Below, in pieces: positions 1 through 64,000 of a stretch of 64,000 nt of DNA. Within the stretch, counting starts at the first letter, position 1, and the number at the start of each line of letters is the position of its first letter. The position numbers and the translations under genes were made by a program. Source of the DNA: Rebecca billardiae RCC1528 (lineage: Eukaryota > Protista > Haptophyta); NCBI GenBank assembly GCA_965240325.2, contig OZ251231.1:1054001-1118000 (forward strand), written 5' to 3'. The notes beneath the pieces are model-generated. The model searched no databases and was not told where the DNA came from. It saw nothing but the letters and a program-made list of their open reading frames with translations.

Positions 1-192
1 GGCCTGGTCGTTCACAGGCGCGACGCTGCTCGCCTCCGCCACGGACACGGAGCGCACGCACCAGGTGGTTGCGCGGCGCGCTGCGCTGTGCTGCGCGTGC
101 GCGGGCGGTCGGGCCGTGCTGCCGCGTCGGCGCGCGCGCTGAGTCCGCACGCCGCTGCGATGCCGTGACGGATTGACATTGCGTGCAGCGTG

Positions 193-193
<1 letters not shown>

Positions 194-237
<44 letters not shown>
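194..237. repeat. (CTG)n microsatellite, probably intronic
   Basis: Direct run of GCT/CTG triplets; explains the spurious poly-A/L/C/Q ORFs. Confidence 0.9.
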
Positions 238-362
238 GCGCGCGACGCACGCGTCGAGTCGAGTCGCCCCGATCCGGCCTCCGACCCCATCCGCGCGCCG
301 ATCCCCGCCGCACCCGCCTCGCCTCCGCGCCGTCTGCCCGCGCGCGCGCCGTGCGCACACAG

Positions 363-1831
363 GTACTGGAGGACGTGTACCCCGAGGATGTCTACTTCCG
401 CTTCAACGTGGAGCACGCGCTGTGCGCCGGGCCGATGGACGTGACGACGGCCGAGGCGCTGGCGGAGTACAGGCGCATCGCGCGGGACTACTGCGAGGGG
501 CAGAGCGCGCGCTTCGAGCAGCTGGCGAGCCGGCTGCAGGGGCTCGACGCGCCGCCGCACGCGGAGGCGGAGGCGTCGGAGCGGACGCGGGTCGACGGGC
601 GCGGGATCGCGGCGTGGTGGCGCGCCCGAGCCGCGCGCCGCGCCGCGCTCGCGGCGGCCGCGGCGGCCGGCGGCGAGGCGGCAGGGGCGGCCGCGGGCTC
701 GGCCGGCGGCGGCGGGCCCGACGGCGGCGGGCCTGTGCGCAGGGGCGGCGCCGCGCTCGGCGGCGCCAACGACGGCGCAGCGGCGTGCGGCGCGGCCGGC
801 GCCGCGCGCCGGCTCGCGGACGCGGCCGCGCCCTCGCTCGCGCCCTCGCCGGTGCCCGTGCCTGGAGGGCCGCATCTCGCGGAGGAGATTGCGCCCGCGC
901 GGCGTGCCATCCACCACACGCTGCGTGTGCGGCTGCTCTCGCGGTGCGCGCGCGTGCGCCCGCCGAAGGCTGGCCCGAGCCGTCCGCGGCGCGCGCGCCG
1001 TGCACGCCCGCGGCGCTCACCGCACGTCGCACCGCGCCGCGCCGCGCGCGCCGCGCGCGCCCCTCCGCCGCTCGCCGCAGCCTCGTCGCCGACGGCGGGC
1101 AGACGTCCGGCCTCTCGCGCTTTGCGGACGCGGTGTACACCTCGTGCGAGGGCGGCCACGAGCGCTTCGCGCGCACGATGACGTTCCTGAGCTGGCTGCA
1201 GGCGGCGCTGCACGAGGCGGCCGAGCGCGACTCGGCGCTCACGGACGCGCGCGAGGGTCGACTGCTCACGCAGTCGGTGGGCGTGGTCTCACACCTGGCG
1301 GAGCCGTACACCGCGTTTCTCCGCGACGGCGGGCTCGCGCCGACGCTGCTCACGCGCCCGCCGGGCGCTCGGCCGATCGTCGCGGTGCAGCTCGAGCCGC
1401 TGCTCCCGCCGCTCGACCTGCCGCTCAGCGCGCACGCGAGCGGCACGTCGGTGGGCGCGGTGAACGACGCGCTGCGCGACGCGATGCGCTGGGCGGCCGA
1501 CGCGATCGGCGGCGTGAAGGACGCGCTCGCGCAGACCGTGCTGGGGCAGGAGTCGCGCGCGACCGCCACGCCGTGCCCGACGGTCTCGGACCACGCGTGC
1601 GCGGCGCGCGGCGCGGCGCCGCTCTCCGCGCCGACGATCCCTGCCCCTCTGGGCGGTGGCGGCGGCGGCGCGCCCCTCGCGGCCGGCTCTGGCGCCGCCT
1701 CGGCCGCGCCGGAAGACGGGGCCGCCGCGGATGCGTCGTCGTCTGCAGCACCGCCCTCTGCCAGTCAGGGCGCTGCCACGGACACGGCAGCCACTCTCGT
1801 TGACGCCGGCACGGTCCTCCACTCGGCGTAA
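363..1831 (+). CDS. 3' exons of a spliced gene, probably a patatin-like phospholipase (exons ~363-943 and 1081-1831; 5' exons not identified)
   Basis: Acceptor CACAG|G at 362. The exon reads LEDVYPEDVYFRFNVEHALCAGPMDVT...LAEYRRIARDY, resembling the C-terminal YFRFN...D motif of patatin/iPLA2 proteins. A phase-2 donor CG|GTGCGC at 944 joins acceptor CGCAG|C at 1080 in frame to stop TAA at 1831. Confidence 0.45.
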
Positions 1832-2509
1832 CTCAGTGACGCGTGCCACCGCCAGATGATGCGAGCTAGTCCGACACGCTCGCAATGCCAGCAGCCCAGC
1901 AGGCAGCGCTGGCATCGTACTACCAGGAAGAGCCGTTCGTGCGCTCCGGCGGCGTCTGGACTCTGATGGTGCCGCGCCGCCTCAGCTCGCGCGCGCGCAT
2001 GACGACTGAATTATTGTGCGCGATCGATGCTGCGCGCTATACTATACGACTGATGTCTCGAGACGCGACGACTAGCTCTAGCGACTACGACTGCGCCGCG
2101 GACGGTCCGGCGGACGGAGCTACAGGGCCTAGGGAGTCTAGGCGCGGGTGCACCGCCCCCGCGGGGCCCCCAACTACGTACGCGTACGTAGCAGTACGTA
2201 TAGCTGATGATAGCAGTCTGTTAGGGAATATGGACCCGAGTTTCTGCTACCCATATTACCTTCATAGGGGAAATGTTTTCTATAGGGATTTTTGGCCCTG
2301 TCGGCCGTAGCGATGGTAACACCCCGGTCACCCGCCCGCGCAGGCACGCGAGGGACTGCGGCTCGACAGCGCGCGCGTCAGGCGCGCGCGCGCGGCGGCG
2401 GCCGCGCGGCGGCGCGCCGCATCGCCGCCGTGACGCCGTCGGCGTCCTGAGTCAGCGGCGCGGTCGGTCCGCGGCGGCACTCCTGGGCCGGCGGGCCCGG
2501 GCCTCGCGG

Positions 2510-3270
2510 CCCGGGAGGAGGCCCCCTGTAACAGCTGTAACACCGTAACACGTAACAAGTCCGGCTCGTCCGAGTCCGGGGCTGCCGGCGGGCCGGCCGC
2601 GCCGGGCCCGGGAGGAGGCCCCCTGTAACAGCTGTAACACCGTAACACGTAACAAGTCCGGCGCGTCCGGGTCCGGGGCTGCCGGCGGGCCCGGGCCTCG
2701 CGGCCCGGGAGGAGGCCCCCTGTAACAGCTGTAACACCGTAACACGTAACAAGTCCGGCTCGTCCCGGAGTCCGGGGCTGCCGGCGGGCCGGCCGCGCCG
2801 GCGGCCCGGGACGGGAGGCCCCCTGTAACAGCTGTAACACCGTAACACGTAACAAGTCCGGCGCGTCATCCGGGTCCGGGGCTGCCGGCGGGCCCGGGCC
2901 TCGCGGCCCGGGAGGAGGCCCCCTGTAACAGCTGTAACACCGTAACACGTAACAAGTCCGGCTCGTCCGAGTCCGGGGCTGCCGGCGGGCCGGCCGCGCC
3001 GGGCCCGGGAGGAGGCCCCCTGTAACAGCTGTAACACCGTAACACGTAACAAGTCCGGCGCGGCGAGTCCGGGAGCCGGCCGGTCCGGGGCCGCGGCGGG
3101 CGGGCCGCCGGGCCCGGGAGGAGGCCCCCTGTAACAGCTGTAACACCGTAACACGTAACAAGTCCGGCGCGGCGAGTCCGGGAGCCGACCGGTCCAGGTC
3201 CGGGGCGGGCGGGCCGCCGGGCCCGGGAGGAGGCCCCCTGTAACAGCTGTAACACCGTAACACGTAACAC
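2510..3270 (+). repeat. Tandem array of 8 units (97-109 bp) with invariant core TGTAACAGCTGTAACACCGTAACACGTAAC
   Basis: Core starts at 2527, 2624, 2721, 2824, 2924, 3021, 3130 and 3239. Each is preceded by GGAGGCCCCC; GC-rich linkers fall into types A, B, A', B', A, C, C'. Confidence 0.95.
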
Positions 3271-3538
3271 AATGGCGCCGCTCGGCCATGGCCCGTCGTC
3301 GGCCCGGTGAAAAAATGGCGGCGGGGCGCGCGGCGCGCAGCGTCGCGCTCGGTGCGCTCGGCGGGGCTCGAGGAACGACTGCGGACGGGCGAGCGCGCAC
3401 GGGCGCGAGCACGAGTCGCGTCGCCCGCGCCCCTCCCCGAGCGACCTGCCGCCGCGTCTCGCGACGATGGCGGTGTGGACGCTCGTCCGTGGCCGCGTGA
3501 AAAAATGGCGGCGGGGCGCGCGGCGCGCAGCGTCGCGC
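3113..3538 (+). repeat. Left arm of ~425-bp inverted repeat (pairs with 5021-5449)
   Basis: Near-identical reverse complement of 5021-5449 with a few substitutions/indels. Contains two GTAACA cores and two copies of GTGAAAAAATGGCGGCGGGGCGCG 190 bp apart. Confidence 0.95.
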
Positions 3539-3800
3539 TCGGTGCGCTCGGCGGGGCTCGAGGAGCGCCCGCGGACGGGCGAGCGCGCACGGGCGCGAGC
3601 ACCGCGGCGGTTCGCGTGGCGTCGCGCTGCACCGACCCCGGCGCGAGCGCCGAGTCCTTGTTTGCACGCCGCCTCGTTTGCCGAGCCCGTCGGCCGACGG
3701 CGCGAGGTGGGCGCGGCGGCGGCGGCGGCGGCGGCGGGGCGGCGGCGGCGGCGACGGCGACGGCGCGCGGGCGCATGCGCGCTGCACGGCCGCCGCGTCG

Positions 3801-5054
3801 TCAACGCGCCGGGCCCATCGCGGCACGGCCGCTGGCGAACGCGGCGTGGAAGCGCGAGGCAAACTCGGCGATGCGGGGCGGCGCGCCCGTGCGGCCGCCG
3901 CCCGCGCAGAAGAGCATGCTGCGCAGGCAGACGGCGCGCGCGTACCCGGCGCCGCGCGCTGGCACGCACGCCTCGTCGGCGCAGCACAGGTCGAGGCCGT
4001 CGGACTTGGCGAAGTAGAAGACGGTGCGTCGCGCGTGCTCGGCGCCCTTGCACTCGCACCACCTGCTGGCGGTCGAGCACGTCGCGACCGGGCCGTGCGC
4101 CGTGCTCCCAGCAAACACCTGCACGATGCGCGGCCAGCGCTCGGCCGAGCCAGAGACTCGTGCGTGCGCGTGCAGCTGCTCGTTGAGCCAGCCGACCAGC
4201 GCCGCGCGCCGCGCGCCGGCCGCCGCATCGCGACCGGCGGCGCTCGTCGCCGGCACAGCCGGTCGGCCGGGCGCGGGCGGCGGCGCGCTCCACTCGACCA
4301 GCTCGGTGCGCAGCCGCGCGCGAGAGAGCCAGCGCGCGCCATCCGCCGCGAGCCGCCGCAGCGCGTGCTGCGCAGGCAGCGCGTCGAGCCACGCGCAGCG
4401 CACGGCGCCGTGCTCGTCGGCGGCGACGACGGCTGCCGGCAGGTAGGGCGGGCCGCCGTCCGACTTGGCCGTGAACGGCAGGCGCAGGCCCGCCCCGTAG
4501 ATGCTGCAGTCGATCTCGAGCTTGTGCCAGCACGGCGGCCGCGGCTGCGAGCGCGCCCAGTCGTGCAGGACGCGCGCGATGCGCGCCGCCTCAGCGGCCG
4601 AGATGATGGCCGAGTCGTTCCATGTCGCGTGAATCCCGGCTCGGCGCACGCCCGGCGCCGAGCCGGCGGCGGTCGCGGGGCTGGGCGCGCGCGCCGAGAC
4701 GTACACGACGCGCCCAGCCACGGGAACGGGCACGGGCAGATGCTCCTCCGCGACGCGGTAGAGGCCGACGAGCAGTGCGGCCACGTCCGAGGGGGAGGGC
4801 GCGGTGCTGAAGGCGCAGTCCACATCGACGACGAAGCGCGCGCGCGCGCCGAGCGCCTCGACCACCATGGGCGCGCGCGCGCCGTGCACCAAGTGCTGCG
4901 CGGCCACGAGTGCATCGAGCTCGCGCAGGCGGCTGCTCGGCACGTGCAGCCGGCCGCCGAACGTACGCTGCGAGCCACTTGCCAGGAACACAACCTCGTG
5001 CGTGCACGCCTCGCCTGGGCGCGCGACGCTGCGCGCCGCGCGCCCCGCCGCCAT
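3801..5054 (-). CDS. Archaeo-eukaryotic primase/primase-polymerase (PrimPol / NCLDV A468R-like AEP) with C-terminal UL52-type zinc finger, 417 aa, intronless
   Basis: ATG at 5054 in AAAAAATGGCG. AEP motif I RFVVDVD, motif II GIHATW, motif III IDCSIYGAGLRLPFTAK. N-terminal THEV...GGRLHVP...MVVE resembles NCLDV primases. C-terminal SRWCECKGAEH..RTVFY...LCCADEAC fits the C-H-C-C PrimPol/UL52 zinc finger. Confidence 0.8.
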   Translation of the reverse strand: MAAGRAARSVARPGEACTHEVVFLASGSQRTFGGRLHVPSSRLRELDALVAAQHLVHGARAPMVVEALGARARFVVDVDCAFSTAPSPSDVAALLVGLYRVAEEHLPVPVPVAGRVVYVSARAPSPATAAGSAPGVRRAGIHATWNDSAIISAAEAARIARVLHDWARSQPRPPCWHKLEIDCSIYGAGLRLPFTAKSDGGPPYLPAAVVAADEHGAVRCAWLDALPAQHALRRLAADGARWLSRARLRTELVEWSAPPPAPGRPAVPATSAAGRDAAAGARRAALVGWLNEQLHAHARVSGSAERWPRIVQVFAGSTAHGPVATCSTASRWCECKGAEHARRTVFYFAKSDGLDLCCADEACVPARGAGYARAVCLRSMLFCAGGGRTGAPPRIAEFASRFHAAFASGRAAMGPAR

Positions 5055-5449
5055 TTTTTCACGCGGCCACGGACGAGCGGCCACTGCGCCATCGTCGCGA
5101 GACGCGGCGGCAGGTCGCTCGGGGAGGGGCGCGGGCGACGCGACTCGTGCTCGCGCCCGTGCGCGCTCGCCCGTCCGCAGTCGTTCCTCGAGCCCCGCCG
5201 AGCGCACCGAGCGCGACGCTGCGCGCCGCGCGCCCCGCCGCCATTTTTTCACCGGGCCGACGGGCCGCGGCCGAGCGGCGCCATTGTGTTACGTGTTACG
5301 GTGTTACAGCTGTTACAGGGGGCCTCCTCCCGGGCCCGGCCCGGGCGGCCCGCCCGCCCCGGACCTGGACCGGTCGGCTCCCGGACTCGCCGCGCCGGAC
5401 TTGTTACGTGTTACGGTGTTACAGCTGTTACAGGGGGCCTCCTCCCGGG
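5021..5449 (-). repeat. Right arm of ~425-bp inverted repeat; includes the AEP start codon and 2 GTAACA cores
   Basis: GTTACGTGTTACGGTGTTACAGCTGTTACAGGGGGCCTCCTCCCGGG at ~5288 and ~5403; CCATTTTTTCAC at 5051 and 5241. Confidence 0.95.
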
Positions 5450-5755
5450 GCCCAGCGCCACCCGCCCGGCCCCGGCCCCGGACCCGGACTGGCCGGCAAC
5501 GGGCCGCGAGAATCCGAGACCGACGGTCTCAAGTGAAAGTGATGGCTGACAGTGTGCTCAGCCAGGGTTTAGTCAGGCGGCGTGGCTCGGTCAGACACCC
5601 GCAGTCCGGGTGAGTCCGGCGTGAGAGTGTTACATGTTACTGCTACGCTCGGCCCGTAACACTTTTCACGGGCGCGACGGGGGTGAGTAATAGTTAGAGG
5701 AATTGTTACCCGGGAGAAACTGGGGTCCTTGGTCGTCTGTTATTGGTTCTACGTC

Positions 5756-5756
<1 letters not shown>

Positions 5757-5846
<90 letters not shown>
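5757..5846. repeat. (TA)45 microsatellite
   Basis: Pure TA run between the subterminal IR and the 3' hairpin of the putative element. Confidence 0.98.
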
Positions 5847-5849
<3 letters not shown>

Positions 5850-6346
5850 ACTACGGACGAATAAAAGTACGACCGCGCCTGAGCGGAACGCGGCGCGGTC
5901 ATTCATGCGATAAATATAACTTCAATTAATATATCGCCCGCGCGCGCATGGCGCACGTGCGCCCGGGGGCACGCGCCCGCGGGGGCGCTGCATACGACGA
6001 CTACTTCGAGACGACGGCTGACGACGCGTGGCACCGCGACCACCGCGGTAGCGCGCGCGCGTCGACGCCAGACGGTGCGTCGAGCTTCCGCTCGGCGATG
6101 GAGTGATGGGCGACTACGAGGGGGGGGGACGACGGCGAGGAGCGCTGATCCTGGTGTTTGTCTCTGCTGCTCGATCTGCTGCTACAGCTTGCTGACTCTG
6201 ACGCCTGCCCGTTGCATCTGACCACGTCGTTAATATATGTAATGTTACTAATGATGATGAGTGTGCGTGTCAGTACTCATGATGATGAGTGTGCGTGTCA
6301 GTCGTCACCGAGTCAGGCAGTAGTCTCGGACGAAGTGTGCGGTATT

Positions 6347-6955
6347 TATTGGGTAAACGCGAGCTCCGAGCGTCTCGAGCCCTGCTAAGAGCTCACCGGC
6401 GCGTCCTCGGGCGCGTCGTCGATGTTGACCACGAGAGGCAACCTCCTTCCCTTCGCTCCTTTACGAAGACAAGCTAACCTCCCGCCGACCTTTTGGTCGC
6501 GGGGTGACCACGTCGCGGCCGGCTCCGGGGAATGCGTTACCTTCCCGAAAACCGCCCGTCCCGACGTAACTCCCGGACGTCCTCGTCCGTCCACCCTCAG
6601 CCGGATTCCCACTTTTCCGAAAGTGGAAATCCGGATGGACTCCCACGATGGCGTCCGGGCCATGCCCGTGCGACGTCACCGTGTCGCGCTGCGCCGGGCC
6701 GTACCGCCCGCGCACGCGCCGCGTCCGTGTCGCTCCGCGTCCGCGCTGCCGCGTCCGCGCTCCGCGTCCACGTCGATCCGCGCCAGCGCTGCTGCGCTCG
6801 CGCTCCTGCCGCCGCGCGCGCCGCGCGCGCGCGCCGCCAGCCAGCCACTGCTCCGTAGCTGATGACGCCGGCCCGCCTGGTGCGGCGCCGGCCCTGACGT
6901 CCCAGCGGCGACGCCATCTGCTGAGATGCGCGCCCCAGGCCGCGTCAGCTCAACA
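6347..6955 (-). repeat. 3' LTR of copia element (TGTTG...CAATA on minus strand)
   Basis: Direct repeat of 12885-13493; PPT adjacent. Confidence 0.95.
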
Positions 6956-6991
6956 CCCCCCCTCGACAGCCATAGCCGCGAGCTGCGCCGC

Positions 6992-9900
6992 TTACCGCGC
7001 GCGCGTCGGGTGTCGGTCCACCATGATGGCGTCGACGTGCCGCTTGAACGTCGCACCGTCCGTCGCCTTCGTCATGATGTCAGAGTGGTTGAGTGAGGTG
7101 TGTACCTTGACCACCTTCACCTTGCCACCCTCCTGCGCGTCACGCACATAGTGATGCTTGATCTCGATGTGCTTCGAGCGCTTGTGGTGCACAGGATTCT
7201 CCACGAGGTCGATTGCCCCCTTGTTGTCCTCTCGCACCTCCGTCGCGCCCCGCGGCGGCTGCCGCATGGACTCGAGTATGCTCCGCAAGTAGCTCACCTC
7301 GCGGCAGCAATCGCTCAGCGCGACGTACTCCGCCTCCGTCGAGCTCAGCGAGACTGTACCTTGCAGCCCGCTGTGCCACGACACCGGCGCACCATTGTAG
7401 AACACAATGTATCCACCCGTCGACCTGCCCTTGGTCTCCACCGGATTGCTTGCCCAATCGGAGTCAGCGAAAGCAAGTAGGTCGGGGTGCTCGGAATCTG
7501 TCGCAAACTTGAACAAGATTCCCAATCGCGGGCATCCACGTAAGTAGCGCAGCACGCGCTTCGCACTTACCAGATCCACCGCCCGCGGACGTGACATGCG
7601 TCGCGTCAGCATGTTCACCGCGTGCGCGATGTCCGGCCGCGCCGTGACCATCGCAAACATGAGACATCCCACCATCGCCTGGTAGTTCTCAATCTCCGCG
7701 CGCTGCAGCAACGCCTCATCGTCGTCGCTCAGCTGCGCCCGCGCCGCCGGCTCCGGCGTGCGCGCCGGCGTGCTCGCGTTCAAACCGAACCGCTGAAGCA
7801 CGCTCTCGACGTACGGCCCCAGATGCATCAGGATGCCGTCGTCATGAACTTCAAACACGGCGCCCAGGAACTTATCGAGCCGCTCACTCAGCTTGATCTC
7901 GTAATGCTCCTTCAGGTCAGCCGCCAGCTTCTCCACCGCGCGCGCGTCGCGCGTCAGGTTGAGAAACAGCAAATCGTCGACAAAGCCGCCCGCGATGATG
8001 AACTCGCCCGGCGCCGACTCCTTGACGTAGATGCACGGCGCACTCGGACACTCCGAGAAGCCGCGCGCGAGCAGCTGGGTGCGGTGCGTGCGATGCCACG
8101 CGCGCCCAGACTGGCGTAGACCCGGATACGCCTTGAGGCTCCGGCCCACGACTTTGTACCCCGGCGGCGCCTGCGTGCTCGGCACGTAGCCCGGCGGGAA
8201 TGAGAAGAGAGGCCGCTCATCCGGCTTCAACTCCGAGTTGAGGTACGCGTCCTTGACGTCGCCCTTCGACAGTATGCCCAGCGCCGCAACCGACGCTGCT
8301 CCCAAGTCGACCCTCGCGCCCGCCTGCTGAGCGGCGATCGCAACGAGTAGTCGCACTTGTTCCGGCCGGATCGTCGGAGCAAAGACCTCCTGAAAGTCGA
8401 TCCCCGGCCGCTGTAGGTTCCCCAGTAGCACCGACCGCGCCTTGAAGCGCGTCACCTCGCCCTCCGGGTTCGACTTGACGTCAAAGACCCATTGGCTCGG
8501 CAACACCCGCGTGCCCTCCGGAACCACCACCTCTTCCGAGGTGCCGAGCAACTTGTGACCTTCCAAGTGCTCGAGCATGGCGCCCTGCCACTGGGGCGCC
8601 TCCGCCGACCGCATCGCCTCGCGATAGTTCGTCGGCACCTTCACGTTGATCTTCTGGAACACCGACGCGGCGCTGACGACGGCAGTAAGCAGCTGCGGCC
8701 GTCGGCGCGACGTCCGATCCCTGCGAAGCGGATCGTGTCCCATATCCAGACCGGGCGGCGGCGCGTCCTCGATCACGCCGTCGTCACCGTCTGCGCCGCG
8801 CGGCGGCCCGCCAGCATCTGCTGCGGCCCCGCGCCGTGATTCCGTCGGCGGTATCTGATCCTGCCGACCCGGCTGCGTCATCGACGCGCCTGCCCCGTCA
8901 CGCCCGCCCTGCGGCGTCGGCGTCGACGGCTCTGCGCCAGCGCTGCTGCACCCGCGATGTCCCGCGTCCACGCTGCTGCGCCCGCGCCCCGACGTTGACG
9001 CATCTGCGTCGTCGTCGTACCCGACGTCGAACTCTGTCGCGTCGTCATTCCCGGCGTCGGCTGGCGTCTCGCCGCCGTCGCCGTCCTCGTCCTCACAGTC
9101 GGCGTCACCACCGACCGGACGAAGTCCGCCGCTTACCGCGGCGCCGTCACCATCACCCACGTACGCGCCACCGTCAGGTGCGCCCAGCGACGAGTGCCCC
9201 CCCTCGACCAGGTCGGTCTCGTCGATGCGTACGTCACGTGAGTGAACGAGACGTCCGTCGTCTAAACGACATACGTACCCGAGTACGTAGCGCCATGTAC
9301 CGCGCCACTGCACGCCGTGCCCACCCCAGAGATAGACACGTCCGGGTAGTGCGCGCTGCCTCAGCTGCCCCAATGCATTGCGCCGTGCGCCCAGCATCAG
9401 CACGCGGCAGCGCGCTCCAAACGCCACGTGATGCTTCCACGTCGGGCGTTTGCCAAAGAACAGCTCATCCGGCGTGAGCCACTCAATGTCGCCATCGTCA
9501 CGAATGATACCACGTGACGCCAGTCGATTGCGCGACGCGCATGCGTGCCACGCCGCGTAGTGCCAATCGACCCTCGAGACTCCACGCGCAACGACCGTGG
9601 CGCGCAGTCTCGACTTCAGCGTGCGGATAGCGCGTTCCGCCACGCCATTCGAGCTCGGCGAGTCGGGCGCCGACGTGACCGTCGACGAGAACCCAAGCTT
9701 CGCCAGCTCACCCTCGACGTACGTACTCAGCAGCGTCGAGCCACCGTCGGTGTGAATATGGCGTCGCGCCATAGTACACCCCGACGCCAGGACCCAATGC
9801 GACATGTGCATGGCCCCTGTACCAAGCAACTGCGCGTACCAGCGGAATGCCCGACCAACCTCGGCGTCATCCAAGCTGCGTAGCGCGTACACTTGCCATC

Positions 9901-10276
9901 GACGTGAATGCCCATCGATGAATATGATCCCATGAGGATACCCTCCACGCGCGCCATCGGCCCCAACTGGTAAGTCGATGCGTGCCATGGAGAAGATGTC
10001 GACGTGCGTCACCTGCCCAGGGTAGTGCGCCGTCGGCATTGCGTCCGCGAACGGCCGCCGCGTCATGCCCGCCGCCGACTGCTCGTCGAGCGACTCACGC
10101 CGCGCGTTCGCCCCCTCCATCCCCTCGGCCACGCGTCGCGTGCGCTCGAGTAGACGTTGGTCATTGGTGCCCGTTCGAACCGACCAAGTGCGCAACCACG
10201 CCGGATCAGCGCCTCGCGCCGCCTCCGTAGTGTTTGTGGTTCGCACCTGCGCGGGTTCCGGGCTTAGGCGTTTGGG
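6992..10276 (-). CDS. pol: Copia Pol (integrase - reverse transcriptase - RNase H), probably reached by -1 frameshift from gag-PR
   Basis: IN: VTHVDI / IHTDGG / SNGVAERAIRTL. RT: WVFDVK...RFKARSV, GDVKDAYL, GLRQSGRAW, FVDDLL. RH: FADSDWA, SSTEAEY, EDNKGAI, HKRSKHIEIKHHYVRD. Confidence 0.93.
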   Translation of the reverse strand, partial: PKRLSPEPAQVRTTNTTEAARGADPAWLRTWSVRTGTNDQRLLERTRRVAEGMEGANARRESLDEQSAAGMTRRPFADAMPTAHYPGQVTHVDIFSMARIDLPVGADGARGGYPHGIIFIDGHSRRWQVYALRSLDDAEVGRAFRWYAQLLGTGAMHMSHWVLASGCTMARRHIHTDGGSTLLSTYVEGELAKLGFSSTVTSAPDSPSSNGVAERAIRTLKSRLRATVVARGVSRVDWHYAAWHACASRNRLASRGIIRDDGDIEWLTPDELFFGKRPTWKHHVAFGARCRVLMLGARRNALGQLRQRALPGRVYLWGGHGVQWRGTWRYVLGYVCRLDDGRLVHSRDVRIDETDLVEGGHSSLGAPDGGAYVGDGDGAAVSGGLRPVGGDADCEDEDGDGGETPADAGNDDATEFDVGYDDDADASTSGRGRSSVDAGHRGCSSAGAEPSTPTPQGGRDGAGASMTQPGRQDQIPPTESRRGAAADAGGPPRGADGDDGVIEDAPPPGLDMGHDPLRRDRTSRRRPQLLTAVVSAASVFQKINVKVPTNYREAMRSAEAPQWQGAMLEHLEGHKLLGTSEEVVVPEGTRVLPSQWVFDVKSNPEGEVTRFKARSVLLGNLQRPGIDFQEVFAPTIRPEQVRLLVAIAAQQAGARVDLGAASVAALGILSKGDVKDAYLNSELKPDERPLFSFPPGYVPSTQAPPGYKVVGRSLKAYPGLRQSGRAWHRTHRTQLLARGFSECPSAPCIYVKESAPGEFIIAGGFVDDLLFLNLTRDARAVEKLAADLKEHYEIKLSERLDKFLGAVFEVHDDGILMHLGPYVESVLQRFGLNASTPARTPEPAARAQLSDDDEALLQRAEIENYQAMVGCLMFAMVTARPDIAHAVNMLTRRMSRPRAVDLVSAKRVLRYLRGCPRLGILFKFATDSEHPDLLAFADSDWASNPVETKGRSTGGYIVFYNGAPVSWHSGLQGTVSLSSTEAEYVALSDCCREVSYLRSILESMRQPPRGATEVREDNKGAIDLVENPVHHKRSKHIEIKHHYVRDAQEGGKVKVVKVHTSLNHSDIMTKATDGATFKRHVDAIMVDRHPTRAR

Positions 10277-12885
10277 GGCGGCGCAGCGCCAACGCGCCCC
10301 CGCCCCGCGCCCACGCGCCGCACTGGCGCCCTGCGCCGTGCGCGCGCCTCCGCCGGCGCATCGCCGACGTCCGGCCCCACCTGGCGCCGTACGATCTCGG
10401 CGCGCAGCGTGGAATCGCGCGGCAGCTGCACGACGCCGCCTCCCAGCGCCGTAAAGTCCGCAGTGTTGCCGCGCTGCGAGTAGTGGAACTCGATGCCTGC
10501 GTCTGCGCAGTGCTCGACCGACAGCAGCGGCGCCGTGACGCGCCGCGACGCCCACGCCTCGATCTCGAGCGTGAGGACCTTGTCGCTGTCGTCGTCCGCC
10601 GCAAGCTTGACCACCAGGGTCCCGCGGTGAGTGACCCGCTCCCGCGCACCGTTCCCCCACTCGATCTGACATGCGCCGTCCACCGGGGTAAGATTCGTCA
10701 AATCCTCGGCCATGGCGATGTTCTTCCGTGCGCCAGTGTCAAACACCAACGCCCGCGTGTTGTCCTCCGGCGGCGCCCCGCGTGCCTCGGCCGCCCGCGC
10801 CGCGACGATCTCGATGTCCTCGTCGCGCTGCGCCCTGCCGCCGATAGCCGCGCCAATAGGCGCCAAGCCGAGTCTGGCGCCGGCGCCGCCGCCGTCTCCG
10901 GCGTCAGCGTCACCGTCGCCACCAACGGCGCCGTCTGGCTCGTCCCCCTGCTCGGGAGCGAACGCGACCTGCGTGCGGACCGTGCCGCCGCCGTTGCCAT
11001 TACCGACCACGGCGCGGGTGCTGCCCCCGCCACCGCCGCCGCCACCGCCACCGCCGCTCCGATGTGAGCCACGGCTGCGATCCGACCGCGTCGACGCCGC
11101 GTCATCGCCAGCGTTCGAGTCGCGATCAGCCTGCGTCACCTGCGGGCAGTAACGCTTGATATGCCCCACGGCGCCGCACTTGTAGCAGCGCGGCCCGTGC
11201 GCGTCGTCGGAGTCGTCCTGGCCTCCGCGGCCGGCGCCGCGGCCAGTGCCGCCGCCGCCACCGCCACGACCTCCGCCGCCGCCACCACGGCCAGCCGGCG
11301 ACTTCGTGTCGCCGCCGCCGCCACCCGCCGACGCCGCCGCCGCCTGCGCCAGGCGGAGCCCGTCGATTGGGTGCGCGCGGGTAGCGCCGCCGCCTCCTGG
11401 CGTGCGGCCACCCGCCCCTGGGCGCCCAGGGCCGCCGCGGTCAACCCGCTTGCCCTTGGAGAAGTCCCAGTCCTCGAACTTGCCGTTGAGCTCGTGCACG
11501 AGCTCCTGCACGTCGAAGTTCGTCACGGTCCTGTAGTCCTTCGACTCGTACCGCGTCCGCATCTCGATGCCCGCGCCCACCGACGGAATGAACTCGATGA
11601 GCCGCGCAAGCATCTCCGCCGCTGGCGCTGCGTCACTCAGCTCCTGCAGCAGCACGTGGTTGTGCTGTAGCACCTGGAAGAGCTCGAGGGCGCCGACGCC
11701 GTCCTTGCCGCAGTCCGGCAGGACCGTCCGATGCCAGCGTGCCCGCACCGACATGTACTTCCGCATGTCGTCGGGCTTGCGCATGCGCAGGATCGTCTTC
11801 CACAGGTACAGAAACTCGCGCCCCGGCGTAAGTGCGCCCCGGCGCGCGCGCTCCTCCTGCACCTCCGGCTGCGTCTCCATGAGGCGGTTGATGTGCTGCC
11901 ACGCAGCCTCCGTCACCCACGACCGCAGCTCGGTGCGTAAGAAAGCCGTCCCTTTCTCGTACTGCGCCCCGGCGTACTTGGCGGGGTCCGCCTCGTCGCC
12001 GTCCGGCGCTGCCTCCAACACGCTCTGTCGGAGTTTGATGTCCAGCATGGCGTGCTCGCTCGCCTGCCGCTCATGCATCTGATCCTCGGTCTCGCGCTCG
12101 CGGCGGTAGAGCTCACGCGCGCGCGGATCGAGCGTCACGGCAGCGCCGCCCGCGGGCGCCGCGCCACCCATCCCGCCGGCGCCGCCCGTAGGCGCCGCGC
12201 CGACGCCGGCGCCGCCCGCAGGCGTCGTGCCGTCAGTCCCAGCCGGCGCACCTGCCGCGCCGCCTGTGCCCACACCCGGACCGGGTGTGCCGGCCGCCGG
12301 ACCCGGAGAAATTCCGGATCCGCCGCCCGCCGCCGGACCTGAACCCGGTCCGGTCGCCGTCGGGCCGCCCGGAGTGGCTAAACCACTCCCCGCGCCCGCC
12401 GAGGCAGCCTGCGCGTAGCTTGGCGCCTGCCTCGCCCCCGCCGCCGCCGCCGCCGCGCGTTCCGCCGCGGCCCGGCGCTCGGCGTGCTCGCGGCGCTCGT
12501 GCTCGTGGCGATGGTCGAGCAGCCGCTGCTGCAGCGCGTAGTTCTCACGCGCCAGGTCCATCCGCTCGGCACTGACCTTGATCATCTTCGCCGCGGATGG
12601 GTTGAATGTCTCCCACGTCGAGTTGTACTCCTCGAGCGTGTTGATGCGGTGCTCCGCGTTCGGGCCGTGCGTCACGATGATGCCGTTCAGTGCGGACATC
12701 GTAGCACCTTGCCCCGCCGGAAGCGCCGCCAGCTTGCTCGCCGATTGCGCGAGCCAACGCTGCTGATTACCTTTGTCGTTGAGGCTCCCAACGTCGACCG
12801 AGCCGTAGTACCGGCCGCTCGTGCTCATCGGCGCGATCGATGAGAAAGCGCCGCGCGTACGATCCCTCCCGATCGCTGCATGCAT
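10264..12885 (-). CDS. gag: Copia Gag-protease polyprotein (true start probably MSTSGRYY)
   Basis: Zinc knuckle CYKCGAVGHIKRYC; aspartic protease LVFDTGARKNI...IEWGNG...PLLSV; stop TAA at 10264-10266. Confidence 0.88.
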   Translation of the reverse strand: MHAAIGRDRTRGAFSSIAPMSTSGRYYGSVDVGSLNDKGNQQRWLAQSASKLAALPAGQGATMSALNGIIVTHGPNAEHRINTLEEYNSTWETFNPSAAKMIKVSAERMDLARENYALQQRLLDHRHEHERREHAERRAAAERAAAAAAGARQAPSYAQAASAGAGSGLATPGGPTATGPGSGPAAGGGSGISPGPAAGTPGPGVGTGGAAGAPAGTDGTTPAGGAGVGAAPTGGAGGMGGAAPAGGAAVTLDPRARELYRRERETEDQMHERQASEHAMLDIKLRQSVLEAAPDGDEADPAKYAGAQYEKGTAFLRTELRSWVTEAAWQHINRLMETQPEVQEERARRGALTPGREFLYLWKTILRMRKPDDMRKYMSVRARWHRTVLPDCGKDGVGALELFQVLQHNHVLLQELSDAAPAAEMLARLIEFIPSVGAGIEMRTRYESKDYRTVTNFDVQELVHELNGKFEDWDFSKGKRVDRGGPGRPGAGGRTPGGGGATRAHPIDGLRLAQAAAASAGGGGGDTKSPAGRGGGGGGRGGGGGGTGRGAGRGGQDDSDDAHGPRCYKCGAVGHIKRYCPQVTQADRDSNAGDDAASTRSDRSRGSHRSGGGGGGGGGGGSTRAVVGNGNGGGTVRTQVAFAPEQGDEPDGAVGGDGDADAGDGGGAGARLGLAPIGAAIGGRAQRDEDIEIVAARAAEARGAPPEDNTRALVFDTGARKNIAMAEDLTNLTPVDGACQIEWGNGARERVTHRGTLVVKLAADDDSDKVLTLEIEAWASRRVTAPLLSVEHCADAGIEFHYSQRGNTADFTALGGGVVQLPRDSTLRAEIVRRQVGPDVGDAPAEARARRRAPVRRVGAGRGRVGAAPPPNA

Positions 12886-13493
12886 ATTGGGTAAACGCGA
12901 GCTCCGAGCGTCTCGAGCCCTGCTAAGAGCTCACCGGCGCGTCCTCGGGCGCGTCGTCGATGTTGACCACGAGAGGCAACCTCCTTCCCTTCGCTCCTTT
13001 ACGAAGACAAGCTAACCTCCCGCCGACCTTTTGGTCGCGGGGTGACCACGTCGCGGCCGGCTCCGGGGAATGCGTTACCTTCCCGAAAACCGCCCGTCCC
13101 GACGTAACTCCCGGACGTCCTCGTCCGTCCACCCTCAGCCGGATTCCCACTTTTCCGAAAGTGGAAATCCGGATGGACTCCCACGATGGCGTCCGGGCCA
13201 TGCCCGTGCGACGTCACCGTGTCGCGCTGCGCCGGGCCGTACCGCCCGCGCACGCGCCGCGTCCGTGTCGCTCCGCGTCCGCGCTGCCGCGTCCGCGCTC
13301 CGCGTCCACGTCGATCCGCGCCAGCGCTGCTGCGCTCGCGCTCCTGCCGCCGCGCGCGCCGCGCGCGCGCGCCGCCAGCCAGCCACTGCTCCGTAGCTGA
13401 TGACGCCGGCCCGCCTGGTGCGGCGCCGGCCCTGACGTCCCAGCGGCGACGCCATCTGCTGAGATGCGCGCCCCAGGCCGCGTCAGCTCAACA
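12885..13493 (-). repeat. 5' LTR of copia element
   Basis: Direct repeat of 6347-6955. Confidence 0.95.
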
Positions 13494-13696
13494 GTATTCA
13501 TGCATGAGTTCATCTCCGTGGATCAAGATGATGACGATGATGATTGATGATGATGATGACGATGGCAAAAAGCAGGCGGTATATCGCGTAGGCGGGACGA
13601 CGATAACGATGACGATGCCAATGATGCGCGCCGCGTACAATAGCTTCATGTCGGGCTGCGAGCTCAGGGGAACCAAACAGTAAGGGAGAATCCTCA

Positions 13697-16597
13697 TCAC
13701 GCCTTTTGAGCACTGCGCTCGGCGGCAGGAGAGCCAACGGTGGCCGTTGCGGTGACCGGCACCTCCGGAACGGAGTTGGGGTTTTCCTGGTCGGGCTCGG
13801 GCGCCACGGAGATCTTGATGGCGTTGGCGCGCCGGGCGAAGTACACGGCGCAGGCAGCGAGAGCGCAGATGGCGACTGCGCCTCCGCCCACGATCAGGCC
13901 GACGGCGAGCGCGCCCAGCAGCGGCGCGGAGGGAGCCAGAGTGGCAGAGCTTGACGTGCTGCCGCCGCCGCCCCCGCCGCCTCCGCCGCCTCCTCCGCCG
14001 CCGCTGCTGCCGCTCGAACCACTGCCGTCCGAGTCGCCATCGCTCGCAGAGGGCGGGAGCATCACCCGGCTCACGGAGACCGCGACCACAGCCGTCCCCG
14101 TTGCGGACGCGACGGAGCTGCCAATCGCCTCGGCACGCGCCTGCACGAGCTCGGCGAGCGCGTCGACCGTCGGCGCCTGCGCGGCGCTCGCCTCGGTGTG
14201 CAGCACGTCGAAGATGATGGTCACGCTCGAGTCGATGACAGCGAGCAGCTCGACCTCGCTCGTCGTCACGTTGAGCGCGCTCGCGACGCCCTGCTTGAAG
14301 TTCTCGCGCTGCTGCTGCCCGGACTCGGAGCTCTCGTCCCAGTCGCTCGCGGAGCCCTCCAGCGTCGCCTCGGAGCGCACGCGCGCGATGCTGGTGTCGC
14401 CCGCCATCGGCGGGAGCGGCGGCGGACTCGGCGGGGGCGAGTACACCGCGTAGTCGACGGCGTACAGGTTCCACAGCGCGTGCGCGTTCGAGCTCTCGTT
14501 CCACGCGCTGCAGCAGCGGCAGCCCCACCCCTGCTGCGAGGGCGCAAACATGATCACGTCGCAGCCCGCGGCAAAGGCCAGGCTGCCGCACTCGCTCAGG
14601 TCGACCTCGCTGAAACCCAAGCTCTGGGTGACGCACTCGCGCTCGGCGGAGAGCAGGGTAGCGACTGGGCGTCCAGGCGGCAACGGCGGCTGGGGCGGCG
14701 GCGGCGTGGGCGGCGGACTCGGCGGGGGCGAGTACACCGCGTAGTCGACGGCGTACAGGTTCCACAGCGCGTGCGCGTTCGAGTTATCGTCCCACGCGCT
14801 GCAGCAGCGGCAGCCCCACCCCTGCTGCGAGGGCGCGAACATGATCACGTCGCAGCCCGCGGCAAAGGCCAGGCTGCCGCACTCGCTCAGGTCGACCTCG
14901 CCGAAACCCAAGCTTTGCGTGACGCACTCGCGCTCGGCGGAGAGCAGGGTGGCAACTGTGCGTCCAGGCGGCAACGGCGGCTGGGGCGGTGGCGGTGGGG
15001 GCGGCGCCGGTAGGGGTGGCGGCGTCGGGGGCGTCGGGGGCGTCGGGGGCAGCGGGGGCGAGTACACCCCATACTCGACGGTGTACAGGTCCCACGACGC
15101 GTGCGCGTTCGAGTTCTCGTCCCACTCGCTGCAGCAGCGGCACCCCCAGGCGGCCCAGTTCTCCGTCGAGTGCATGATCACGTCGCAGCCGAAGGCGCCG
15201 CGTAACTCATACGCCGCGCTCGCGCACTCGCTGAGGTCGATCAGGCCCAAGAACACGCTTTGGGAGACGCACTCGCGCTCGGCGGAGAGCAGGGTAGCAA
15301 CTGGGCGTCCAGGCGGCAGCGGCGGCTGGGGCGGCGGCGGTGGGGGCGACGGCGTTGGGGGTGGCGGCGGCCGGGGCGTCGGGGGCAGCGGGGGCGGCCG
15401 AGATGGCGGAGGCAGCATCGGTGGCGGCGATGGCGGCGATGGCGGTGGCGACGAAGATGGTGACGGCGGCGGGCTGTGCGTCGGCGGTGGCGAGTAGGTC
15501 GAGTAGGACAACCTGTACAGGTTAGAGCCCCACAGACGGCCCTGCGTCTCGGACCACTCGATACAGCAGCTGTAGTCATCCCCCAAAGAGAAGGTGTCGT
15601 AGGGATCCCAAGTGGAGGTGTACGCGACGACCTCGCAGTCGGCCGTTGCTGCCGCCAGCTGCGCAACCTCGTGCAGCTCGTGGAAGAAGCCGAGCCACTC
15701 GCCCCAGACGTCGCAATCCTGATACTGGACGAACAGCTCGAGGTCCCACCGCCCGGGCGGAGACGGAGGAGACGGAGGCGGGGACGGAGGAGACGGCGGC
15801 GGAGGCGGCGGAGGCGGTGACGGCGGTGGCGAGGGTGGCGGCGACGACGGCGGAGGCGGCGACGGTGGGGAAGGCGGCGACGCGGGCGGCGGCGGCGAGG
15901 GCGGCTCGAACTGGTAGTACTCCGGCTGGTACAAATTGTGGGCGTAGTCCCAGCCAGTCGAGGTCCAGGTAATGCAACACGCGCATGAATAAGAATAACC
16001 GTTCCACTGGAAGACCTCGCAGGATGCGCCAGCTGCCGCAGCAGCGCATCCCTCAAGGCCACCGAACGAGTAGAGGCTGGACTGGGTGGTGCATGACCGC
16101 TGCTCGAAGAGCAGGGTGGCGGTCCAGCGGCCAGGCGGCGGCGCGGGCGGCGATGGTGGCGGCGATGGCGAAGGCGGCGGGCTTGGCGACGGCGGTGGAG
16201 GGCTTGGGGGTGGAGGGCTCGGTGGTGGACTTGGCGGGGGCGGCGGCATGTAAGCAGCGAACGCGTTCGTGTAGAGGTCGTTCGACGAGTACGTCCCCTC
16301 GCCCTCCTCGGACACGCGCTCGCAGCAGAAGCAGTCTCCGCGCCAGTCGTCCCACTCGAAGACCTCGCAAGGCCACGTCCGCTCCCAGGACCGACGCGTC
16401 CATGCCGCGCACGATTCGAGGTCGGGTGCGCCGTACCACCGCCCCGTATGACCGAACTGGTTCGAGTTTGGCCCGTACTCCAGGCACCTCTCGTTGGCGC
16501 GGTAGAGCACGGGGCGCATGCGCCCTGGCGGCGGCGGTGAAGCGACGTGCCAATGACCGGGGGCGGACACCCCGAGGGCCACAGCGAGAGCGAACAT
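13697..16597 (-). CDS. Type-I membrane/surface glycoprotein: signal peptide, six Cys-rich ~65-aa modules separated by SPPP/extensin-like linkers, C-terminal TM helix
   Basis: N-terminal MFALAVALGVSA. Modules show C..., L..C, C-[DE]-V, C-x-C-C-like and [ND]LY patterns. Pro-rich linkers; hydrophobic LLGALAVGLIVGGGAVAICALAACAVYF followed by basic residues. Last two modules are a near-identical 291-bp duplication. Confidence 0.8.
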   Translation of the reverse strand: MFALAVALGVSAPGHWHVASPPPPGRMRPVLYRANERCLEYGPNSNQFGHTGRWYGAPDLESCAAWTRRSWERTWPCEVFEWDDWRGDCFCCERVSEEGEGTYSSNDLYTNAFAAYMPPPPPSPPPSPPPPSPPPPSPSPPPSPSPPPSPPAPPPGRWTATLLFEQRSCTTQSSLYSFGGLEGCAAAAAGASCEVFQWNGYSYSCACCITWTSTGWDYAHNLYQPEYYQFEPPSPPPPASPPSPPSPPPPSSPPPSPPPSPPPPPPPPSPPSPPPSPPSPPGRWDLELFVQYQDCDVWGEWLGFFHELHEVAQLAAATADCEVVAYTSTWDPYDTFSLGDDYSCCIEWSETQGRLWGSNLYRLSYSTYSPPPTHSPPPSPSSSPPPSPPSPPPMLPPPSRPPPLPPTPRPPPPPTPSPPPPPPQPPLPPGRPVATLLSAERECVSQSVFLGLIDLSECASAAYELRGAFGCDVIMHSTENWAAWGCRCCSEWDENSNAHASWDLYTVEYGVYSPPLPPTPPTPPTPPPLPAPPPPPPPQPPLPPGRTVATLLSAERECVTQSLGFGEVDLSECGSLAFAAGCDVIMFAPSQQGWGCRCCSAWDDNSNAHALWNLYAVDYAVYSPPPSPPPTPPPPQPPLPPGRPVATLLSAERECVTQSLGFSEVDLSECGSLAFAAGCDVIMFAPSQQGWGCRCCSAWNESSNAHALWNLYAVDYAVYSPPPSPPPLPPMAGDTSIARVRSEATLEGSASDWDESSESGQQQRENFKQGVASALNVTTSEVELLAVIDSSVTIIFDVLHTEASAAQAPTVDALAELVQARAEAIGSSVASATGTAVVAVSVSRVMLPPSASDGDSDGSGSSGSSGGGGGGGGGGGGGGSTSSSATLAPSAPLLGALAVGLIVGGGAVAICALAACAVYFARRANAIKISVAPEPDQENPNSVPEVPVTATATVGSPAAERSAQKA

Positions 16598-16703
16598 CGG
16601 TTACCGCGAGGAACACGACGGACAGCCCGTGCGGGCCCCGCGGACGGACGAGGAGGACTTTGTGAACGAGAGGTCGGTTACCGCGAGGAACACGACGGAC
16701 AGC
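16597..16703. repeat. 30-bp direct repeat (TCGGTTACCGCGAGGAACACGACGGACAGC x2) directly upstream of the surface-protein ATG
   Basis: Copies at 16597-16626 and 16674-16703. Confidence 0.85.
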
Positions 16704-17940
16704 ACGTGTCGACTCCGCGGACGGGCGACTTCGAAGGACGGGATGCGAGGAGATGCGCTCTGCTCCGAACTGTGAATCGCTAATCGATTCGTCAATGGTC
16801 TTCTATTGGAAATCGAGTCTGACTTATTAGCAAAAAATAACCAGAGGTAATGCGTTTCGGCGGTTTTTATCCCGACACGGCAGCGATTCGACATCAGACT
16901 GTACCGGCCTACCCGATCGGAGTACCCGATGACCCGATCGAGACTGTCCCGGGTATACGTATGATACAAAAACAGTTATACCGACTATTCTTTCTAGATT
17001 ATTCGCTAAAAGTCTGATACTACCCTTCTTAACCAAGTGTGCACGTTAAAACATAGTAAACTGTAATATTTATTACCGTATCAGGCTTGCAGCGAAGAAT
17101 CGCAGTCCGGACCAATAACGGATGCCACGGACGATGCACCCCGCGCAGCGCGCGGCAAATTGAGGATGTACGTATGATGAAAATGTGATGCTGCGGCGTC
17201 GGAGCCGGGGCTCGTGCACGTCTCAGCCCCCTTGCATGCGCGCGCCGCGTTCGGCGTGGCGCTCTCTACGCTTGACGGGACGTGGAGCGCTTTAGTTGGA
17301 GCGCGCCGCTCACCTCAGGCCGCGCCGCCCACCCACCGCGTGCAGCACTGCAGCTCACGGGCTGAGAGCCGCAGGGCCGCACCAGCTAGAAGCAGCGCTT
17401 CTAAGCCCGGTAACGCGACAGTCTAAGTGGGCGCGCACTGATTCGACGCGCTCTGACGATCACCCTGCTCGTGCGCGGGCTACGGGGAATGCAGCCGCAG
17501 CCAGCTGCCAAGGTGGTCGACAACGGTGCGGGCGGAGTCGGCGTCCTTGAGAGCCCACGATATCCCCGTGAACAGCTAGCTTACTGTAGAGCTGCCTGGA
17601 GCATAGCATGTCCCGGCAAGGGAGTACTAAGCTGTAACGGATGTCGGATCTGGCCAGTAGGGACGAGCACCAGGATCAGCGCTCCTCGAAGTAGTCATCT
17701 GATACTGTCACATAGCAACGGTCATGCCACTATACTGATTACTGTAGCACAGCCGCGTGCCGAAGTATTTGACACAGCATCCAGACACTCGGCCGTCTGA
17801 TCTTTGGTCTGATGAGACTGCGGCGTCCATAGCGTCAGGCGCCTCGCCCTCTATACCTGCTTGCGCCGACTAGCTAGCGCTACTGAACGTTCAGCACATA
17901 TAATCATCAGCAGCATGCATTCGCGCTGCAACGCTCGCGC

Positions 17941-18083
17941 GCACACGCACACACACACACGTACACACACACACACACATTGGTCGGAAGGCGCATACGC
18001 ATTCTATGTCACTTATGTGTCTGCTGCACTCAGCCTGACGCTTGCCCGTTGCATGCCACGTCGTTAAATATGTGTGTGTGTGC

Positions 18084-18118
<35 letters not shown>
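17941..18118. repeat. (CA)n and (GT)n microsatellites in opposite orientation
   Basis: Interrupted CA run ~17941-17979 and GT run ~18071-18118. Confidence 0.85.
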
Positions 18119-18119
<1 letters not shown>

Positions 18120-19127
18120 TGTGTTTGACTTTGTAGGCGTGGCATGCAACAGGCAGACGGCAGGGTCAATAATAAGCTGCAACGGATCTGGTCAGTGGGA
18201 CGAACCTCGACCAGCATCAGCACTCCTCGGCCCTCGCAGTCGTCGCCCCGCCTCGTAGGCCGCCCATTGTGATCACTCCATCGCCGAGCGGAAGTCCGAC
18301 GACGGACGAACCGTCGTCTGGCGTCGACGTGTGCGCGCCACCGCGGTGATCGCGATGTCACAACGACGATGTCACGCATCGCGTCAGCTGTGACAGCTGT
18401 CATCTCGAAGTCGTCACGAGTCGCACGTGTGCAGCGTGGCCGCCCCCGCGGCGGCGCGTATTCAACATTGTAGTGCAATTTCTTGTCGCGGTGGCACCAC
18501 AGAAATCATAATCGTGGATGCCCGGGGCCGCCCCCGGGTGGGCGGGGCCCCGGGCGCGGGCTGACTGCAATGCCGCGCAGCCGTGGCGCGCCACAGCCGC
18601 ACAGCGGTCTAGCGCGCCGGCCGCGGCCTCGGGCCGCGGCCTCGGACGACCGCGGCCCGGGGCCAGGCCGGCCGCGGGCCCGGGTGGCAGCGCGGGCCGG
18701 TGCCCCGGCCGGCGCCGCCAGCTGCGGAGCCGCCGGCTCCCGCGCCGGGCCAGTCCGACGGGACTCGGGGCCGCTGTCGCTGATGTCTGATTCATAGAAA
18801 TATGAATGTGTTATGTGTCAGCCTGAATTCACAGATCGCGAGACAAGTCACAAGACTGCCCATCAACGGTCAAGAGCTGTAGCACTGGGTCCATAGCACT
18901 CGCTAGCTATACAGCGCCGGAAGCGAGGCCGCATCTCAGCTATCATTGCGCAATGCTGACACTAGGGTCTTGGAAGAGTCTCGCGGCGACGCGAGACTCG
19001 AGTCTCGCGGCGGCGACGTCGACGACCCCGGCGCTTGCTGGGGGTGAACAGCCCCAGAGGTTGTACGAGCGCCTGCACAGGCGCCCGAAGGAATCGTCGA
19101 GTGCAAGGAAGCCAGCGCAAGCCGCAC

Positions 19128-19400
19128 CTGCGCACAGCCGAGGCTACTCCCTCCTCTTCTTTGGCGTTTCCTGCCTGCCTGTGGAGCATCGTCGACCGGC
19201 GCGTCCTCCTCCTCGTCGATCAGCGCGGCGAGAGCGTCGAGGCCGTCGTGCGGTACACGCGGCGCGGAGGTGAGGAAAAGCGCCGGCGTCGTCGATAGAT
19301 CGTCGTCGTCGACGGCATCTTCGTCCGCCCGGGCGCGCTTGTGAGCAGCTCTTCTATCCCTCTCTCTTCTATCCCTCTGTCCGCCGGGAGCCGACGCCAT
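19128..19400 (-). CDS. Possible first exon of an uncharacterised spliced gene divergent from the nocturnin-like gene
   Basis: MASAPGGQRDRRERDRRAAHKRARADEDAVDDDD...RKRQRR, ending at donor CAG|GTGCGG; downstream exons not resolved. Confidence 0.35.
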
Positions 19401-19455
19401 CGTGCGGCGCACAGCATTTGCCAATGGTCGATCGAACAGCGACGGGCCCCGCGCC

Positions 19456-20742
19456 ATGGTCGTCATCTACGACAACGCGCTCCCGACATTTGCTGCGAGC
19501 GGGGCGATCGGAGCGCTCGCGCTGGTGTTCGCCCTGGTGCTGCGCCGCCGGAGTGGCCGCACGCGCCTTCCTCGGCACCTCGACCCCGACCTGCGCGGCG
19601 TGCACACGCATGCGCAACTGCTGACGTTGATGTCGCAGCACGTTGCGACGATGCCCGCGCTGCTGCCGCGCCAATGGTCGGGCGGCGCCGATGCGGCCGC
19701 GGGCTCGGCGTGCGTGCGCGTGCTCCAGTTCAATACGCTCGCGCGCGGCCTCTCGTCCGCACCCCACGCGCCGACCCCCTTCGCCGCGTGTGAGCCAAGT
19801 AATTACGGCGGTTTCGACGCGATCGAGCAGCCGGCATGCGCGCTGGACTGGTCGACGCGCAAGTGGCGCGTGCTGCAGGAGGCGCTGCGCTTCGAGCCGG
19901 ACATTGTCGCTCTCGAGGAGGTCGACCAGTTCCACGACTTCTTCGGCCCCGCGCTCGACGTCGCCGGGTACGAGGCGCTGCACCACGCGGTCGCCGACGC
20001 GCCCGGCCTTCGGTTCGGCTACTACAGCGACGGCGTCGTGCTCGCGTGGCGGCGCGACAAGCTGAGGCTGGGCTCGTCGCTGCGCTCGTCCGCGGGGCGC
20101 GCGAGCATCGTTGCCACGCTCGAGCACACCGCCTCGCGCCGCAGCCTCGTCGTGGCGTGCACCCACCTCTCCGCGAAGACGGGCCAGCCGAAGGAGGACC
20201 GGCGCACCGCGCAGGTGCGCGAGCTGCTCAGAGAGGTTGAGGGCGCTCGCGCGGCGGCGGCCGAGCCGTGCGCGCTCGTCGTGCTCGGCGACTTGAACAC
20301 CGACCCGCACAGCGTGAGCCACCCAAGCGCGCACGTCGCCAAGGCCGTGCCGCTCGTCCTCGAGCGCGGCCTGAGCTCCGCCTACCCGCTGAGCGCCGAC
20401 GAGGCGCAGCACGCGCTGCCCACCAACCAGCTGTGGACGACCTGGAAGCGTCGCGGAAAGTACGAGGCGCGGCACCAGATCGACTACGTCTTGTACGCGG
20501 GCGCGCGGTGCGTCGGGCGGCTCGAGCCGCCGTGCGCGGCCGACGTGGGCCAGCGCGGGCTGCCCTCGCCCGCGTACCCCTCCGACCACATCGCCCTCGC
20601 CGCCGACCTCGAGCTCGATGGAGCGGGCGCGGAGCGCGACGGCAGGCTCTCATCGTCCTCCATCGTGCGCGCGGCGACGCGCGACGCGCAGGGCGGCGGT
20701 GCTGCCGAGCCCGAGCGTGGTGGCGGGAGTGCGGCGAGCTAG
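19456..20742 (+). CDS. Nocturnin/CCR4-like EEP-family phosphatase or deadenylase
   Basis: VRVLQFNTLA, W..RK, PDIVALEEVD, THLSAK, GDLN, TTWKRR, IDYV, LPS..YPSDH. N-terminal hydrophobic segment. Confidence 0.85.
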   Translation: MVVIYDNALPTFAASGAIGALALVFALVLRRRSGRTRLPRHLDPDLRGVHTHAQLLTLMSQHVATMPALLPRQWSGGADAAAGSACVRVLQFNTLARGLSSAPHAPTPFAACEPSNYGGFDAIEQPACALDWSTRKWRVLQEALRFEPDIVALEEVDQFHDFFGPALDVAGYEALHHAVADAPGLRFGYYSDGVVLAWRRDKLRLGSSLRSSAGRASIVATLEHTASRRSLVVACTHLSAKTGQPKEDRRTAQVRELLREVEGARAAAAEPCALVVLGDLNTDPHSVSHPSAHVAKAVPLVLERGLSSAYPLSADEAQHALPTNQLWTTWKRRGKYEARHQIDYVLYAGARCVGRLEPPCAADVGQRGLPSPAYPSDHIALAADLELDGAGAERDGRLSSSSIVRAATRDAQGGGAAEPERGGGSAAS

Positions 20743-21220
20743 CACGCGCTGAGGCGGGTGTTAAGCGGCTTGCGAGTCGCGCCCGCGCGCGGCCGCTCGT
20801 GACGATGAATCGCTCGTCCCCGCCGATCATGCTCGGGCCGCCTGTGTGCCATAAGCCGGAATTACGCGGCGGCCTGCCACGCGCCACGCGGCAGACGGCT
20901 GACCCATCAGGCTACGGTCCGCCGAGACCGCCAACTGCAGGCGCGGGCACGGGCCAGTCTCGGCCTCCCTGGCCACGCCCCAGCCTACTGTTCTAAAAAA
21001 GCCTGATTAACTGAAATCTCAGGCGCTGGCGCCTGGCCGCGCGCACCTGGGCCTGGCACCGCCGAGTGGCGGGGCCAACTGAAATTGGCGGGCCAATTCG
21101 TCCGGTTTGAAAATCGCGCGCGCAGTGTAACCCGGATAAATACTGCGGATGAATCAGTTCGCCGCGGATCCGGCGGCGATGGCGGCGGGTGACGCACGGG
21201 CGATGCCTGCCGGATGAGTT

Positions 21221-22375
21221 ATGACTGTGTCGACGCGACGGCTGGGCGCAGCACGCGCGCTCGTGCTCGTCGCGCATCTCACGTGCGCGTCGGCAAGGAA
21301 GAGGCGTCCTCCTTTACCACCGGGGGTCACCAGCCGCGCCGAGACTGCTGAGTGCGCGCGCTTCCGCGCCATCCACACGCCCGCGGTCCATCTGACGACA
21401 TTCTACTCCCAGGGAGAGCCGTACGACCGGGCGCTCAACCTGTCGGCGAGCGAGGAGGCGTTTCGCACGGCGCTCGCGCCGCACTTCAGCAGCTACCGCG
21501 CGTGGTCGTGCGCCGAGCTTCGCCGCGTCGCGCCGCACGTCGTCAAGGAGCACAAGTTTGGGCTCGCGCACAACCCGGGCCTGCACAGCATCGGCTTTGG
21601 CGCCTTCAAGCCGTACATCATGCTCGAAGCGCTGAAGCGCGTGGCTCCGGGGGAGATCGTGGTGTTCCACGACGTGAACGTGCGCAAGTACCCGCAGTAC
21701 CTTGCCGCCGTCGCCGAGATGCCCGCCGTGTGCCGCTGCCTGATGGCGCGCGCCGGGGCCGACGTGTACATGCCGATGGAGGACCCGGTGCTGCTGCCGG
21801 TGGCCGGCTTCGTCAAGGCGCAGGTGGTGCGCGAGCTGGGCGCGGGCTGGTACGAGCCGCCGGCGGTGACGCGCGCGAAGGCGGTGCCGGGCAGGCGCGC
21901 CACCACCTTCAACGCCGCGCAGCGCCGCGCGCCGCGCAGCGCGCAGCGCAAGATGGCGGGCCTCTTCGCATTCCCGCTGCTCAACGCGCACGTGATCGTG
22001 GCGAGGAAGACGGCCGCGGCCGAGGAGCTGCTGCAGCGATGGCTGGAGGCGAACTTGCACGACGCGTGGATGGTCCCGAAGCCGAACCCGGCGCCGCACC
22101 CCGCCTTTGACGCGCACACGCCCGAGCAAGGCGTCTTCTCCGTGCTGGCCGCCGTGCGCGTGCTGAACGGTTCCCTGCCCCGCGATTACCCACGCTACTA
22201 CTTTGGGAAGAACTCGTGGAATAGCCGGTGGGTCACGTGCGCCAACATGCGCGTACTGAACGCGTCGAAGGAGCTCATGGAACACGCGATGCGCAAGTGG
22301 GACGTGAGCGAGCGCAAGGCGCAGGCGAAGCTGCCGCTGCGGAGGAACGGCACCACGACTACTTTCCAAACATGA
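21221..22375 (+). CDS. Secreted or Golgi glycosyltransferase-like protein
   Basis: Signal-like N-terminus; FGAFKPYIMLEAL...GEIVVFHD and H.PEQGVFSVL resemble the WKP.II...D...HDQS nucleotide-sugar transferase-like family; coding-like GC3. Confidence 0.55.
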   Translation: MTVSTRRLGAARALVLVAHLTCASARKRRPPLPPGVTSRAETAECARFRAIHTPAVHLTTFYSQGEPYDRALNLSASEEAFRTALAPHFSSYRAWSCAELRRVAPHVVKEHKFGLAHNPGLHSIGFGAFKPYIMLEALKRVAPGEIVVFHDVNVRKYPQYLAAVAEMPAVCRCLMARAGADVYMPMEDPVLLPVAGFVKAQVVRELGAGWYEPPAVTRAKAVPGRRATTFNAAQRRAPRSAQRKMAGLFAFPLLNAHVIVARKTAAAEELLQRWLEANLHDAWMVPKPNPAPHPAFDAHTPEQGVFSVLAAVRVLNGSLPRDYPRYYFGKNSWNSRWVTCANMRVLNASKELMEHAMRKWDVSERKAQAKLPLRRNGTTTTFQT

Positions 22376-23537
22376 AGCAGTTGCCACTGCCAGGCGGGCT
22401 TCACCGCTTCACGTCCGGCACAGCGTTGCGAATTCGGTGCCGCCGGTGGCCGGCCGACTCCGCCGAGTCATCCGCAATGTGAGGACTTCCTGACGGCGTC
22501 AACATAGTCGTATTGCCAATATTAACGGCTGAGCCTTTCCCTCGGCCTTATGAGCACGCCAGTCACGGAGCGTCGGAGCCGCACGCGCCCGGCCCTCGTT
22601 AGCCGCAGTACTCATGTAGCCACTGCCTGCCACTTACGTCGCCGCACCGTGTCCGCCGCCGTACGAGCGGCGCGTCACCTGCCATCGGCATCGCGGCGCC
22701 GCCGGGCCGGGGGTGCGGCTAGCGCGCGGCCACTGGCCGCGGTGAGGCGCCAGCGGCTGGTGAGTTGCCAGCAGGCGCAGTCAGGTGTCGACGTCGACTG
22801 CGGAGTGCGGTGTCGTCGTCGAGTAGCCAGTAGTGAGTAGGGAGCCGGCCTCCGTGGCCTCAGGCATTCAGGCCGCGGCTGGCCGGCGGGCGGCGTCCTC
22901 ACCGGCTAGCCACAGAGAACACTGACGAGAGTACAGCGCGGCCTTTCGGCCAGTCAGAACGGAAGGGACGCACACAGCTACGGTCTGGGAAGCCCGCCCG
23001 CCCACTGACTTGGGCGTTGTTGGGCAGGGCGCCATCCCGGTGCTGGGCTGGGCCCGGCCCGGGCGGGTCCGGACCCCGAACGGGGGAAGAGCGGAAGAGG
23101 AGGAGAATCGAATCCAAGGACCATACCTGTAGAATGACGATTGCCGATCATTGGCGCCCCTTCGTCGGACGACCACCCTTGCCCTACCGCCCTTGCTTGC
23201 CCCTTGGTCGAACCTTGCCGCGGCGCCCCAGAATTGTGCATGCAAGTGCGACGAGTCTGCGCGGGAAGCGCAAAGCGGCCTGAAAGTGGACTAGCCCTGA
23301 AAGTGTCGTTTGAACGGTGCACAGCCTGTCCAGGACACCCGTTGCTCATCAAGGACCCGAACTCGCCGACGCGCGCGGAAGTAGCGGGAGAACAGGACGT
23401 GCGCCCTTCCCGATCCCTTGCGTGGACGGTCGATGGGAGCGCGTGCGAGCGTCACGCAGCGGCTTCGAGTTCAGGCGCGGGACGGGGCCCATGCCGAACC
23501 CGCGTCGAGTGAACACGATTCTCGCGCGCCAGCGGAG

Positions 23538-25145
23538 ATGCGCCGTCCTCCCTTGCCTCGGCTGCCCTCCGTGCCGGAGGAGATGCACGCGCTTGTAGAG
23601 AGCGTCGTGGCGACGCCACGCACGGACGCGGCAATGGACGCGGGGGAGCCGCCCGCGCCCAAAGCGCAGCAGCCGACGCGCGAGGTCGCAGTCGCACCCG
23701 GATCCGTCCCTGCCGGTGCCGCGCACAAGCTGTCGGCGCAAGCACACGCCGCGCGAGACGTGGCCGCTGCCGAGCCGAGCGCGACGCACAAGCAGCCTTC
23801 CATTGGCTCGAGGCGCAGCACGCCGCCCGTGCCTGCGAGGCGCGGTGCGCCCAAGTCGGGGAGCATTGTTTTCGGCGTGCTGGACTACTCGGACGCGGAG
23901 GACTGCGCTGTGCTCCGGCACGAGCGCGCCGCGCGCCTCTCGACGAGCGAAGACGGCCCTCGCGAGGAGTCGATCGTGGCCGCCGCTGGGCGCGCGTCGC
24001 CACAGCCCCAGCAGCCGCTCAGACTCGCCTCGACCGAGGAGGAGATGCGGCTGTGGCAGGGTGCGGAGGACCAGCTCAGCGATGGCAACGCGCACGCGCA
24101 CGCGCAGGCCTACGCCAAGGCCGTCACCGCGTACAAGCGCGCGCTCGAGCTGAGCTCGACGATGCAGGACGCGCAGCTGCGTCAGCTCGTGCAGCTGTCG
24201 GCGCTGAGCAACATGGGCCACGCGTACCGCGCGCTGCACGCGCACAAGTACGCGCTGCAGTGCCACACGCGCGCGCTCGCGCTCGCGCGCGCGCTCGCGC
24301 ACCCGCGCACCGAGTGCGCCGAGCTCGGCTGCGTCGGCAACTCGTTCTTCGACCTGGGCGAGTTTGCGCGCGCGGCCGAGCACTACTCGCACTCGCTCGC
24401 GGCCGCGCGCAAGCTCGGCGACCACACGCTGGAGTGCGTCTCGCTGTGCAACCTGGGCAGCGCGCACCTCGCGGAGAGCGACGCGCGCAGCGCGGTCAAG
24501 TACTACTCGCACGCCCTCGCCGCCGGCCTCGTGCTCGCCGACCAGCGCTTCGAGCGCTGGGTGCTCGTCGGGCTCGGCACCGCGCACGCGATGCTCGGAC
24601 GATACGACGACGCGCTCAAGCACCACACGCGCGCGCTCTCGCTCGCGCGCGCGCGGCCGCGGCGCGCGGCGCACAGCGCCGCCGCGGCGCACGACGGCCG
24701 GCCGGCGGTCTCGGCGGTCTCGCGGCAGCACGTCCGCCTCACGCTGCCCGAGCACCGCAGCAAGGCGCCCACGTCGATCCGGGAGCGGCTCGCGCGGTAC
24801 GACCAGCTGTGGGAGTCGCTCGGCCACGGCGAGCGGCTGAGCGAGTTCGCCGACGCGCACCACGGGCACGGCGCGGGCCTCGGCGGCAAGGGCGGCACCG
24901 ACGCGCAGCGCGAGCGCGCGCGCTCGCCGCCGCACGTGCGCACGCTCAGCTGGCACGCGCAGCACGTGCTCGGCCGATTGCCGGCTGGCGCGCAGCAGCC
25001 CGGCAGGCGGAGTGGCCCACCGCGCACGGCGTGGGACGTCTCTGCCGATCGACACGGCCCTCACGCGCACGCGCGCGTGCGCGACGACGCGGCGACCACC
25101 GCGGTGGCCAGTACGGCCGAGGATGGTGGCAGCCGGCGCGTGTAA
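23538..25145 (+). CDS. Tetratricopeptide-repeat protein
   Basis: Consecutive TPRs: LSNMGHAYRAL...ALQCHTRALALAR, LGCVGNSFFDLGEFARAAEHYSHSL, LCNLGSAHL...AVKYY, LVGLGTAHAMLGRYDDALKHH. Confidence 0.85.
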   Translation: MRRPPLPRLPSVPEEMHALVESVVATPRTDAAMDAGEPPAPKAQQPTREVAVAPGSVPAGAAHKLSAQAHAARDVAAAEPSATHKQPSIGSRRSTPPVPARRGAPKSGSIVFGVLDYSDAEDCAVLRHERAARLSTSEDGPREESIVAAAGRASPQPQQPLRLASTEEEMRLWQGAEDQLSDGNAHAHAQAYAKAVTAYKRALELSSTMQDAQLRQLVQLSALSNMGHAYRALHAHKYALQCHTRALALARALAHPRTECAELGCVGNSFFDLGEFARAAEHYSHSLAAARKLGDHTLECVSLCNLGSAHLAESDARSAVKYYSHALAAGLVLADQRFERWVLVGLGTAHAMLGRYDDALKHHTRALSLARARPRRAAHSAAAAHDGRPAVSAVSRQHVRLTLPEHRSKAPTSIRERLARYDQLWESLGHGERLSEFADAHHGHGAGLGGKGGTDAQRERARSPPHVRTLSWHAQHVLGRLPAGAQQPGRRSGPPRTAWDVSADRHGPHAHARVRDDAATTAVASTAEDGGSRRV

Positions 25146-25556
25146 TCGTCCTGCCGGAGCTCGGGGCTCCTCGGGGGAACTCCGAACGAACTGGCAGCAC
25201 GACCGTGTGACTGACTCAGCCTCAGATAGCAGATACCGACATCTGCTGATGACGACCGGATTTCACTTTCATCATCAGTGATGCAGAATATAAGCAGATT
25301 ATAATAAGTGCTCGCCGGCTCTGCGCGGACTGGCCCTGGGACCGGCGGACTCGCGGACCATGCGACGGGGCTCGGCGACGGGCGCCTGAGACCGCAAGTC
25401 AAAGTGCCGCCAATACAGACATTGCAGTATACGGTCGTCCGCCTACTTATAATGATGTAACGCCTTGCTGTCACGGACTGTGGCTAGTGCTACTGATCGA
25501 GTCAGTGACACCGCCAGCCTGTCCGCCAGCGCACTCCGACGATGCGCAGCCTCCCC

Positions 25557-26920
25557 TTACCGACTCGGCGGTGCCGCCGGTGTGGCGCCGCACAGCTCCT
25601 CCTCGCGGATCCCCCTGCGGCGCATCTCGTCTCCAATCGTTGCCGCGCTGTGCTCCGACGGCCCGCCCGCGCGCGGCGGCGGCAGCGCGTCGAGCGCCCC
25701 CAGGCACTCATCGCGCCCCGGCCGCCGCCTCGGCCACGCCCGGTTGGAGCCGAGCTTGGCGACGCGCGTCACGCCGGCGCCCAGGTCGCACACGGTGACG
25801 TTGTGGCTGAACATCCAGTGCAGGAAGTGATGCTCCGAGTGGAACCTGCCGTCCGCCCACCCGCGCGCGCCCGGCTTGCCCAAGAGCGCCTCGTGCGAGC
25901 GCACTGCCGGCTGGTGCGGCCTCGGCGCGAGCGGGTCGATGCGCTCCCAGCCGGCGGCGAGCGCGCGCAGCAGGTTCTGGCACATGCCGCGGCGCGCGGC
26001 GACGAGGCCCACCGGCCGCGCGCCCGGCGTGGTCGCGTGCGCGTCCTCCCCGCCCATCTCGGGCACGAAGAGGTGCACGAGCTTGGGGTAGTAGAAAACC
26101 GGGTACGTGAACGCCTCGGGCGGCTGCGCTAGAAGGGAGGAGAGGTGCGCGCGTACTGCGATGGGAAGGAGCGCGTCTCGCTGCTGGCGGGCGGCGGCGG
26201 AGGCGCCGGGCGCCGCCTCGTAGAGCACGTGCTTCCCGTACAGCCCGCACGCCACCTCCATCACGTCGCGCCGACCCCAGAAGACCATGTCCGTCATCGC
26301 GTGCAGCATGCGCGGCGCGGAGGGCGCCAATCCGTCCCGCTCGCGACACAGCTGCCAGCCCGGCAACGTGAGCGTGTCGAAGCGGAGCTTGAGGACCGCG
26401 TCGTACTGCGCGCCCGCGCGCGCCTCGTGGGCGACCATCAGCCGCCAGCTCTCCTGCACCTTGTACCACTGCTGCAGCGCGAGGGAGCGTCCGTACTTCC
26501 GGCCGTGAGCGAGGACGTGTTTGGTCACGTTTGGGCGGCCCGCACCGGCGTCCAGGCTGGCTGCCGACGGTGTGCCCCGAGGGAGCTGGGGAGTGACGGC
26601 GGCGATGGCGCGGAGGCGCGGGCGCATCATTCGAAGCAGCGCCGCGTCCATCGCGCGCTGGCAGCTCACTGGCGAGCACGACGACTGCCCGGTCGACGCC
26701 TCGAGGCGACAACAGCGCGGCTCGAGCTCGTAGACGGTAAAGGCGTCGGCGTCGGTTGGCTCAAGCGTCGCCTTGACGAGCTTTGCGAGGTGGCCGGCGA
26801 ACGCGGTGTCCACACGTGGCGCTGTGCGCTGCACGTCCAGGGACACCAGCCCAACGACGATGGCCGCCACTCGCCCAGGACGGGTGCAGGGCCCAGGCTC
26901 CGACAGGGACGGCGGCGCCA
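25557..26920 (-). CDS. Hypothetical protein, glycosyltransferase-like
   Basis: VAAIVVG near the N-terminus; QWYKVQESWRL...YDAVLKLRFD, DMVFWG and SEHHF resemble the YD.V.R.R.D family; start uncertain. Confidence 0.5.
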
Positions 26921-27406
26921 TTGCGAGCCTCGTCAACCGGGTACTGTACTGTAATCTTACCAAACTGCCGATGATTGAGTCATTGTCTCATTGACTCATT
27001 GAGTCATTGTACGGCGGAAGTTCTACCGTTGTACAGTACGCGTCGTCGTGGCGGGTTTCCGAGTAGCTCGCGGCCTGGCCCTGCTGGTGGTCTGCACGCT
27101 AACGCGTGCTGGGCGCAGAGTGAACATCCGCCCCGCCTACATCTCCGTCGGTGGGCAGCCGTGCCGGCCCGTCCCCCACCCGCGCTGGACCGTGCTGCAC
27201 ATCCCCAAGTCTAAATTGCCAAGTTGAAGTGCGGCGCTCGGTCCGCAGGTCCGCTGTGTCGTCAAAGTAGAGTTGTCAAGTCCGAAGTCGGGACGGGACG
27301 GACGTGACTCGGCTTTGACTATGCGATGGTGATGCACGGGCTGGCGAGCGGCACCGCCCGCTCGCGCCTTCTCGTACAGTACTGAGCGCGACGAAGCAGC
27401 TTATTA

Positions 27407-29031
27407 TGGCCCGCGGTGCAGGGCGGAGCGCGCAGCGTGGAGCCCGCACCAGCGGGCCCGAACCACGTTTCAAAAAGATCTTTGATCAAGAAAAAAGGGA
27501 CGGGGGACGATTTTCATGGCTGGAGGAGACCGAGTTTCGAATTTTGAGACCCTCTCTAACACGCATCACGGCCGAAAAAGGTCGCGCCCACAACAAGTTC
27601 ATAGTAAAGCGTGGAGTGACGCCCGTCCAAAACACTTCACGCCCTTTAGGATCCCTAACGTAACGAACCGTTACAAGCGATTTTTCCGGCCAATGAGATT
27701 GCAGCAAGGTCCAAGGAGCGATGACGTATATAGATAGAGATTGCCGCGAACCGATGTGGCCATGTACGTCCCTTGAATCAGTTGAATCAACTATTCAATC
27801 GCGCCGTGTCTGTATCAGGAGCCAACATGGCAAGGGTCAGTAGCCGATGCGCCAACTTCGGCGTATCTCAATAGTATCTGACACGAGTCTGGAGCCGGGG
27901 ACGGCTGCCCAGCAAAGCCAAACCTTGGTTGCTGCGCACTCTCCGCGAGAGGGTCAGCGCCAGCCGCACGAGCGACCGACGGGTGAGTACGGCGATGGGC
28001 AGGTGCGCGCGGCGAGTTGCGCCTGGAGCGCGCGGCTGTGGCGGGTCCCGACTGCCGTCGACATCGCGTTCGTGCCCCCGCTCACTCCGCGCGCCCCCGC
28101 CGCCCCGTGTCGATGCCTGCGCGCGGCCGCGCGGCCGTCGCCGGGGCGCCCCGGCCGCGCCGCGGCAGCCGCCCTGTATTCGGGCTCTCGCAAGCTCGGG
28201 GGCAGCGGCGCCTGATGCCGGACTGATCGATCTCTGAGTCTTCGACTTCACCACGCGCCGCCCTTGCCATGCCTTTCCGGGGAGCGCCGACGATCCGAGT
28301 CCATCGTCGACGGTCGACTCTGAGCGAGGGCTACGCCTCGGAACTGAACGGTACTCTACGAGGAGGACGAGCTGCGCGGGCGACGGTGGTGCGTGCCGTC
28401 CCCAGAGCTGGCTGTGCCTCTGCAACGCGTGCCGAGCCTGATCGAGGTGTGTCCGCCCGTGCACGCGCGGCGTGCGCGAACGATCTGTGACTGCGGTGCC
28501 CTCGAACCTCGGCCACTGCGTGCCGTCCCTCGGGCTGTCAGCTCCGCGTGGCCTGGCGTGCACGTAGAGTTGCGCTCATGCGTCGATCACGCCTCGCGCC
28601 CGCCTGTCGGCCGTCGCGCAGGCGCTGGTCGAACCCTACTCGGACCAGTGCAAATCATCTAACTATCCTGGCGCTGCCGGTGCGCGGTGACCCGGGACAG
28701 CGGTCACAGTCAGCAGCACGGCGGCCCGAACGAATCCGCGGCCCCGCACCGTGCTCCCTGGCTGTCAGCTTCGCGTGGCCTGGCGTGCACGTGGAGTCGC
28801 GCTCATGCGTCGATCACGCCTGGATACAATCGGCGCCGCGCCGGCGGCTGCGAAGTGCGATGGGCCCGCCCGCGGCGCGGCGGGCGGCGGCGCGCCGCTG
28901 GTGGAGTGAGTCTAGTTGTACGGGCATGCAACTCCGGGTCTGTCAATGGACGACTGCGACGGAGGGTGCACCGCCACCGCGGGCCCTGAACTACGTTCGT
29001 TCTACGGAAAAGGACCGCGGAACGCGGTCAT
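27407..29031 (+). mobile_element. Non-autonomous Helitron2/Helentron-like element
   Basis: 5' T-GGCCCGCGGTG (27408-27418) pairs perfectly with subterminal CACCGCGGGCC (28975-28985). A perfect hairpin GACCGCG-GAA-CGCGGTC (29013-29029) follows, then ATTT. 5' hairpin GCCCGC-acca-GCGGGC. First ~300 bp is homologous to 58237-58555. Confidence 0.7.
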
Positions 29032-30797
29032 TTATTAATAGCTGCGTCGTCGCACTTCGTTGAAGCAGGCTGCGCAGCGTCTGCGTCGGCGTCGGCGGCA
29101 AGGCCGGCCGCCTCCTCTACGCGGTCGAGCGCGGCGTCCGCCTCGCCCGCAGGGCCAGTTGCGACGGCGCGCGCGACCTCGCGCAGGTACGACTCCACGG
29201 GCTGCCCCGCGCGCTCGAGCATCGCCACGAGATCGGGCGCGAGCTTGGCGAGGTTGCGCGTGAAGAAGGAGAGGGCGTGCCCCTCGGCGCCGCCGCGGCC
29301 CGTGCGGCCGACGCGGTTGACAAACGCCTCGAGGCTCGGCGGAAAGTCGTAGTTGACGACGTGCGGGAGGCGCGCGATGTCGAGCCCGCGGCCGGCCACG
29401 TCGGTCGCCACGAGCACCGGCACCTTGCCGCTGCGGAAGGCGGTGAGCGCGGCCTCGCGCTCCTGCTGCCTCCGCTCGCCGTGGATGGCGACGCACGGGT
29501 GCTGGTGGCGGCGCAGCAGCTCGACGACCGCCTCCGTCGTCTTCACCTTGTTCGTGAAGACGAGCACGCGCGCCTTGTTGCGCGCGCCGCGTTCGGTCTC
29601 CTCGGCGCGCAGCCGCTGCAGGAAGGTGAGCAGCTTGCGCCCCTTCTTGTGCTCGGCCGTGACCTGCACCGCCTGCGAGACGGAGGGCGCGAGGACGGGG
29701 AGGGCCGTGGGCTCGGCCGCGGGCGCGCGCCCAGCCGCCGCCGCGCCCGCCGCGCCCGCCCTCGGCGCGTCGTGTGCGCCGCGTGCGCGGATGAAGAGCG
29801 CGTCCGACGTCCACCGCGTCGCCGTCTCCAGCAGCTTGCCCGGCATCGTCGAGCTGAACAGCGCCGTGAGCCGGTGGCGCTTGGCGGAGCCGGGCGATCT
29901 CGCCGCAATCTCGTCGACCTGCTCAGCAAAGCCGGCCGCGAGCAGCTTGTCCACCTCGTCGAGGACGAGCGCCTCGACGCGCGCGAGGCTGAGCGGCGCC
30001 AGAAGGTCCTCCTTTCGCCGCTGCTCGGCCTTCTTGTCCGCCGCCGGCGCGGGCGGGCCGCTCAGGTCGAGCAGCCGTCCGGGCGTGCCGACCAGGACGT
30101 CACAGCCGCCGCCCAGCGCCTCGAGCTGCTCGGCGCGCGGCACGCCGCCGTGCACCAGCTGGGAGCGCACGCCGAAGAGCTTGCACACGCGGCGGCAGAC
30201 CGCGGCCGTCTGCGAGGCGAGCTCGCGCGTGGGCGCGACGAGAAGCGCGCGCGGATTCGGCCCCTTCACGCGGCCGGTGAGGTCGGCGGTGTGCCGCACG
30301 CGCGCCGCGATGGGCAGCACGAACGCGAGCGTCTTGCCGCTCCCCGTCTCCGCGAGGCAGAGGACGTCCAAGCCCGCGAGCAGCGCAGGCCAGGCTTGCG
30401 CCTGCACCGGAGTTGGCTCGCCTAACGCCTTCAAGGCCTGGGCGAACTCGGTGGGCACGCCGTGAGCATCGGCAGACACGACGGGCGGCGGGCACTCACC
30501 CACACGCTCGCCGCGCACGAGAATGCCCAGAGACTTGCGCATCTCCACCACATCAGCCTTGGACGTGGGCTCGTCCTCCACGGGCCAGAAGGACTTTGGC
30601 GGCCGTACGTCGGCACGGCAAGGGGCAGCGGGCCGGGACTGCGGCTGCAGCTGCTCTGCACGCGGGCGCTTCGCTGCCGCATGCGTTGCGGCAACCTCGT
30701 CGGCATCGGCGTCATCGTCGTCCGGGCTTCGGCGCTTCTTTGTGCGCTTGCGAGTGGCCAGGGTGTGCGCCTTCTTCTGCTTGAAGGAAGAGGACAT
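29028..30797 (-). CDS. DEAD-box ATP-dependent RNA helicase
   Basis: Q-motif PTPVQ, AETGSGKT, PTRELA, GG, TPGRL, DEVD, FSST, HG...Q.ER, ATDVAGRGLD, NRVGRTGR. Confidence 0.92.
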   Translation of the reverse strand: MSSSFKQKKAHTLATRKRTKKRRSPDDDDADADEVAATHAAAKRPRAEQLQPQSRPAAPCRADVRPPKSFWPVEDEPTSKADVVEMRKSLGILVRGERVGECPPPVVSADAHGVPTEFAQALKALGEPTPVQAQAWPALLAGLDVLCLAETGSGKTLAFVLPIAARVRHTADLTGRVKGPNPRALLVAPTRELASQTAAVCRRVCKLFGVRSQLVHGGVPRAEQLEALGGGCDVLVGTPGRLLDLSGPPAPAADKKAEQRRKEDLLAPLSLARVEALVLDEVDKLLAAGFAEQVDEIAARSPGSAKRHRLTALFSSTMPGKLLETATRWTSDALFIRARGAHDAPRAGAAGAAAAGRAPAAEPTALPVLAPSVSQAVQVTAEHKKGRKLLTFLQRLRAEETERGARNKARVLVFTNKVKTTEAVVELLRRHQHPCVAIHGERRQQEREAALTAFRSGKVPVLVATDVAGRGLDIARLPHVVNYDFPPSLEAFVNRVGRTGRGGAEGHALSFFTRNLAKLAPDLVAMLERAGQPVESYLREVARAVATGPAGEADAALDRVEEAAGLAADADADAAQPASTKCDDAAINK

Positions 30798-30960
30798 CGG
30801 AGCCTACCGCCCACAGTGCGCCGTCCACACCGCGAGCGCGGAAAGCGCGGCCACGAGGCGCTCGGCGTCGCTGACGTTTTCTGACAGACTATCCGGGTGT
30901 CATCCGCGCCCAAAGCTGTTTGCCGGACTGCTGGTTGGAGATCTTGTCGGAGTCTCGGAG

Positions 30961-31329
30961 ATGGCGGCCGCAGGCGTGGCCGCGTTGTTCCTTTGCCTTC
31001 CTTTCGCCTACCAGGGCTCCTCACTTGCACGCAGTGTGCACGCCTGCCCACGCCGGTATCCCGCCTGCGTACGTGCTCGCCCGTCGCTCGGCTTGTTCGA
31101 TGCGCTGGACGACATTCGAGAGTACATCGACCAGCTTGGCGGCTACGACGAGTCCTTCTCTGAGCTGCAGCTCAAAGGCGAGGCTGAGCTGAAAGCGCCT
31201 GAAGGGCCTCGGGAAGTGGACAAGGGCACCATCGACGTGTTCCTTGTCGGGTTGATCATTTTCCCTGTGGTGATTCTGCTGTACGTCGGAGCTCAGATCG
31301 AAGCTACCCATCCCTACCTCTTCAAATGA
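30961..31329 (+). CDS. Small membrane protein with possible bipartite (signal + transit) plastid-targeting N-terminus
   Basis: Hydrophobic N-terminus, basic/Ser-rich segment, acidic core, C-terminal TM VFLVGLIIFPVVILLYV; divergent from the helicase. Confidence 0.55.
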   Translation: MAAAGVAALFLCLPFAYQGSSLARSVHACPRRYPACVRARPSLGLFDALDDIREYIDQLGGYDESFSELQLKGEAELKAPEGPREVDKGTIDVFLVGLIIFPVVILLYVGAQIEATHPYLFK

Positions 31330-33246
31330 TCAGCATAACTCGGCGCACCAACTGACAACGGATGCAATCCGCACCAGCGCCGCCGACAGTCACATGGGGG
31401 CGACGCTAGCCGGAGGGCGACGGTGCGCAGCTCGCCCTTTAAGGTTGCGTACCGTCGGATGGGCGATTTATCGGACGCAATAATAAATCAAGCCAGATTC
31501 AAGGTGAAGGACAGATTAACTAGGCCACACGCCCACGGCACACAGTCACAGGAATCGTGTCGAATCTCAGCCGTATGATGAGAGTGAGACGGCTGAGACC
31601 CGCTGATGAGAGTGAGACAGCCGAAGGAGTCGTCAGTCAACTTTTCTGCGTATCAGTCGAACGCCATGGTGAACTCCAGCCTGGTTTCTAATTCTGCGGC
31701 CGCTGCGCGCTCCAGCGCAAGTGAGCCAAGTCCACTGTACGCATGGACGCGTGCGCCCAGCTGCGCGGCGCGCGCGGCGATCCGCCGGTCCAGGCCGATG
31801 CCCTCGCATCGCCGATCGATCGCGAAGAACGAGAGGTACTCGATACTCGTCGCGCCCCGAGCCAACGTGCAACGACGAGGACCCCATGCGCCCCACGTCC
31901 ACGAAGCGCACGGCACCGTCGCCGAGCAGCGCCACCAGCGGCGCTGCTGGCGCTGCTCGGCGACGGCGCACGCAGCTGTCAATCGGCGCGCGCGCCGCGC
32001 GCCGTGCACGCGCAAAGGCGCGCTTCGCCATCACGTAAACCAGCGCGCGTCGACTGCGCCGAGCGGCAGCTCGAGAGCCCCGGCCGCGCGAGCCGCGCCG
32101 CAACCTCCGCGGCGTCTGCGCCCGACAGCAGGCCTGCGAGGTTCGGCTGGCGGCAGCCGCGCTTGCTCGAGCTTTGAGAGCAAGGAGGAGGCCGGCTGCT
32201 GCGCCTACCTGTCCCAGCCGGGGCACGCGCGCTCGAGCTCGGCGCGGTGCACGGGCCCTCCGTGCGCCGCGTGGAAGAGGCACACTGAGTGCGCCCAGAG
32301 GTGCTCCAGCCCGACGAACACACGAGCAGCAGGCGTGGCGCGCCCGCCACCCGCGGCGGGCGCCTCGCGCGGTGCCGCGCCGCGCGTCGGTTCGCCGACC
32401 GCGTACGCACCCGGTGCCCGAGCTGCCGGTGGGGCGAGCAGCTGCACGGCTCGGCTCGCCATCCACGCGGCCGATGCCATCGCCGCGCCACCCGACGGCG
32501 CCGCGGGCGTGGGCCCGAGGGGCGGCGGGGCGTGGCACACATGGCCGCTCAGCATCTTGGCAAAGCAGCCGTCGAGCCATCGCGTCCTGAGCGCCTTGCT
32601 CCTGTTGGACGCCCGCGAGCGCACGTTGCGCTCGGCCATATTGCTCGGTAGCTGCCCGCTCGGTGGGAGCGGATGCTTTCGCATCAATTCGAGCACGCGC
32701 GCGACGGGGATGCGCAGAGCAGCACCAGCTGGCTGCGATCCTCACCCGCATCCATCCGCGCGCGCTCGTCGTCGAAGGTCAGCCCCTTCGCCATGCTCGA
32801 TGGCGCCCGGCGGCTGAAGCGCGAGCACTCGCACACGCGCAGGCGCGCCAGCTCTGCCCAGCTCAGGCGGCGCTCAAAGTCGTCCGACCACATGCGCAGT
32901 CGCGTCACACGTGGTGCACGCCCGCGTGCGCAAACGGGAAGTGTACGTACGCGGCGCTGCGCAGCGCGTGTGAGGTTTCGTACGTCACCGGCGGAGCCCA
33001 AAGCAAGTCATCTGGCCGCACGCCCAGCGTCAGCGTCTCGTGCAAGCATGGCAGCAGGACGGCCACGCGCATGCCGGCCGCCATCTCGGGGATGACGCGA
33101 GCATCATTTTCGTCGCGTCCACTCGATCGGCTTGTTTTCTTTTCCCTGCCCCGACCCAGATAAAATCGTCCAGTGGCGCGCCGCCATCGTGCGCTCTTGC
33201 CGACCTAACAAGGTGGCGCTCGACGCGAGCGCGTCCGCCGACAGCC

Positions 33247-34795
33247 ATGGGCAACCCGGAGGGCGATGGTGCGCAGCTCATCTCGCGCCCCTGCGCTGGG
33301 GCCGCGTGCTCCTGCCAGCCTCGCGCGCGTCTCCACCCTCCTCTCTCAGCCCCTGGGCCCGCCCACCCCCGCGCGCCCCCATGCCGCGCGACCAGGCATC
33401 TACTCGTACTACCAATCCAAGATTGAGGAGCTCGAGGTCACCGTGCGCGAGAAGACGAAGAACCTGAGGCGACTGGAAGCGCAGCGCAATGAGCTGAACT
33501 CCAAGGGTGCGCGTCCCCGTCTGCGCCGCGCTCCCATCGCGCGTGCACGACCGCACGCTGCACGATAGCTGACGCAGCACGCTCTGCTGCCTGGTGGCTT
33601 CCGTGCGCCTGCGTGCGCGCGCAGTGCGCATGCTGCGCGAGGAGTTGCAGCTGCTGCAGGAGCCGGGGTCGTACGTGGGCGAGGTGACGAAGGTGATGGG
33701 CCGCAAGAAGGTCCTCGTCAAGGTGTGCGCGCGCGCGCCTTGCCATGCCCTCGCACGCGCCGTTCTGCGCGCCCGCGCGGCCGCAGGCGCTCACCGCGGC
33801 ACGCGCACCGCGCGCGCACCACCGCCGCGCGCGCGCAGGTGCACCCCGAGGGCAAGTACGTCGTCGACGTGGACAAGTCGATCGACATCACGACGCTGAA
33901 CACGAACGACCGCGTCGCGCTGCGCAACGACTCGTACACGCTGCACATCGTGCTCCCGTCCAAGGTGGACCCACTCGTCTCGCTCATGAAGGTCGAGAAG
34001 GTTCCGGACTCGACGTACGACATGATCGGCGGGCTGGACAAGCAGATCAAGGAGATCAAGGAGGTGATCGAGCTGCCGATCAAGCACCCCGAGCTCTTCG
34101 AGGCGCTCGGCATCCAGCAGCCCAAGGGCCTGCTCATGTACGGCCCGCCAGGCACGGGCAAGACGCTGCTCGCGCGCGCGGTCGCGCACCACACCGACTG
34201 CACGTTCATCCGAGTCTCGGGCTCGGAGCTGGTTCAGAAATACATCGGCGAGGGCTCGCGGATGGTTCGCGAGCTGTTCGTGATGGCGCGCGAGCACGCG
34301 CCTTCGATCATCTTCATGGACGAGATCGACTCGATCGGCTCGTCGCGCGTCGAGGGCGAGTCTGGCGGCGACTCGGAGGTGCAGCGCACGATGCTCGAGC
34401 TGCTCAACCAGCTCGACGGCTTCGAGTCGTCGCAGAACATCAAAGTGATCATGGCGACAAATCGGATCGACATCCTCGACTCGGCGCTGCTCCGCCCCGG
34501 CCGGATCGATCGGAAGATCGAGTTCCCCAACCCGAATGAGGACGCACGCGCCGACATCCTGCGCATCCACTCGCGCAAGATGAACCTCATGCGCGGCATC
34601 GACCTCAAGAAGATCGCCAACATGATGACGGACGCGTCGGGCGCCGAGAGCAAGGCGGTGTGCACGGAGGCGGGCATGTTCGCGCTGCGCGAGCGCCGCG
34701 TGCACGTAACGCAGGACGACTTTGAGATGGCGGCGGCGAAGGTGATGAAGCGTGACAGCGAGAAGAACACCTCCCTCAAGATGCTGTGGAAGTGA
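33247..34795 (+). CDS. RPT6: 26S proteasome regulatory AAA-ATPase subunit RPT6 (PSMC5); exons 33247-33268, 33396-33506, 33625-33722, 33839-34795
   Basis: YYQSKIEEL...[68 protein letters not shown]-terminal KMLWK. Three GT-AG introns with consistent phases. Confidence 0.97.
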
Positions 34796-35274
34796 GGTCA
34801 CGCTGTCGGCCAGCCGGCCACTGGCCAGCCGAGATCGGAGATGAGTACCGTATGAGTGAGCTGCGCACGGGTCCGGATGTCGTCGCGGCGGCCGTTGGCG
34901 TTGCACTTCGGCAGCAGGCACCGCTGAGGCTTCAATACGGTCATATTCATTGTGATTGAGTATTGGCGGCGGCGTTGATCAGTCAATTCAGTCATCAGAC
35001 GACGAGTGATGACCGTTCACGTTGAGACTTGAGTGCGCTGACTCAGCGGTCATCACTCAACAGTTCCAACGAGCGCTCCATAGTTACTACAGCACGTCCA
35101 GAAGCCGCACCCTTGACTCCCTTGCCTTGGCCCAGCCCTCCACTCTCAATTACTCCGATCGGGAGATCCACTGCGCGGCAGGCGGAGGGGCCGCCTTGTC
35201 AGAGATATCGCGATCCAGTCCGTCCCGCCTTTTTTCTTGATGATGCGATAACGACCGCAGCTAGGCTCGTGGCA

Positions 35275-35588
35275 GCTGACTAATGTCTAATCCGCAGCCG
35301 GACTGCCCGAGGCCGCAGACGTCCGCTCCATGCCGCTTCGGCTAACCAGCCGGATCGCTCGGGCCATGCAGGAAGCCACGGATCCAAGGCCAGGCCCAGG
35401 CGCGCGGACACCGCACCTTCCGCCTTCGCCTGTGCCGATCGAACCCGGGAGCGACGCACCCGCGCGCACGGGCCTCATAATCTAGTCATCCACACAGTAG
35501 TGGACGACAGTTATATCGTTATTCGTTACAGCAGGGCGGAGCTCTGGCCACGGCTCGGACGCGGATTGCCGCGGATTAACTAGTCAGC
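35275..35588. mobile_element. Possible MITE (~315 bp) with imperfect ~22-bp inverted ends
   Basis: Left GCTGACTAATGTCTAATCCGCAGC vs reverse complement of right end GCTGACTAGTTAATCCGCGGC; no clear TSD. Confidence 0.3.
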
Positions 35589-35735
35589 ATCAATTAAAGA
35601 TCTTATTAATTTTGAAGACTAGTTCTGAAGAATCTGAAGAGCTGTATGTGCCGCGTCTCTTATTCTTAGTAAACTGTAGTGCCCGCGATGCGCGCTCCAC
35701 GCTGCGCGCTCCGCCCTGCACCGCGGACCATCATA

Positions 35736-37577
35736 TCAATCATCGTCAGCCGTACGTATGTCACGCACCCGTCGACCCGCCACCCGCCCACCCGGCACAG
35801 CAGCCGCTGTCGAGACCGCCGCTCCTAAGACTGCGGTCGGTGCCGCGGGAGGTTTAGAATGGACGGCTCGCTGCGCCTTCCCTGGGAGCGGCTGCGGAGG
35901 CAAGGGCTCTGCCGCGCCGTCGACGCCGCCAGCGTGCGCTGCCTGCGTGGTCGTGCGCCACATGCCGAGCAGCCGCTCAGCTTCGCGCTCGCCGCTCTCA
36001 ATCGCCCCATGCACTGTCCCAAAGTGCGCCCGCGACGTGGCCTCGCCCGCGAGGAGAAGCCGCGGCACACCGGCGGCGCCGCTGCCGCCAGCGACCAGTG
36101 GGCGCGCGAGCTCGTCGGCGGCATCGCGCGGTGCGTGCGCGAGGGGGAAGGAGTAGGCGCCGCCAAAGTTCGGGTTGGCGGCCCACGACGTGGCGCGACA
36201 GCCGACCGGACGCCAGCCGAGCTGTGCCCAGAAGGGCTCGAGCGCGCTCGTCAGCTCGGCCAGCAGCTCTGGCTCCGGTCGTCCAGACACCGCCCGCGCC
36301 GCGTCGCCCGTGAGCCAGCCGACCAGCGAGCTCTCTGCGAGCCCGACCTCGCCGGCGGTGAGTCGGTACAGACTGCGCGGCCACTCGGCGCGCGGGGGCG
36401 CTGCGGCGCGCTCGGAGCACGGCGGGGGCGCCGTCCACAGCAGGCACACGCTGGGCGGCGGCGGGCGCGTGCCACTCCCGCCCGCGCCCGGCAACGCCCC
36501 CCCTGCCGGCGCGCCGCCGGCCGTCAGATCGGCCGCACTCGTCACGGGCTCGAGGTCGGCGGCCGCGGCCTCTGCCTGTGTCCCCTCCGCGCCGCCGGCC
36601 GTCAGATCGGACGCACATGTCATTGGCTCGAGGTCGACATGCACTTTCTCGACGGCGCCGAGGCGCAGCGCGCCGAGGGCGGCTTGCGTGCGCGGCGGGA
36701 GTGGTGGTGAGAAGTCGACGCGCTGCAGGGCCTCGAGCGAGGCCGTCATCACCACCGCGTCCACGGCGAAGCTCTCGCCGCCGTCGCAGCGCACCGTCAC
36801 GGCGCGCTCGCCGCCCGCGTCGTCGTCAATGTCGATCGCAGCCACTCGCGTGCCGAGGTGGAGCGCGCCTGCCGCGGCGAGCGGCGCAGCGAGTGCATCG
36901 GTCAGCCTGGAGAACCCGCCCGGCATGCGCACGTGCGCGCCGGGCAGCTCCTCGTAGTTTGCGAATCCGACCAGCCCTTCCTCGCGCAGGGCCCCGCAGC
37001 CGTCGCTCGCGCACTGCAGGCCCTCCGCCCAGCGGCGCGCCGCCTCGAGCAGCGGCACGTCCTGGTGCTGGGCGGCGAGCTCGGGCAGCGCGCGGGACCA
37101 GGCGGCGTGCACGTGCTCGCCGAGCGTCTGCGCGTGGGCGGGCGCCGCCGTCGCCGCGCCCGTCTCGCACTCGTCGATCGCGGCCGAGATCACGCGCCGC
37201 GCCGCGCGCACCGCTGCCGCGTCCACGCTCTTCCCGTCGTCGCGGAGCCACACGCAGGCGTGGTCTCCCCGCCTCGGCGTCGCGCGCGGGTTTGGGCGCT
37301 CCTCCATGAGCCCGAGCTCGCATGCCAGCTCGAACGCGCGGTTGCCCACGATCCCGTGGATCCACGTCGCGCCAAGCTCGCACGCGTCCGCCGCCGTCCA
37401 GACCCGACCGCCCGCGCGCTCGGACGCCTCGAGCAGGACGACCTCGACGCCGCTGCTCGCCAGTCGGCGTGCACAGGCGAGGCCCGCCGGGCCAGCGCCA
37501 ACGACCGCGCACGAGCGTCGGCCGCCGTCGGCTCCGGGGAGGAGCGTGCTGAGCGACATGAGCGTCGCGGCCAGCAT
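35736..37577 (-). CDS. Flavin-containing amine oxidase (polyamine/spermine oxidase-like)
   Basis: VVGAGPAGL, LEASERAGGRV, ELGATWIHG, GFSRL, GAVEKV, W...P...GAYS, AGEAT...GTVHGAIESGEREA. Confidence 0.9.
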   Translation of the reverse strand: MLAATLMSLSTLLPGADGGRRSCAVVGAGPAGLACARRLASSGVEVVLLEASERAGGRVWTAADACELGATWIHGIVGNRAFELACELGLMEERPNPRATPRRGDHACVWLRDDGKSVDAAAVRAARRVISAAIDECETGAATAAPAHAQTLGEHVHAAWSRALPELAAQHQDVPLLEAARRWAEGLQCASDGCGALREEGLVGFANYEELPGAHVRMPGGFSRLTDALAAPLAAAGALHLGTRVAAIDIDDDAGGERAVTVRCDGGESFAVDAVVMTASLEALQRVDFSPPLPPRTQAALGALRLGAVEKVHVDLEPMTCASDLTAGGAEGTQAEAAAADLEPVTSAADLTAGGAPAGGALPGAGGSGTRPPPPSVCLLWTAPPPCSERAAAPPRAEWPRSLYRLTAGEVGLAESSLVGWLTGDAARAVSGRPEPELLAELTSALEPFWAQLGWRPVGCRATSWAANPNFGGAYSFPLAHAPRDAADELARPLVAGGSGAAGVPRLLLAGEATSRAHFGTVHGAIESGEREAERLLGMWRTTTQAAHAGGVDGAAEPLPPQPLPGKAQRAVHSKPPAAPTAVLGAAVSTAAAVPGGRVAGRRVRDIRTADDD

Positions 37578-37709
37578 GCGCGGTCGTCAACGCCGCCGAC
37601 GAGGACGGGCACGATGGCGGCGGTGGCATGCAGTTCGAGCCTGGCAGCCGGTGGCGGGTGGAGCTCGAAGCAAGAACGTGGCCGCGACCTCGGCGTCTTG
37701 TCCTCAAGC

Positions 37710-40700
37710 ATGTCGACCGAGGCCGACAACGCCGCGGGCGCTCTCGGGCGGCTGCAGCTCGCCAGCGGCGACGCCGGCGAGGCGGACGCGGTGGAGGAGG
37801 GCGGGTTCTTCACCGAGCCGTGCCTTCACGCCGACCGCATCGCCTTCGTGTGCCGCGGTCGTCTGTGGATGATCCAGCTCGAGGCCGAGGGCAAGTCGCC
37901 AGCCATTCCCGTCCGCGTGGCGCCTGAGCTGGGAGCCGTGAGCTCACCGTGCTTCTCCGCGGACGGCGCGTGGATCGCATGCGCAGCATGCCGCGAGGAC
38001 GGCGCCGTCGAGGTCTTCGTCGCCCCGACACCGCCGGCGCGCGGTCGGCGCGTGCAGCAGCTGACGTGGCTCGGCGCGCACACGCAGCCGGTCGGCTGGA
38101 GCGCAGACGGCGAGTACGTGCTCGTCCGCAGCGACGCGGAGCACCCGCTCGGAAGCCACGAGCTCATGCGCGTCCCGACGCGAGGGGGCTCGTGCGTGGC
38201 GCTGCGCCTCGGTCCGGCCGAGCACCTCGCTCGCGCTTCGGGTCGAAGCGGCGCGCACGCGTGCCTGCTCGGCCGCCACACGCTGGCCGAGCACTGGCGC
38301 GGGTACGCGGGCGGGCAGACAGGGCAGCTGTGGCTGGGGCTGCTCGCCGAGGACGTGGCGCTCGCGCCCGACGCGGGCGCGCGCGGCTCGTGGCGCCTGC
38401 TCCGCCTGCTGACCGCCGACGGCGCGGGTGGCGCATGGCATGCCACCCACCCAATGCTGACGGCCGCACCAGCTCCCGCGGCGGCGGCCGATGCGCCCGC
38501 TGCGTTGGTGTGCTTCGTGGCGGCGGCGCCCGACGGCGGTGATGATGCGGTGCGCAGCGTGTGGGCCGCGCCCGTCGTCCTCCCCGCCGAGGGCGCCCAG
38601 GACGCGCCCACCGAGCCGCTCGCGACCGGCGCGCCCGTGCGCCTCACAGGCCACGACCACTTTAGCGTTGCCAGCGCTTCGCTCGACGCGGCGCCGGCGG
38701 CCGGGGCGGCGTCGGCGCGCGTGCGCATCGTCTCCGAGTGCGCGGGCGAGCTGTGGCTCACCGAGCTCGACCCGCACGCCCCGACCTCCCCGGCGTCGCG
38801 CCGCGTGCCGCTCCGCTGGGAGTCGGCCCTACTGCACGCCCCAGCAGGCGAGCTGCTCACGGATGTGGCCGATGCGGCGAGCTCCGTGCTCGTGCATCCG
38901 GACGGGCACACGGTGCTGGTGCACGTCTCCGGCATGCTCGTCGAGCTGCCGCTGTGGCAGGGCCCCGGCGTGCAGCTCAGCCCGCCGCTGCCGCCCGCCG
39001 GCGCCATGCCGCCCGGCGCGGCGGCCGTGCGCGGTCTGCTCGGCGACGACGATTATTGCGCCGCGTCGCGCGTGCTGGGCAGCTGCTATCTGCACGACGG
39101 CGGGATCGCGGCGCTGGTCGCCGAGCTGGCCGCCGCCGACGCGGACGCGCCGGCGCTCGTCGTGTGGCCCGCGCTGCGCGACGGCGAGCGCCTGCGCCGC
39201 CTGCCCCGCCGCTCGCACGCGCGCGTCGAGACCGGGCTGCCGACCGAGCTCGCGGCTTCTCCCGTCGACAGTTGGGTCGCGGTCGCGAACGCGCAGCTGG
39301 AGGTGCGGCTGCTGCGGCTGCGGGAGAGCGGGCGCGACCACTGCGAGGCGCTGGACCGCAGCGAGCACTCGGGCGGCATCTTCGACCTCGCGTGGTCGCC
39401 CGACGGCCGCTGGCTCGCCTACGCCTCCGCCAGCCTGCCGGATGCGCAGGCGAGTCGAGTCCGTGTGTGCGAGGTCCGCACCGGCGCTTGCCACGACGTG
39501 ACCAGCGGCGACTTTGCCGACACGTCGCCGGCGTGGGACCTGGACGGACGGTTCCTCTACTTCGTGGGCGCGCGGTTCCTGCGCCGCCCCGTCGCGGACG
39601 ACGTCGTCTTCGGCTTCGCGCTCAGCGGCGCCCAGCGCCTCTTCGCCGTGCCGCTCCGCAGCGACAGCCCGAGCCCGATGGTGCAGGAGCCGCGCCCGCC
39701 CGGGCGCGCGGACGAGGAGGAGGACGACGACGAGGGCGAGGGGAGCGACGACGGGTACGGGCGGGGCGGCGGCGGAGGGCGCGGCGGCTCGAAGGGCGCG
39801 CGGCACGACGCGCACGCCGGCGGCAGCGCCTCCCAGCAGCGCTCGCACCACCACCACCACCACGGCGGCGGCGGCGGCGGCGGCAAGCGGCCGGCGCGTC
39901 GGGACGATCGAGACCAGGAGTCTGAAGACGGGGAGATCGACGTCGAGATCGAGCTTCCCGGACTCACCGAGCGCGCGGTGCCGCTGCCCGTGCTCCCCGG
40001 CCGGCTGGAGCAGCTCCGCTGCGCCGACGACGGCTCGCTCCTCTTCGTGCGCATGCCCGTCGAAGGCGAGGACGACGGCGGCGCAGAGTGGAGCGCGGGC
40101 GCGCGCGCCGCGCGGCGCGGCAGGGGCGCGCGGCGCGACGGCCCTCGGCACGCGCCGCGCGCGGGCGCGCGCAGCATGCCGCGTGCGGGCGTCGGCGCGG
40201 GCCGCGCGCGCGCCGCGCCGCGCCGCGGCCTCGGCCGCGCGCCGCACCGGCGCCCTCGCCGCGACGCCGGCCTCGTCGACGGCGGGCTCGACGAGCTCTG
40301 GCCGGGTGCACACGCTGATGACTTTGCGCCTGACGCGGACAGCGGCGCGGCGGCCGCCGCGAGCAGCCGGCCTGGCGCGCTGTGCCGGTTCGACGTGGAG
40401 CTGGCGAAGGAGACGCGGCTGGTGGAGGGCGTGTGGGAGCACACGCTCTCCATGTGCGCGCGCGAGGTCGCCCTCTTTGGACTGGCCTCCCACGGCGGCA
40501 CCGAGCTGCGCGTGCTCGAGGCGGGAATCAAACTTCGGGACGAAGATTCCGACGGCGAGTCCATCGACCTGGATAGTCCGGGAGAGCGCTCCGGACTGAT
40601 CGACCTCCCGCGCCGCGCGCGGGTGCGGTGCGGGAGCACGCGCGCGAGGCTGTGCGCCGGGTTCGACGAGGCGTGCTCGCTGCTGCGCCACCACTGCGCC

Positions 40701-42149
40701 GCCGGGCCGCCCGTCTGCGCCACCGCCGCCGACGCGCACGCCTGGCGCGGCACGGTCGCGCGATACGCACAGCTGCTGCTTCGGCGCGCGGAGGATGCGG
40801 CGGACGTGCGCGTCGTGCTCTCCCGGCTGGCGTGGACGCTCGGGGTGTCCCACGTCTCGATCGGCGGGGACGGCGACGGCGCGAGCGTGCCGCGGCAGGG
40901 CACGCTCGGCGTGCGAGTCGAGGACGGCCCGCCGCCGGCCGCGGCTGGCGGCGGCGGCGGCGGCAGCGGCGGCAGCGGTGGCAGCGGCGGCAGCGGTGGC
41001 AGCGGCGGCAGCGGTGGCAGCGGAGCCGGCGATACAGCCGGTGCGCTCTCACCGCCGTGCGGCGGGCTCGTGGTGCGCGCTGTCGTGCGTGGCGACGGCT
41101 GGGACGAGCGCGCCGTCGGGCCGCTGTCGATGGCGGGCTCGAGGGTGCGCGAGGGCGAGGTCCTCCTCGCGGTGAACGGCATGCCGCTCGGCGCGCCACC
41201 CGCCGCCGCCGCCGCCGGGGTGACGGCTGGCGCGGCCGAGCCGCCGCCACCAGGCTCGGTGGCGTGGGCGGCGCAGCCGCAGCGCCCACGGCCGCTCGGG
41301 CAGAGCCTTGACGGATTCGCTGGGACGCACGTCTTCCTGACCGTGGCCGCGGCGCCGCCGAGTAGCGCGGCTGCGGCCAAGAAGGGCGGCGGCGGCGGCG
41401 GCGGCGGCAAGCACAAGCAGAGGCGCGGCAAGGGCGGCGGCGAAAACGCGGCCGCCGCCGCCGCCGCCGAGGTGCGCACCCTCCGCGCGCGCGTGATCTC
41501 GCGTGAGACGGAGCGGCGCGCGCGGTACGCGGATGCCGTGCGCGCCGCGCGCGCGCGCGTGCACGCGGTCGGCCGGGGCGCCGTGGGCTACCTCCGGCTG
41601 AGCGACATGGAGACGGGCGGATACGCCGAGCTCTGCCGAGGCCTGCTCGTCGAGTCGGCGCGCGGCGCACTCATCGTGGACGTGCGCGCCAACTCTGGCG
41701 GCTACGTGTCCGAGCTCGCGCTCCGGCAGCTGCTGCAGCCGCCGATCCTCAGCCTCGCGCCGCGGCACGGCGCGCGGTCGGCATACCCGGAGAACGCCAA
41801 GGCGACGCTCGTCGTGCTCACCGACGAGCTCACCAGCTCGGATGGCGAGATGCTTGCGCACGCGCTGCGGCACGCGCGCGGCGCGCGCGTCGTCGGCGGC
41901 CGCACGTGGGGCGGAGTGCTGGCGGCAGAGGCCTTCGAGATCGAGTCCGGCTGCGGGGGCGTCGTGTCCATGCCGACGGCGCGCATGCTGCCCATCGCGG
42001 ACGGCGCCGCGCTCGAGAACGCCGGCGTCGAGCCCGACGTTGCGTGCCCGCCGCTCGCACCGGGCGCGTTCTGCGCGGCCGCGGAGGGCGAGGACCCTGG
42101 GCTCGAGGCGGCACTGCGCGCACTCGCGACCGTGTTTGCCTCGTCGTAA
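37710..42149 (+). CDS. Tricorn protease (peptidase S41; beta-propeller, PDZ-like and catalytic domains)
   Basis: IAFV...LW, FSADG.WIA, LTWLGA, WRGYAGGQTGQLW, WSPDGRWLAY, PAWDLDGRFLYF, LGVSH, VGYLRLSDM, IVDVRANSGGYVS, SSDGE (catalytic Ser), RTWGGV, ENAGVEPD. Start 37710 or 37614; possible intron near 40100-40260. Confidence 0.88.
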   Translation: MSTEADNAAGALGRLQLASGDAGEADAVEEGGFFTEPCLHADRIAFVCRGRLWMIQLEAEGKSPAIPVRVAPELGAVSSPCFSADGAWIACAACREDGAVEVFVAPTPPARGRRVQQLTWLGAHTQPVGWSADGEYVLVRSDAEHPLGSHELMRVPTRGGSCVALRLGPAEHLARASGRSGAHACLLGRHTLAEHWRGYAGGQTGQLWLGLLAEDVALAPDAGARGSWRLLRLLTADGAGGAWHATHPMLTAAPAPAAAADAPAALVCFVAAAPDGGDDAVRSVWAAPVVLPAEGAQDAPTEPLATGAPVRLTGHDHFSVASASLDAAPAAGAASARVRIVSECAGELWLTELDPHAPTSPASRRVPLRWESALLHAPAGELLTDVADAASSVLVHPDGHTVLVHVSGMLVELPLWQGPGVQLSPPLPPAGAMPPGAAAVRGLLGDDDYCAASRVLGSCYLHDGGIAALVAELAAADADAPALVVWPALRDGERLRRLPRRSHARVETGLPTELAASPVDSWVAVANAQLEVRLLRLRESGRDHCEALDRSEHSGGIFDLAWSPDGRWLAYASASLPDAQASRVRVCEVRTGACHDVTSGDFADTSPAWDLDGRFLYFVGARFLRRPVADDVVFGFALSGAQRLFAVPLRSDSPSPMVQEPRPPGRADEEEDDDEGEGSDDGYGRGGGGGRGGSKGARHDAHAGGSASQQRSHHHHHHGGGGGGGKRPARRDDRDQESEDGEIDVEIELPGLTERAVPLPVLPGRLEQLRCADDGSLLFVRMPVEGEDDGGAEWSAGARAARRGRGARRDGPRHAPRAGARSMPRAGVGAGRARAAPRRGLGRAPHRRPRRDAGLVDGGLDELWPGAHADDFAPDADSGAAAAASSRPGALCRFDVELAKETRLVEGVWEHTLSMCAREVALFGLASHGGTELRVLEAGIKLRDEDSDGESIDLDSPGERSGLIDLPRRARVRCGSTRARLCAGFDEACSLLRHHCAAGPPVCATAADAHAWRGTVARYAQLLLRRAEDAADVRVVLSRLAWTLGVSHVSIGGDGDGASVPRQGTLGVRVEDGPPPAAAGGGGGGSGGSGGSGGSGGSGGSGGSGAGDTAGALSPPCGGLVVRAVVRGDGWDERAVGPLSMAGSRVREGEVLLAVNGMPLGAPPAAAAAGVTAGAAEPPPPGSVAWAAQPQRPRPLGQSLDGFAGTHVFLTVAAAPPSSAAAAKKGGGGGGGGKHKQRRGKGGGENAAAAAAAEVRTLRARVISRETERRARYADAVRAARARVHAVGRGAVGYLRLSDMETGGYAELCRGLLVESARGALIVDVRANSGGYVSELALRQLLQPPILSLAPRHGARSAYPENAKATLVVLTDELTSSDGEMLAHALRHARGARVVGGRTWGGVLAAEAFEIESGCGGVVSMPTARMLPIADGAALENAGVEPDVACPPLAPGAFCAAAEGEDPGLEAALRALATVFASS

Positions 42150-42523
42150 TCATCGTGATGATGGCCAGCGCATGCCATCGATCAGCAGAATATGTGACTG
42201 ACTACCGTATACCACTACTACTACGATATAGTACAGCATAGCATCGCGATCGAGTGGCTGCGGGGTCAACCGAATAAGCTGCCAGCTGGATCCGAGCCCC
42301 ACTTCATCTCGTATCTACAGTCTATACTATCTGGCAGTGCCCGCCTCATCAATGCTGCGTGCATCAGCGTGTCCGTGAGGACTGACGTGTCCGTGTCGGC
42401 TGTCATAAATAAGGCGGGCGCCGAAGCTGGCGCAGCTGTGCACTCATGTGCGGCGCCGCTTGACCTCCTCGTGGCGGAGGCCGATCTATCTTCCGCCACG
42501 CCACTCACCCCACTGTCGAGTCA

Positions 42524-43630
42524 CTAGTGCGGCTGGCACTGTGGTACTGTGAAGATACTTCTCGTAGTATGCAGCAGCTCGGTGTTCATGCACTCGTGCC
42601 CGCACCCTTCGTCGTGCCGGAGGCAAACATGCGCCAGATCAGGATGCGCGTGCGCCCATCGCTCCCAAGCCAGTATGGCTGAAACCATACTGGACCCTGC
42701 AGCTGCAGTCGGCATGCTTGCACGCGCACGCGACACCCACGGGCCACACACGTGGTTGGCTTCTGCAAGAGAGGCGTCGAATGCCGCCCGTGCCGTCTCG
42801 AACATAGGCTGCAAGCTGTTGATTTGCGCATCAAGCCTGCGCTCCGCCTCCGCAACGAGCTCGTAGTCCCTGCGATTGTCCTCTCTGTAGCCAGCCCCAA
42901 CGTAGCGCCTGATACTCTCATCCTCGTCTGCTAGCCGTGGATGGTGCACCATCTCGAAGCCAAAGTCGTCTCGTGCGCCACTCCCGTCGGCGACCTTCGC
43001 CTTGATGTACATGACATCAAGTGTTCTCAAGCCGAGCTGCAGCTGCAACACAACAAGCGAGTCATCGAAGCGGTGGCTCAAACCAACAAAGTCGTAGTAA
43101 TCGAGCGTTGCGTTCACGCTGCCGAACAACGGCCCTCCGATGTACTCGTACTCGTAGTCGATCGAGTCACGGAGAGCCTTGAGCTTGCGCTCCACAGTCG
43201 GCGTCACTCCCCCCCTGCTAACCTCGAAGTGGTAGAACCGCGAGAGAGCCCTGGACGCTGGCTCGCGGAGCAACGTGAGGGTGAAGGCGTCGGGGAACCG
43301 ACGATCGATGAGCGACCGCAATGGCCGATTCAGCACACCGTGACCTGCGTGCAGCTGTGCTGCGAATGGACGGAGAAGGTTGCCACCGCTGTACACCCCA
43401 AAGGCTGCGTCGCATCCTGTCATGCAGTAGAGCTTGCATACGCGCCGGAGGACGCCCGCAAACGTGCTCCCGCCAACTTTCTCCGCCTTGATGTACACCA
43501 TATTCCCAGGCGGTCGGAAGGAATGGTTCAGAGCCGTGCCTGGCAGCGCCGCGCCCACAGCCACGCTCACAGCGAGCGCCACATGCGCGAGCCGTCGTGT
43601 TGGCAGGGGCCGTGTCGGCCGAGAGGCCAT
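42524..43630 (-). CDS. Galactose-3-O-sulfotransferase-like Golgi sulfotransferase
   Basis: N-terminal TM; 5'-PSB-like YIKAEKVGGST; 3'-PB-like LREPASRALSRFYH; FVGL..RFDDSL; N..DYEL. Confidence 0.78.
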   Translation of the reverse strand: MASRPTRPLPTRRLAHVALAVSVAVGAALPGTALNHSFRPPGNMVYIKAEKVGGSTFAGVLRRVCKLYCMTGCDAAFGVYSGGNLLRPFAAQLHAGHGVLNRPLRSLIDRRFPDAFTLTLLREPASRALSRFYHFEVSRGGVTPTVERKLKALRDSIDYEYEYIGGPLFGSVNATLDYYDFVGLSHRFDDSLVVLQLQLGLRTLDVMYIKAKVADGSGARDDFGFEMVHHPRLADEDESIRRYVGAGYREDNRRDYELVAEAERRLDAQINSLQPMFETARAAFDASLAEANHVCGPWVSRARASMPTAAAGSSMVSAILAWERWAHAHPDLAHVCLRHDEGCGHECMNTELLHTTRSIFTVPQCQPH

Positions 43631-43831
43631 CGTGCAACAGCTGCCTGAGTACAGTTTACTAGACCGGCGCAGGCAGGTGAGGGGCGCGTTGCCGCACCTC
43701 ATCGAGGCGGCCATTGCAGCAAGCGGCCGCCCCGCGCTCGGAGGCACGCGCTCGGGAGCGCGCTCTGACACCACACGGGGAGGGTGCTGCAGCTGTCAGG
43801 CAGCCGCAACGCCACGTGCGCCACTTCACTG

Positions 43832-45898
43832 ATCAAGGGCGTTCCCGGGCCCCTGCCACACGCCCCCGACTATTAATTATTATAACGGCAATGCCCCCTG
43901 CGGGGGGGGCATTGCTACCAAAGAAATAGATTGCTTCCGGACTGGCGCGGGCCGTAATCAAAGTGTACCCGCTTTAAATAGAGGGAGCCCATTTCAATAC
44001 GAAGAACACGGCTCTGATTTGGCGTATGACCAGTGAGGGGAACGCCCCTGAGCCCACGGCCCACGCCCGGCGCGAAAGCGGGCAACCCCACAACGGGGTT
44101 GCCCGTTGGCGTCCCCGAACCGCTCCTGAGCCCATCGTGCGCGTCGATGGCGCCGACCTCGCTACTGCGCGCGGTGTCGTTTCCCATTTCGAGAGTGGAG
44201 CCTCAGCGCGCGGGCGCCGCGGCACGCCAACGCCAGGTCCCAGTGTGGCGGCAACCTGTTGGCCGGCAAGCGAGCCAACGGACTCAAGTCGTGAAGGGGC
44301 ACAGCGAGTCCGATGCGGCTGCCGTCGTACAGATTACGAGCGCGAGCGCCGACTGCGCCGAGTAGCACGGCCGCGCCACGCGCCGCGCGCCGCTAGCGCT
44401 GGGCTCGCCCGGGGGAGATTGGAGAAGGCGCGCCCCTGCAGCGCTATATATATATACTTGAGGAGTCCAGTTCTGGCATCGCTAAGTTAGTCAGTTCCGA
44501 GAGGAGCTAGGCGCTACGGCTCCGAGAACCGCCCGTACGTCTCAGCCATGACGATCAGCCGGTATCTGAGGAGCCGCGAACAATTAAACTATATCATCAG
44601 ATATATCGATATATATATATATATGATCGGCTACGCCGATCTTCGGGTAGTAAACAACGAAGTTGAGGGCGCACGGCCCTGGTAGTTGTCGCGTTCTTCA
44701 CCGAATCACGATGCGCGCGCCCGGCACGTCGCCGTGCAGGAGGCGCGGCCGGCGCGGGCGCGAGTAATCGACGCGATCGACGGCCCGTCGGGGGGCTGCG
44801 CCGTGTCGAACTCAACGGCTTAGCAGCCGCAGCGCCTCCGCCCGGTGCGCTTCGGGCAGCCCTGCTGGGGCCGCGCGCAGCGCAGAGATCGCGCTCGGCA
44901 GCTCGCCCGTCTCAGCCTCGCACAGCCTTGCGCGCTCGGCGGGATCGGCGCAGCGTCGGATGAATGAGCTCGCAGCTCTGAGCTCGCAGCTCGTCGGCCG
45001 GTCGGCGGCGGGAAAGAGCGTCGCGAGCAGCCGCGGCTCGAGCCTGTCTCCGACCTCCCGCAGCCGCAGCAGCCGCTCCTTGCACGCCCTCGGCGTCTTC
45101 CCCTCGAATGCGGGCACAATGAGCTCCCCACGGCACGTGACACCCTGGATTGCGACCTTTGTCTGTCAGCCTCGCCGCCGCGTCGATCGATGCAGTGCGA
45201 GGGCCGCTGTGCGCGTCGGCGCCGCCGCGGGTGCTGTCGGCCGACGGCCTGGAGCGCGAGGGCGACTGCGAGCACGGGCGAGAGAGGAGCACGGCGTCGC
45301 CCGTAGCATATGCCACCTCGCCATCGTCGCGGACTCGCCGCTCGCAGATCTAAGCCCAGCCTCGTCGCGAGCAAAACAGATGTACGCGCTCGGCCTCGTG
45401 CTGCGAGGACTGGCGCCCAGCCTCGTCGCCCGCAGATCTGCGCGCGCTGCTTGCCGCGCCGTCATGCGCAGCCAGAGAGAGAGAGGCTCACGGTCAGCAC
45501 TCCGCACGCGGAGCCATCACAGCGCGGCCATGGTCATGGACGGCGCGAGCGTGAGGGCTTGGGCGAGCGACTTCCCGCGAACATGCCGAGAGTTCAGCTG
45601 CGCGGGCGTGCGGCGTGGCGCGCGCGGGCGCGCGCATGGTCAGCTGGAAATACAGCGAGAAACGCGCCTCGCCCCCACGCGCCACGCGCTTTCGCACCCA
45701 GAGTACGCATGGCCATGCAGGGGCGTTCCCCGCACTGGTCATACGCCAAATCGAACCGCGTTCCTATTGAAATTGGCTTCCTCTATTTCAAGCGGGTACA
45801 TTTGATTACGGCCCGCGCCAGTCCGGTAGCAATGCCCCCCCCAGGGGGGGGCATTGCTTTCGGGAGCGTGTGGCAGGATCCCGGGAACGCCCTTGATT
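43832..45898. repeat. Two inverted copies (43832-44050, 45718-45898) of a structured repeat enclosing ~1.65 kb
   Basis: Shared CAGGGGCGTTCCCC.CACTGGTCATACGCCAAATC...CTCTATTT.AAGCGGGTACA...GATTACGGCCCGCGCCAGTCCGG, the hairpin GCAATGCCCCC...GGGGGCATTGC and GTGTGGCAGG..CCCGGGAACGCCCTTG. Confidence 0.8.
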
Positions 45899-45964
45899 GC
45901 CCGCCTCTCAGAGGCTCCGTGTGGCCAGCTTTTGTATCATCGCGCGAAGCCGTGTGATGACGAG

Positions 45965-47200
45965 CAGTATTAAGCAACGGGAGATAACTATCATAATCAG
46001 AAAGGATACGGTTATGAATCGCGCGCGGGAACCAGTTTATCGTTCATATTCGTCAAGCTCTCCTGGACGCGCCGGTATTAAATGGGAGAGAATCAAGGGT
46101 CGTGCGTGAAGCGGTAGAAATTCTTATGCTCATGAGATTTCAGGCTCAAGAATGGATTGCCACCCGCATTGACGTCGTATCAACAGATGACCAAAAGCAT
46201 ATCAACAACAGTAGCTTGCTAACCGTATGATACAAGGGCGCGCGGGAACGTCGATTCAAGCTACCCGCGCAATACCATATCGCGTCGCTTTGATGAATCT
46301 GAGGAGTGAACAGCTATCCAGAGAATTCGTTCGATATCTCACCTTTTTTATTACCGGTTTCAGGCACCCGTGGAAGTCAATCGCGATTCACTTTGACCCT
46401 CTTCGATCGTGCCGATCAGATCGATCGAGATCGATCGCGTTTGTGGATCACGAGTTCGATCGCGAATCGATTTGCCGATCGCGAACCCGATCACAACTCA
46501 CGATAATCGACATCGATCGGCAAAGCGGGTGCGTTCGATCATGATCGATCATCTACTCCGATTCACAAACGATCGTGATCAATCGCAATCGATCACGAAG
46601 AAGCAAATCGATGGCTCGCCTTTTGTGATGACTGATACCAGCTAAATCGGTCGCAATTTTGTAAGTGATACATAGGCGTCATGATGAGGTATCGATCGAT
46701 TCGTTGAATGTGTTTCGTAAATCGATCGTTTCGATCTCAAACGCGATCGATCCCAATCAATCGAGGTTCGCCGATCGATCGAGATCAAATCAGAATGATG
46801 AGCTGTTCAACTCAGTTCGGATCGAGATTGGATCGGCGAACTGATCTGGCCAATCACAATCGATCGCAAGCGACCCACTTCGATCGCGATCGATTCGGAT
46901 GAAGGACCAAAGCAGAACTGATCCGAACTGATTCTGACTTCGACGATTGACTTCCACGGGTGCCTGAAATCGGTAATATGGTCAGTTCAACACACGAATC
47001 TTGACGATCAGAATGGTAATTGGTATAGCTAGATGACGACTTCGTCCTATTTGATTCCGAATTCTTCTATTACTTACTATCCAACGATTAAGGAGCAGTA
47101 CAAACGCAATCATGAGCAGCGATATGGACTCAAATGCTGCGGTTTCACACCTAAATCCACCTACAAAAATCCCCCAAATCCTGCGCGCATCCTCTTTTTT
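45965..47200. other. Lower-GC non-coding island with an extreme density of ATCG/CGAT/GATC words (core ~46380-46930)
   Basis: e.g. CGATCAGATCGATCGAGATCGATCGCG and GATCATGATCGATC; no credible ORF. Confidence 0.75.
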
Positions 47201-47339
47201 GATTTTGCGGAGCACGTGCGCCGCCCCCCCCGCCCGGCCGGCTTTCGCTCACGCTCAGACCTTTCGGGGGGGCCGTGCGCCATAATAATAATTAATACGG
47301 CGGCCGTACCGTTGGTCGACTACGATCGCCTGGCGTCTG

Positions 47340-48386
47340 CTACGCGCGGCGACCACCCGGCGCCAGAGGGATGCCCAGCGTCGTGTGGTCCTTGGCGCGC
47401 TCGTGCGACGCCTCCCACTCGGCAGCGCTCTGGTCAAAGATGGCGGCGCTGTGCGAGCTGCGCGTCTCCGACATGTACGCCGCGGCGGCTTCGGCCGCGG
47501 TCGTGGCGGCGTGCCCGGCGGGGATGCTCGAGGAGGTGTGCGAGATCCTCGGCCCGGCCACGTACCACCTGCGCTCACCCTGGGGAGTCCGGTAGAAGCG
47601 GCCGGACGTGGTCTCGTAGCTCATCGGGTCATCGCCGAGCCGCGCACCGATCGAGCCGCGCATCATCAGCCGCTTCGTGTCGCGAAGCGCGGCGTACTCG
47701 CCCGGCTGGGGGGTGGGGGCGGCGAAGGCGTCGGCCGTGGTCGTCCCCTCGGCGGAGGGCATCGGCAGGCTCTCGTCGAACATGCCCAGGTTGGACATGT
47801 TGCGGTGCTTCACCGTGGGCACACCGCGCTGCGCCCGCTGCGGTGTGCGGTAGGTCGTCCGCGTCACGGACCGATTGCGCTCGCTGCCTTCAGGCGGGAC
47901 GAGGCGGAGGTGCGCCGGGACGCCTCCCTCGAGGGACAGCTTCTCGAGCCGCTTGCGCTCGGCGAAGCGCAAGACCTGCCCGTGATTCGAGTAGTCGTGC
48001 CGCTGAAAGTCGCCCTGCACTGTGCTCACAAACGTGCGCTCATCCGGCCGGCGCGGTTCGGGCGGGCTGCGGTCGTTGGGCATGCCCGCGACGGGGATGG
48101 CTTCGCCGCCACGGACGGCGGCGGGTACAAAGGAGGTGCGCGTCTGCGACATGCCCTGGAACGCCTCGGGCGTGCTCCTCCACCCGAGCGTGACCGGTGG
48201 GTTCGCAGGTTTGAGAAGGCGCTGTGGGCATCGCCGCAACAAAGGCGGGCGCGCGCGCGCGTTGGGCGGTGGCACGCGTGAGCGCGCGCTGCACAGCGAT
48301 CTCGATCGGCGGGATGCGGGGCACACTGCGCGGAGCTGGCGCACCTTGCGCGGGGGCGGGAGCTTTTCCTTCGCGTCGAGCATCAT
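47340..48386 (-). CDS. Possible ciliary microtubule-inner protein with Mn-like repeats (SAXO/STOP-like); likely intron after the first exon
   Basis: Repeated short motifs FVSTVQGDF, TTYRTP, TTTADAFAAP, YETTSGRFY, YMSETRSSH; donor AAG|GTGCGC after PPPRK. Confidence 0.45.
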   Translation of the reverse strand: MMLDAKEKLPPPRKVRQLRAVCPASRRSRSLCSARSRVPPPNARARPPLLRRCPQRLLKPANPPVTLGWRSTPEAFQGMSQTRTSFVPAAVRGGEAIPVAGMPNDRSPPEPRRPDERTFVSTVQGDFQRHDYSNHGQVLRFAERKRLEKLSLEGGVPAHLRLVPPEGSERNRSVTRTTYRTPQRAQRGVPTVKHRNMSNLGMFDESLPMPSAEGTTTADAFAAPTPQPGEYAALRDTKRLMMRGSIGARLGDDPMSYETTSGRFYRTPQGERRWYVAGPRISHTSSSIPAGHAATTAAEAAAAYMSETRSSHSAAIFDQSAAEWEASHERAKDHTTLGIPLAPGGRRA

Positions 48387-48605
48387 GGTGCTGGCGCAGC
48401 GATGACGCCCTCGTGCGCCCTTGGTGATGGGATACGTGAAACGATAAACGAGTAATTCAATACAGAGTCAACGACGTGCATGAAACGACATCAACTTTCG
48501 CGATGGCGTCGTATTATTCGGCGCGGCCTTTAATAGCCCCCCCGCGCGGCCGCGCCCCCGCCCGGAGACGGCGTGGACCCGCGCCGTCCGCTCACTGCAG
48601 GCGGC

Positions 48606-50534
48606 ATGCACGCCGCCGGGACTGGCGCCGCGCGAGCGTCGGCGTGGGCGGTGGCAGCCCGCCCTGGCCAGCCGTGGCTACGCCGCACCGCAGCCCTGTC
48701 GCATGCTCGCGCGCCGCTAGTGCGCCGGCTCAACGCGTTCGCCGTGCACGGCGTGCCGCCCGAGCGGCCGCCGTTCGCCGTGCGGGTCGCGCTGGTCGGC
48801 ACGGCCACCGGCCTGTTCACCCCCGCGTTCGCGACGGCGGGGGTCGCCGTCGCGTGGCATCGGCTCCTTCCGCACTCGCTCGTCGGCCAGGGCGTGCGCA
48901 ACCTCACGACCGCGCTCATCGGCGGCGGTGCGTTCACTCTTTGCTATCACTACGTCGCGCCTTTCCTGCGCTCGCACGGCGAGCTCGTCGCGCCGTTCGC
49001 CGCGGCCAACGCGGTCGCGTCGGCGGCGTGGTACGCGGTGCTCGAGTCCACGCTCGGTCTGGAGGCGATGGCCGGCACCGTGAGCGTCGGCGCCTTCGTC
49101 GGCACCCAGGCGCTGCGCACGCCGCTGCCCGTCGCAGGCCTCGGCGTCGGCCTCGCCACCGCCATCACCGCGCCCACGCTCTGGCCGATGATGATCCGCG
49201 CGCTGTGGCCGGAGCCGTTCGTGCACGCGGTGTTCGGCCCGGACGGCTCGCCCACGGCGCTCATCGACGTGTACGCGAACGCCTTCCTGCCTGTGGCGCT
49301 CCCCGTCTGCCTCGCGGCCGGCGGCACCATGCACATTCTCCTCTCACCCCTCGTGCTTGGCGTGCGCGGCGTGCCGTGGACGGGCGCCGCGCTGCCCGCG
49401 CTGTGCGCGCTCGTGGGCGTCTCCGCGGTGTACATGGGCGCGTGCCGCACGCCCCTGGCCAGCTTCTACTGGGAGGCGCGCATCTCGCACGTCGACGGCA
49501 CCGAGTACTCGCGGAACATTCTCACCGGCGAGGTGCAGCAGGGCACGGCCGCGGCGGAGCGCTCGCGCTCGGCGCGCGCGCTGCTGCTCGTGTGGCGCTC
49601 GGCGCGCGCGGCGTGGAGATGGGCGCTCGGACGCGAGCCGCACCCGGACGACGTCGCCGCGACGGTGTTCTTCGCCGGCGAGGGTGGGGGCGACCTCGGC
49701 GCGTGGCTCTCGCCCGCCGAGCCCGCCGACCCCTCCGCTGCGGAGATGGCCGCCCTCGCGCGGCTTCTGTCGGCGTTGGGCTGCGACGCTCGAGCGACTA
49801 CCACCGCCACGCCGGCCGCGCCGCCGCTGCCGCCGCTCGAGGTCATCGACTACGCGCACGCGCCGCTCAACCGGCTGATCGACATCTGCGTCGCCGCCGA
49901 GCTCGCCCGCGCGCACGCCCTCGCCGCGGGCGCGGCCTCGCTCGACGACGAGTCTCGGCTCGCGCTGCTGCGCGAGCGCGCGCGCCGCGAGCACGGCATT
50001 GCACAGCTGGACACGGTGGTCGAGCTCGTCGTGTGCGCGGCCGCGCTCGGGCACGGCGGCGGGGGTGCGGGGGGTCGCGAGGACGGCGGCGCGCCGCCAG
50101 GCGCGCCCGCGCCCGGCGGGGCGCCGCCGCCGCCGCCGCCGCCCAGCGGCGCAGCACACCGGCTCAAGGCGAGCATGCGCGAGCAGGCGGTCAGTGTCGG
50201 GCTCGCGGGCGCGGGCGCGGCGTCTGGCTGGGGCCGTGGCGCGGCCGCTGCGGACGGGCGGGCGCCGCACGCGCGGCGCTGGGATCGGCTGCTCGTGCGC
50301 GCGCTCTTTGCGCGCGCAGCTGACGTCGACGTGGCCCTCGCGGCCTACGGCGTCCGCCCGCGCGACCCGCGGGCCGCCGAGGCGCGCGCCGAGGCCGCGC
50401 TGCGCGAGGAGAGCCGGCGGCGCGCTGTCGCGCGTTTGGCGCAGCTCGCTGGCGCGCTCGCGCAGACAGCGCTCGCGCTCGGGGTTGGCGCTGCGCTGCT
50501 GCGATGGGGGGCTGGCGGTAGCACCGGGTCGTGA
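48606..50534 (+). CDS. Hypothetical multi-pass membrane protein
   Basis: Long ORF with coding-like GC3, several hydrophobic segments in the N-half and a C-terminal hydrophobic segment. Confidence 0.65.
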   Translation: MHAAGTGAARASAWAVAARPGQPWLRRTAALSHARAPLVRRLNAFAVHGVPPERPPFAVRVALVGTATGLFTPAFATAGVAVAWHRLLPHSLVGQGVRNLTTALIGGGAFTLCYHYVAPFLRSHGELVAPFAAANAVASAAWYAVLESTLGLEAMAGTVSVGAFVGTQALRTPLPVAGLGVGLATAITAPTLWPMMIRALWPEPFVHAVFGPDGSPTALIDVYANAFLPVALPVCLAAGGTMHILLSPLVLGVRGVPWTGAALPALCALVGVSAVYMGACRTPLASFYWEARISHVDGTEYSRNILTGEVQQGTAAAERSRSARALLLVWRSARAAWRWALGREPHPDDVAATVFFAGEGGGDLGAWLSPAEPADPSAAEMAALARLLSALGCDARATTTATPAAPPLPPLEVIDYAHAPLNRLIDICVAAELARAHALAAGAASLDDESRLALLRERARREHGIAQLDTVVELVVCAAALGHGGGGAGGREDGGAPPGAPAPGGAPPPPPPPSGAAHRLKASMREQAVSVGLAGAGAASGWGRGAAAADGRAPHARRWDRLLVRALFARAADVDVALAAYGVRPRDPRAAEARAEAALREESRRRAVARLAQLAGALAQTALALGVGAALLRWGAGGSTGS

Positions 50535-50778
50535 TATCTGCGACACGGCGACACGCGGGCCGGCAGTGAATCACGTCGAACTTGACGATATAGCGTCATC
50601 ATGCAGACCGACAACGACTCGTCAGGACCGACGAGGATTATTTGACAGCGACTACGAGTACGACGATATACTGCGCTGTAGTTACGAAATACGGTCGCAA
50701 ATAACGCGGCGCGCGCGCTATACATAAACAGGTAATAACGACGACTAGTTGTAATAGCCAAAAGCCAAAAGGCCTCCA

Positions 50779-51954
50779 TCAGAGTCCTAGCTCTCGTAGA
50801 TGACTCTCGCAGAACTCGGTAAACGAAGAGTCACTGACGCTGATTGTAACCGGGGCGCGGCCAGCGCCGCCGCCGAGCCCGCGTCCCCCTCCGCGCCGTC
50901 CTCCTCCCCTGCTCCCTCCCCTTGCGCCCCTGTCTCCCCCAGTAAGTTCAGTCGGCCTCGGTCGTGCCGCGCCAACGCTGCTGCGGCCAATGGCATCACG
51001 AATTCGACGGTGCTTGTCGGCGAGCACCGCCACCAAGTCCAATGGCTGCAGCTCGGCAAGCCGTGGCAGACCACTCGCCTCACATCTCTCGGCTGCAACC
51101 ACACGCTGTGAGAAGCGAGCAGATTCCTCCATTGTAGTCGTGGTCATGGACATGAGCAACGGGTCCTCAGGGATATCGTTGAAGTAGTAGACGAGATGAT
51201 CTGGAAAGTGCTTGAAGAGGATGCGTGCCACTGGCTTGAGCACCTTGTCCTCGACGTCTCCAGAGTGGTTTCCTCCGTAGCTGTACACATTGCTCTCGAA
51301 CGCTTTGAAGTGGCGCGCGATGACAGGCAAGACTGGATGCTCGCCCAGACGAAAGGTGTAGAGAGACGGAGGGCACACGCTCCCGGTGAGGTCTTGGAGG
51401 TAGTGGCACCTCGCCACGACGTCTTGCTTGGTGGACATGGCAGTTGCAGCGTGAAGCATGTGCACAGCCTCCTTCAGCTTGTACTCATCAAAGCACCAAC
51501 CTTGAATACGTGCGTCCTCAAGCAGCTTGGCCTGCACCCGTTCGCGCAGGCCGGAAGCCATGTTGTCCACATCTGCTACGGAAGCGCACGTGGTGGGGAA
51601 GGTTTGCCAGTCATACAAGGAAGCCGCTTGCATATCGAGGACATCTCGGTGGTTGAAGTTCAGCGACTCGGTGAGGTGCAGCTGCTCCAGCTTGAAGGGC
51701 AAGAATGGGTCGTCGCCGTACGCGCAAGCGATGATCTTGTCAAGGACGCGAGGGACGTTCGCGTTCTGCAACACCGGCAGTTCATCGCTCAACACCTCGC
51801 GCAGTCCAGGGGGAGCGCGGGGGTGGTTTTCCAGCAAGTGGTTCACAAAGAAGGACTCCGTGCCGAAGATCTCCTCTATCTCCAGCATGGCCGCGACCCA
51901 TGCCTCTTGGTCTGTGATCTGGCGCTTGACGATTATGCCCGCGTCGATGCCCAT
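50779..51954 (-). CDS. Hypothetical protein, 391 aa, intronless
   Basis: Normal amino-acid composition and ATG start; lower GC3 than neighbours; no recognised motif. Confidence 0.65.
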   Translation of the reverse strand: MGIDAGIIVKRQITDQEAWVAAMLEIEEIFGTESFFVNHLLENHPRAPPGLREVLSDELPVLQNANVPRVLDKIIACAYGDDPFLPFKLEQLHLTESLNFNHRDVLDMQAASLYDWQTFPTTCASVADVDNMASGLRERVQAKLLEDARIQGWCFDEYKLKEAVHMLHAATAMSTKQDVVARCHYLQDLTGSVCPPSLYTFRLGEHPVLPVIARHFKAFESNVYSYGGNHSGDVEDKVLKPVARILFKHFPDHLVYYFNDIPEDPLLMSMTTTTMEESARFSQRVVAAERCEASGLPRLAELQPLDLVAVLADKHRRIRDAIGRSSVGAARPRPTELTGGDRGARGGSRGGGRRGGGRGLGGGAGRAPVTISVSDSSFTEFCESHLRELGL

Positions 51955-52144
51955 GTCGCCAGCGCCGTGGATGGACGCGAGGTCGGCTGGGCGTGTTGAA
52001 CACGCCGTTGCCGACGACCGCGGCCGGTCGCGATATCTCTGGAGATTGAAGATGAGATCGACTCGACGATCCTGTCATCGAGATTACGACCAAGTACTAG
52101 TGCATCTGCCTCGCATCATCAGCGGCCGGGCGGCCGGTCCAACG

Positions 52145-53935
52145 ATGGCCCTTGCGGGCCGGCCGCTCGCCACACGACCGTGGCTGCTCGGCTGGGTGCG
52201 GGCGCGCGTCGCGCACACCACCTCGGCCGCGCTCTCGGTCCCCCTCCCGCGCCCACCGACCGCGAGCGGCCGCTTTTTGCGCATCGTCACGGTCAACGAC
52301 GTGTACAAGCTGGACAACTATGCGCACCTGGCCTCCGCCATCGCCGAGTGCAAGGCGGCGGCGGACGATCTGGGCTGCGAGGTGATCGCCACGCTGAGCG
52401 GCGACTTCCTCTCGCCGTGCACCCTCACGTCGCTCGACGGCGGCGTGACGATGGTGCAGGCGCTCAACGTCGCGGGGGTCGACATCGTGAGCTTGGGCAA
52501 CCACGAGTTCGACGTGGGGCTGACGCAGCTCGCCGAGAAGCTCAGAGCGTTCCGCGGTGTCGTGCTGAACTCGAACGTGACGAGCGCGGAGCTCGCGCAC
52601 CTGCCTCGCTACCACACCGTCCGCGTCGGCGAGCGCCGCGTCGTGCTGGCAGGGCTCGTCACGGACGACCTCTCGATCTTCGCGCCGAGCGGGGTGCCGC
52701 GGTGCGCGCCCGTCGCCGACGGAGCGCGCGCCGCGTGGGCGCTCGCCTCGCGCGACGCGGCGCGCCCGCCCGATGCGTTCGTCCCGATGACGCACCAGCT
52801 CATCCGCGAGGACCGCGCGCTCGCCGCCGCGCTCGCCACGCACCGCGAGCTTGCCGGGCGCACGCCCGTCATTCTGGGCGGCCACGAGCACGAGCTGCTC
52901 GTCGAGCCCGCCGCGAACGGCAGCTCGCTGATTGTGAAGATGGGCGCGGACGCGGAGCGAATCGGCGTGGTGGACGTGTGGTGGACGGCGGAGGGCGCGC
53001 TGCGCAGGGCGGTCTCGGTGCGAGCCGCGTCGGACTGGCCGGCCGCGCCGCCGGCGCGCGCCTTTGCTGACGCGAAGCATGCCTTCTTGGCGTCGATGAT
53101 GAGCGCGCCGATCGCGCAGCTGCGCGCCGCCACCTCCTCGGCGCGTGTGCGCCACGCGCCGTCGGCGCTCGCCTCGTTCCTGCTCGGGCTGGTGAAGGAC
53201 GCGCTCGCGCGCGAGCGCGTCGAGCTCGCGTTCTCGCAAGCGGGCAGCTTCCGCGGCGCGCGCGACTACGTCCCCGGCCCGTTCACCATCGGCGATCTCT
53301 TCGCCGAGTTCGCATTTCCGACGGAGCTCGCGGTGGTCAGCCTGCCCGGCTGGGTCATTGCCGACTCGATCGCGTGGTCGCGCGCCCGGCCCACGCCCGC
53401 GCCGGAGTTCCTACACGCCGACCAGGGGGTCGAGTTCGCACCAGACGGGCGCACGGTGACGCGCGTCAACGGCGCGCCGCTCGAGCCCGACAGGCTGTAC
53501 AAGGCGGCGGTGTACCAGCCCATCCTCACAGGCCTCAACGGCATCGAGCCGCTGTGCTCGTACGCGCGCGCCCACGTGCGCGTGCCGTCGCGCGACGTGT
53601 GCGTGCCGGCAAAGTGCCTGATCATCGAGCACTGCATGAAGCGCGCGTGGCGCGAGCTGGCCGGGCTCGACAGTCTCGACTCTGCGGCGGCCAGCAATGG
53701 CGGCGGCGCCGTGCAGCCGTGCGAGCTGGCCGAGCGCATAGACGGGCTCTTCGTCTCCTCCGGCGATCGGGATCGCAAGGACTCGATCGGCTGCGCGGAG
53801 CTCACTGCAGTCTTTGTGAAGCGGCGCGGGCACGGGCCCTCGGCCGCGCTGATCGAGCAGATGATTAAGACGCTTGACCGCAATGGAGATGGGCGGGTCG
53901 ACCGCTGCGACCTGAAGGCGATCGCCATCGCGTGA
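52145..53935 (+). CDS. 5'-nucleotidase-family metallophosphoesterase with C-terminal EF-hand
   Basis: VNDVY, SGDFLSP, LGNHEFD, MTH, LGGHEH, GSFRG, FAFP; EF-hand DRNGDGRVDRCDL. Confidence 0.88.
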   Translation: MALAGRPLATRPWLLGWVRARVAHTTSAALSVPLPRPPTASGRFLRIVTVNDVYKLDNYAHLASAIAECKAAADDLGCEVIATLSGDFLSPCTLTSLDGGVTMVQALNVAGVDIVSLGNHEFDVGLTQLAEKLRAFRGVVLNSNVTSAELAHLPRYHTVRVGERRVVLAGLVTDDLSIFAPSGVPRCAPVADGARAAWALASRDAARPPDAFVPMTHQLIREDRALAAALATHRELAGRTPVILGGHEHELLVEPAANGSSLIVKMGADAERIGVVDVWWTAEGALRRAVSVRAASDWPAAPPARAFADAKHAFLASMMSAPIAQLRAATSSARVRHAPSALASFLLGLVKDALARERVELAFSQAGSFRGARDYVPGPFTIGDLFAEFAFPTELAVVSLPGWVIADSIAWSRARPTPAPEFLHADQGVEFAPDGRTVTRVNGAPLEPDRLYKAAVYQPILTGLNGIEPLCSYARAHVRVPSRDVCVPAKCLIIEHCMKRAWRELAGLDSLDSAAASNGGGAVQPCELAERIDGLFVSSGDRDRKDSIGCAELTAVFVKRRGHGPSAALIEQMIKTLDRNGDGRVDRCDLKAIAIA

Positions 53936-54189
53936 CGAATCTAGTATACGACGTATATATAGTGGCATCAAGACCAGGCCGGACATCAGGTGAGCGCATA
54001 ATATATCCGGCGGCGGCCGGCCTACTCTTTTTCGATCTCGTCGCCTCGTCGGATCAGCAGCTTGCGGCGGCGGCGGCGGCGGCGGCATAGCGGCCGCGGC
54101 CGCTGCCGGGCACAGCGAGCGAAGATGCGCGCCTCATCACCGCGCGTCGTTGCCGCCACCGCCGCCGCCGTGCGCTACTTATTCGTCCC

Positions 54190-55420
54190 CTAGCGCAGCA
54201 CGCGGAGGATCTGCTGCTTGGGCAGCTTGGTCACCTTCTTGGCATGCATCGTGAGCGATCGCGTGTACGTCACGATGCCCGCCGGCTTTTCCGGCGGGTA
54301 TCGGCCCTCTGGCATCGACGCGCGGCCGGCCGAGTTGTCGACTCGATCCAGCACTTGTGCATCACCGCTCACGCGCGCCGCCGCCACGTCTTTCGGCATG
54401 AACTAGGCGTGGTGCGGGAGAGCTCGGTCTCGATCACGGCGTCTATGATGCCGTTCACGCTCGCACGCGCGCTCGTCGCCGACACGTACGCCTTCACCAG
54501 CCCGAAGCCCAGCAGCCGCGACAGGTGAGTCAGCTCGGTGATCAGCACGGTCCGGAGCACGCTCACGCCCTCGTCGTCGTGAGATGCGCGGATCAAACTT
54601 CGCCATCACGCACGGCGCCGTGCCCTCGAGCGCCCACTCCGCGGCGCGCTTGGCAACCTCTCATGAGTGCGGGTCCAGGATGTGCGCCTTCAACCGCCGC
54701 CCGTCGGTCTTGCCGTGCGACGACGCCGCGCTCCAGTGTGCGCGCAGGTGGTTGCGATGAACGGCACAAGCCCACCGTTCGTGAGTGGCGCCGGCGTCGG
54801 CGGACTCATCGGCACGCCAGGCGTGGTAAGGGCGGCGCACTGCGGCGGCGACGGCACAGGCGGGCCCTTACATCTCTGCCACACCGGCCGCTGACGCAAG
54901 ACGCCCTCCTTGCCTGCGCAACACGCCGCGCGCGCGGGAGGGGGCGATTCCACCTGTGAGTCGAAGTGAGTCACCCGTCCAAGAGCGCAAACCACTTGGC
55001 GAGTTGAATGGAGCGCTGTGGAGTGCTGAGCGAGCTAAAACGTGCGGACACGGTGGAGGCACGACCCTGAAGCAATGCTACGAAGCCCGATCCCGCAATC
55101 CGCCCGCGCCTCGCCGCGCGCACGCAAGCGCGCACGCGTGGGTCAGATCTGCGCTTGCGCACTCCGTTCCTTAGTTAGCTGCACCGGCGTCGGCGGACTC
55201 ATCGGCACGCCGGGCGCGGCGAGGGCGGCGCACTGCGGCGGCGGCGGCGCGGGCGGTGCCCTGTACCTCTTCGGCTGGGACTCGTAGCGAATGCAGAGGG
55301 CGTTCCCTGCCGCCACTGGGCCATGTACATCTCCCCCGAATGCCGCCCGTCGTGGCTTCTCTGTGGCCCCACGGGCTGCCCACAGAGTGCCGCCGACACG
55401 CGCGAGTAGGTGCACACCTC
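54190..55420 (-). pseudogene. Fragmented coding-like remnants including an ~85-bp diverged duplication (54791-54877 / 55184-55270)
   Basis: Protein-like stretches switch frame near 54405; duplicated PPQCAAL..PGVPMSPPTP segment. Confidence 0.3.
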
Positions 55421-55884
55421 CGAAATACCCTCGGCGCGCGGTTCAAACGACTGGACGCACGTGCGCACGTCCGCCCCCGTTCTCCCTGACCACCTGGGCG
55501 GCCATTGGCGCACATGCCATGCCGCGCATCCACCGCATCTGCAGCTCGCCAGCCGACCCGCATGTGTGCACGCTGGTCCACTGCTGGAGCGTGAGGAGAG
55601 ACGCGACGAGCTCATCATGGGGCGGGCTAGGAGGCCGACGCACGTGCTGTGACCACCCGTCATGCGCTCCGGACCGCGCCGTACGCGGTCGGCGTGCACG
55701 AGCCTCGAATCGGCGCGCGCAAGCGGCAGCCATGACTGTTACTGTTCGTCTCTCCACTGGCGGCTGCTTCCCGGGAACAAACTTGGTCCGCCAGCGCTAC
55801 AGTAAGCGGTTTCCTGCCGCGCACTCGCCTATCATACGTACAGTTTATTTGTTTTAACGTGCGTAAGGCTCACGGTGGCAGGTC

Positions 55885-56906
55885 ATAAGCCCATTTCACG
55901 TAACCAACCTCCAATAGCTGGCGGGAGTCTGAACTACAAACAATCTTGTGAAAGCCGAGGAGGCGAAGGGGGAAGGGCCGCCTGCGCATGGGGCCGTGAG
56001 CCCGCGTGCCGGCCGCTTGGTAGCCCCCGCCGCCGAGGTCGTCTCCGCGTCACACATCGACGTGCGTCAGTTTGATGTGTCTCATCGGGCGTGTGTGAAT
56101 ACTTGCAGGGGCGCTGCATTCCTTGAAGGCTCGGTATCGCACCCCTCCGAGTGTGCACGCTCGTCAAGCCGTGACCGTGCGAGATGCTCGGCGTGTGGGC
56201 TTACACGCCGACAATGTAGGCGAGATGAGCGGTGCCGAGGGCCAGGAGATGGGTGATTCCACGCGGGGGCAGTCTCGTGCGAGGCGGTCGGCCCCTCGCG
56301 CACCGGCTCGGGGCGCGCCTGAAGCTGCCATGGTGAGCCTGCCCGTCGCCTCCGCGATGACCACACACTCGCAAAAATCACAGAAACACGCCGTTCTCAC
56401 TGTTCTGAGATATTTAAGGTAAGCTTGGGATGGTGGAGACAAGGATGTGAATGAGAGTGCCCAGTGCTTCAGGCGGGCCCCGAGCCGATGCGCGAGGGGC
56501 CGACCGCCTCGCACGAGACTGCCCCCGCGTGGAATCACCCATCTCCTGGCCCTCGGCACCGCTCATCTCGCCTACATTGTCGGCGTGTAAGCCCACACGC
56601 CGAGCATCTCGCACGGTCACGGCTTGACGAGCGTGCACACTCGGAGGGGTGCGATACCGAGCCTTCAAGGAATGCAGCGCCCCTGCAAGTATTCACACAC
56701 GCCCGATGAGACACATCAAACTGACGCACGTCGATGTGTGACGCAGAGACGACCTCGGCGGCGGGGGCTACCAAGCGGCCGGCACGCGGGCTCACGGCCC
56801 CATGCGCAGGCGGCCCTTCCCCCTTCGCCTCCTCGGCTTTCACAAGATTGTTTGTAGTTCAGACTCCCGCCAGCTATTGGAGGTTGGTTACGTGAAATGG
56901 GCTTAT
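55885..56906. mobile_element. Foldback/MITE-like element: 441-bp near-perfect inverted arms (55885-56325, 56466-56906) around a 140-bp spacer
   Basis: Arms are reverse complements with very few mismatches; ends TA|AGCCCATTTCAC...GTGAAATGGGCT|TA; no coding capacity. Confidence 0.88.
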
Positions 56907-57044
56907 CCACGCTCTCCGAAGAGAGACCGTATTAACACTTTACGCAGCGGATGACGACATTAATTAATTCGTCGCGTTACCCCGGCCGTCGACCCCGCCG
57001 GCGCGGCCCCCTGCCCTGTCTTGTCTCGCGTCCGAGTGTGCGCC

Positions 57045-57509
57045 ATGGGCTACGGCAGCTGCCTGAAGATTGTGAACAACACGCCGTACTCGTTCACCAA
57101 GACCGCTTCACATTCGTACCAGATGGACCAGTGGGGCCCATTTCCGGACTCCATCGCGGCCGGGACATCGTCTGTGACCTACTACGAAAGGGATGCGAGC
57201 ATCTTCGACGCCACCGACGACGATTCGGGTGATGTGACGTACCAGATCGACGACGGCGCGGGCGGCAAGCTCTTCCATTTCCATCAGGCAGTCTCGCCGC
57301 CGTATCCTGACGTGGAGCTGACCAACTGGACCGCCCCGGTTTGGGGCTCAGGTGGATCTCTCGCAACTGTGTGTGGCACATGCGCCGGCTACCCAAGCTC
57401 CAAGAACCCCACCTGGCTCCTGCAGATCGGCGGCTCGGGGGACGCGCTCACCCTCACAACAGGCTCCGTCGCGGCAGGCATTATGGGCTATTGTGATGAC
57501 GACTCGTAA
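57045..57509 (+). CDS. Small beta-rich protein resembling an aegerolysin/Cry34-like domain (as at the N-terminus of some fungal PLC-like phosphodiesterases)
   Basis: MGYGSCLKIVNNTPYSF....SHSYQMDQW.FPDSIAAG......E....F....DDSGDVTY pattern; coding-like GC3. Confidence 0.55.
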   Translation: MGYGSCLKIVNNTPYSFTKTASHSYQMDQWGPFPDSIAAGTSSVTYYERDASIFDATDDDSGDVTYQIDDGAGGKLFHFHQAVSPPYPDVELTNWTAPVWGSGGSLATVCGTCAGYPSSKNPTWLLQIGGSGDALTLTTGSVAAGIMGYCDDDS

Positions 57510-58236
57510 GACGGTACGTACCGTCGTTGCGTATGGTAGTCGTGTGACCGGTGACGACGCGCTACTTCAGTAGCCTAATGGCGTCACGTGCCGCGTGCGG
57601 CCTGCGGCCGGACACTGAGTCTGGCGAGTCGTCAGGCGGGCGCGACGGCGGAGTGCAGCAGCAGCAGCCGCGACGGCGACCGCCAATCGTCCGCCGGAGT
57701 CGCGGACATTATTATCGTCATTATATGACGTGGCCAGTCACGGTACGGTTACTATCAACCGTGTTCGGCCTCCAGAGTCCAGAGCGCGGGGCGGCCGCTT
57801 GACACTGCAATAATGGCCGCCTCGATGAGGTGCGGCAACGCGCCCCTCACCTGCCTGCGCCGGTCTGTTTTGTGGCGGTGTCTTTGTGCAGTGTTGGATG
57901 GCGTCAATCACGCCTTAAACCAAGTGTGCACGTTATTATTATAATAAAACTCATAGTCGTAAACTGTAGTCCATCGACCAGACCGGTCCGTCCGGTGTCA
58001 CGGCCCGTCGGAGACGGAGCAGTACTCTGCATCTGGCACCGCGGGCGCGGTACGGTCCGGCCGCCACAGACGACTGAGACTGGCTCGGCGGACACGACCG
58101 TGTCAGTGAGTGGCGCACGTGGTCACCCGCCGGGCACACACACTCGCGGATAAGCGAGAGAGAGTATATTCGCCACGACACTATCCCGGCGGCGGCGGCG
58201 CGGCAGCCGCACTGACTTAACAATGTATTATAGTTA

Positions 58237-58555
58237 TGGCCCGCGGTGCCGGGGTGGAGCGCGCAGCGTGGAGCCCGCACTGCGGGCCCTAACCACGTTT
58301 CAAAAAAGATCTTTGATCAAGAAAAAAGTAGGGACGGGACGATTTTCAGGGCTGGAGGAGACCGAGTTTCAAATATTGAGACAGCATAGACTAGAGACAT
58401 CTATTAGCTAGAAATGGGCGCACCCACAATATTCCCCGTAAGTAAAGTGTGCCGGTGTGACGCCCGTCCGTCGACAAAAAACTCGCGCCCTTTAATTAGG
58501 ATGCGTAACGTAACGAACCGTTACGAGCGATTTTTCCGGCCAATGAGATTCAAGC
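58237..58555 (+). mobile_element. 5' end of a second member of the Helitron2-like family (homologous to 27407-27705); 3' end not located
   Basis: TTATGGCCCGCGGTGC...AACCACGTTTCAAAAA(A)GATCTTTGATCAAGAAAAAAG...GGCTGGAGGAGACCGAGTTTC...TAACGTAACGAACCGTTAC..GCGATTTTTCCGGCCAATGAGATT shared. Confidence 0.8.
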
Positions 58556-58819
58556 AGCGACGACGTTTGACTGATCATCAAAGGTTGATCGCACCAAGGG
58601 AGATAGCGTTTACGGCTATCTCCCTTGATCGCACCGGGATCATCTCACGCAGCCGCGCCGATGAAGTTAGCGCGGGGGCGCCACCGGCGCATCCGATTGC
58701 GGATTGGTCGGTTAGACCATGGTCCTATTCACCGCATCTCGGCCTCGGTCCCGTCGGTGGTCCACCCCGACCGGTCCACTGGTCATCCCACATCGTCATC
58801 TGTCGGCTGGTCGCCCTCA

Positions 58820-59900
58820 CAGCCTCCCCGAGCGCGCAGCCTGTCTGTCGCCTCGCAGGCCGCGCAGCGCGCGCATCGCGCCGCGCTGCAGAGCATACGC
58901 GGCGCCGCTCGGAAGGGCGAGCTCGAGCACGCGAGCTCGCTCCTCGACGCCGAGCGCGAGCTCCTCGACACCGTGCGCGACGCGAAGGAGCAGGTGCTGT
59001 CTCCGCAGATGGCGGTGCGGGCGCTCTGCCCGAGCTGCAACAACCCGCTGCTCTCGGGTCAGGTGCCTCAGCGCATCCAGGACCGCCGCCGCCAGGTGCT
59101 GACCATCACCAAGGTGGCGGGCAAGCCTAGTGCGCAAGGCGAGCGACTCAGACTGCGTGCGTCGTGTGGTGATCGAGGCGCTGAGCCTGATCATGGTGAG
59201 GCGCATCTTCCGGGCCCACCCGACGCGCAGACCACGCAGACGTCGCTTCCGGGCGCGTGGGACTCGCGCACCAAGACGGTGTGGCGCGGGGACACTCCCT
59301 GCTGCCGCTCGGGAGGTGGGCCTCGCCGCGCCTGGCCAAGCTGGTGCACGAGGGGGCGTGCAGCGCAAGGACGCGTCGGGCCCGTACTCCCATGTGCTCA
59401 AGATCGTCTTCCGCGTCGCGACGATGAGCGTGGCGGCCCCTCATAAACAACCTGCAGCTGCCGGCGTCGCTCCCCTGTGCACAGCGCGCGCGCGCGCGCG
59501 ACGGGCATTCGTGGCGCGCCGACCAGCCGTACGGCGCTGACAGTTGACGCACCTCGCGCATGCGCTACAGCGGCCGCGCCGCCACTGCCGCCGCGCAGGC
59601 ATGCTCTCGGAGGAGGAGACGGCGGAGCTGCGCGCACACGTGGCCGCGCGGCTCTCGGTCTGCGATCATGGGCGCGCTCGGCGCTGCCGGCGGCGCGCCG
59701 CTGAACGCCACGAGTATCGCGGCCGCGGCTGGAACCTCCCCTTGTGCAGCCCGCACTCCGCGTCCACAAACGCGCATGAACGCGGACAGATGGACGGCGC
59801 CGCCGCCGATGGCCACGGGCATCGCGTGCGCCCTGGCGAAAAGCTCTCGGACCGCGTGCGCGAATGGCCTGGCCTCTACGAGACTCTGGTGTCTCAACGT
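58820..59900 (+). pseudogene. Frameshifted coding-like fragments (coiled-coil, CPSC motif) downstream of the element 5' end; possibly captured gene remnants
   Basis: ELEHASSLLDAERELLDTVRDAKEQ...ALCPSCNNPLL, then frame changes. Confidence 0.3.
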
Positions 59901-60417
59901 CTCCAAAATGTATGGGGGTATCACGGGTACAGTATGGAGAAACAGTATATATATATAGTTGATGTACTATTCGCTATTGAAAGGGGTACGTATGATACCG
60001 TACAAAGGGCCATCAAGTATTCTGATCATGGTATTTTCAGGTTTTCGCGGTTCATCTCGCCGCGGGTACAGTAATACTCGTTCGTCAGATGCATACTTGC
60101 GGATACATACCGTACCGGCCGAGGGATCCTCATTCCTCCCTTGCGGATACTTGATGAATACTGTCGATGATCTTTCTTGTTAAATATATATATCTTCCCC
60201 TTCCTCTTCACAATTCACAGTGACACCCTTCCGGATGGCCTTTTGCACATAGCATAGCAACAGTGGTAATCCGGGTAGAATATCCGGGCGTCGGGCGACG
60301 GGGGTCGGGCCTGGTCGGCGGGGCCCGGCCGGGGCGGGAGGGGGCGCTTTCGGGCTTCGCCAGGCCTTGGCTCGCGACGGGCTCACGGGCCGGCCGCGGC
60401 CGAGCAATTCTGGAGCC

Positions 60418-63306
60418 ATGATGATGACGTCCGAACCGCGGGCGACGCGGACGACGCGGACGCTCGTGGCTGTGGGCACGCTCGTCATCGGCGTAGCGTG
60501 TGCACTTGGTGCTTTTCTCACGCTCAACCCACCCAACATCTCCCACTCTGACGGTGTGCCGCCGGCCCAGGTCGCGAGGTCGCGAGAGCGGTCGCCGATC
60601 TGTCCGCCGCGTGTGAACGCGCGGGGCGCGGGCTGCCGCGCGGTGCTGACTGCGGAAGCGAGGGGCTGGGTAGAGACGCGTGCGTACGGCAGCCCAGGGG
60701 ATGCGCCTACCCACACTCCCTGCCCAGCCACAGCTCTGACATGCCAGTGGCCCTGCCCGCTTGCCAACGGCGCCGCTGCGTCCCGTGCGCGCGCAGGGCC
60801 GCGCGCAGGCGTCACAAGGTTTGGGCCGCCCTCTTTTGACGCGATTCGCCTCGAAGACGAGGATACGGCTGCTCGCGCCGAAGGTACGACGCGCCCTCTG
60901 CCCTGCCTGGGGTTTCTGTGACTGCCTTACACTCTGCCGAGTGACGCAACAGCTCGCCACACAGCACACTTCTCATATGACCGGCTGACCGTACTGCCAC
61001 CGCCGCGCCGCGTGGGGTGACGCGCAACAGGGGAGGATACTGGGACTGTCACTATTATGGCCGACTCACCTTCCTCATCGGCAGAGCTGCCGAAGGATGT
61101 GACCGTGCTGCAGATTGGCAACGAGACCGTTCTGCAGTACAACCACAGCAGTGCAACCCCCCGGCGGTCTCTGGCTGATGTCTTTGACGAGGTGGATACC
61201 AACAAGGATGGGCCATGGGGTCGTCTCCACCGAGGTTTGCGCCTCCGCGCCTGCTGCAGTGCATGCCATGGCGGTTCTGACGCAGCACCACACTGATGTG
61301 ACGGATGTGATCGATCAAGTGCAGCCCGCTGCATGCAGTACTGGCTCGATTGACCTGCCCCCCCCCCCCCCCCCACCCCCCTACTGCACGCCTGCGCGCA
61401 CTGGCACATCTGCTGAGCAGGAGATTGCAAGTGCGCGTGGGGAGACAACAAACCATGCCCACATGCTTCTCAGTGTGTGTGACACCAATGGTGATGGCCT
61501 GCTGCAGAAGGAGGAGGTGGCCTCGTGTGTACTGGAGCCAGGCAAGCAGGGCGACTTCATCTTCATCAAGCAGGCCATGGAGCACGATGTCAATAACGAC
61601 GAGCTGCTGGACACAGAGGTGAATGATGCCCCTGCACCAGCAACAGCAGCATGCCACTGTACACCAAAGCTCACAACATCCCTGCCTCTCCCCGTTCCCC
61701 ATCTGGCGCACACTGCCCGCCGCGCGCGCAGGAGTTCAAGACAGTGATTGCAGATGTGGCATCCGACATGGCACTGGACGTGGCGGACCAGTTCAGCGCA
61801 GTTGCAGCTGGGAGCTTGTTTGTGCATGCAGATGCAAACGGAGACGGCCTGCTGGACGTAAGTGAGCTCGTTGCTCTCCGCCATGCTGAGGAGGATGCGC
61901 TGGCAGACCCAGCACTGTTTGACCTGGATGGAAACGGCGGGCTCGAGTTCTGGGAGGTGGCCATCATGCTCAGCGTGGTCGGTGGACATGCAGTCGTGAT
62001 GGTGGACCTGCATGGGGCCTTCAACGAGCTCGATGCAGATGCAGATGGCACCATCAGCTATGCTGACTTTGCTGACTTCCACTCCGGCTTCGAGCAGGCG
62101 CTGCACACAGACCACTTCAACACCAGCATCATCGCTGAGAAGGCGCTGTGGCAGCCAGGGCTGGAGAAGAGTGCAGCGCAACCTTGGTCAGAAATTGATT
62201 GGAAAGGTGCAGCTGCCTCCGCAGCGGTGGCTATGCCAGTCAACGCCGTTTTCACCCACCCCTACGTCATGTGCGGTTTGGCTGTCTACCTCCTCATCAC
62301 CGACCCAGAGAAGTTCTACGCTGTGGTAACGCACGGCCTTCGCGCGCTGTACGAGGGCGCTACGGGCGCTGGCTCCGTCCTGGACATAGCGTATTCGACA
62401 GATGACAAGGAGGGATACGACATGTTGACAGACCCGAACGCCATTGGATTTGGGGATATTCAAACGGAGTGCTATGGCTATGACATCAAGAGCTACAACC
62501 GCGACGGAAAGGACTGCATGAATGACTGTCTGAGGGACAAGCGGTGCGCTGGCGTCTCGTTCAAGGTGAGGAAAGTCTACATGCCCTTGTGGCGCACCAT
62601 CTACGAGCAGACGCACTGCATCACCAAGCGCAAGGCTTGCGCAGGACAGGCGGTCCGGAACCACAAGAACGCATTCAGTGACCGTGCCCTTCCTCCAGCG
62701 GAGTGGTTCTTCCGGCCCAGGCTCTTTCCGGGCTATGTAACCACTGCTAGCATCGACTGCACAGGCACCAACCTCGAGTCGCACTGGTGGGACATCACGC
62801 ACTGCAAGAACCGCTGCGACGAGCTCGAGGACTGCGCTGGCTTCAATTGGAACGGCGACTACTGCACTCTCAAGGCCAACTGTGGCGAAGGCAATCTTGC
62901 CAAGGACACAGGCAGGAGCTTCTACGTCAAGCGCTGTGGAGTGAGCATGTCTATGTTCTATCGTGCAAACTTTGAAACCAGAGCGATCATAAACAGGCAC
63001 GGCCAGTCTGTCGTTACGCGATACAAGTCAGTTCGGCCGAAGCCCTGGAGTACCTATGAGGGATGCCGCGACCTCCTGTACCAGTGGACCGCAAAATGTG
63101 ATTGGAGGGACAATGTGCACATCAGCCAAGTCTACTCTGGGGGTGACTTCTTCTTGATGGAGGTCCCTGACACCAACGTTTTGCCCTCCAGGCGCTTCCA
63201 ATGCCTTCCCATTCCTTTCGGGCTGCGGCGTTGGAACGACAAGGTGGTTGTGGATTGGTATCGGCTGCCATACCACGAGTTAGATCAAGCGACGATCGCT
63301 GTGTGA
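60418..63306 (+). pseudogene. Multi-EF-hand plus PAN/apple-like domain gene with 4 introns, interrupted by a 7-bp frameshift insertion at 61213-61219
   Basis: Exons ~60418-60553, 60809-60883, 61031-61234, 61421-61618, 61732-63306. EF loops DTNKDG(VVSTE|E), DTNGDGLLQKEE, DVNNDELLDTE|E, DANGDGLLDVSE, DLDGNGGLEFWE, DADADGTISYAD. Apple-like C.G.D/N...C...C.....CAG..F motifs twice. Confidence 0.7.
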
Positions 63307-63852
63307 TGCTGGGCAGCATACGAAGGAAGGCAAGACGCGCGTCGATCGGCACGGCACGTACGTCCAGATTGGCGCATGATCACTCTCTCCTGTCACCGAT
63401 CATCGACGACAAGGCGCGTCGGCGAAACCCTTCGCCCCATTCGGCGGCACGTTCCACAGCCCGGACGGCGGCGGTGGCGACAACTGGCAGAGAGCAAGAA
63501 ATAACAAGGCAACGCATTGGTCGGCAGAGTGCTGCCAGTGGCGCGATGCAGCGACGAGCGCAGGCGGCGGGCTATCTCTCGAGTGACAGTCGAATAAATG
63601 AGGTGCGGCTTGGCAGCTGTGCTTCAGGAGTGATGCCCCAGGCTGGATGAAATACAGGGCCACCTGGGTGCCAGTGCCTGCGCGATGCCGTTCATCGTTG
63701 CCAATCCAGACTAACTCAAACTGTAAGCAGCTATATCAGTGATGTAGCAGCAGTTATATTATTACACCTTGATTATTATAAAACTGATGACGACAGCGCG
63801 CGGGCTGCGCGGCGACGACGCAAAAAAGTCAATCTCCCTCCTCAGCACGTAA

Positions 63853-63886
63853 AGAGAGAGAGAGAGAGAGACCGAGAGAGAGAGAG
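63853..63886. repeat. (AG)n microsatellite
   Basis: Interrupted AG run. Confidence 0.8.
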
Positions 63887-64000
63887 TGAGCAGACGTGTA
63901 TATTGTCTGACGATGGTATGCGATGAGTATGACTCGACACTCTCGACATTGTCACTACTACTATATGTGAGTAACTGCCGTCATCAGTCACGCCGTTAAA

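Follow-up and report, generated by a model that had tools for sequence, protein, structure and literature searches.

A primase gene between inverted short-repeat arrays in Rebecca billardiae points to a type of selfish DNA not yet described

AEP primases of the giant-virus, herpesvirus and PrimPol clade are viral replication enzymes, together with one host repair enzyme, and we know of no compact chromosomal unit bounded by repeats that has such a primase as its only gene. ColE2-type Rep and the pRN1 prim-pol belong to prokaryotic plasmid iteron replicons that have an AEP-type primase as initiator. Long or subterminal repeat-rich inverted ends are found in DNA transposons of the Foldback and Ac/Ds types, and pox-, asfar- and chloroviruses typically have terminal inverted repeats made up of tandem arrays. 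Rolling-circle insertion creates no direct repeat. HINEs have no ORF (PMC4067079, PMC2374699); central tandem repeats and microsatellites are common to HINEs and DINE-1 (PMC4067079, PMC2374699). The subTIRs of HINEs are 12–15 nt long and start 2–4 nt from the 5' end (PMC4067079), and the 3' subTIR lies about 38–60 nt from the 3' end with a hairpin directly downstream (PMC4067079, PMC2374699).

A 64-kb stretch of nuclear DNA (the window) from the very GC-rich protist Rebecca billardiae RCC1528 was analysed. It contains a compact unit of about 3.5 kb (2224–5734), which is bounded by inverted repeats and has one gene, a primase, as its sole real ORF (Table 1). A sequence-only reading of the window had described a primase ORF, inverted arms, repeat arrays, a 14-nt inverted repeat and a 3' hairpin in 2231–5903, and all five features are present. 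Its starting point was one base inside the ATGG at 2230–2233, which moves the start to 2230; the other listed features stand. Ordinary host genes and a copia element flank the unit in the window, and it lies amid Helitron2-like and copia elements that are young.

Table 1. Features of the primase unit and its borders (positions in the window)
Feature	Position	Strand	Content or evidence
27404–29032-type 3' subterminal piece, outside the primase unit	2146–2191	+	Palindromic subTIR-like 14-mer, AACTACG, then 18-nt palindrome
Left 8-bp direct repeat GTCTGTTA, candidate target-site duplication	2216–2223	.	8-mer common to both flanks
Low-GC left terminal region	2224–2330	+	14-nt inverted repeat 2232–2245 in 7-nt local inverted repeat, 9-mer, isolated GTAACA at 2316
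Left array, eight cassettes of 97–109 nt	2487–3269	+	Frame GGCCCCCTG, four GTAACA spaced 9, 8, 7 nt, then AAGTCCGG
Left arm of long inverted repeat	3107–3538	+	Last two cassettes and start-motif units
Two 190-nt-spaced units (one full, one partial)	3291–3602	+	Each with inverted primase start context: A-run, ATG, first 34 CDS nt
Unique spacer and presumed primase 3' untranslated region, with GCG-type triplet run at 3710–3770	3603–3800	-	
Primase gene	3801–5054	-	ATG to stop, intact, intronless, 417 aa
UL52-type C-H-C-C zinc finger (aa 326–363)	3966–4079	-	Ligand pattern; weak PF03121 match on relative P0006
AEP catalytic domain, motifs I–III (about aa 33–216)	4407–4958	-	Motif, relative and fold comparison
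Right arm of long inverted repeat	5021–5452	-	True start codon 5052–5054, first 34 nt of CDS, presumed promoter region
Right array of two cassettes, each about 115 nt	about 5263–5496	-	GTAACA blocks on - strand
Right terminal region	5497–5734	-	Isolated TGTTAC at 5628, 5635, 5704; GTAACA at 5656; 14-nt inverted repeat 5715–5728
Right 8-bp direct repeat GTCTGTTA	5735–5742	.	8-mer common to both flanks
(TA)45 microsatellite	5757–5846	.	Outside the unit if delimited 2224–5734; inside by the limits 2231–5903
GC hairpin and ATT terminus	5871–5903	+	Signature of same subfamily as 29013–29032

The primase ORF is a real, intact gene with host-like codon bias. Its GC contents at codon positions 1, 2 and 3 (0.76, 0.63 and 0.92) are like those of host genes, and the GC3 signal of 0.92 is missing from the overlapping long ORFs. 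The AEP motifs were located at DVD (aa 77–79, motif I), GIH (140–142, motif II) and D182 followed by GLRLPF (189–194, motif III), and the zinc-finger ligands are C333, H340, C357/C358 and C363. In the relatives that cover the respective column, the catalytic residues are fully conserved (D77/D79 in 4/4, H142 in 4/4 and D182 in 6/6). The C-H-C-C ligands after the AEP domain are likewise conserved wherever a relative has coverage there, and the pattern is present in the window protein and in P0001, P0002, P0003 and P0006.

The window primase gave no Pfam match at E values up to 0.1, no significant PHROGs match and no PDB sequence match, and NCBIfam returned only a far-sub-threshold chance match. 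In a library of 1.8 billion proteins, two relatives, P0005 and P0006, were linked to it (E values of 2e-9 and 1e-4), and both exceed the gathering score of the Pfam profile AEP_C962R (PF23162; 27.8 and 43.2 bits versus 23). The zinc-finger profile PF03121 was matched by P0006 alone, at 13 bits, below the cut-off of 21. Nearly all fold matches of the predicted model (pLDDT 52) were AEP primases, with HSV UL52, ASFV PrimPol and NCLDV C962R-like proteins at the top. HSV-1 UL52 was the best solved match of this poor model, and the best viral matches were proteins of 412–480 aa. Sequence relatives and the modelled fold together would place the window primase with the giant-virus C962R-type and herpesvirus UL52-type primases. 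The profile search and structure prediction that the sequence-only reading had proposed thus agree with its assignment to AEP primases with a UL52-type finger in the NCLDV/herpes/PrimPol clade, by way of P0005, P0006 and the folds rather than a Pfam match of the protein itself; motifs I–III and the C-H-C-C pattern agree as well.

The evidence speaks against an orthologue of host PrimPol. No PrimPol-like protein was found by annotation or profile among the six relatives from 1.8 billion representatives, nor in the best 50 solved fold matches, and at least three diverged primase members are present in one organism. The case that the earlier reading had named against itself, a single-copy syntenic host PrimPol, is not what we found: the gene is multi-copy, and its profile and fold kin are of C962R and UL52 type.

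The arms of the long inverted repeat, noted before as about 425 bp, are 432 nt each at 3107–3538 and 5021–5452 long; their identity is 95.9% when gaps are included and reaches 99% in a 242-nt core. The inward-facing GTAACA arrays were also recovered, with eight units on the + strand and two on the - strand. Every cassette contains an identical 30-nt block of four GTAACA (n = 10 versus 0 expected by chance). All 34 + strand copies of GTAACA in the window, and 11 of the 13 - strand copies, lie within 2231–5903, and together with the frame motifs of the cassettes the hexamer is virtually restricted to the primase unit there. Isolated copies of GTAACA also lie close to both terminal inverted repeats.

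The primase is not single-copy. At least two diverged, damaged sister copies were detected in the window's organism, and more in other samples. Runs ERR14847148 and ERR14847151 come from the window's organism (identities of 100%, 99.9% and 99.97% over 2.8–4.2 kb); the sister L005 is from ERR14847151, and L004 and L011 are from the sibling runs ERR14847149 and ERR14847150. Four diverged members (the window, L005, L002/L012 and L004/L011) keep the cassette frame, the four iterated motifs and their position and orientation with respect to the gene, and the iterated motif is different in each of them. The cassettes are upstream of the gene in L005, with a 111-nt unit, and in L002/L012; in L004/L011 they are downstream and inverted, together with an inverted start motif. 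In the truncated relative L002/L012 the start-motif units are oriented opposite to those of the window, and both contigs share with its left terminal region the 9-mer ACCTTCATA (2258–2266). No relative is visible with both arms, because the contigs of the relatives are short (1.2–2.6 kb). The sequence-only reading had suggested a primase-carrying mobile element or mini-replicon, and this idea is strengthened because the four diverged members keep the gene-plus-cassette layout. A cassette of about 100 nt with a fixed frame and four iterated motifs that change between members fits a co-evolving pair of protein and site, as in iteron replicons and transposon ends. A host factor as the binding partner, or a purely regulatory role of the cassettes, is possible.

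The 14-nt inverted repeat noted before, at 2232–2245 and 5715–5728, is complementary at 13 of 14 positions, with a local alignment score of 23 versus a shuffle mean of 14.9 (sd 2.1). The ends of the unit are not clean, because the 8-bp direct repeat sits 8 and 6 nt beyond these repeats; by chance, such a direct repeat appeared in 0.9% of the shuffled sequences and in 3.4% of the window pairs drawn at random. Outside the unit, 2146–2182 aligns with 28964–28999 (score 47 versus a shuffle maximum of 26), in a bona fide HINE/DINE-1/Helentron-type family at 27404–29032. The hairpin at 5871–5900 has a 9-bp outer stem (z-score -3.7) and is followed by ATT at 5901–5903; the hairpin of the other element, at 29013–29029, has a z-score of -5.1. 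Just two copies of the terminal 10-mer CGCGGTCATT are present in the window, one at each of these two ends, which confirms the likeness between them that had been noted. The upstream piece 2146–2182 and the hairpin end 5885–5906 correspond to neighbouring parts of one 3' end of the 27404–29032 element. Because these two pieces jointly match one 3' end, and because the 14-nt inverted repeats lie between the two copies of the 8-bp direct repeat, the hairpin is more likely part of a disrupted neighbouring element than of the primase unit, and 2224–5734 looks, from this insertion-like context, like a separate insertion into an element of that family. The earlier view that the unit lies inside Helitron2-like ends of its own thus finds no support in that form, and a Helitron2-like frame around it is doubtful.

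Alternatively, the whole of 2230–5903 may be one non-autonomous rolling-circle element of Helitron2/HINE type, which would have captured or recruited a primase gene and would depend for its movement on a Rep-helicase whose gene lies elsewhere. The primase might then prime second-strand synthesis on a rolling-circle intermediate, as the sequence-only reading had suggested. We consider such an element unlikely. The 5' end suits it well: the 14-nt repeat begins 2 nt past the ATGG, as at the three 5' ends of the 27404 family and as expected from the 2–4 nt of HINEs (PMC4067079), and the 7-nt local inverted repeat around it resembles that of DINE-1. Central tandem repeats and a microsatellite are present, as in HINEs and DINE-1, and a 3' palindrome of the same type as 29013–29032, with the same terminal 10-mer, lies 3 nt from the end, although it may be the neighbouring element's. 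In contrast, 175 nt (85 nt without the TA tract) separate the 3' inverted repeat from the end, and 142 nt separate it from the hairpin downstream, versus 38–60 nt from the end in HINEs and 47 and 27 nt in the 27404 element. The hairpin is shared with the 27404 family but the subTIR sequence is not, and the 3' subterminal piece at 2146–2182 and the 8-bp direct repeat are left unexplained. Within the window there is no other copy of the 2231–5903 termini, and a Rep-helicase domain is absent from all 28 ORFs of at least 350 aa.

Another explanation is an immobile host gene family, in which an old giant-virus primase was duplicated and is partly decaying, the cassettes are cis-regulatory tandem repeats and the long inverted repeat is a local inverted promoter duplication. 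The fully host-like codon usage and the ordinary host genes nearby agree with it. So do the lack of a known identical second copy and the absence of any integrase, transposase (gene or domain) or Rep encoded in the unit or the window. However, iterated motifs that differ within a conserved frame do not suit one shared transcription factor, and L004/L011 again show an inverted arrangement to both sides of the gene. The majority of the sister copies carry truncations or frame-shifts, as in transposon families, and the unit ends in inverted repeats, is bracketed by a direct repeat and splits a recognisable element end. These points make a host gene family improbable.

The most improbable explanation is that a giant virus or small DNA virus once integrated here and left a dead relic, with arms as remnants of viral terminal repeats and the primase as the last surviving gene: the nearest profile and fold kin are NCLDV proteins, P0006 sits on an NCLDV-like scaffold and tandem-array terminal inverted repeats are typical of the three virus groups named above, but the 64-kb window has no other viral gene, the unit is just 3.5 kb, its ORF is intact with a GC3 of 0.92, no cassettes surround P0006, and a random relic would not be expected to recur as a compact layout in diverged members.

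The reading that we prefer, tentatively and with slightly less than even confidence, is that 2224–5734 is a member of a small selfish-DNA family, whose cassettes are iterons of its own protein, whose integration is provided in trans, and which landed in a Helitron2/HINE-like 3' end. Each unit would consist of one small primase gene (AEP domain and UL52-type zinc finger) between inverted arrays of cassettes of about 100 nt, and short inverted repeats would close it. Each cassette would present four close copies of a member-specific short motif in a conserved frame, as putative cognate binding sites of the unit's own protein. The primase may act as a site-specific initiator and lay primers on the arms, from which host polymerases would copy the unit. 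With no integrase, transposase or Rep of its own, the unit would depend on integration functions supplied in trans, and entry of the window copy into the 3' end of the Helitron2/HINE-like element would have duplicated 8 bp of target. Binding of the primase to the cassettes, priming and mobility are what we infer, mobility only so because the metagenome and viral scans found neither a second copy with the termini of the unit nor an empty site. It is possible, though we would lean against it, that these units form a eukaryotic class of selfish element with an AEP primase as sole gene, which recognises member-specific iterons in its own arms and primes their copying; by analogy with the Rep-iteron pairs of plasmids and geminiviruses, its specificity would diversify within one genome. 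On a cautious reading too, a viral primase was horizontally transferred into a protist and then amplified and decayed, among young Helitron2-like and copia elements.

Compared with known primases, the window protein is like the small AEP primases of Nucleocytoviricota (PF23162 AEP_C962R, the N-terminal Prim/Pol of ASFV C962R and chlorovirus-type proteins of about 400–480 aa) in motifs I–III, in its size class of about 400–450 aa and in a Cys/His finger after the AEP domain. Unlike them, it has no significant profile match of its own and no PDB sequence match, and its gene is on a cellular chromosome, with host codon usage and with cassette arrays that are absent from the NCLDV-like P0006. Herpesvirus UL52/UL70 and eukaryotic PrimPol have the same AEP and UL52-type zinc-finger modules with the C-H-C-C ligand pattern. 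UL52 is far longer, and the window gene, multi-copy and partly decayed in one organism, is unlike a housekeeping orthologue such as PrimPol.

Compared with known mobile elements, the unit resembles HINE/DINE-1/Helentron (Helitron2) elements in its 14-nt inverted repeats 2 nt from a 5' ATGG, its tandem-repeat core, the microsatellite and the 3' hairpin 3 nt from the end. It differs from HINEs in having an ORF, a 3' repeat too distant from the end and an 8-bp direct repeat, and the hairpin is better read as that of the disrupted neighbour. With Foldback and Ac/Ds transposons it shares arms of tandem units in unequal numbers (8 versus 2) and a short motif iterated and inverted in subterminal regions, and hAT elements have an 8-bp flanking duplication like the candidate one here. 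Unlike these transposons, the unit has no transposase and no clean terminal TIR, and its cargo is a primase with the start codon inside an arm.

ColE2-type Rep and pRN1 replicons likewise have one primase-type gene beside short direct-repeat arrays that differ between related replicons, and in this family member-specific arrays of short direct repeats adjoin the primase gene in the same way. Unlike these prokaryotic plasmids, the unit sits integrated within the chromosome of a eukaryote. If the cassettes are the primase's own sites, the unit would represent in eukaryotes what iteron-initiator replicons are in prokaryotes. It might then also stand between viral replication modules and transposons, and its diverged members would provide a natural series of matched proteins and sites in which to study how a primase gains sequence specificity.

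A single primase gene lies between facing repeat arrays in this DNA, and the explanation we prefer, with a little less than even confidence, is that gene and arrays together form a selfish primase-plus-iteron unit. The sequence-only reading had described a lone primase-type ORF, inverted arms of ~425 bp, inward-facing GTAACA arrays, a 14-nt terminal/subterminal inverted repeat and a 3' GC hairpin like that of an element at 27407-29031. Each of these features was recovered, either exactly where that reading had placed it or within a base or two.

Features in and next to the primase unit, in window coordinates
Feature	Position	Strand	Size or number	Description
Left array	2487-3269		eight tandem units	
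Right array	~5263-5496		two inverted units	
Inverted arms	3107-3538 and 5021-5452		432 nt each	95.9% identical with gaps; 242-nt core at 99%
Primase ORF	3801-5054	-	417 aa	ATG to stop
Inverted repeat	2232-2245 and 5715-5728		14 nt	
GC hairpin, then ATT	5871-5900			

The codon-position GC of the primase ORF is 0.76/0.63/0.92 (positions 1/2/3), like that of host genes. Overlapping ORFs of 904, 623, 555, 483 and 482 aa are regarded as spurious, given that they lack both a GC peak at the third codon position and any family hit. The window protein alone gave no significant match in Pfam, PHROGs, NCBIfam or PDB sequences, and its one NCBIfam match (16 bits, far under the 240-bit cut-off) is a chance match. 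A profile of seven sequences found no match in the PDB and no further relatives in a word-indexed protein search. When 1.84 billion representatives were searched exhaustively with HMMER, only six relatives were recovered, among them P0001, P0005 and P0006. P0001 is intact (452 aa) and shares 36-41% identity with the window protein (E 3e-37).

The profile and structure comparisons that the sequence-only reading had proposed for 3801-5054(-) pointed to the primase superfamily AEP. Two of the six relatives, P0005 and P0006, score above Pfam's gathering threshold for AEP_C962R. P0006 has an additional UL52 match, weak and sub-threshold, and against PDB sequences it gave two chance-level matches only (E ~0.25, unrelated protein). 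The alignment showed that the catalytic DxD, H and D residues and the C-H-C-C ligand set are kept in every member covering those columns, which agrees with the AEP motifs and zinc finger named in the sequence-only reading. The AlphaFold model of the window protein is poor (pLDDT 52), and the Foldseek matches of this poor model are almost all AEP primases. HSV-1 UL52 and ASFV PrimPol lead among solved structures, and C962R-like proteins of giant viruses (NCLDV), first those of 412-480 aa, lead among predicted viral structures. In conclusion, the window ORF is an intact, codon-adapted predicted primase of the NCLDV/herpes/PrimPol clade; within this known clade its protein is new and stands far apart from all characterised members.

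The arrays are built from a cassette of ~100 nt, each unit of which contains a 30-nt block of four GTAACA (10 occurrences versus 0 expected). GTAACA itself is nearly confined to the unit region, with 34/34 copies there on one strand and 11/13 on the other. In the window, the cassette frame consists of GGCCCCCTG, four hexamers spaced 9, 8 and 7 nt, and then AAGTCCGG with a second GTCCGGG; a gapped pattern for this frame gave 8 matches versus 0.01 expected. Cassette similarity among members was established by targeted alignment, and short-word BLAST of the relatives' contigs (L numbers below) against the unit returned low-complexity noise only. Frame, iteration number and orientation relative to the gene are common to the window and three other members, and the iterated motif is different in each of the four (GTAACA, TGCAGG, CCGCAC and GTAAAGT). 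The cassette stands upstream of the gene in L002, L012 and L005, the last of which begins within a repeating 111-nt unit. In L004 and L011 it stands downstream of the gene and inverted, and the contig stops within the iterated block, as expected of an assembler reaching an array. L004 also carries an inverted start motif (ATG and GCG codons) downstream of the gene, like the window's left arm, and the A-run-ATG start motif of L002 is likewise repeated and inverted. No such cassettes were found with the NCLDV-like relative P0006. Just downstream of P0001 (L001 1421-1524), two short motifs each occur twice with a spacing of 43-54 nt; the cassette frame is not shared by them. Within the window, frame motifs lie almost exclusively in the unit. 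This confinement, together with a layout that is conserved while the motif changes across members, shows that gene and cassettes travel together, the core motif changing along with the member.

To place the ends of the unit, its two flanking pieces were compared separately with the element at 27404-29032. This element is a full copy with a 5' ATGG, a hairpin (29013-29029) and a terminal ATT. Its 11-nt subterminal inverted repeat (27408-27418) has its complement at 28975-28985, 47 nt before the end. More 5' ends of the same family lie at 58234 (+) and 35735 (-), and its hairpin and ATT end is also seen near 57690-57710; a small inverted GTAAC-type motif occupies 27659-27677. The published hallmarks of HINE and DINE-1, which are non-autonomous rolling-circle elements, match the geometry of the family (PMC4067079, PMC2374699), and it is a good Helitron2/HINE-like non-autonomous family. 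The terminal 10-mer of the hairpin at 5871-5900 occurs only there and at the end of this element. The piece 2146-2182, just upstream of the unit, matched 28964-28999 (score 47; shuffle maximum 26), and 5885-5906 matched 29012-29035 (score 27; maximum 21). Thus, the flanks look like a single 27404-type 3' end split in two, with its halves ~3.7 kb apart. The 14-nt inverted repeats are closely bracketed by two copies of an 8-mer, GTCTGTTA (2216-2223 and 5735-5742); chance alone produced such a pair in 0.9% of shuffles and in 3.4% of randomly chosen window pairs. The more economical reading of this insertion-like context is that the 3' region of a HINE-like element received a unit of ~3.5 kb (2224-5734) and that 8 bp were duplicated in the process. 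A read-through variant, in which an upstream element ran past a weak end and took up the unit, is possible.

The sequence-only reading had drawn the unit at 2231-5903 and taken it for a Helitron2 cargo element. Some evidence speaks for its Helitron2-like 5' end, in that the inverted repeat begins 2 nt after ATGG and is surrounded by a short local repeat. In this model, however, 175 nt separate the 3' repeat from the end, and the upstream piece 2146-2182 and the pair of 8-mers are left unexplained. We consider this model unlikely.

The copies of the gene differ widely in their state. Over stretches of 2.8-4.2 kb, contigs of runs ERR14847148 and ERR14847151 match host parts of the window at 100%, 99.9% and 99.97% identity, and therefore these runs represent the window's organism. 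L005, from ERR14847151, encodes a protein only ~31% identical to the window member. The sibling runs ERR14847149 and ERR14847150, which may be of this organism too, gave L004 and L011, with 69% DNA identity inside the gene. L001, L002/L003/L012 and L009 are further members from other samples. All these contigs are short. Intact copies are those of the window and of L001, which carries P0001. L005 has the full-length span with one frame change. L004/L011 have two frame changes and miss roughly the N-terminal 180 residues; the same part is missing in L002/L003/L012, the rest of which has no frame change. L009 ends at the contig edge and has one frame change. An apparent sequencing-adapter remnant starts two public contigs (L002 1-24, L003 1-17), and the first bases of these contigs are therefore non-biological. 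Metagenome and viral contigs scanned with protein-derived patterns and with the 30-nt GTAACA block gave no match, and neither did a scan of viral contigs with P0006.

It had been considered earlier that the protein could be a single-copy host PrimPol orthologue; diverged and damaged further members were found instead. The primase family is small and decaying, and the window gene is not a host PrimPol orthologue. That these are immobile host genes with regulatory repeats is distinctly improbable in our view; a mixture of one intact copy with several damaged, diverged ones is the usual picture in transposon families. The 14.4-kb metagenome scaffold of the distant relative P0006 encodes a capping enzyme, NUDIX and TFIIS and resembles a giant virus; P0006 is its last gene (L006 10001-11200), 30 nt from the contig end. 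A relic of a viral insertion is the least probable origin of the window unit.

The window is eukaryotic nuclear DNA of ~70% G+C, and its ordinary host genes encode a DEAD-box helicase, a proteasome ATPase, an amine oxidase and a tricorn-like protease. A Ty1/copia LTR retrotransposon (6348-13470, -; ORFs with RVT_2 and a zinc knuckle) lies 445 nt from position 5903; its LTRs have no mismatch across ~590 nt, and it is therefore a very young insertion. A host CDS (~150-1831, +; TAA at 1829-1831) with third-position GC up to 0.97 and no Pfam match stops ~400 nt upstream of the unit. Rfam and tRNA scans of the unit region gave sub-threshold noise on a TA tract only. Further away, a long Gly-rich ORF (13697-16597) is made of 291-nt tandem repeats and has no family match. 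A near-perfect 1-kb palindrome at 55885-56906 (441-nt arms, 99% identical; 140-nt loop) may be a foldback-type element, and 43661-43715 and 57812-57866 form a perfect inverted pair of 55 nt separated by 14 kb.

In the selfish unit that we propose, the right arm contains the start codon, the first 11 codons and the presumed promoter. The left arm is an inverted copy of it, and the cassettes on the two arms face each other. Either the finger or the variable region preceding it may let the protein bind the cassettes specific to its own member, and the protein would then prime DNA synthesis there, in a way analogous to prokaryotic replicons with an AEP-type primase initiator. Integration would rely on a function supplied in trans, because no transposase, integrase or Rep domain was found, either within the unit or among the 28 window ORFs of at least 350 aa that were scanned; the Rep-helicase partner suggested earlier has no counterpart among them.

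The unit is real and unusual, and we infer that it is mobile. Non-exhaustive literature searches turned up no description of a eukaryotic element in which inverted iteron arrays enclose a lone AEP primase, and a new class of element is a possible, somewhat doubtful, assignment. The unit lacks a defining feature of each of the known systems that it resembles. With HINEs it shares subterminal repeats and a repeat core; with foldback and hAT-type transposons, unequal repeat-built arms, a subterminal motif and a putative 8-bp duplication; and with iteron replicons, a putative initiator gene paired with member-specific repeats.
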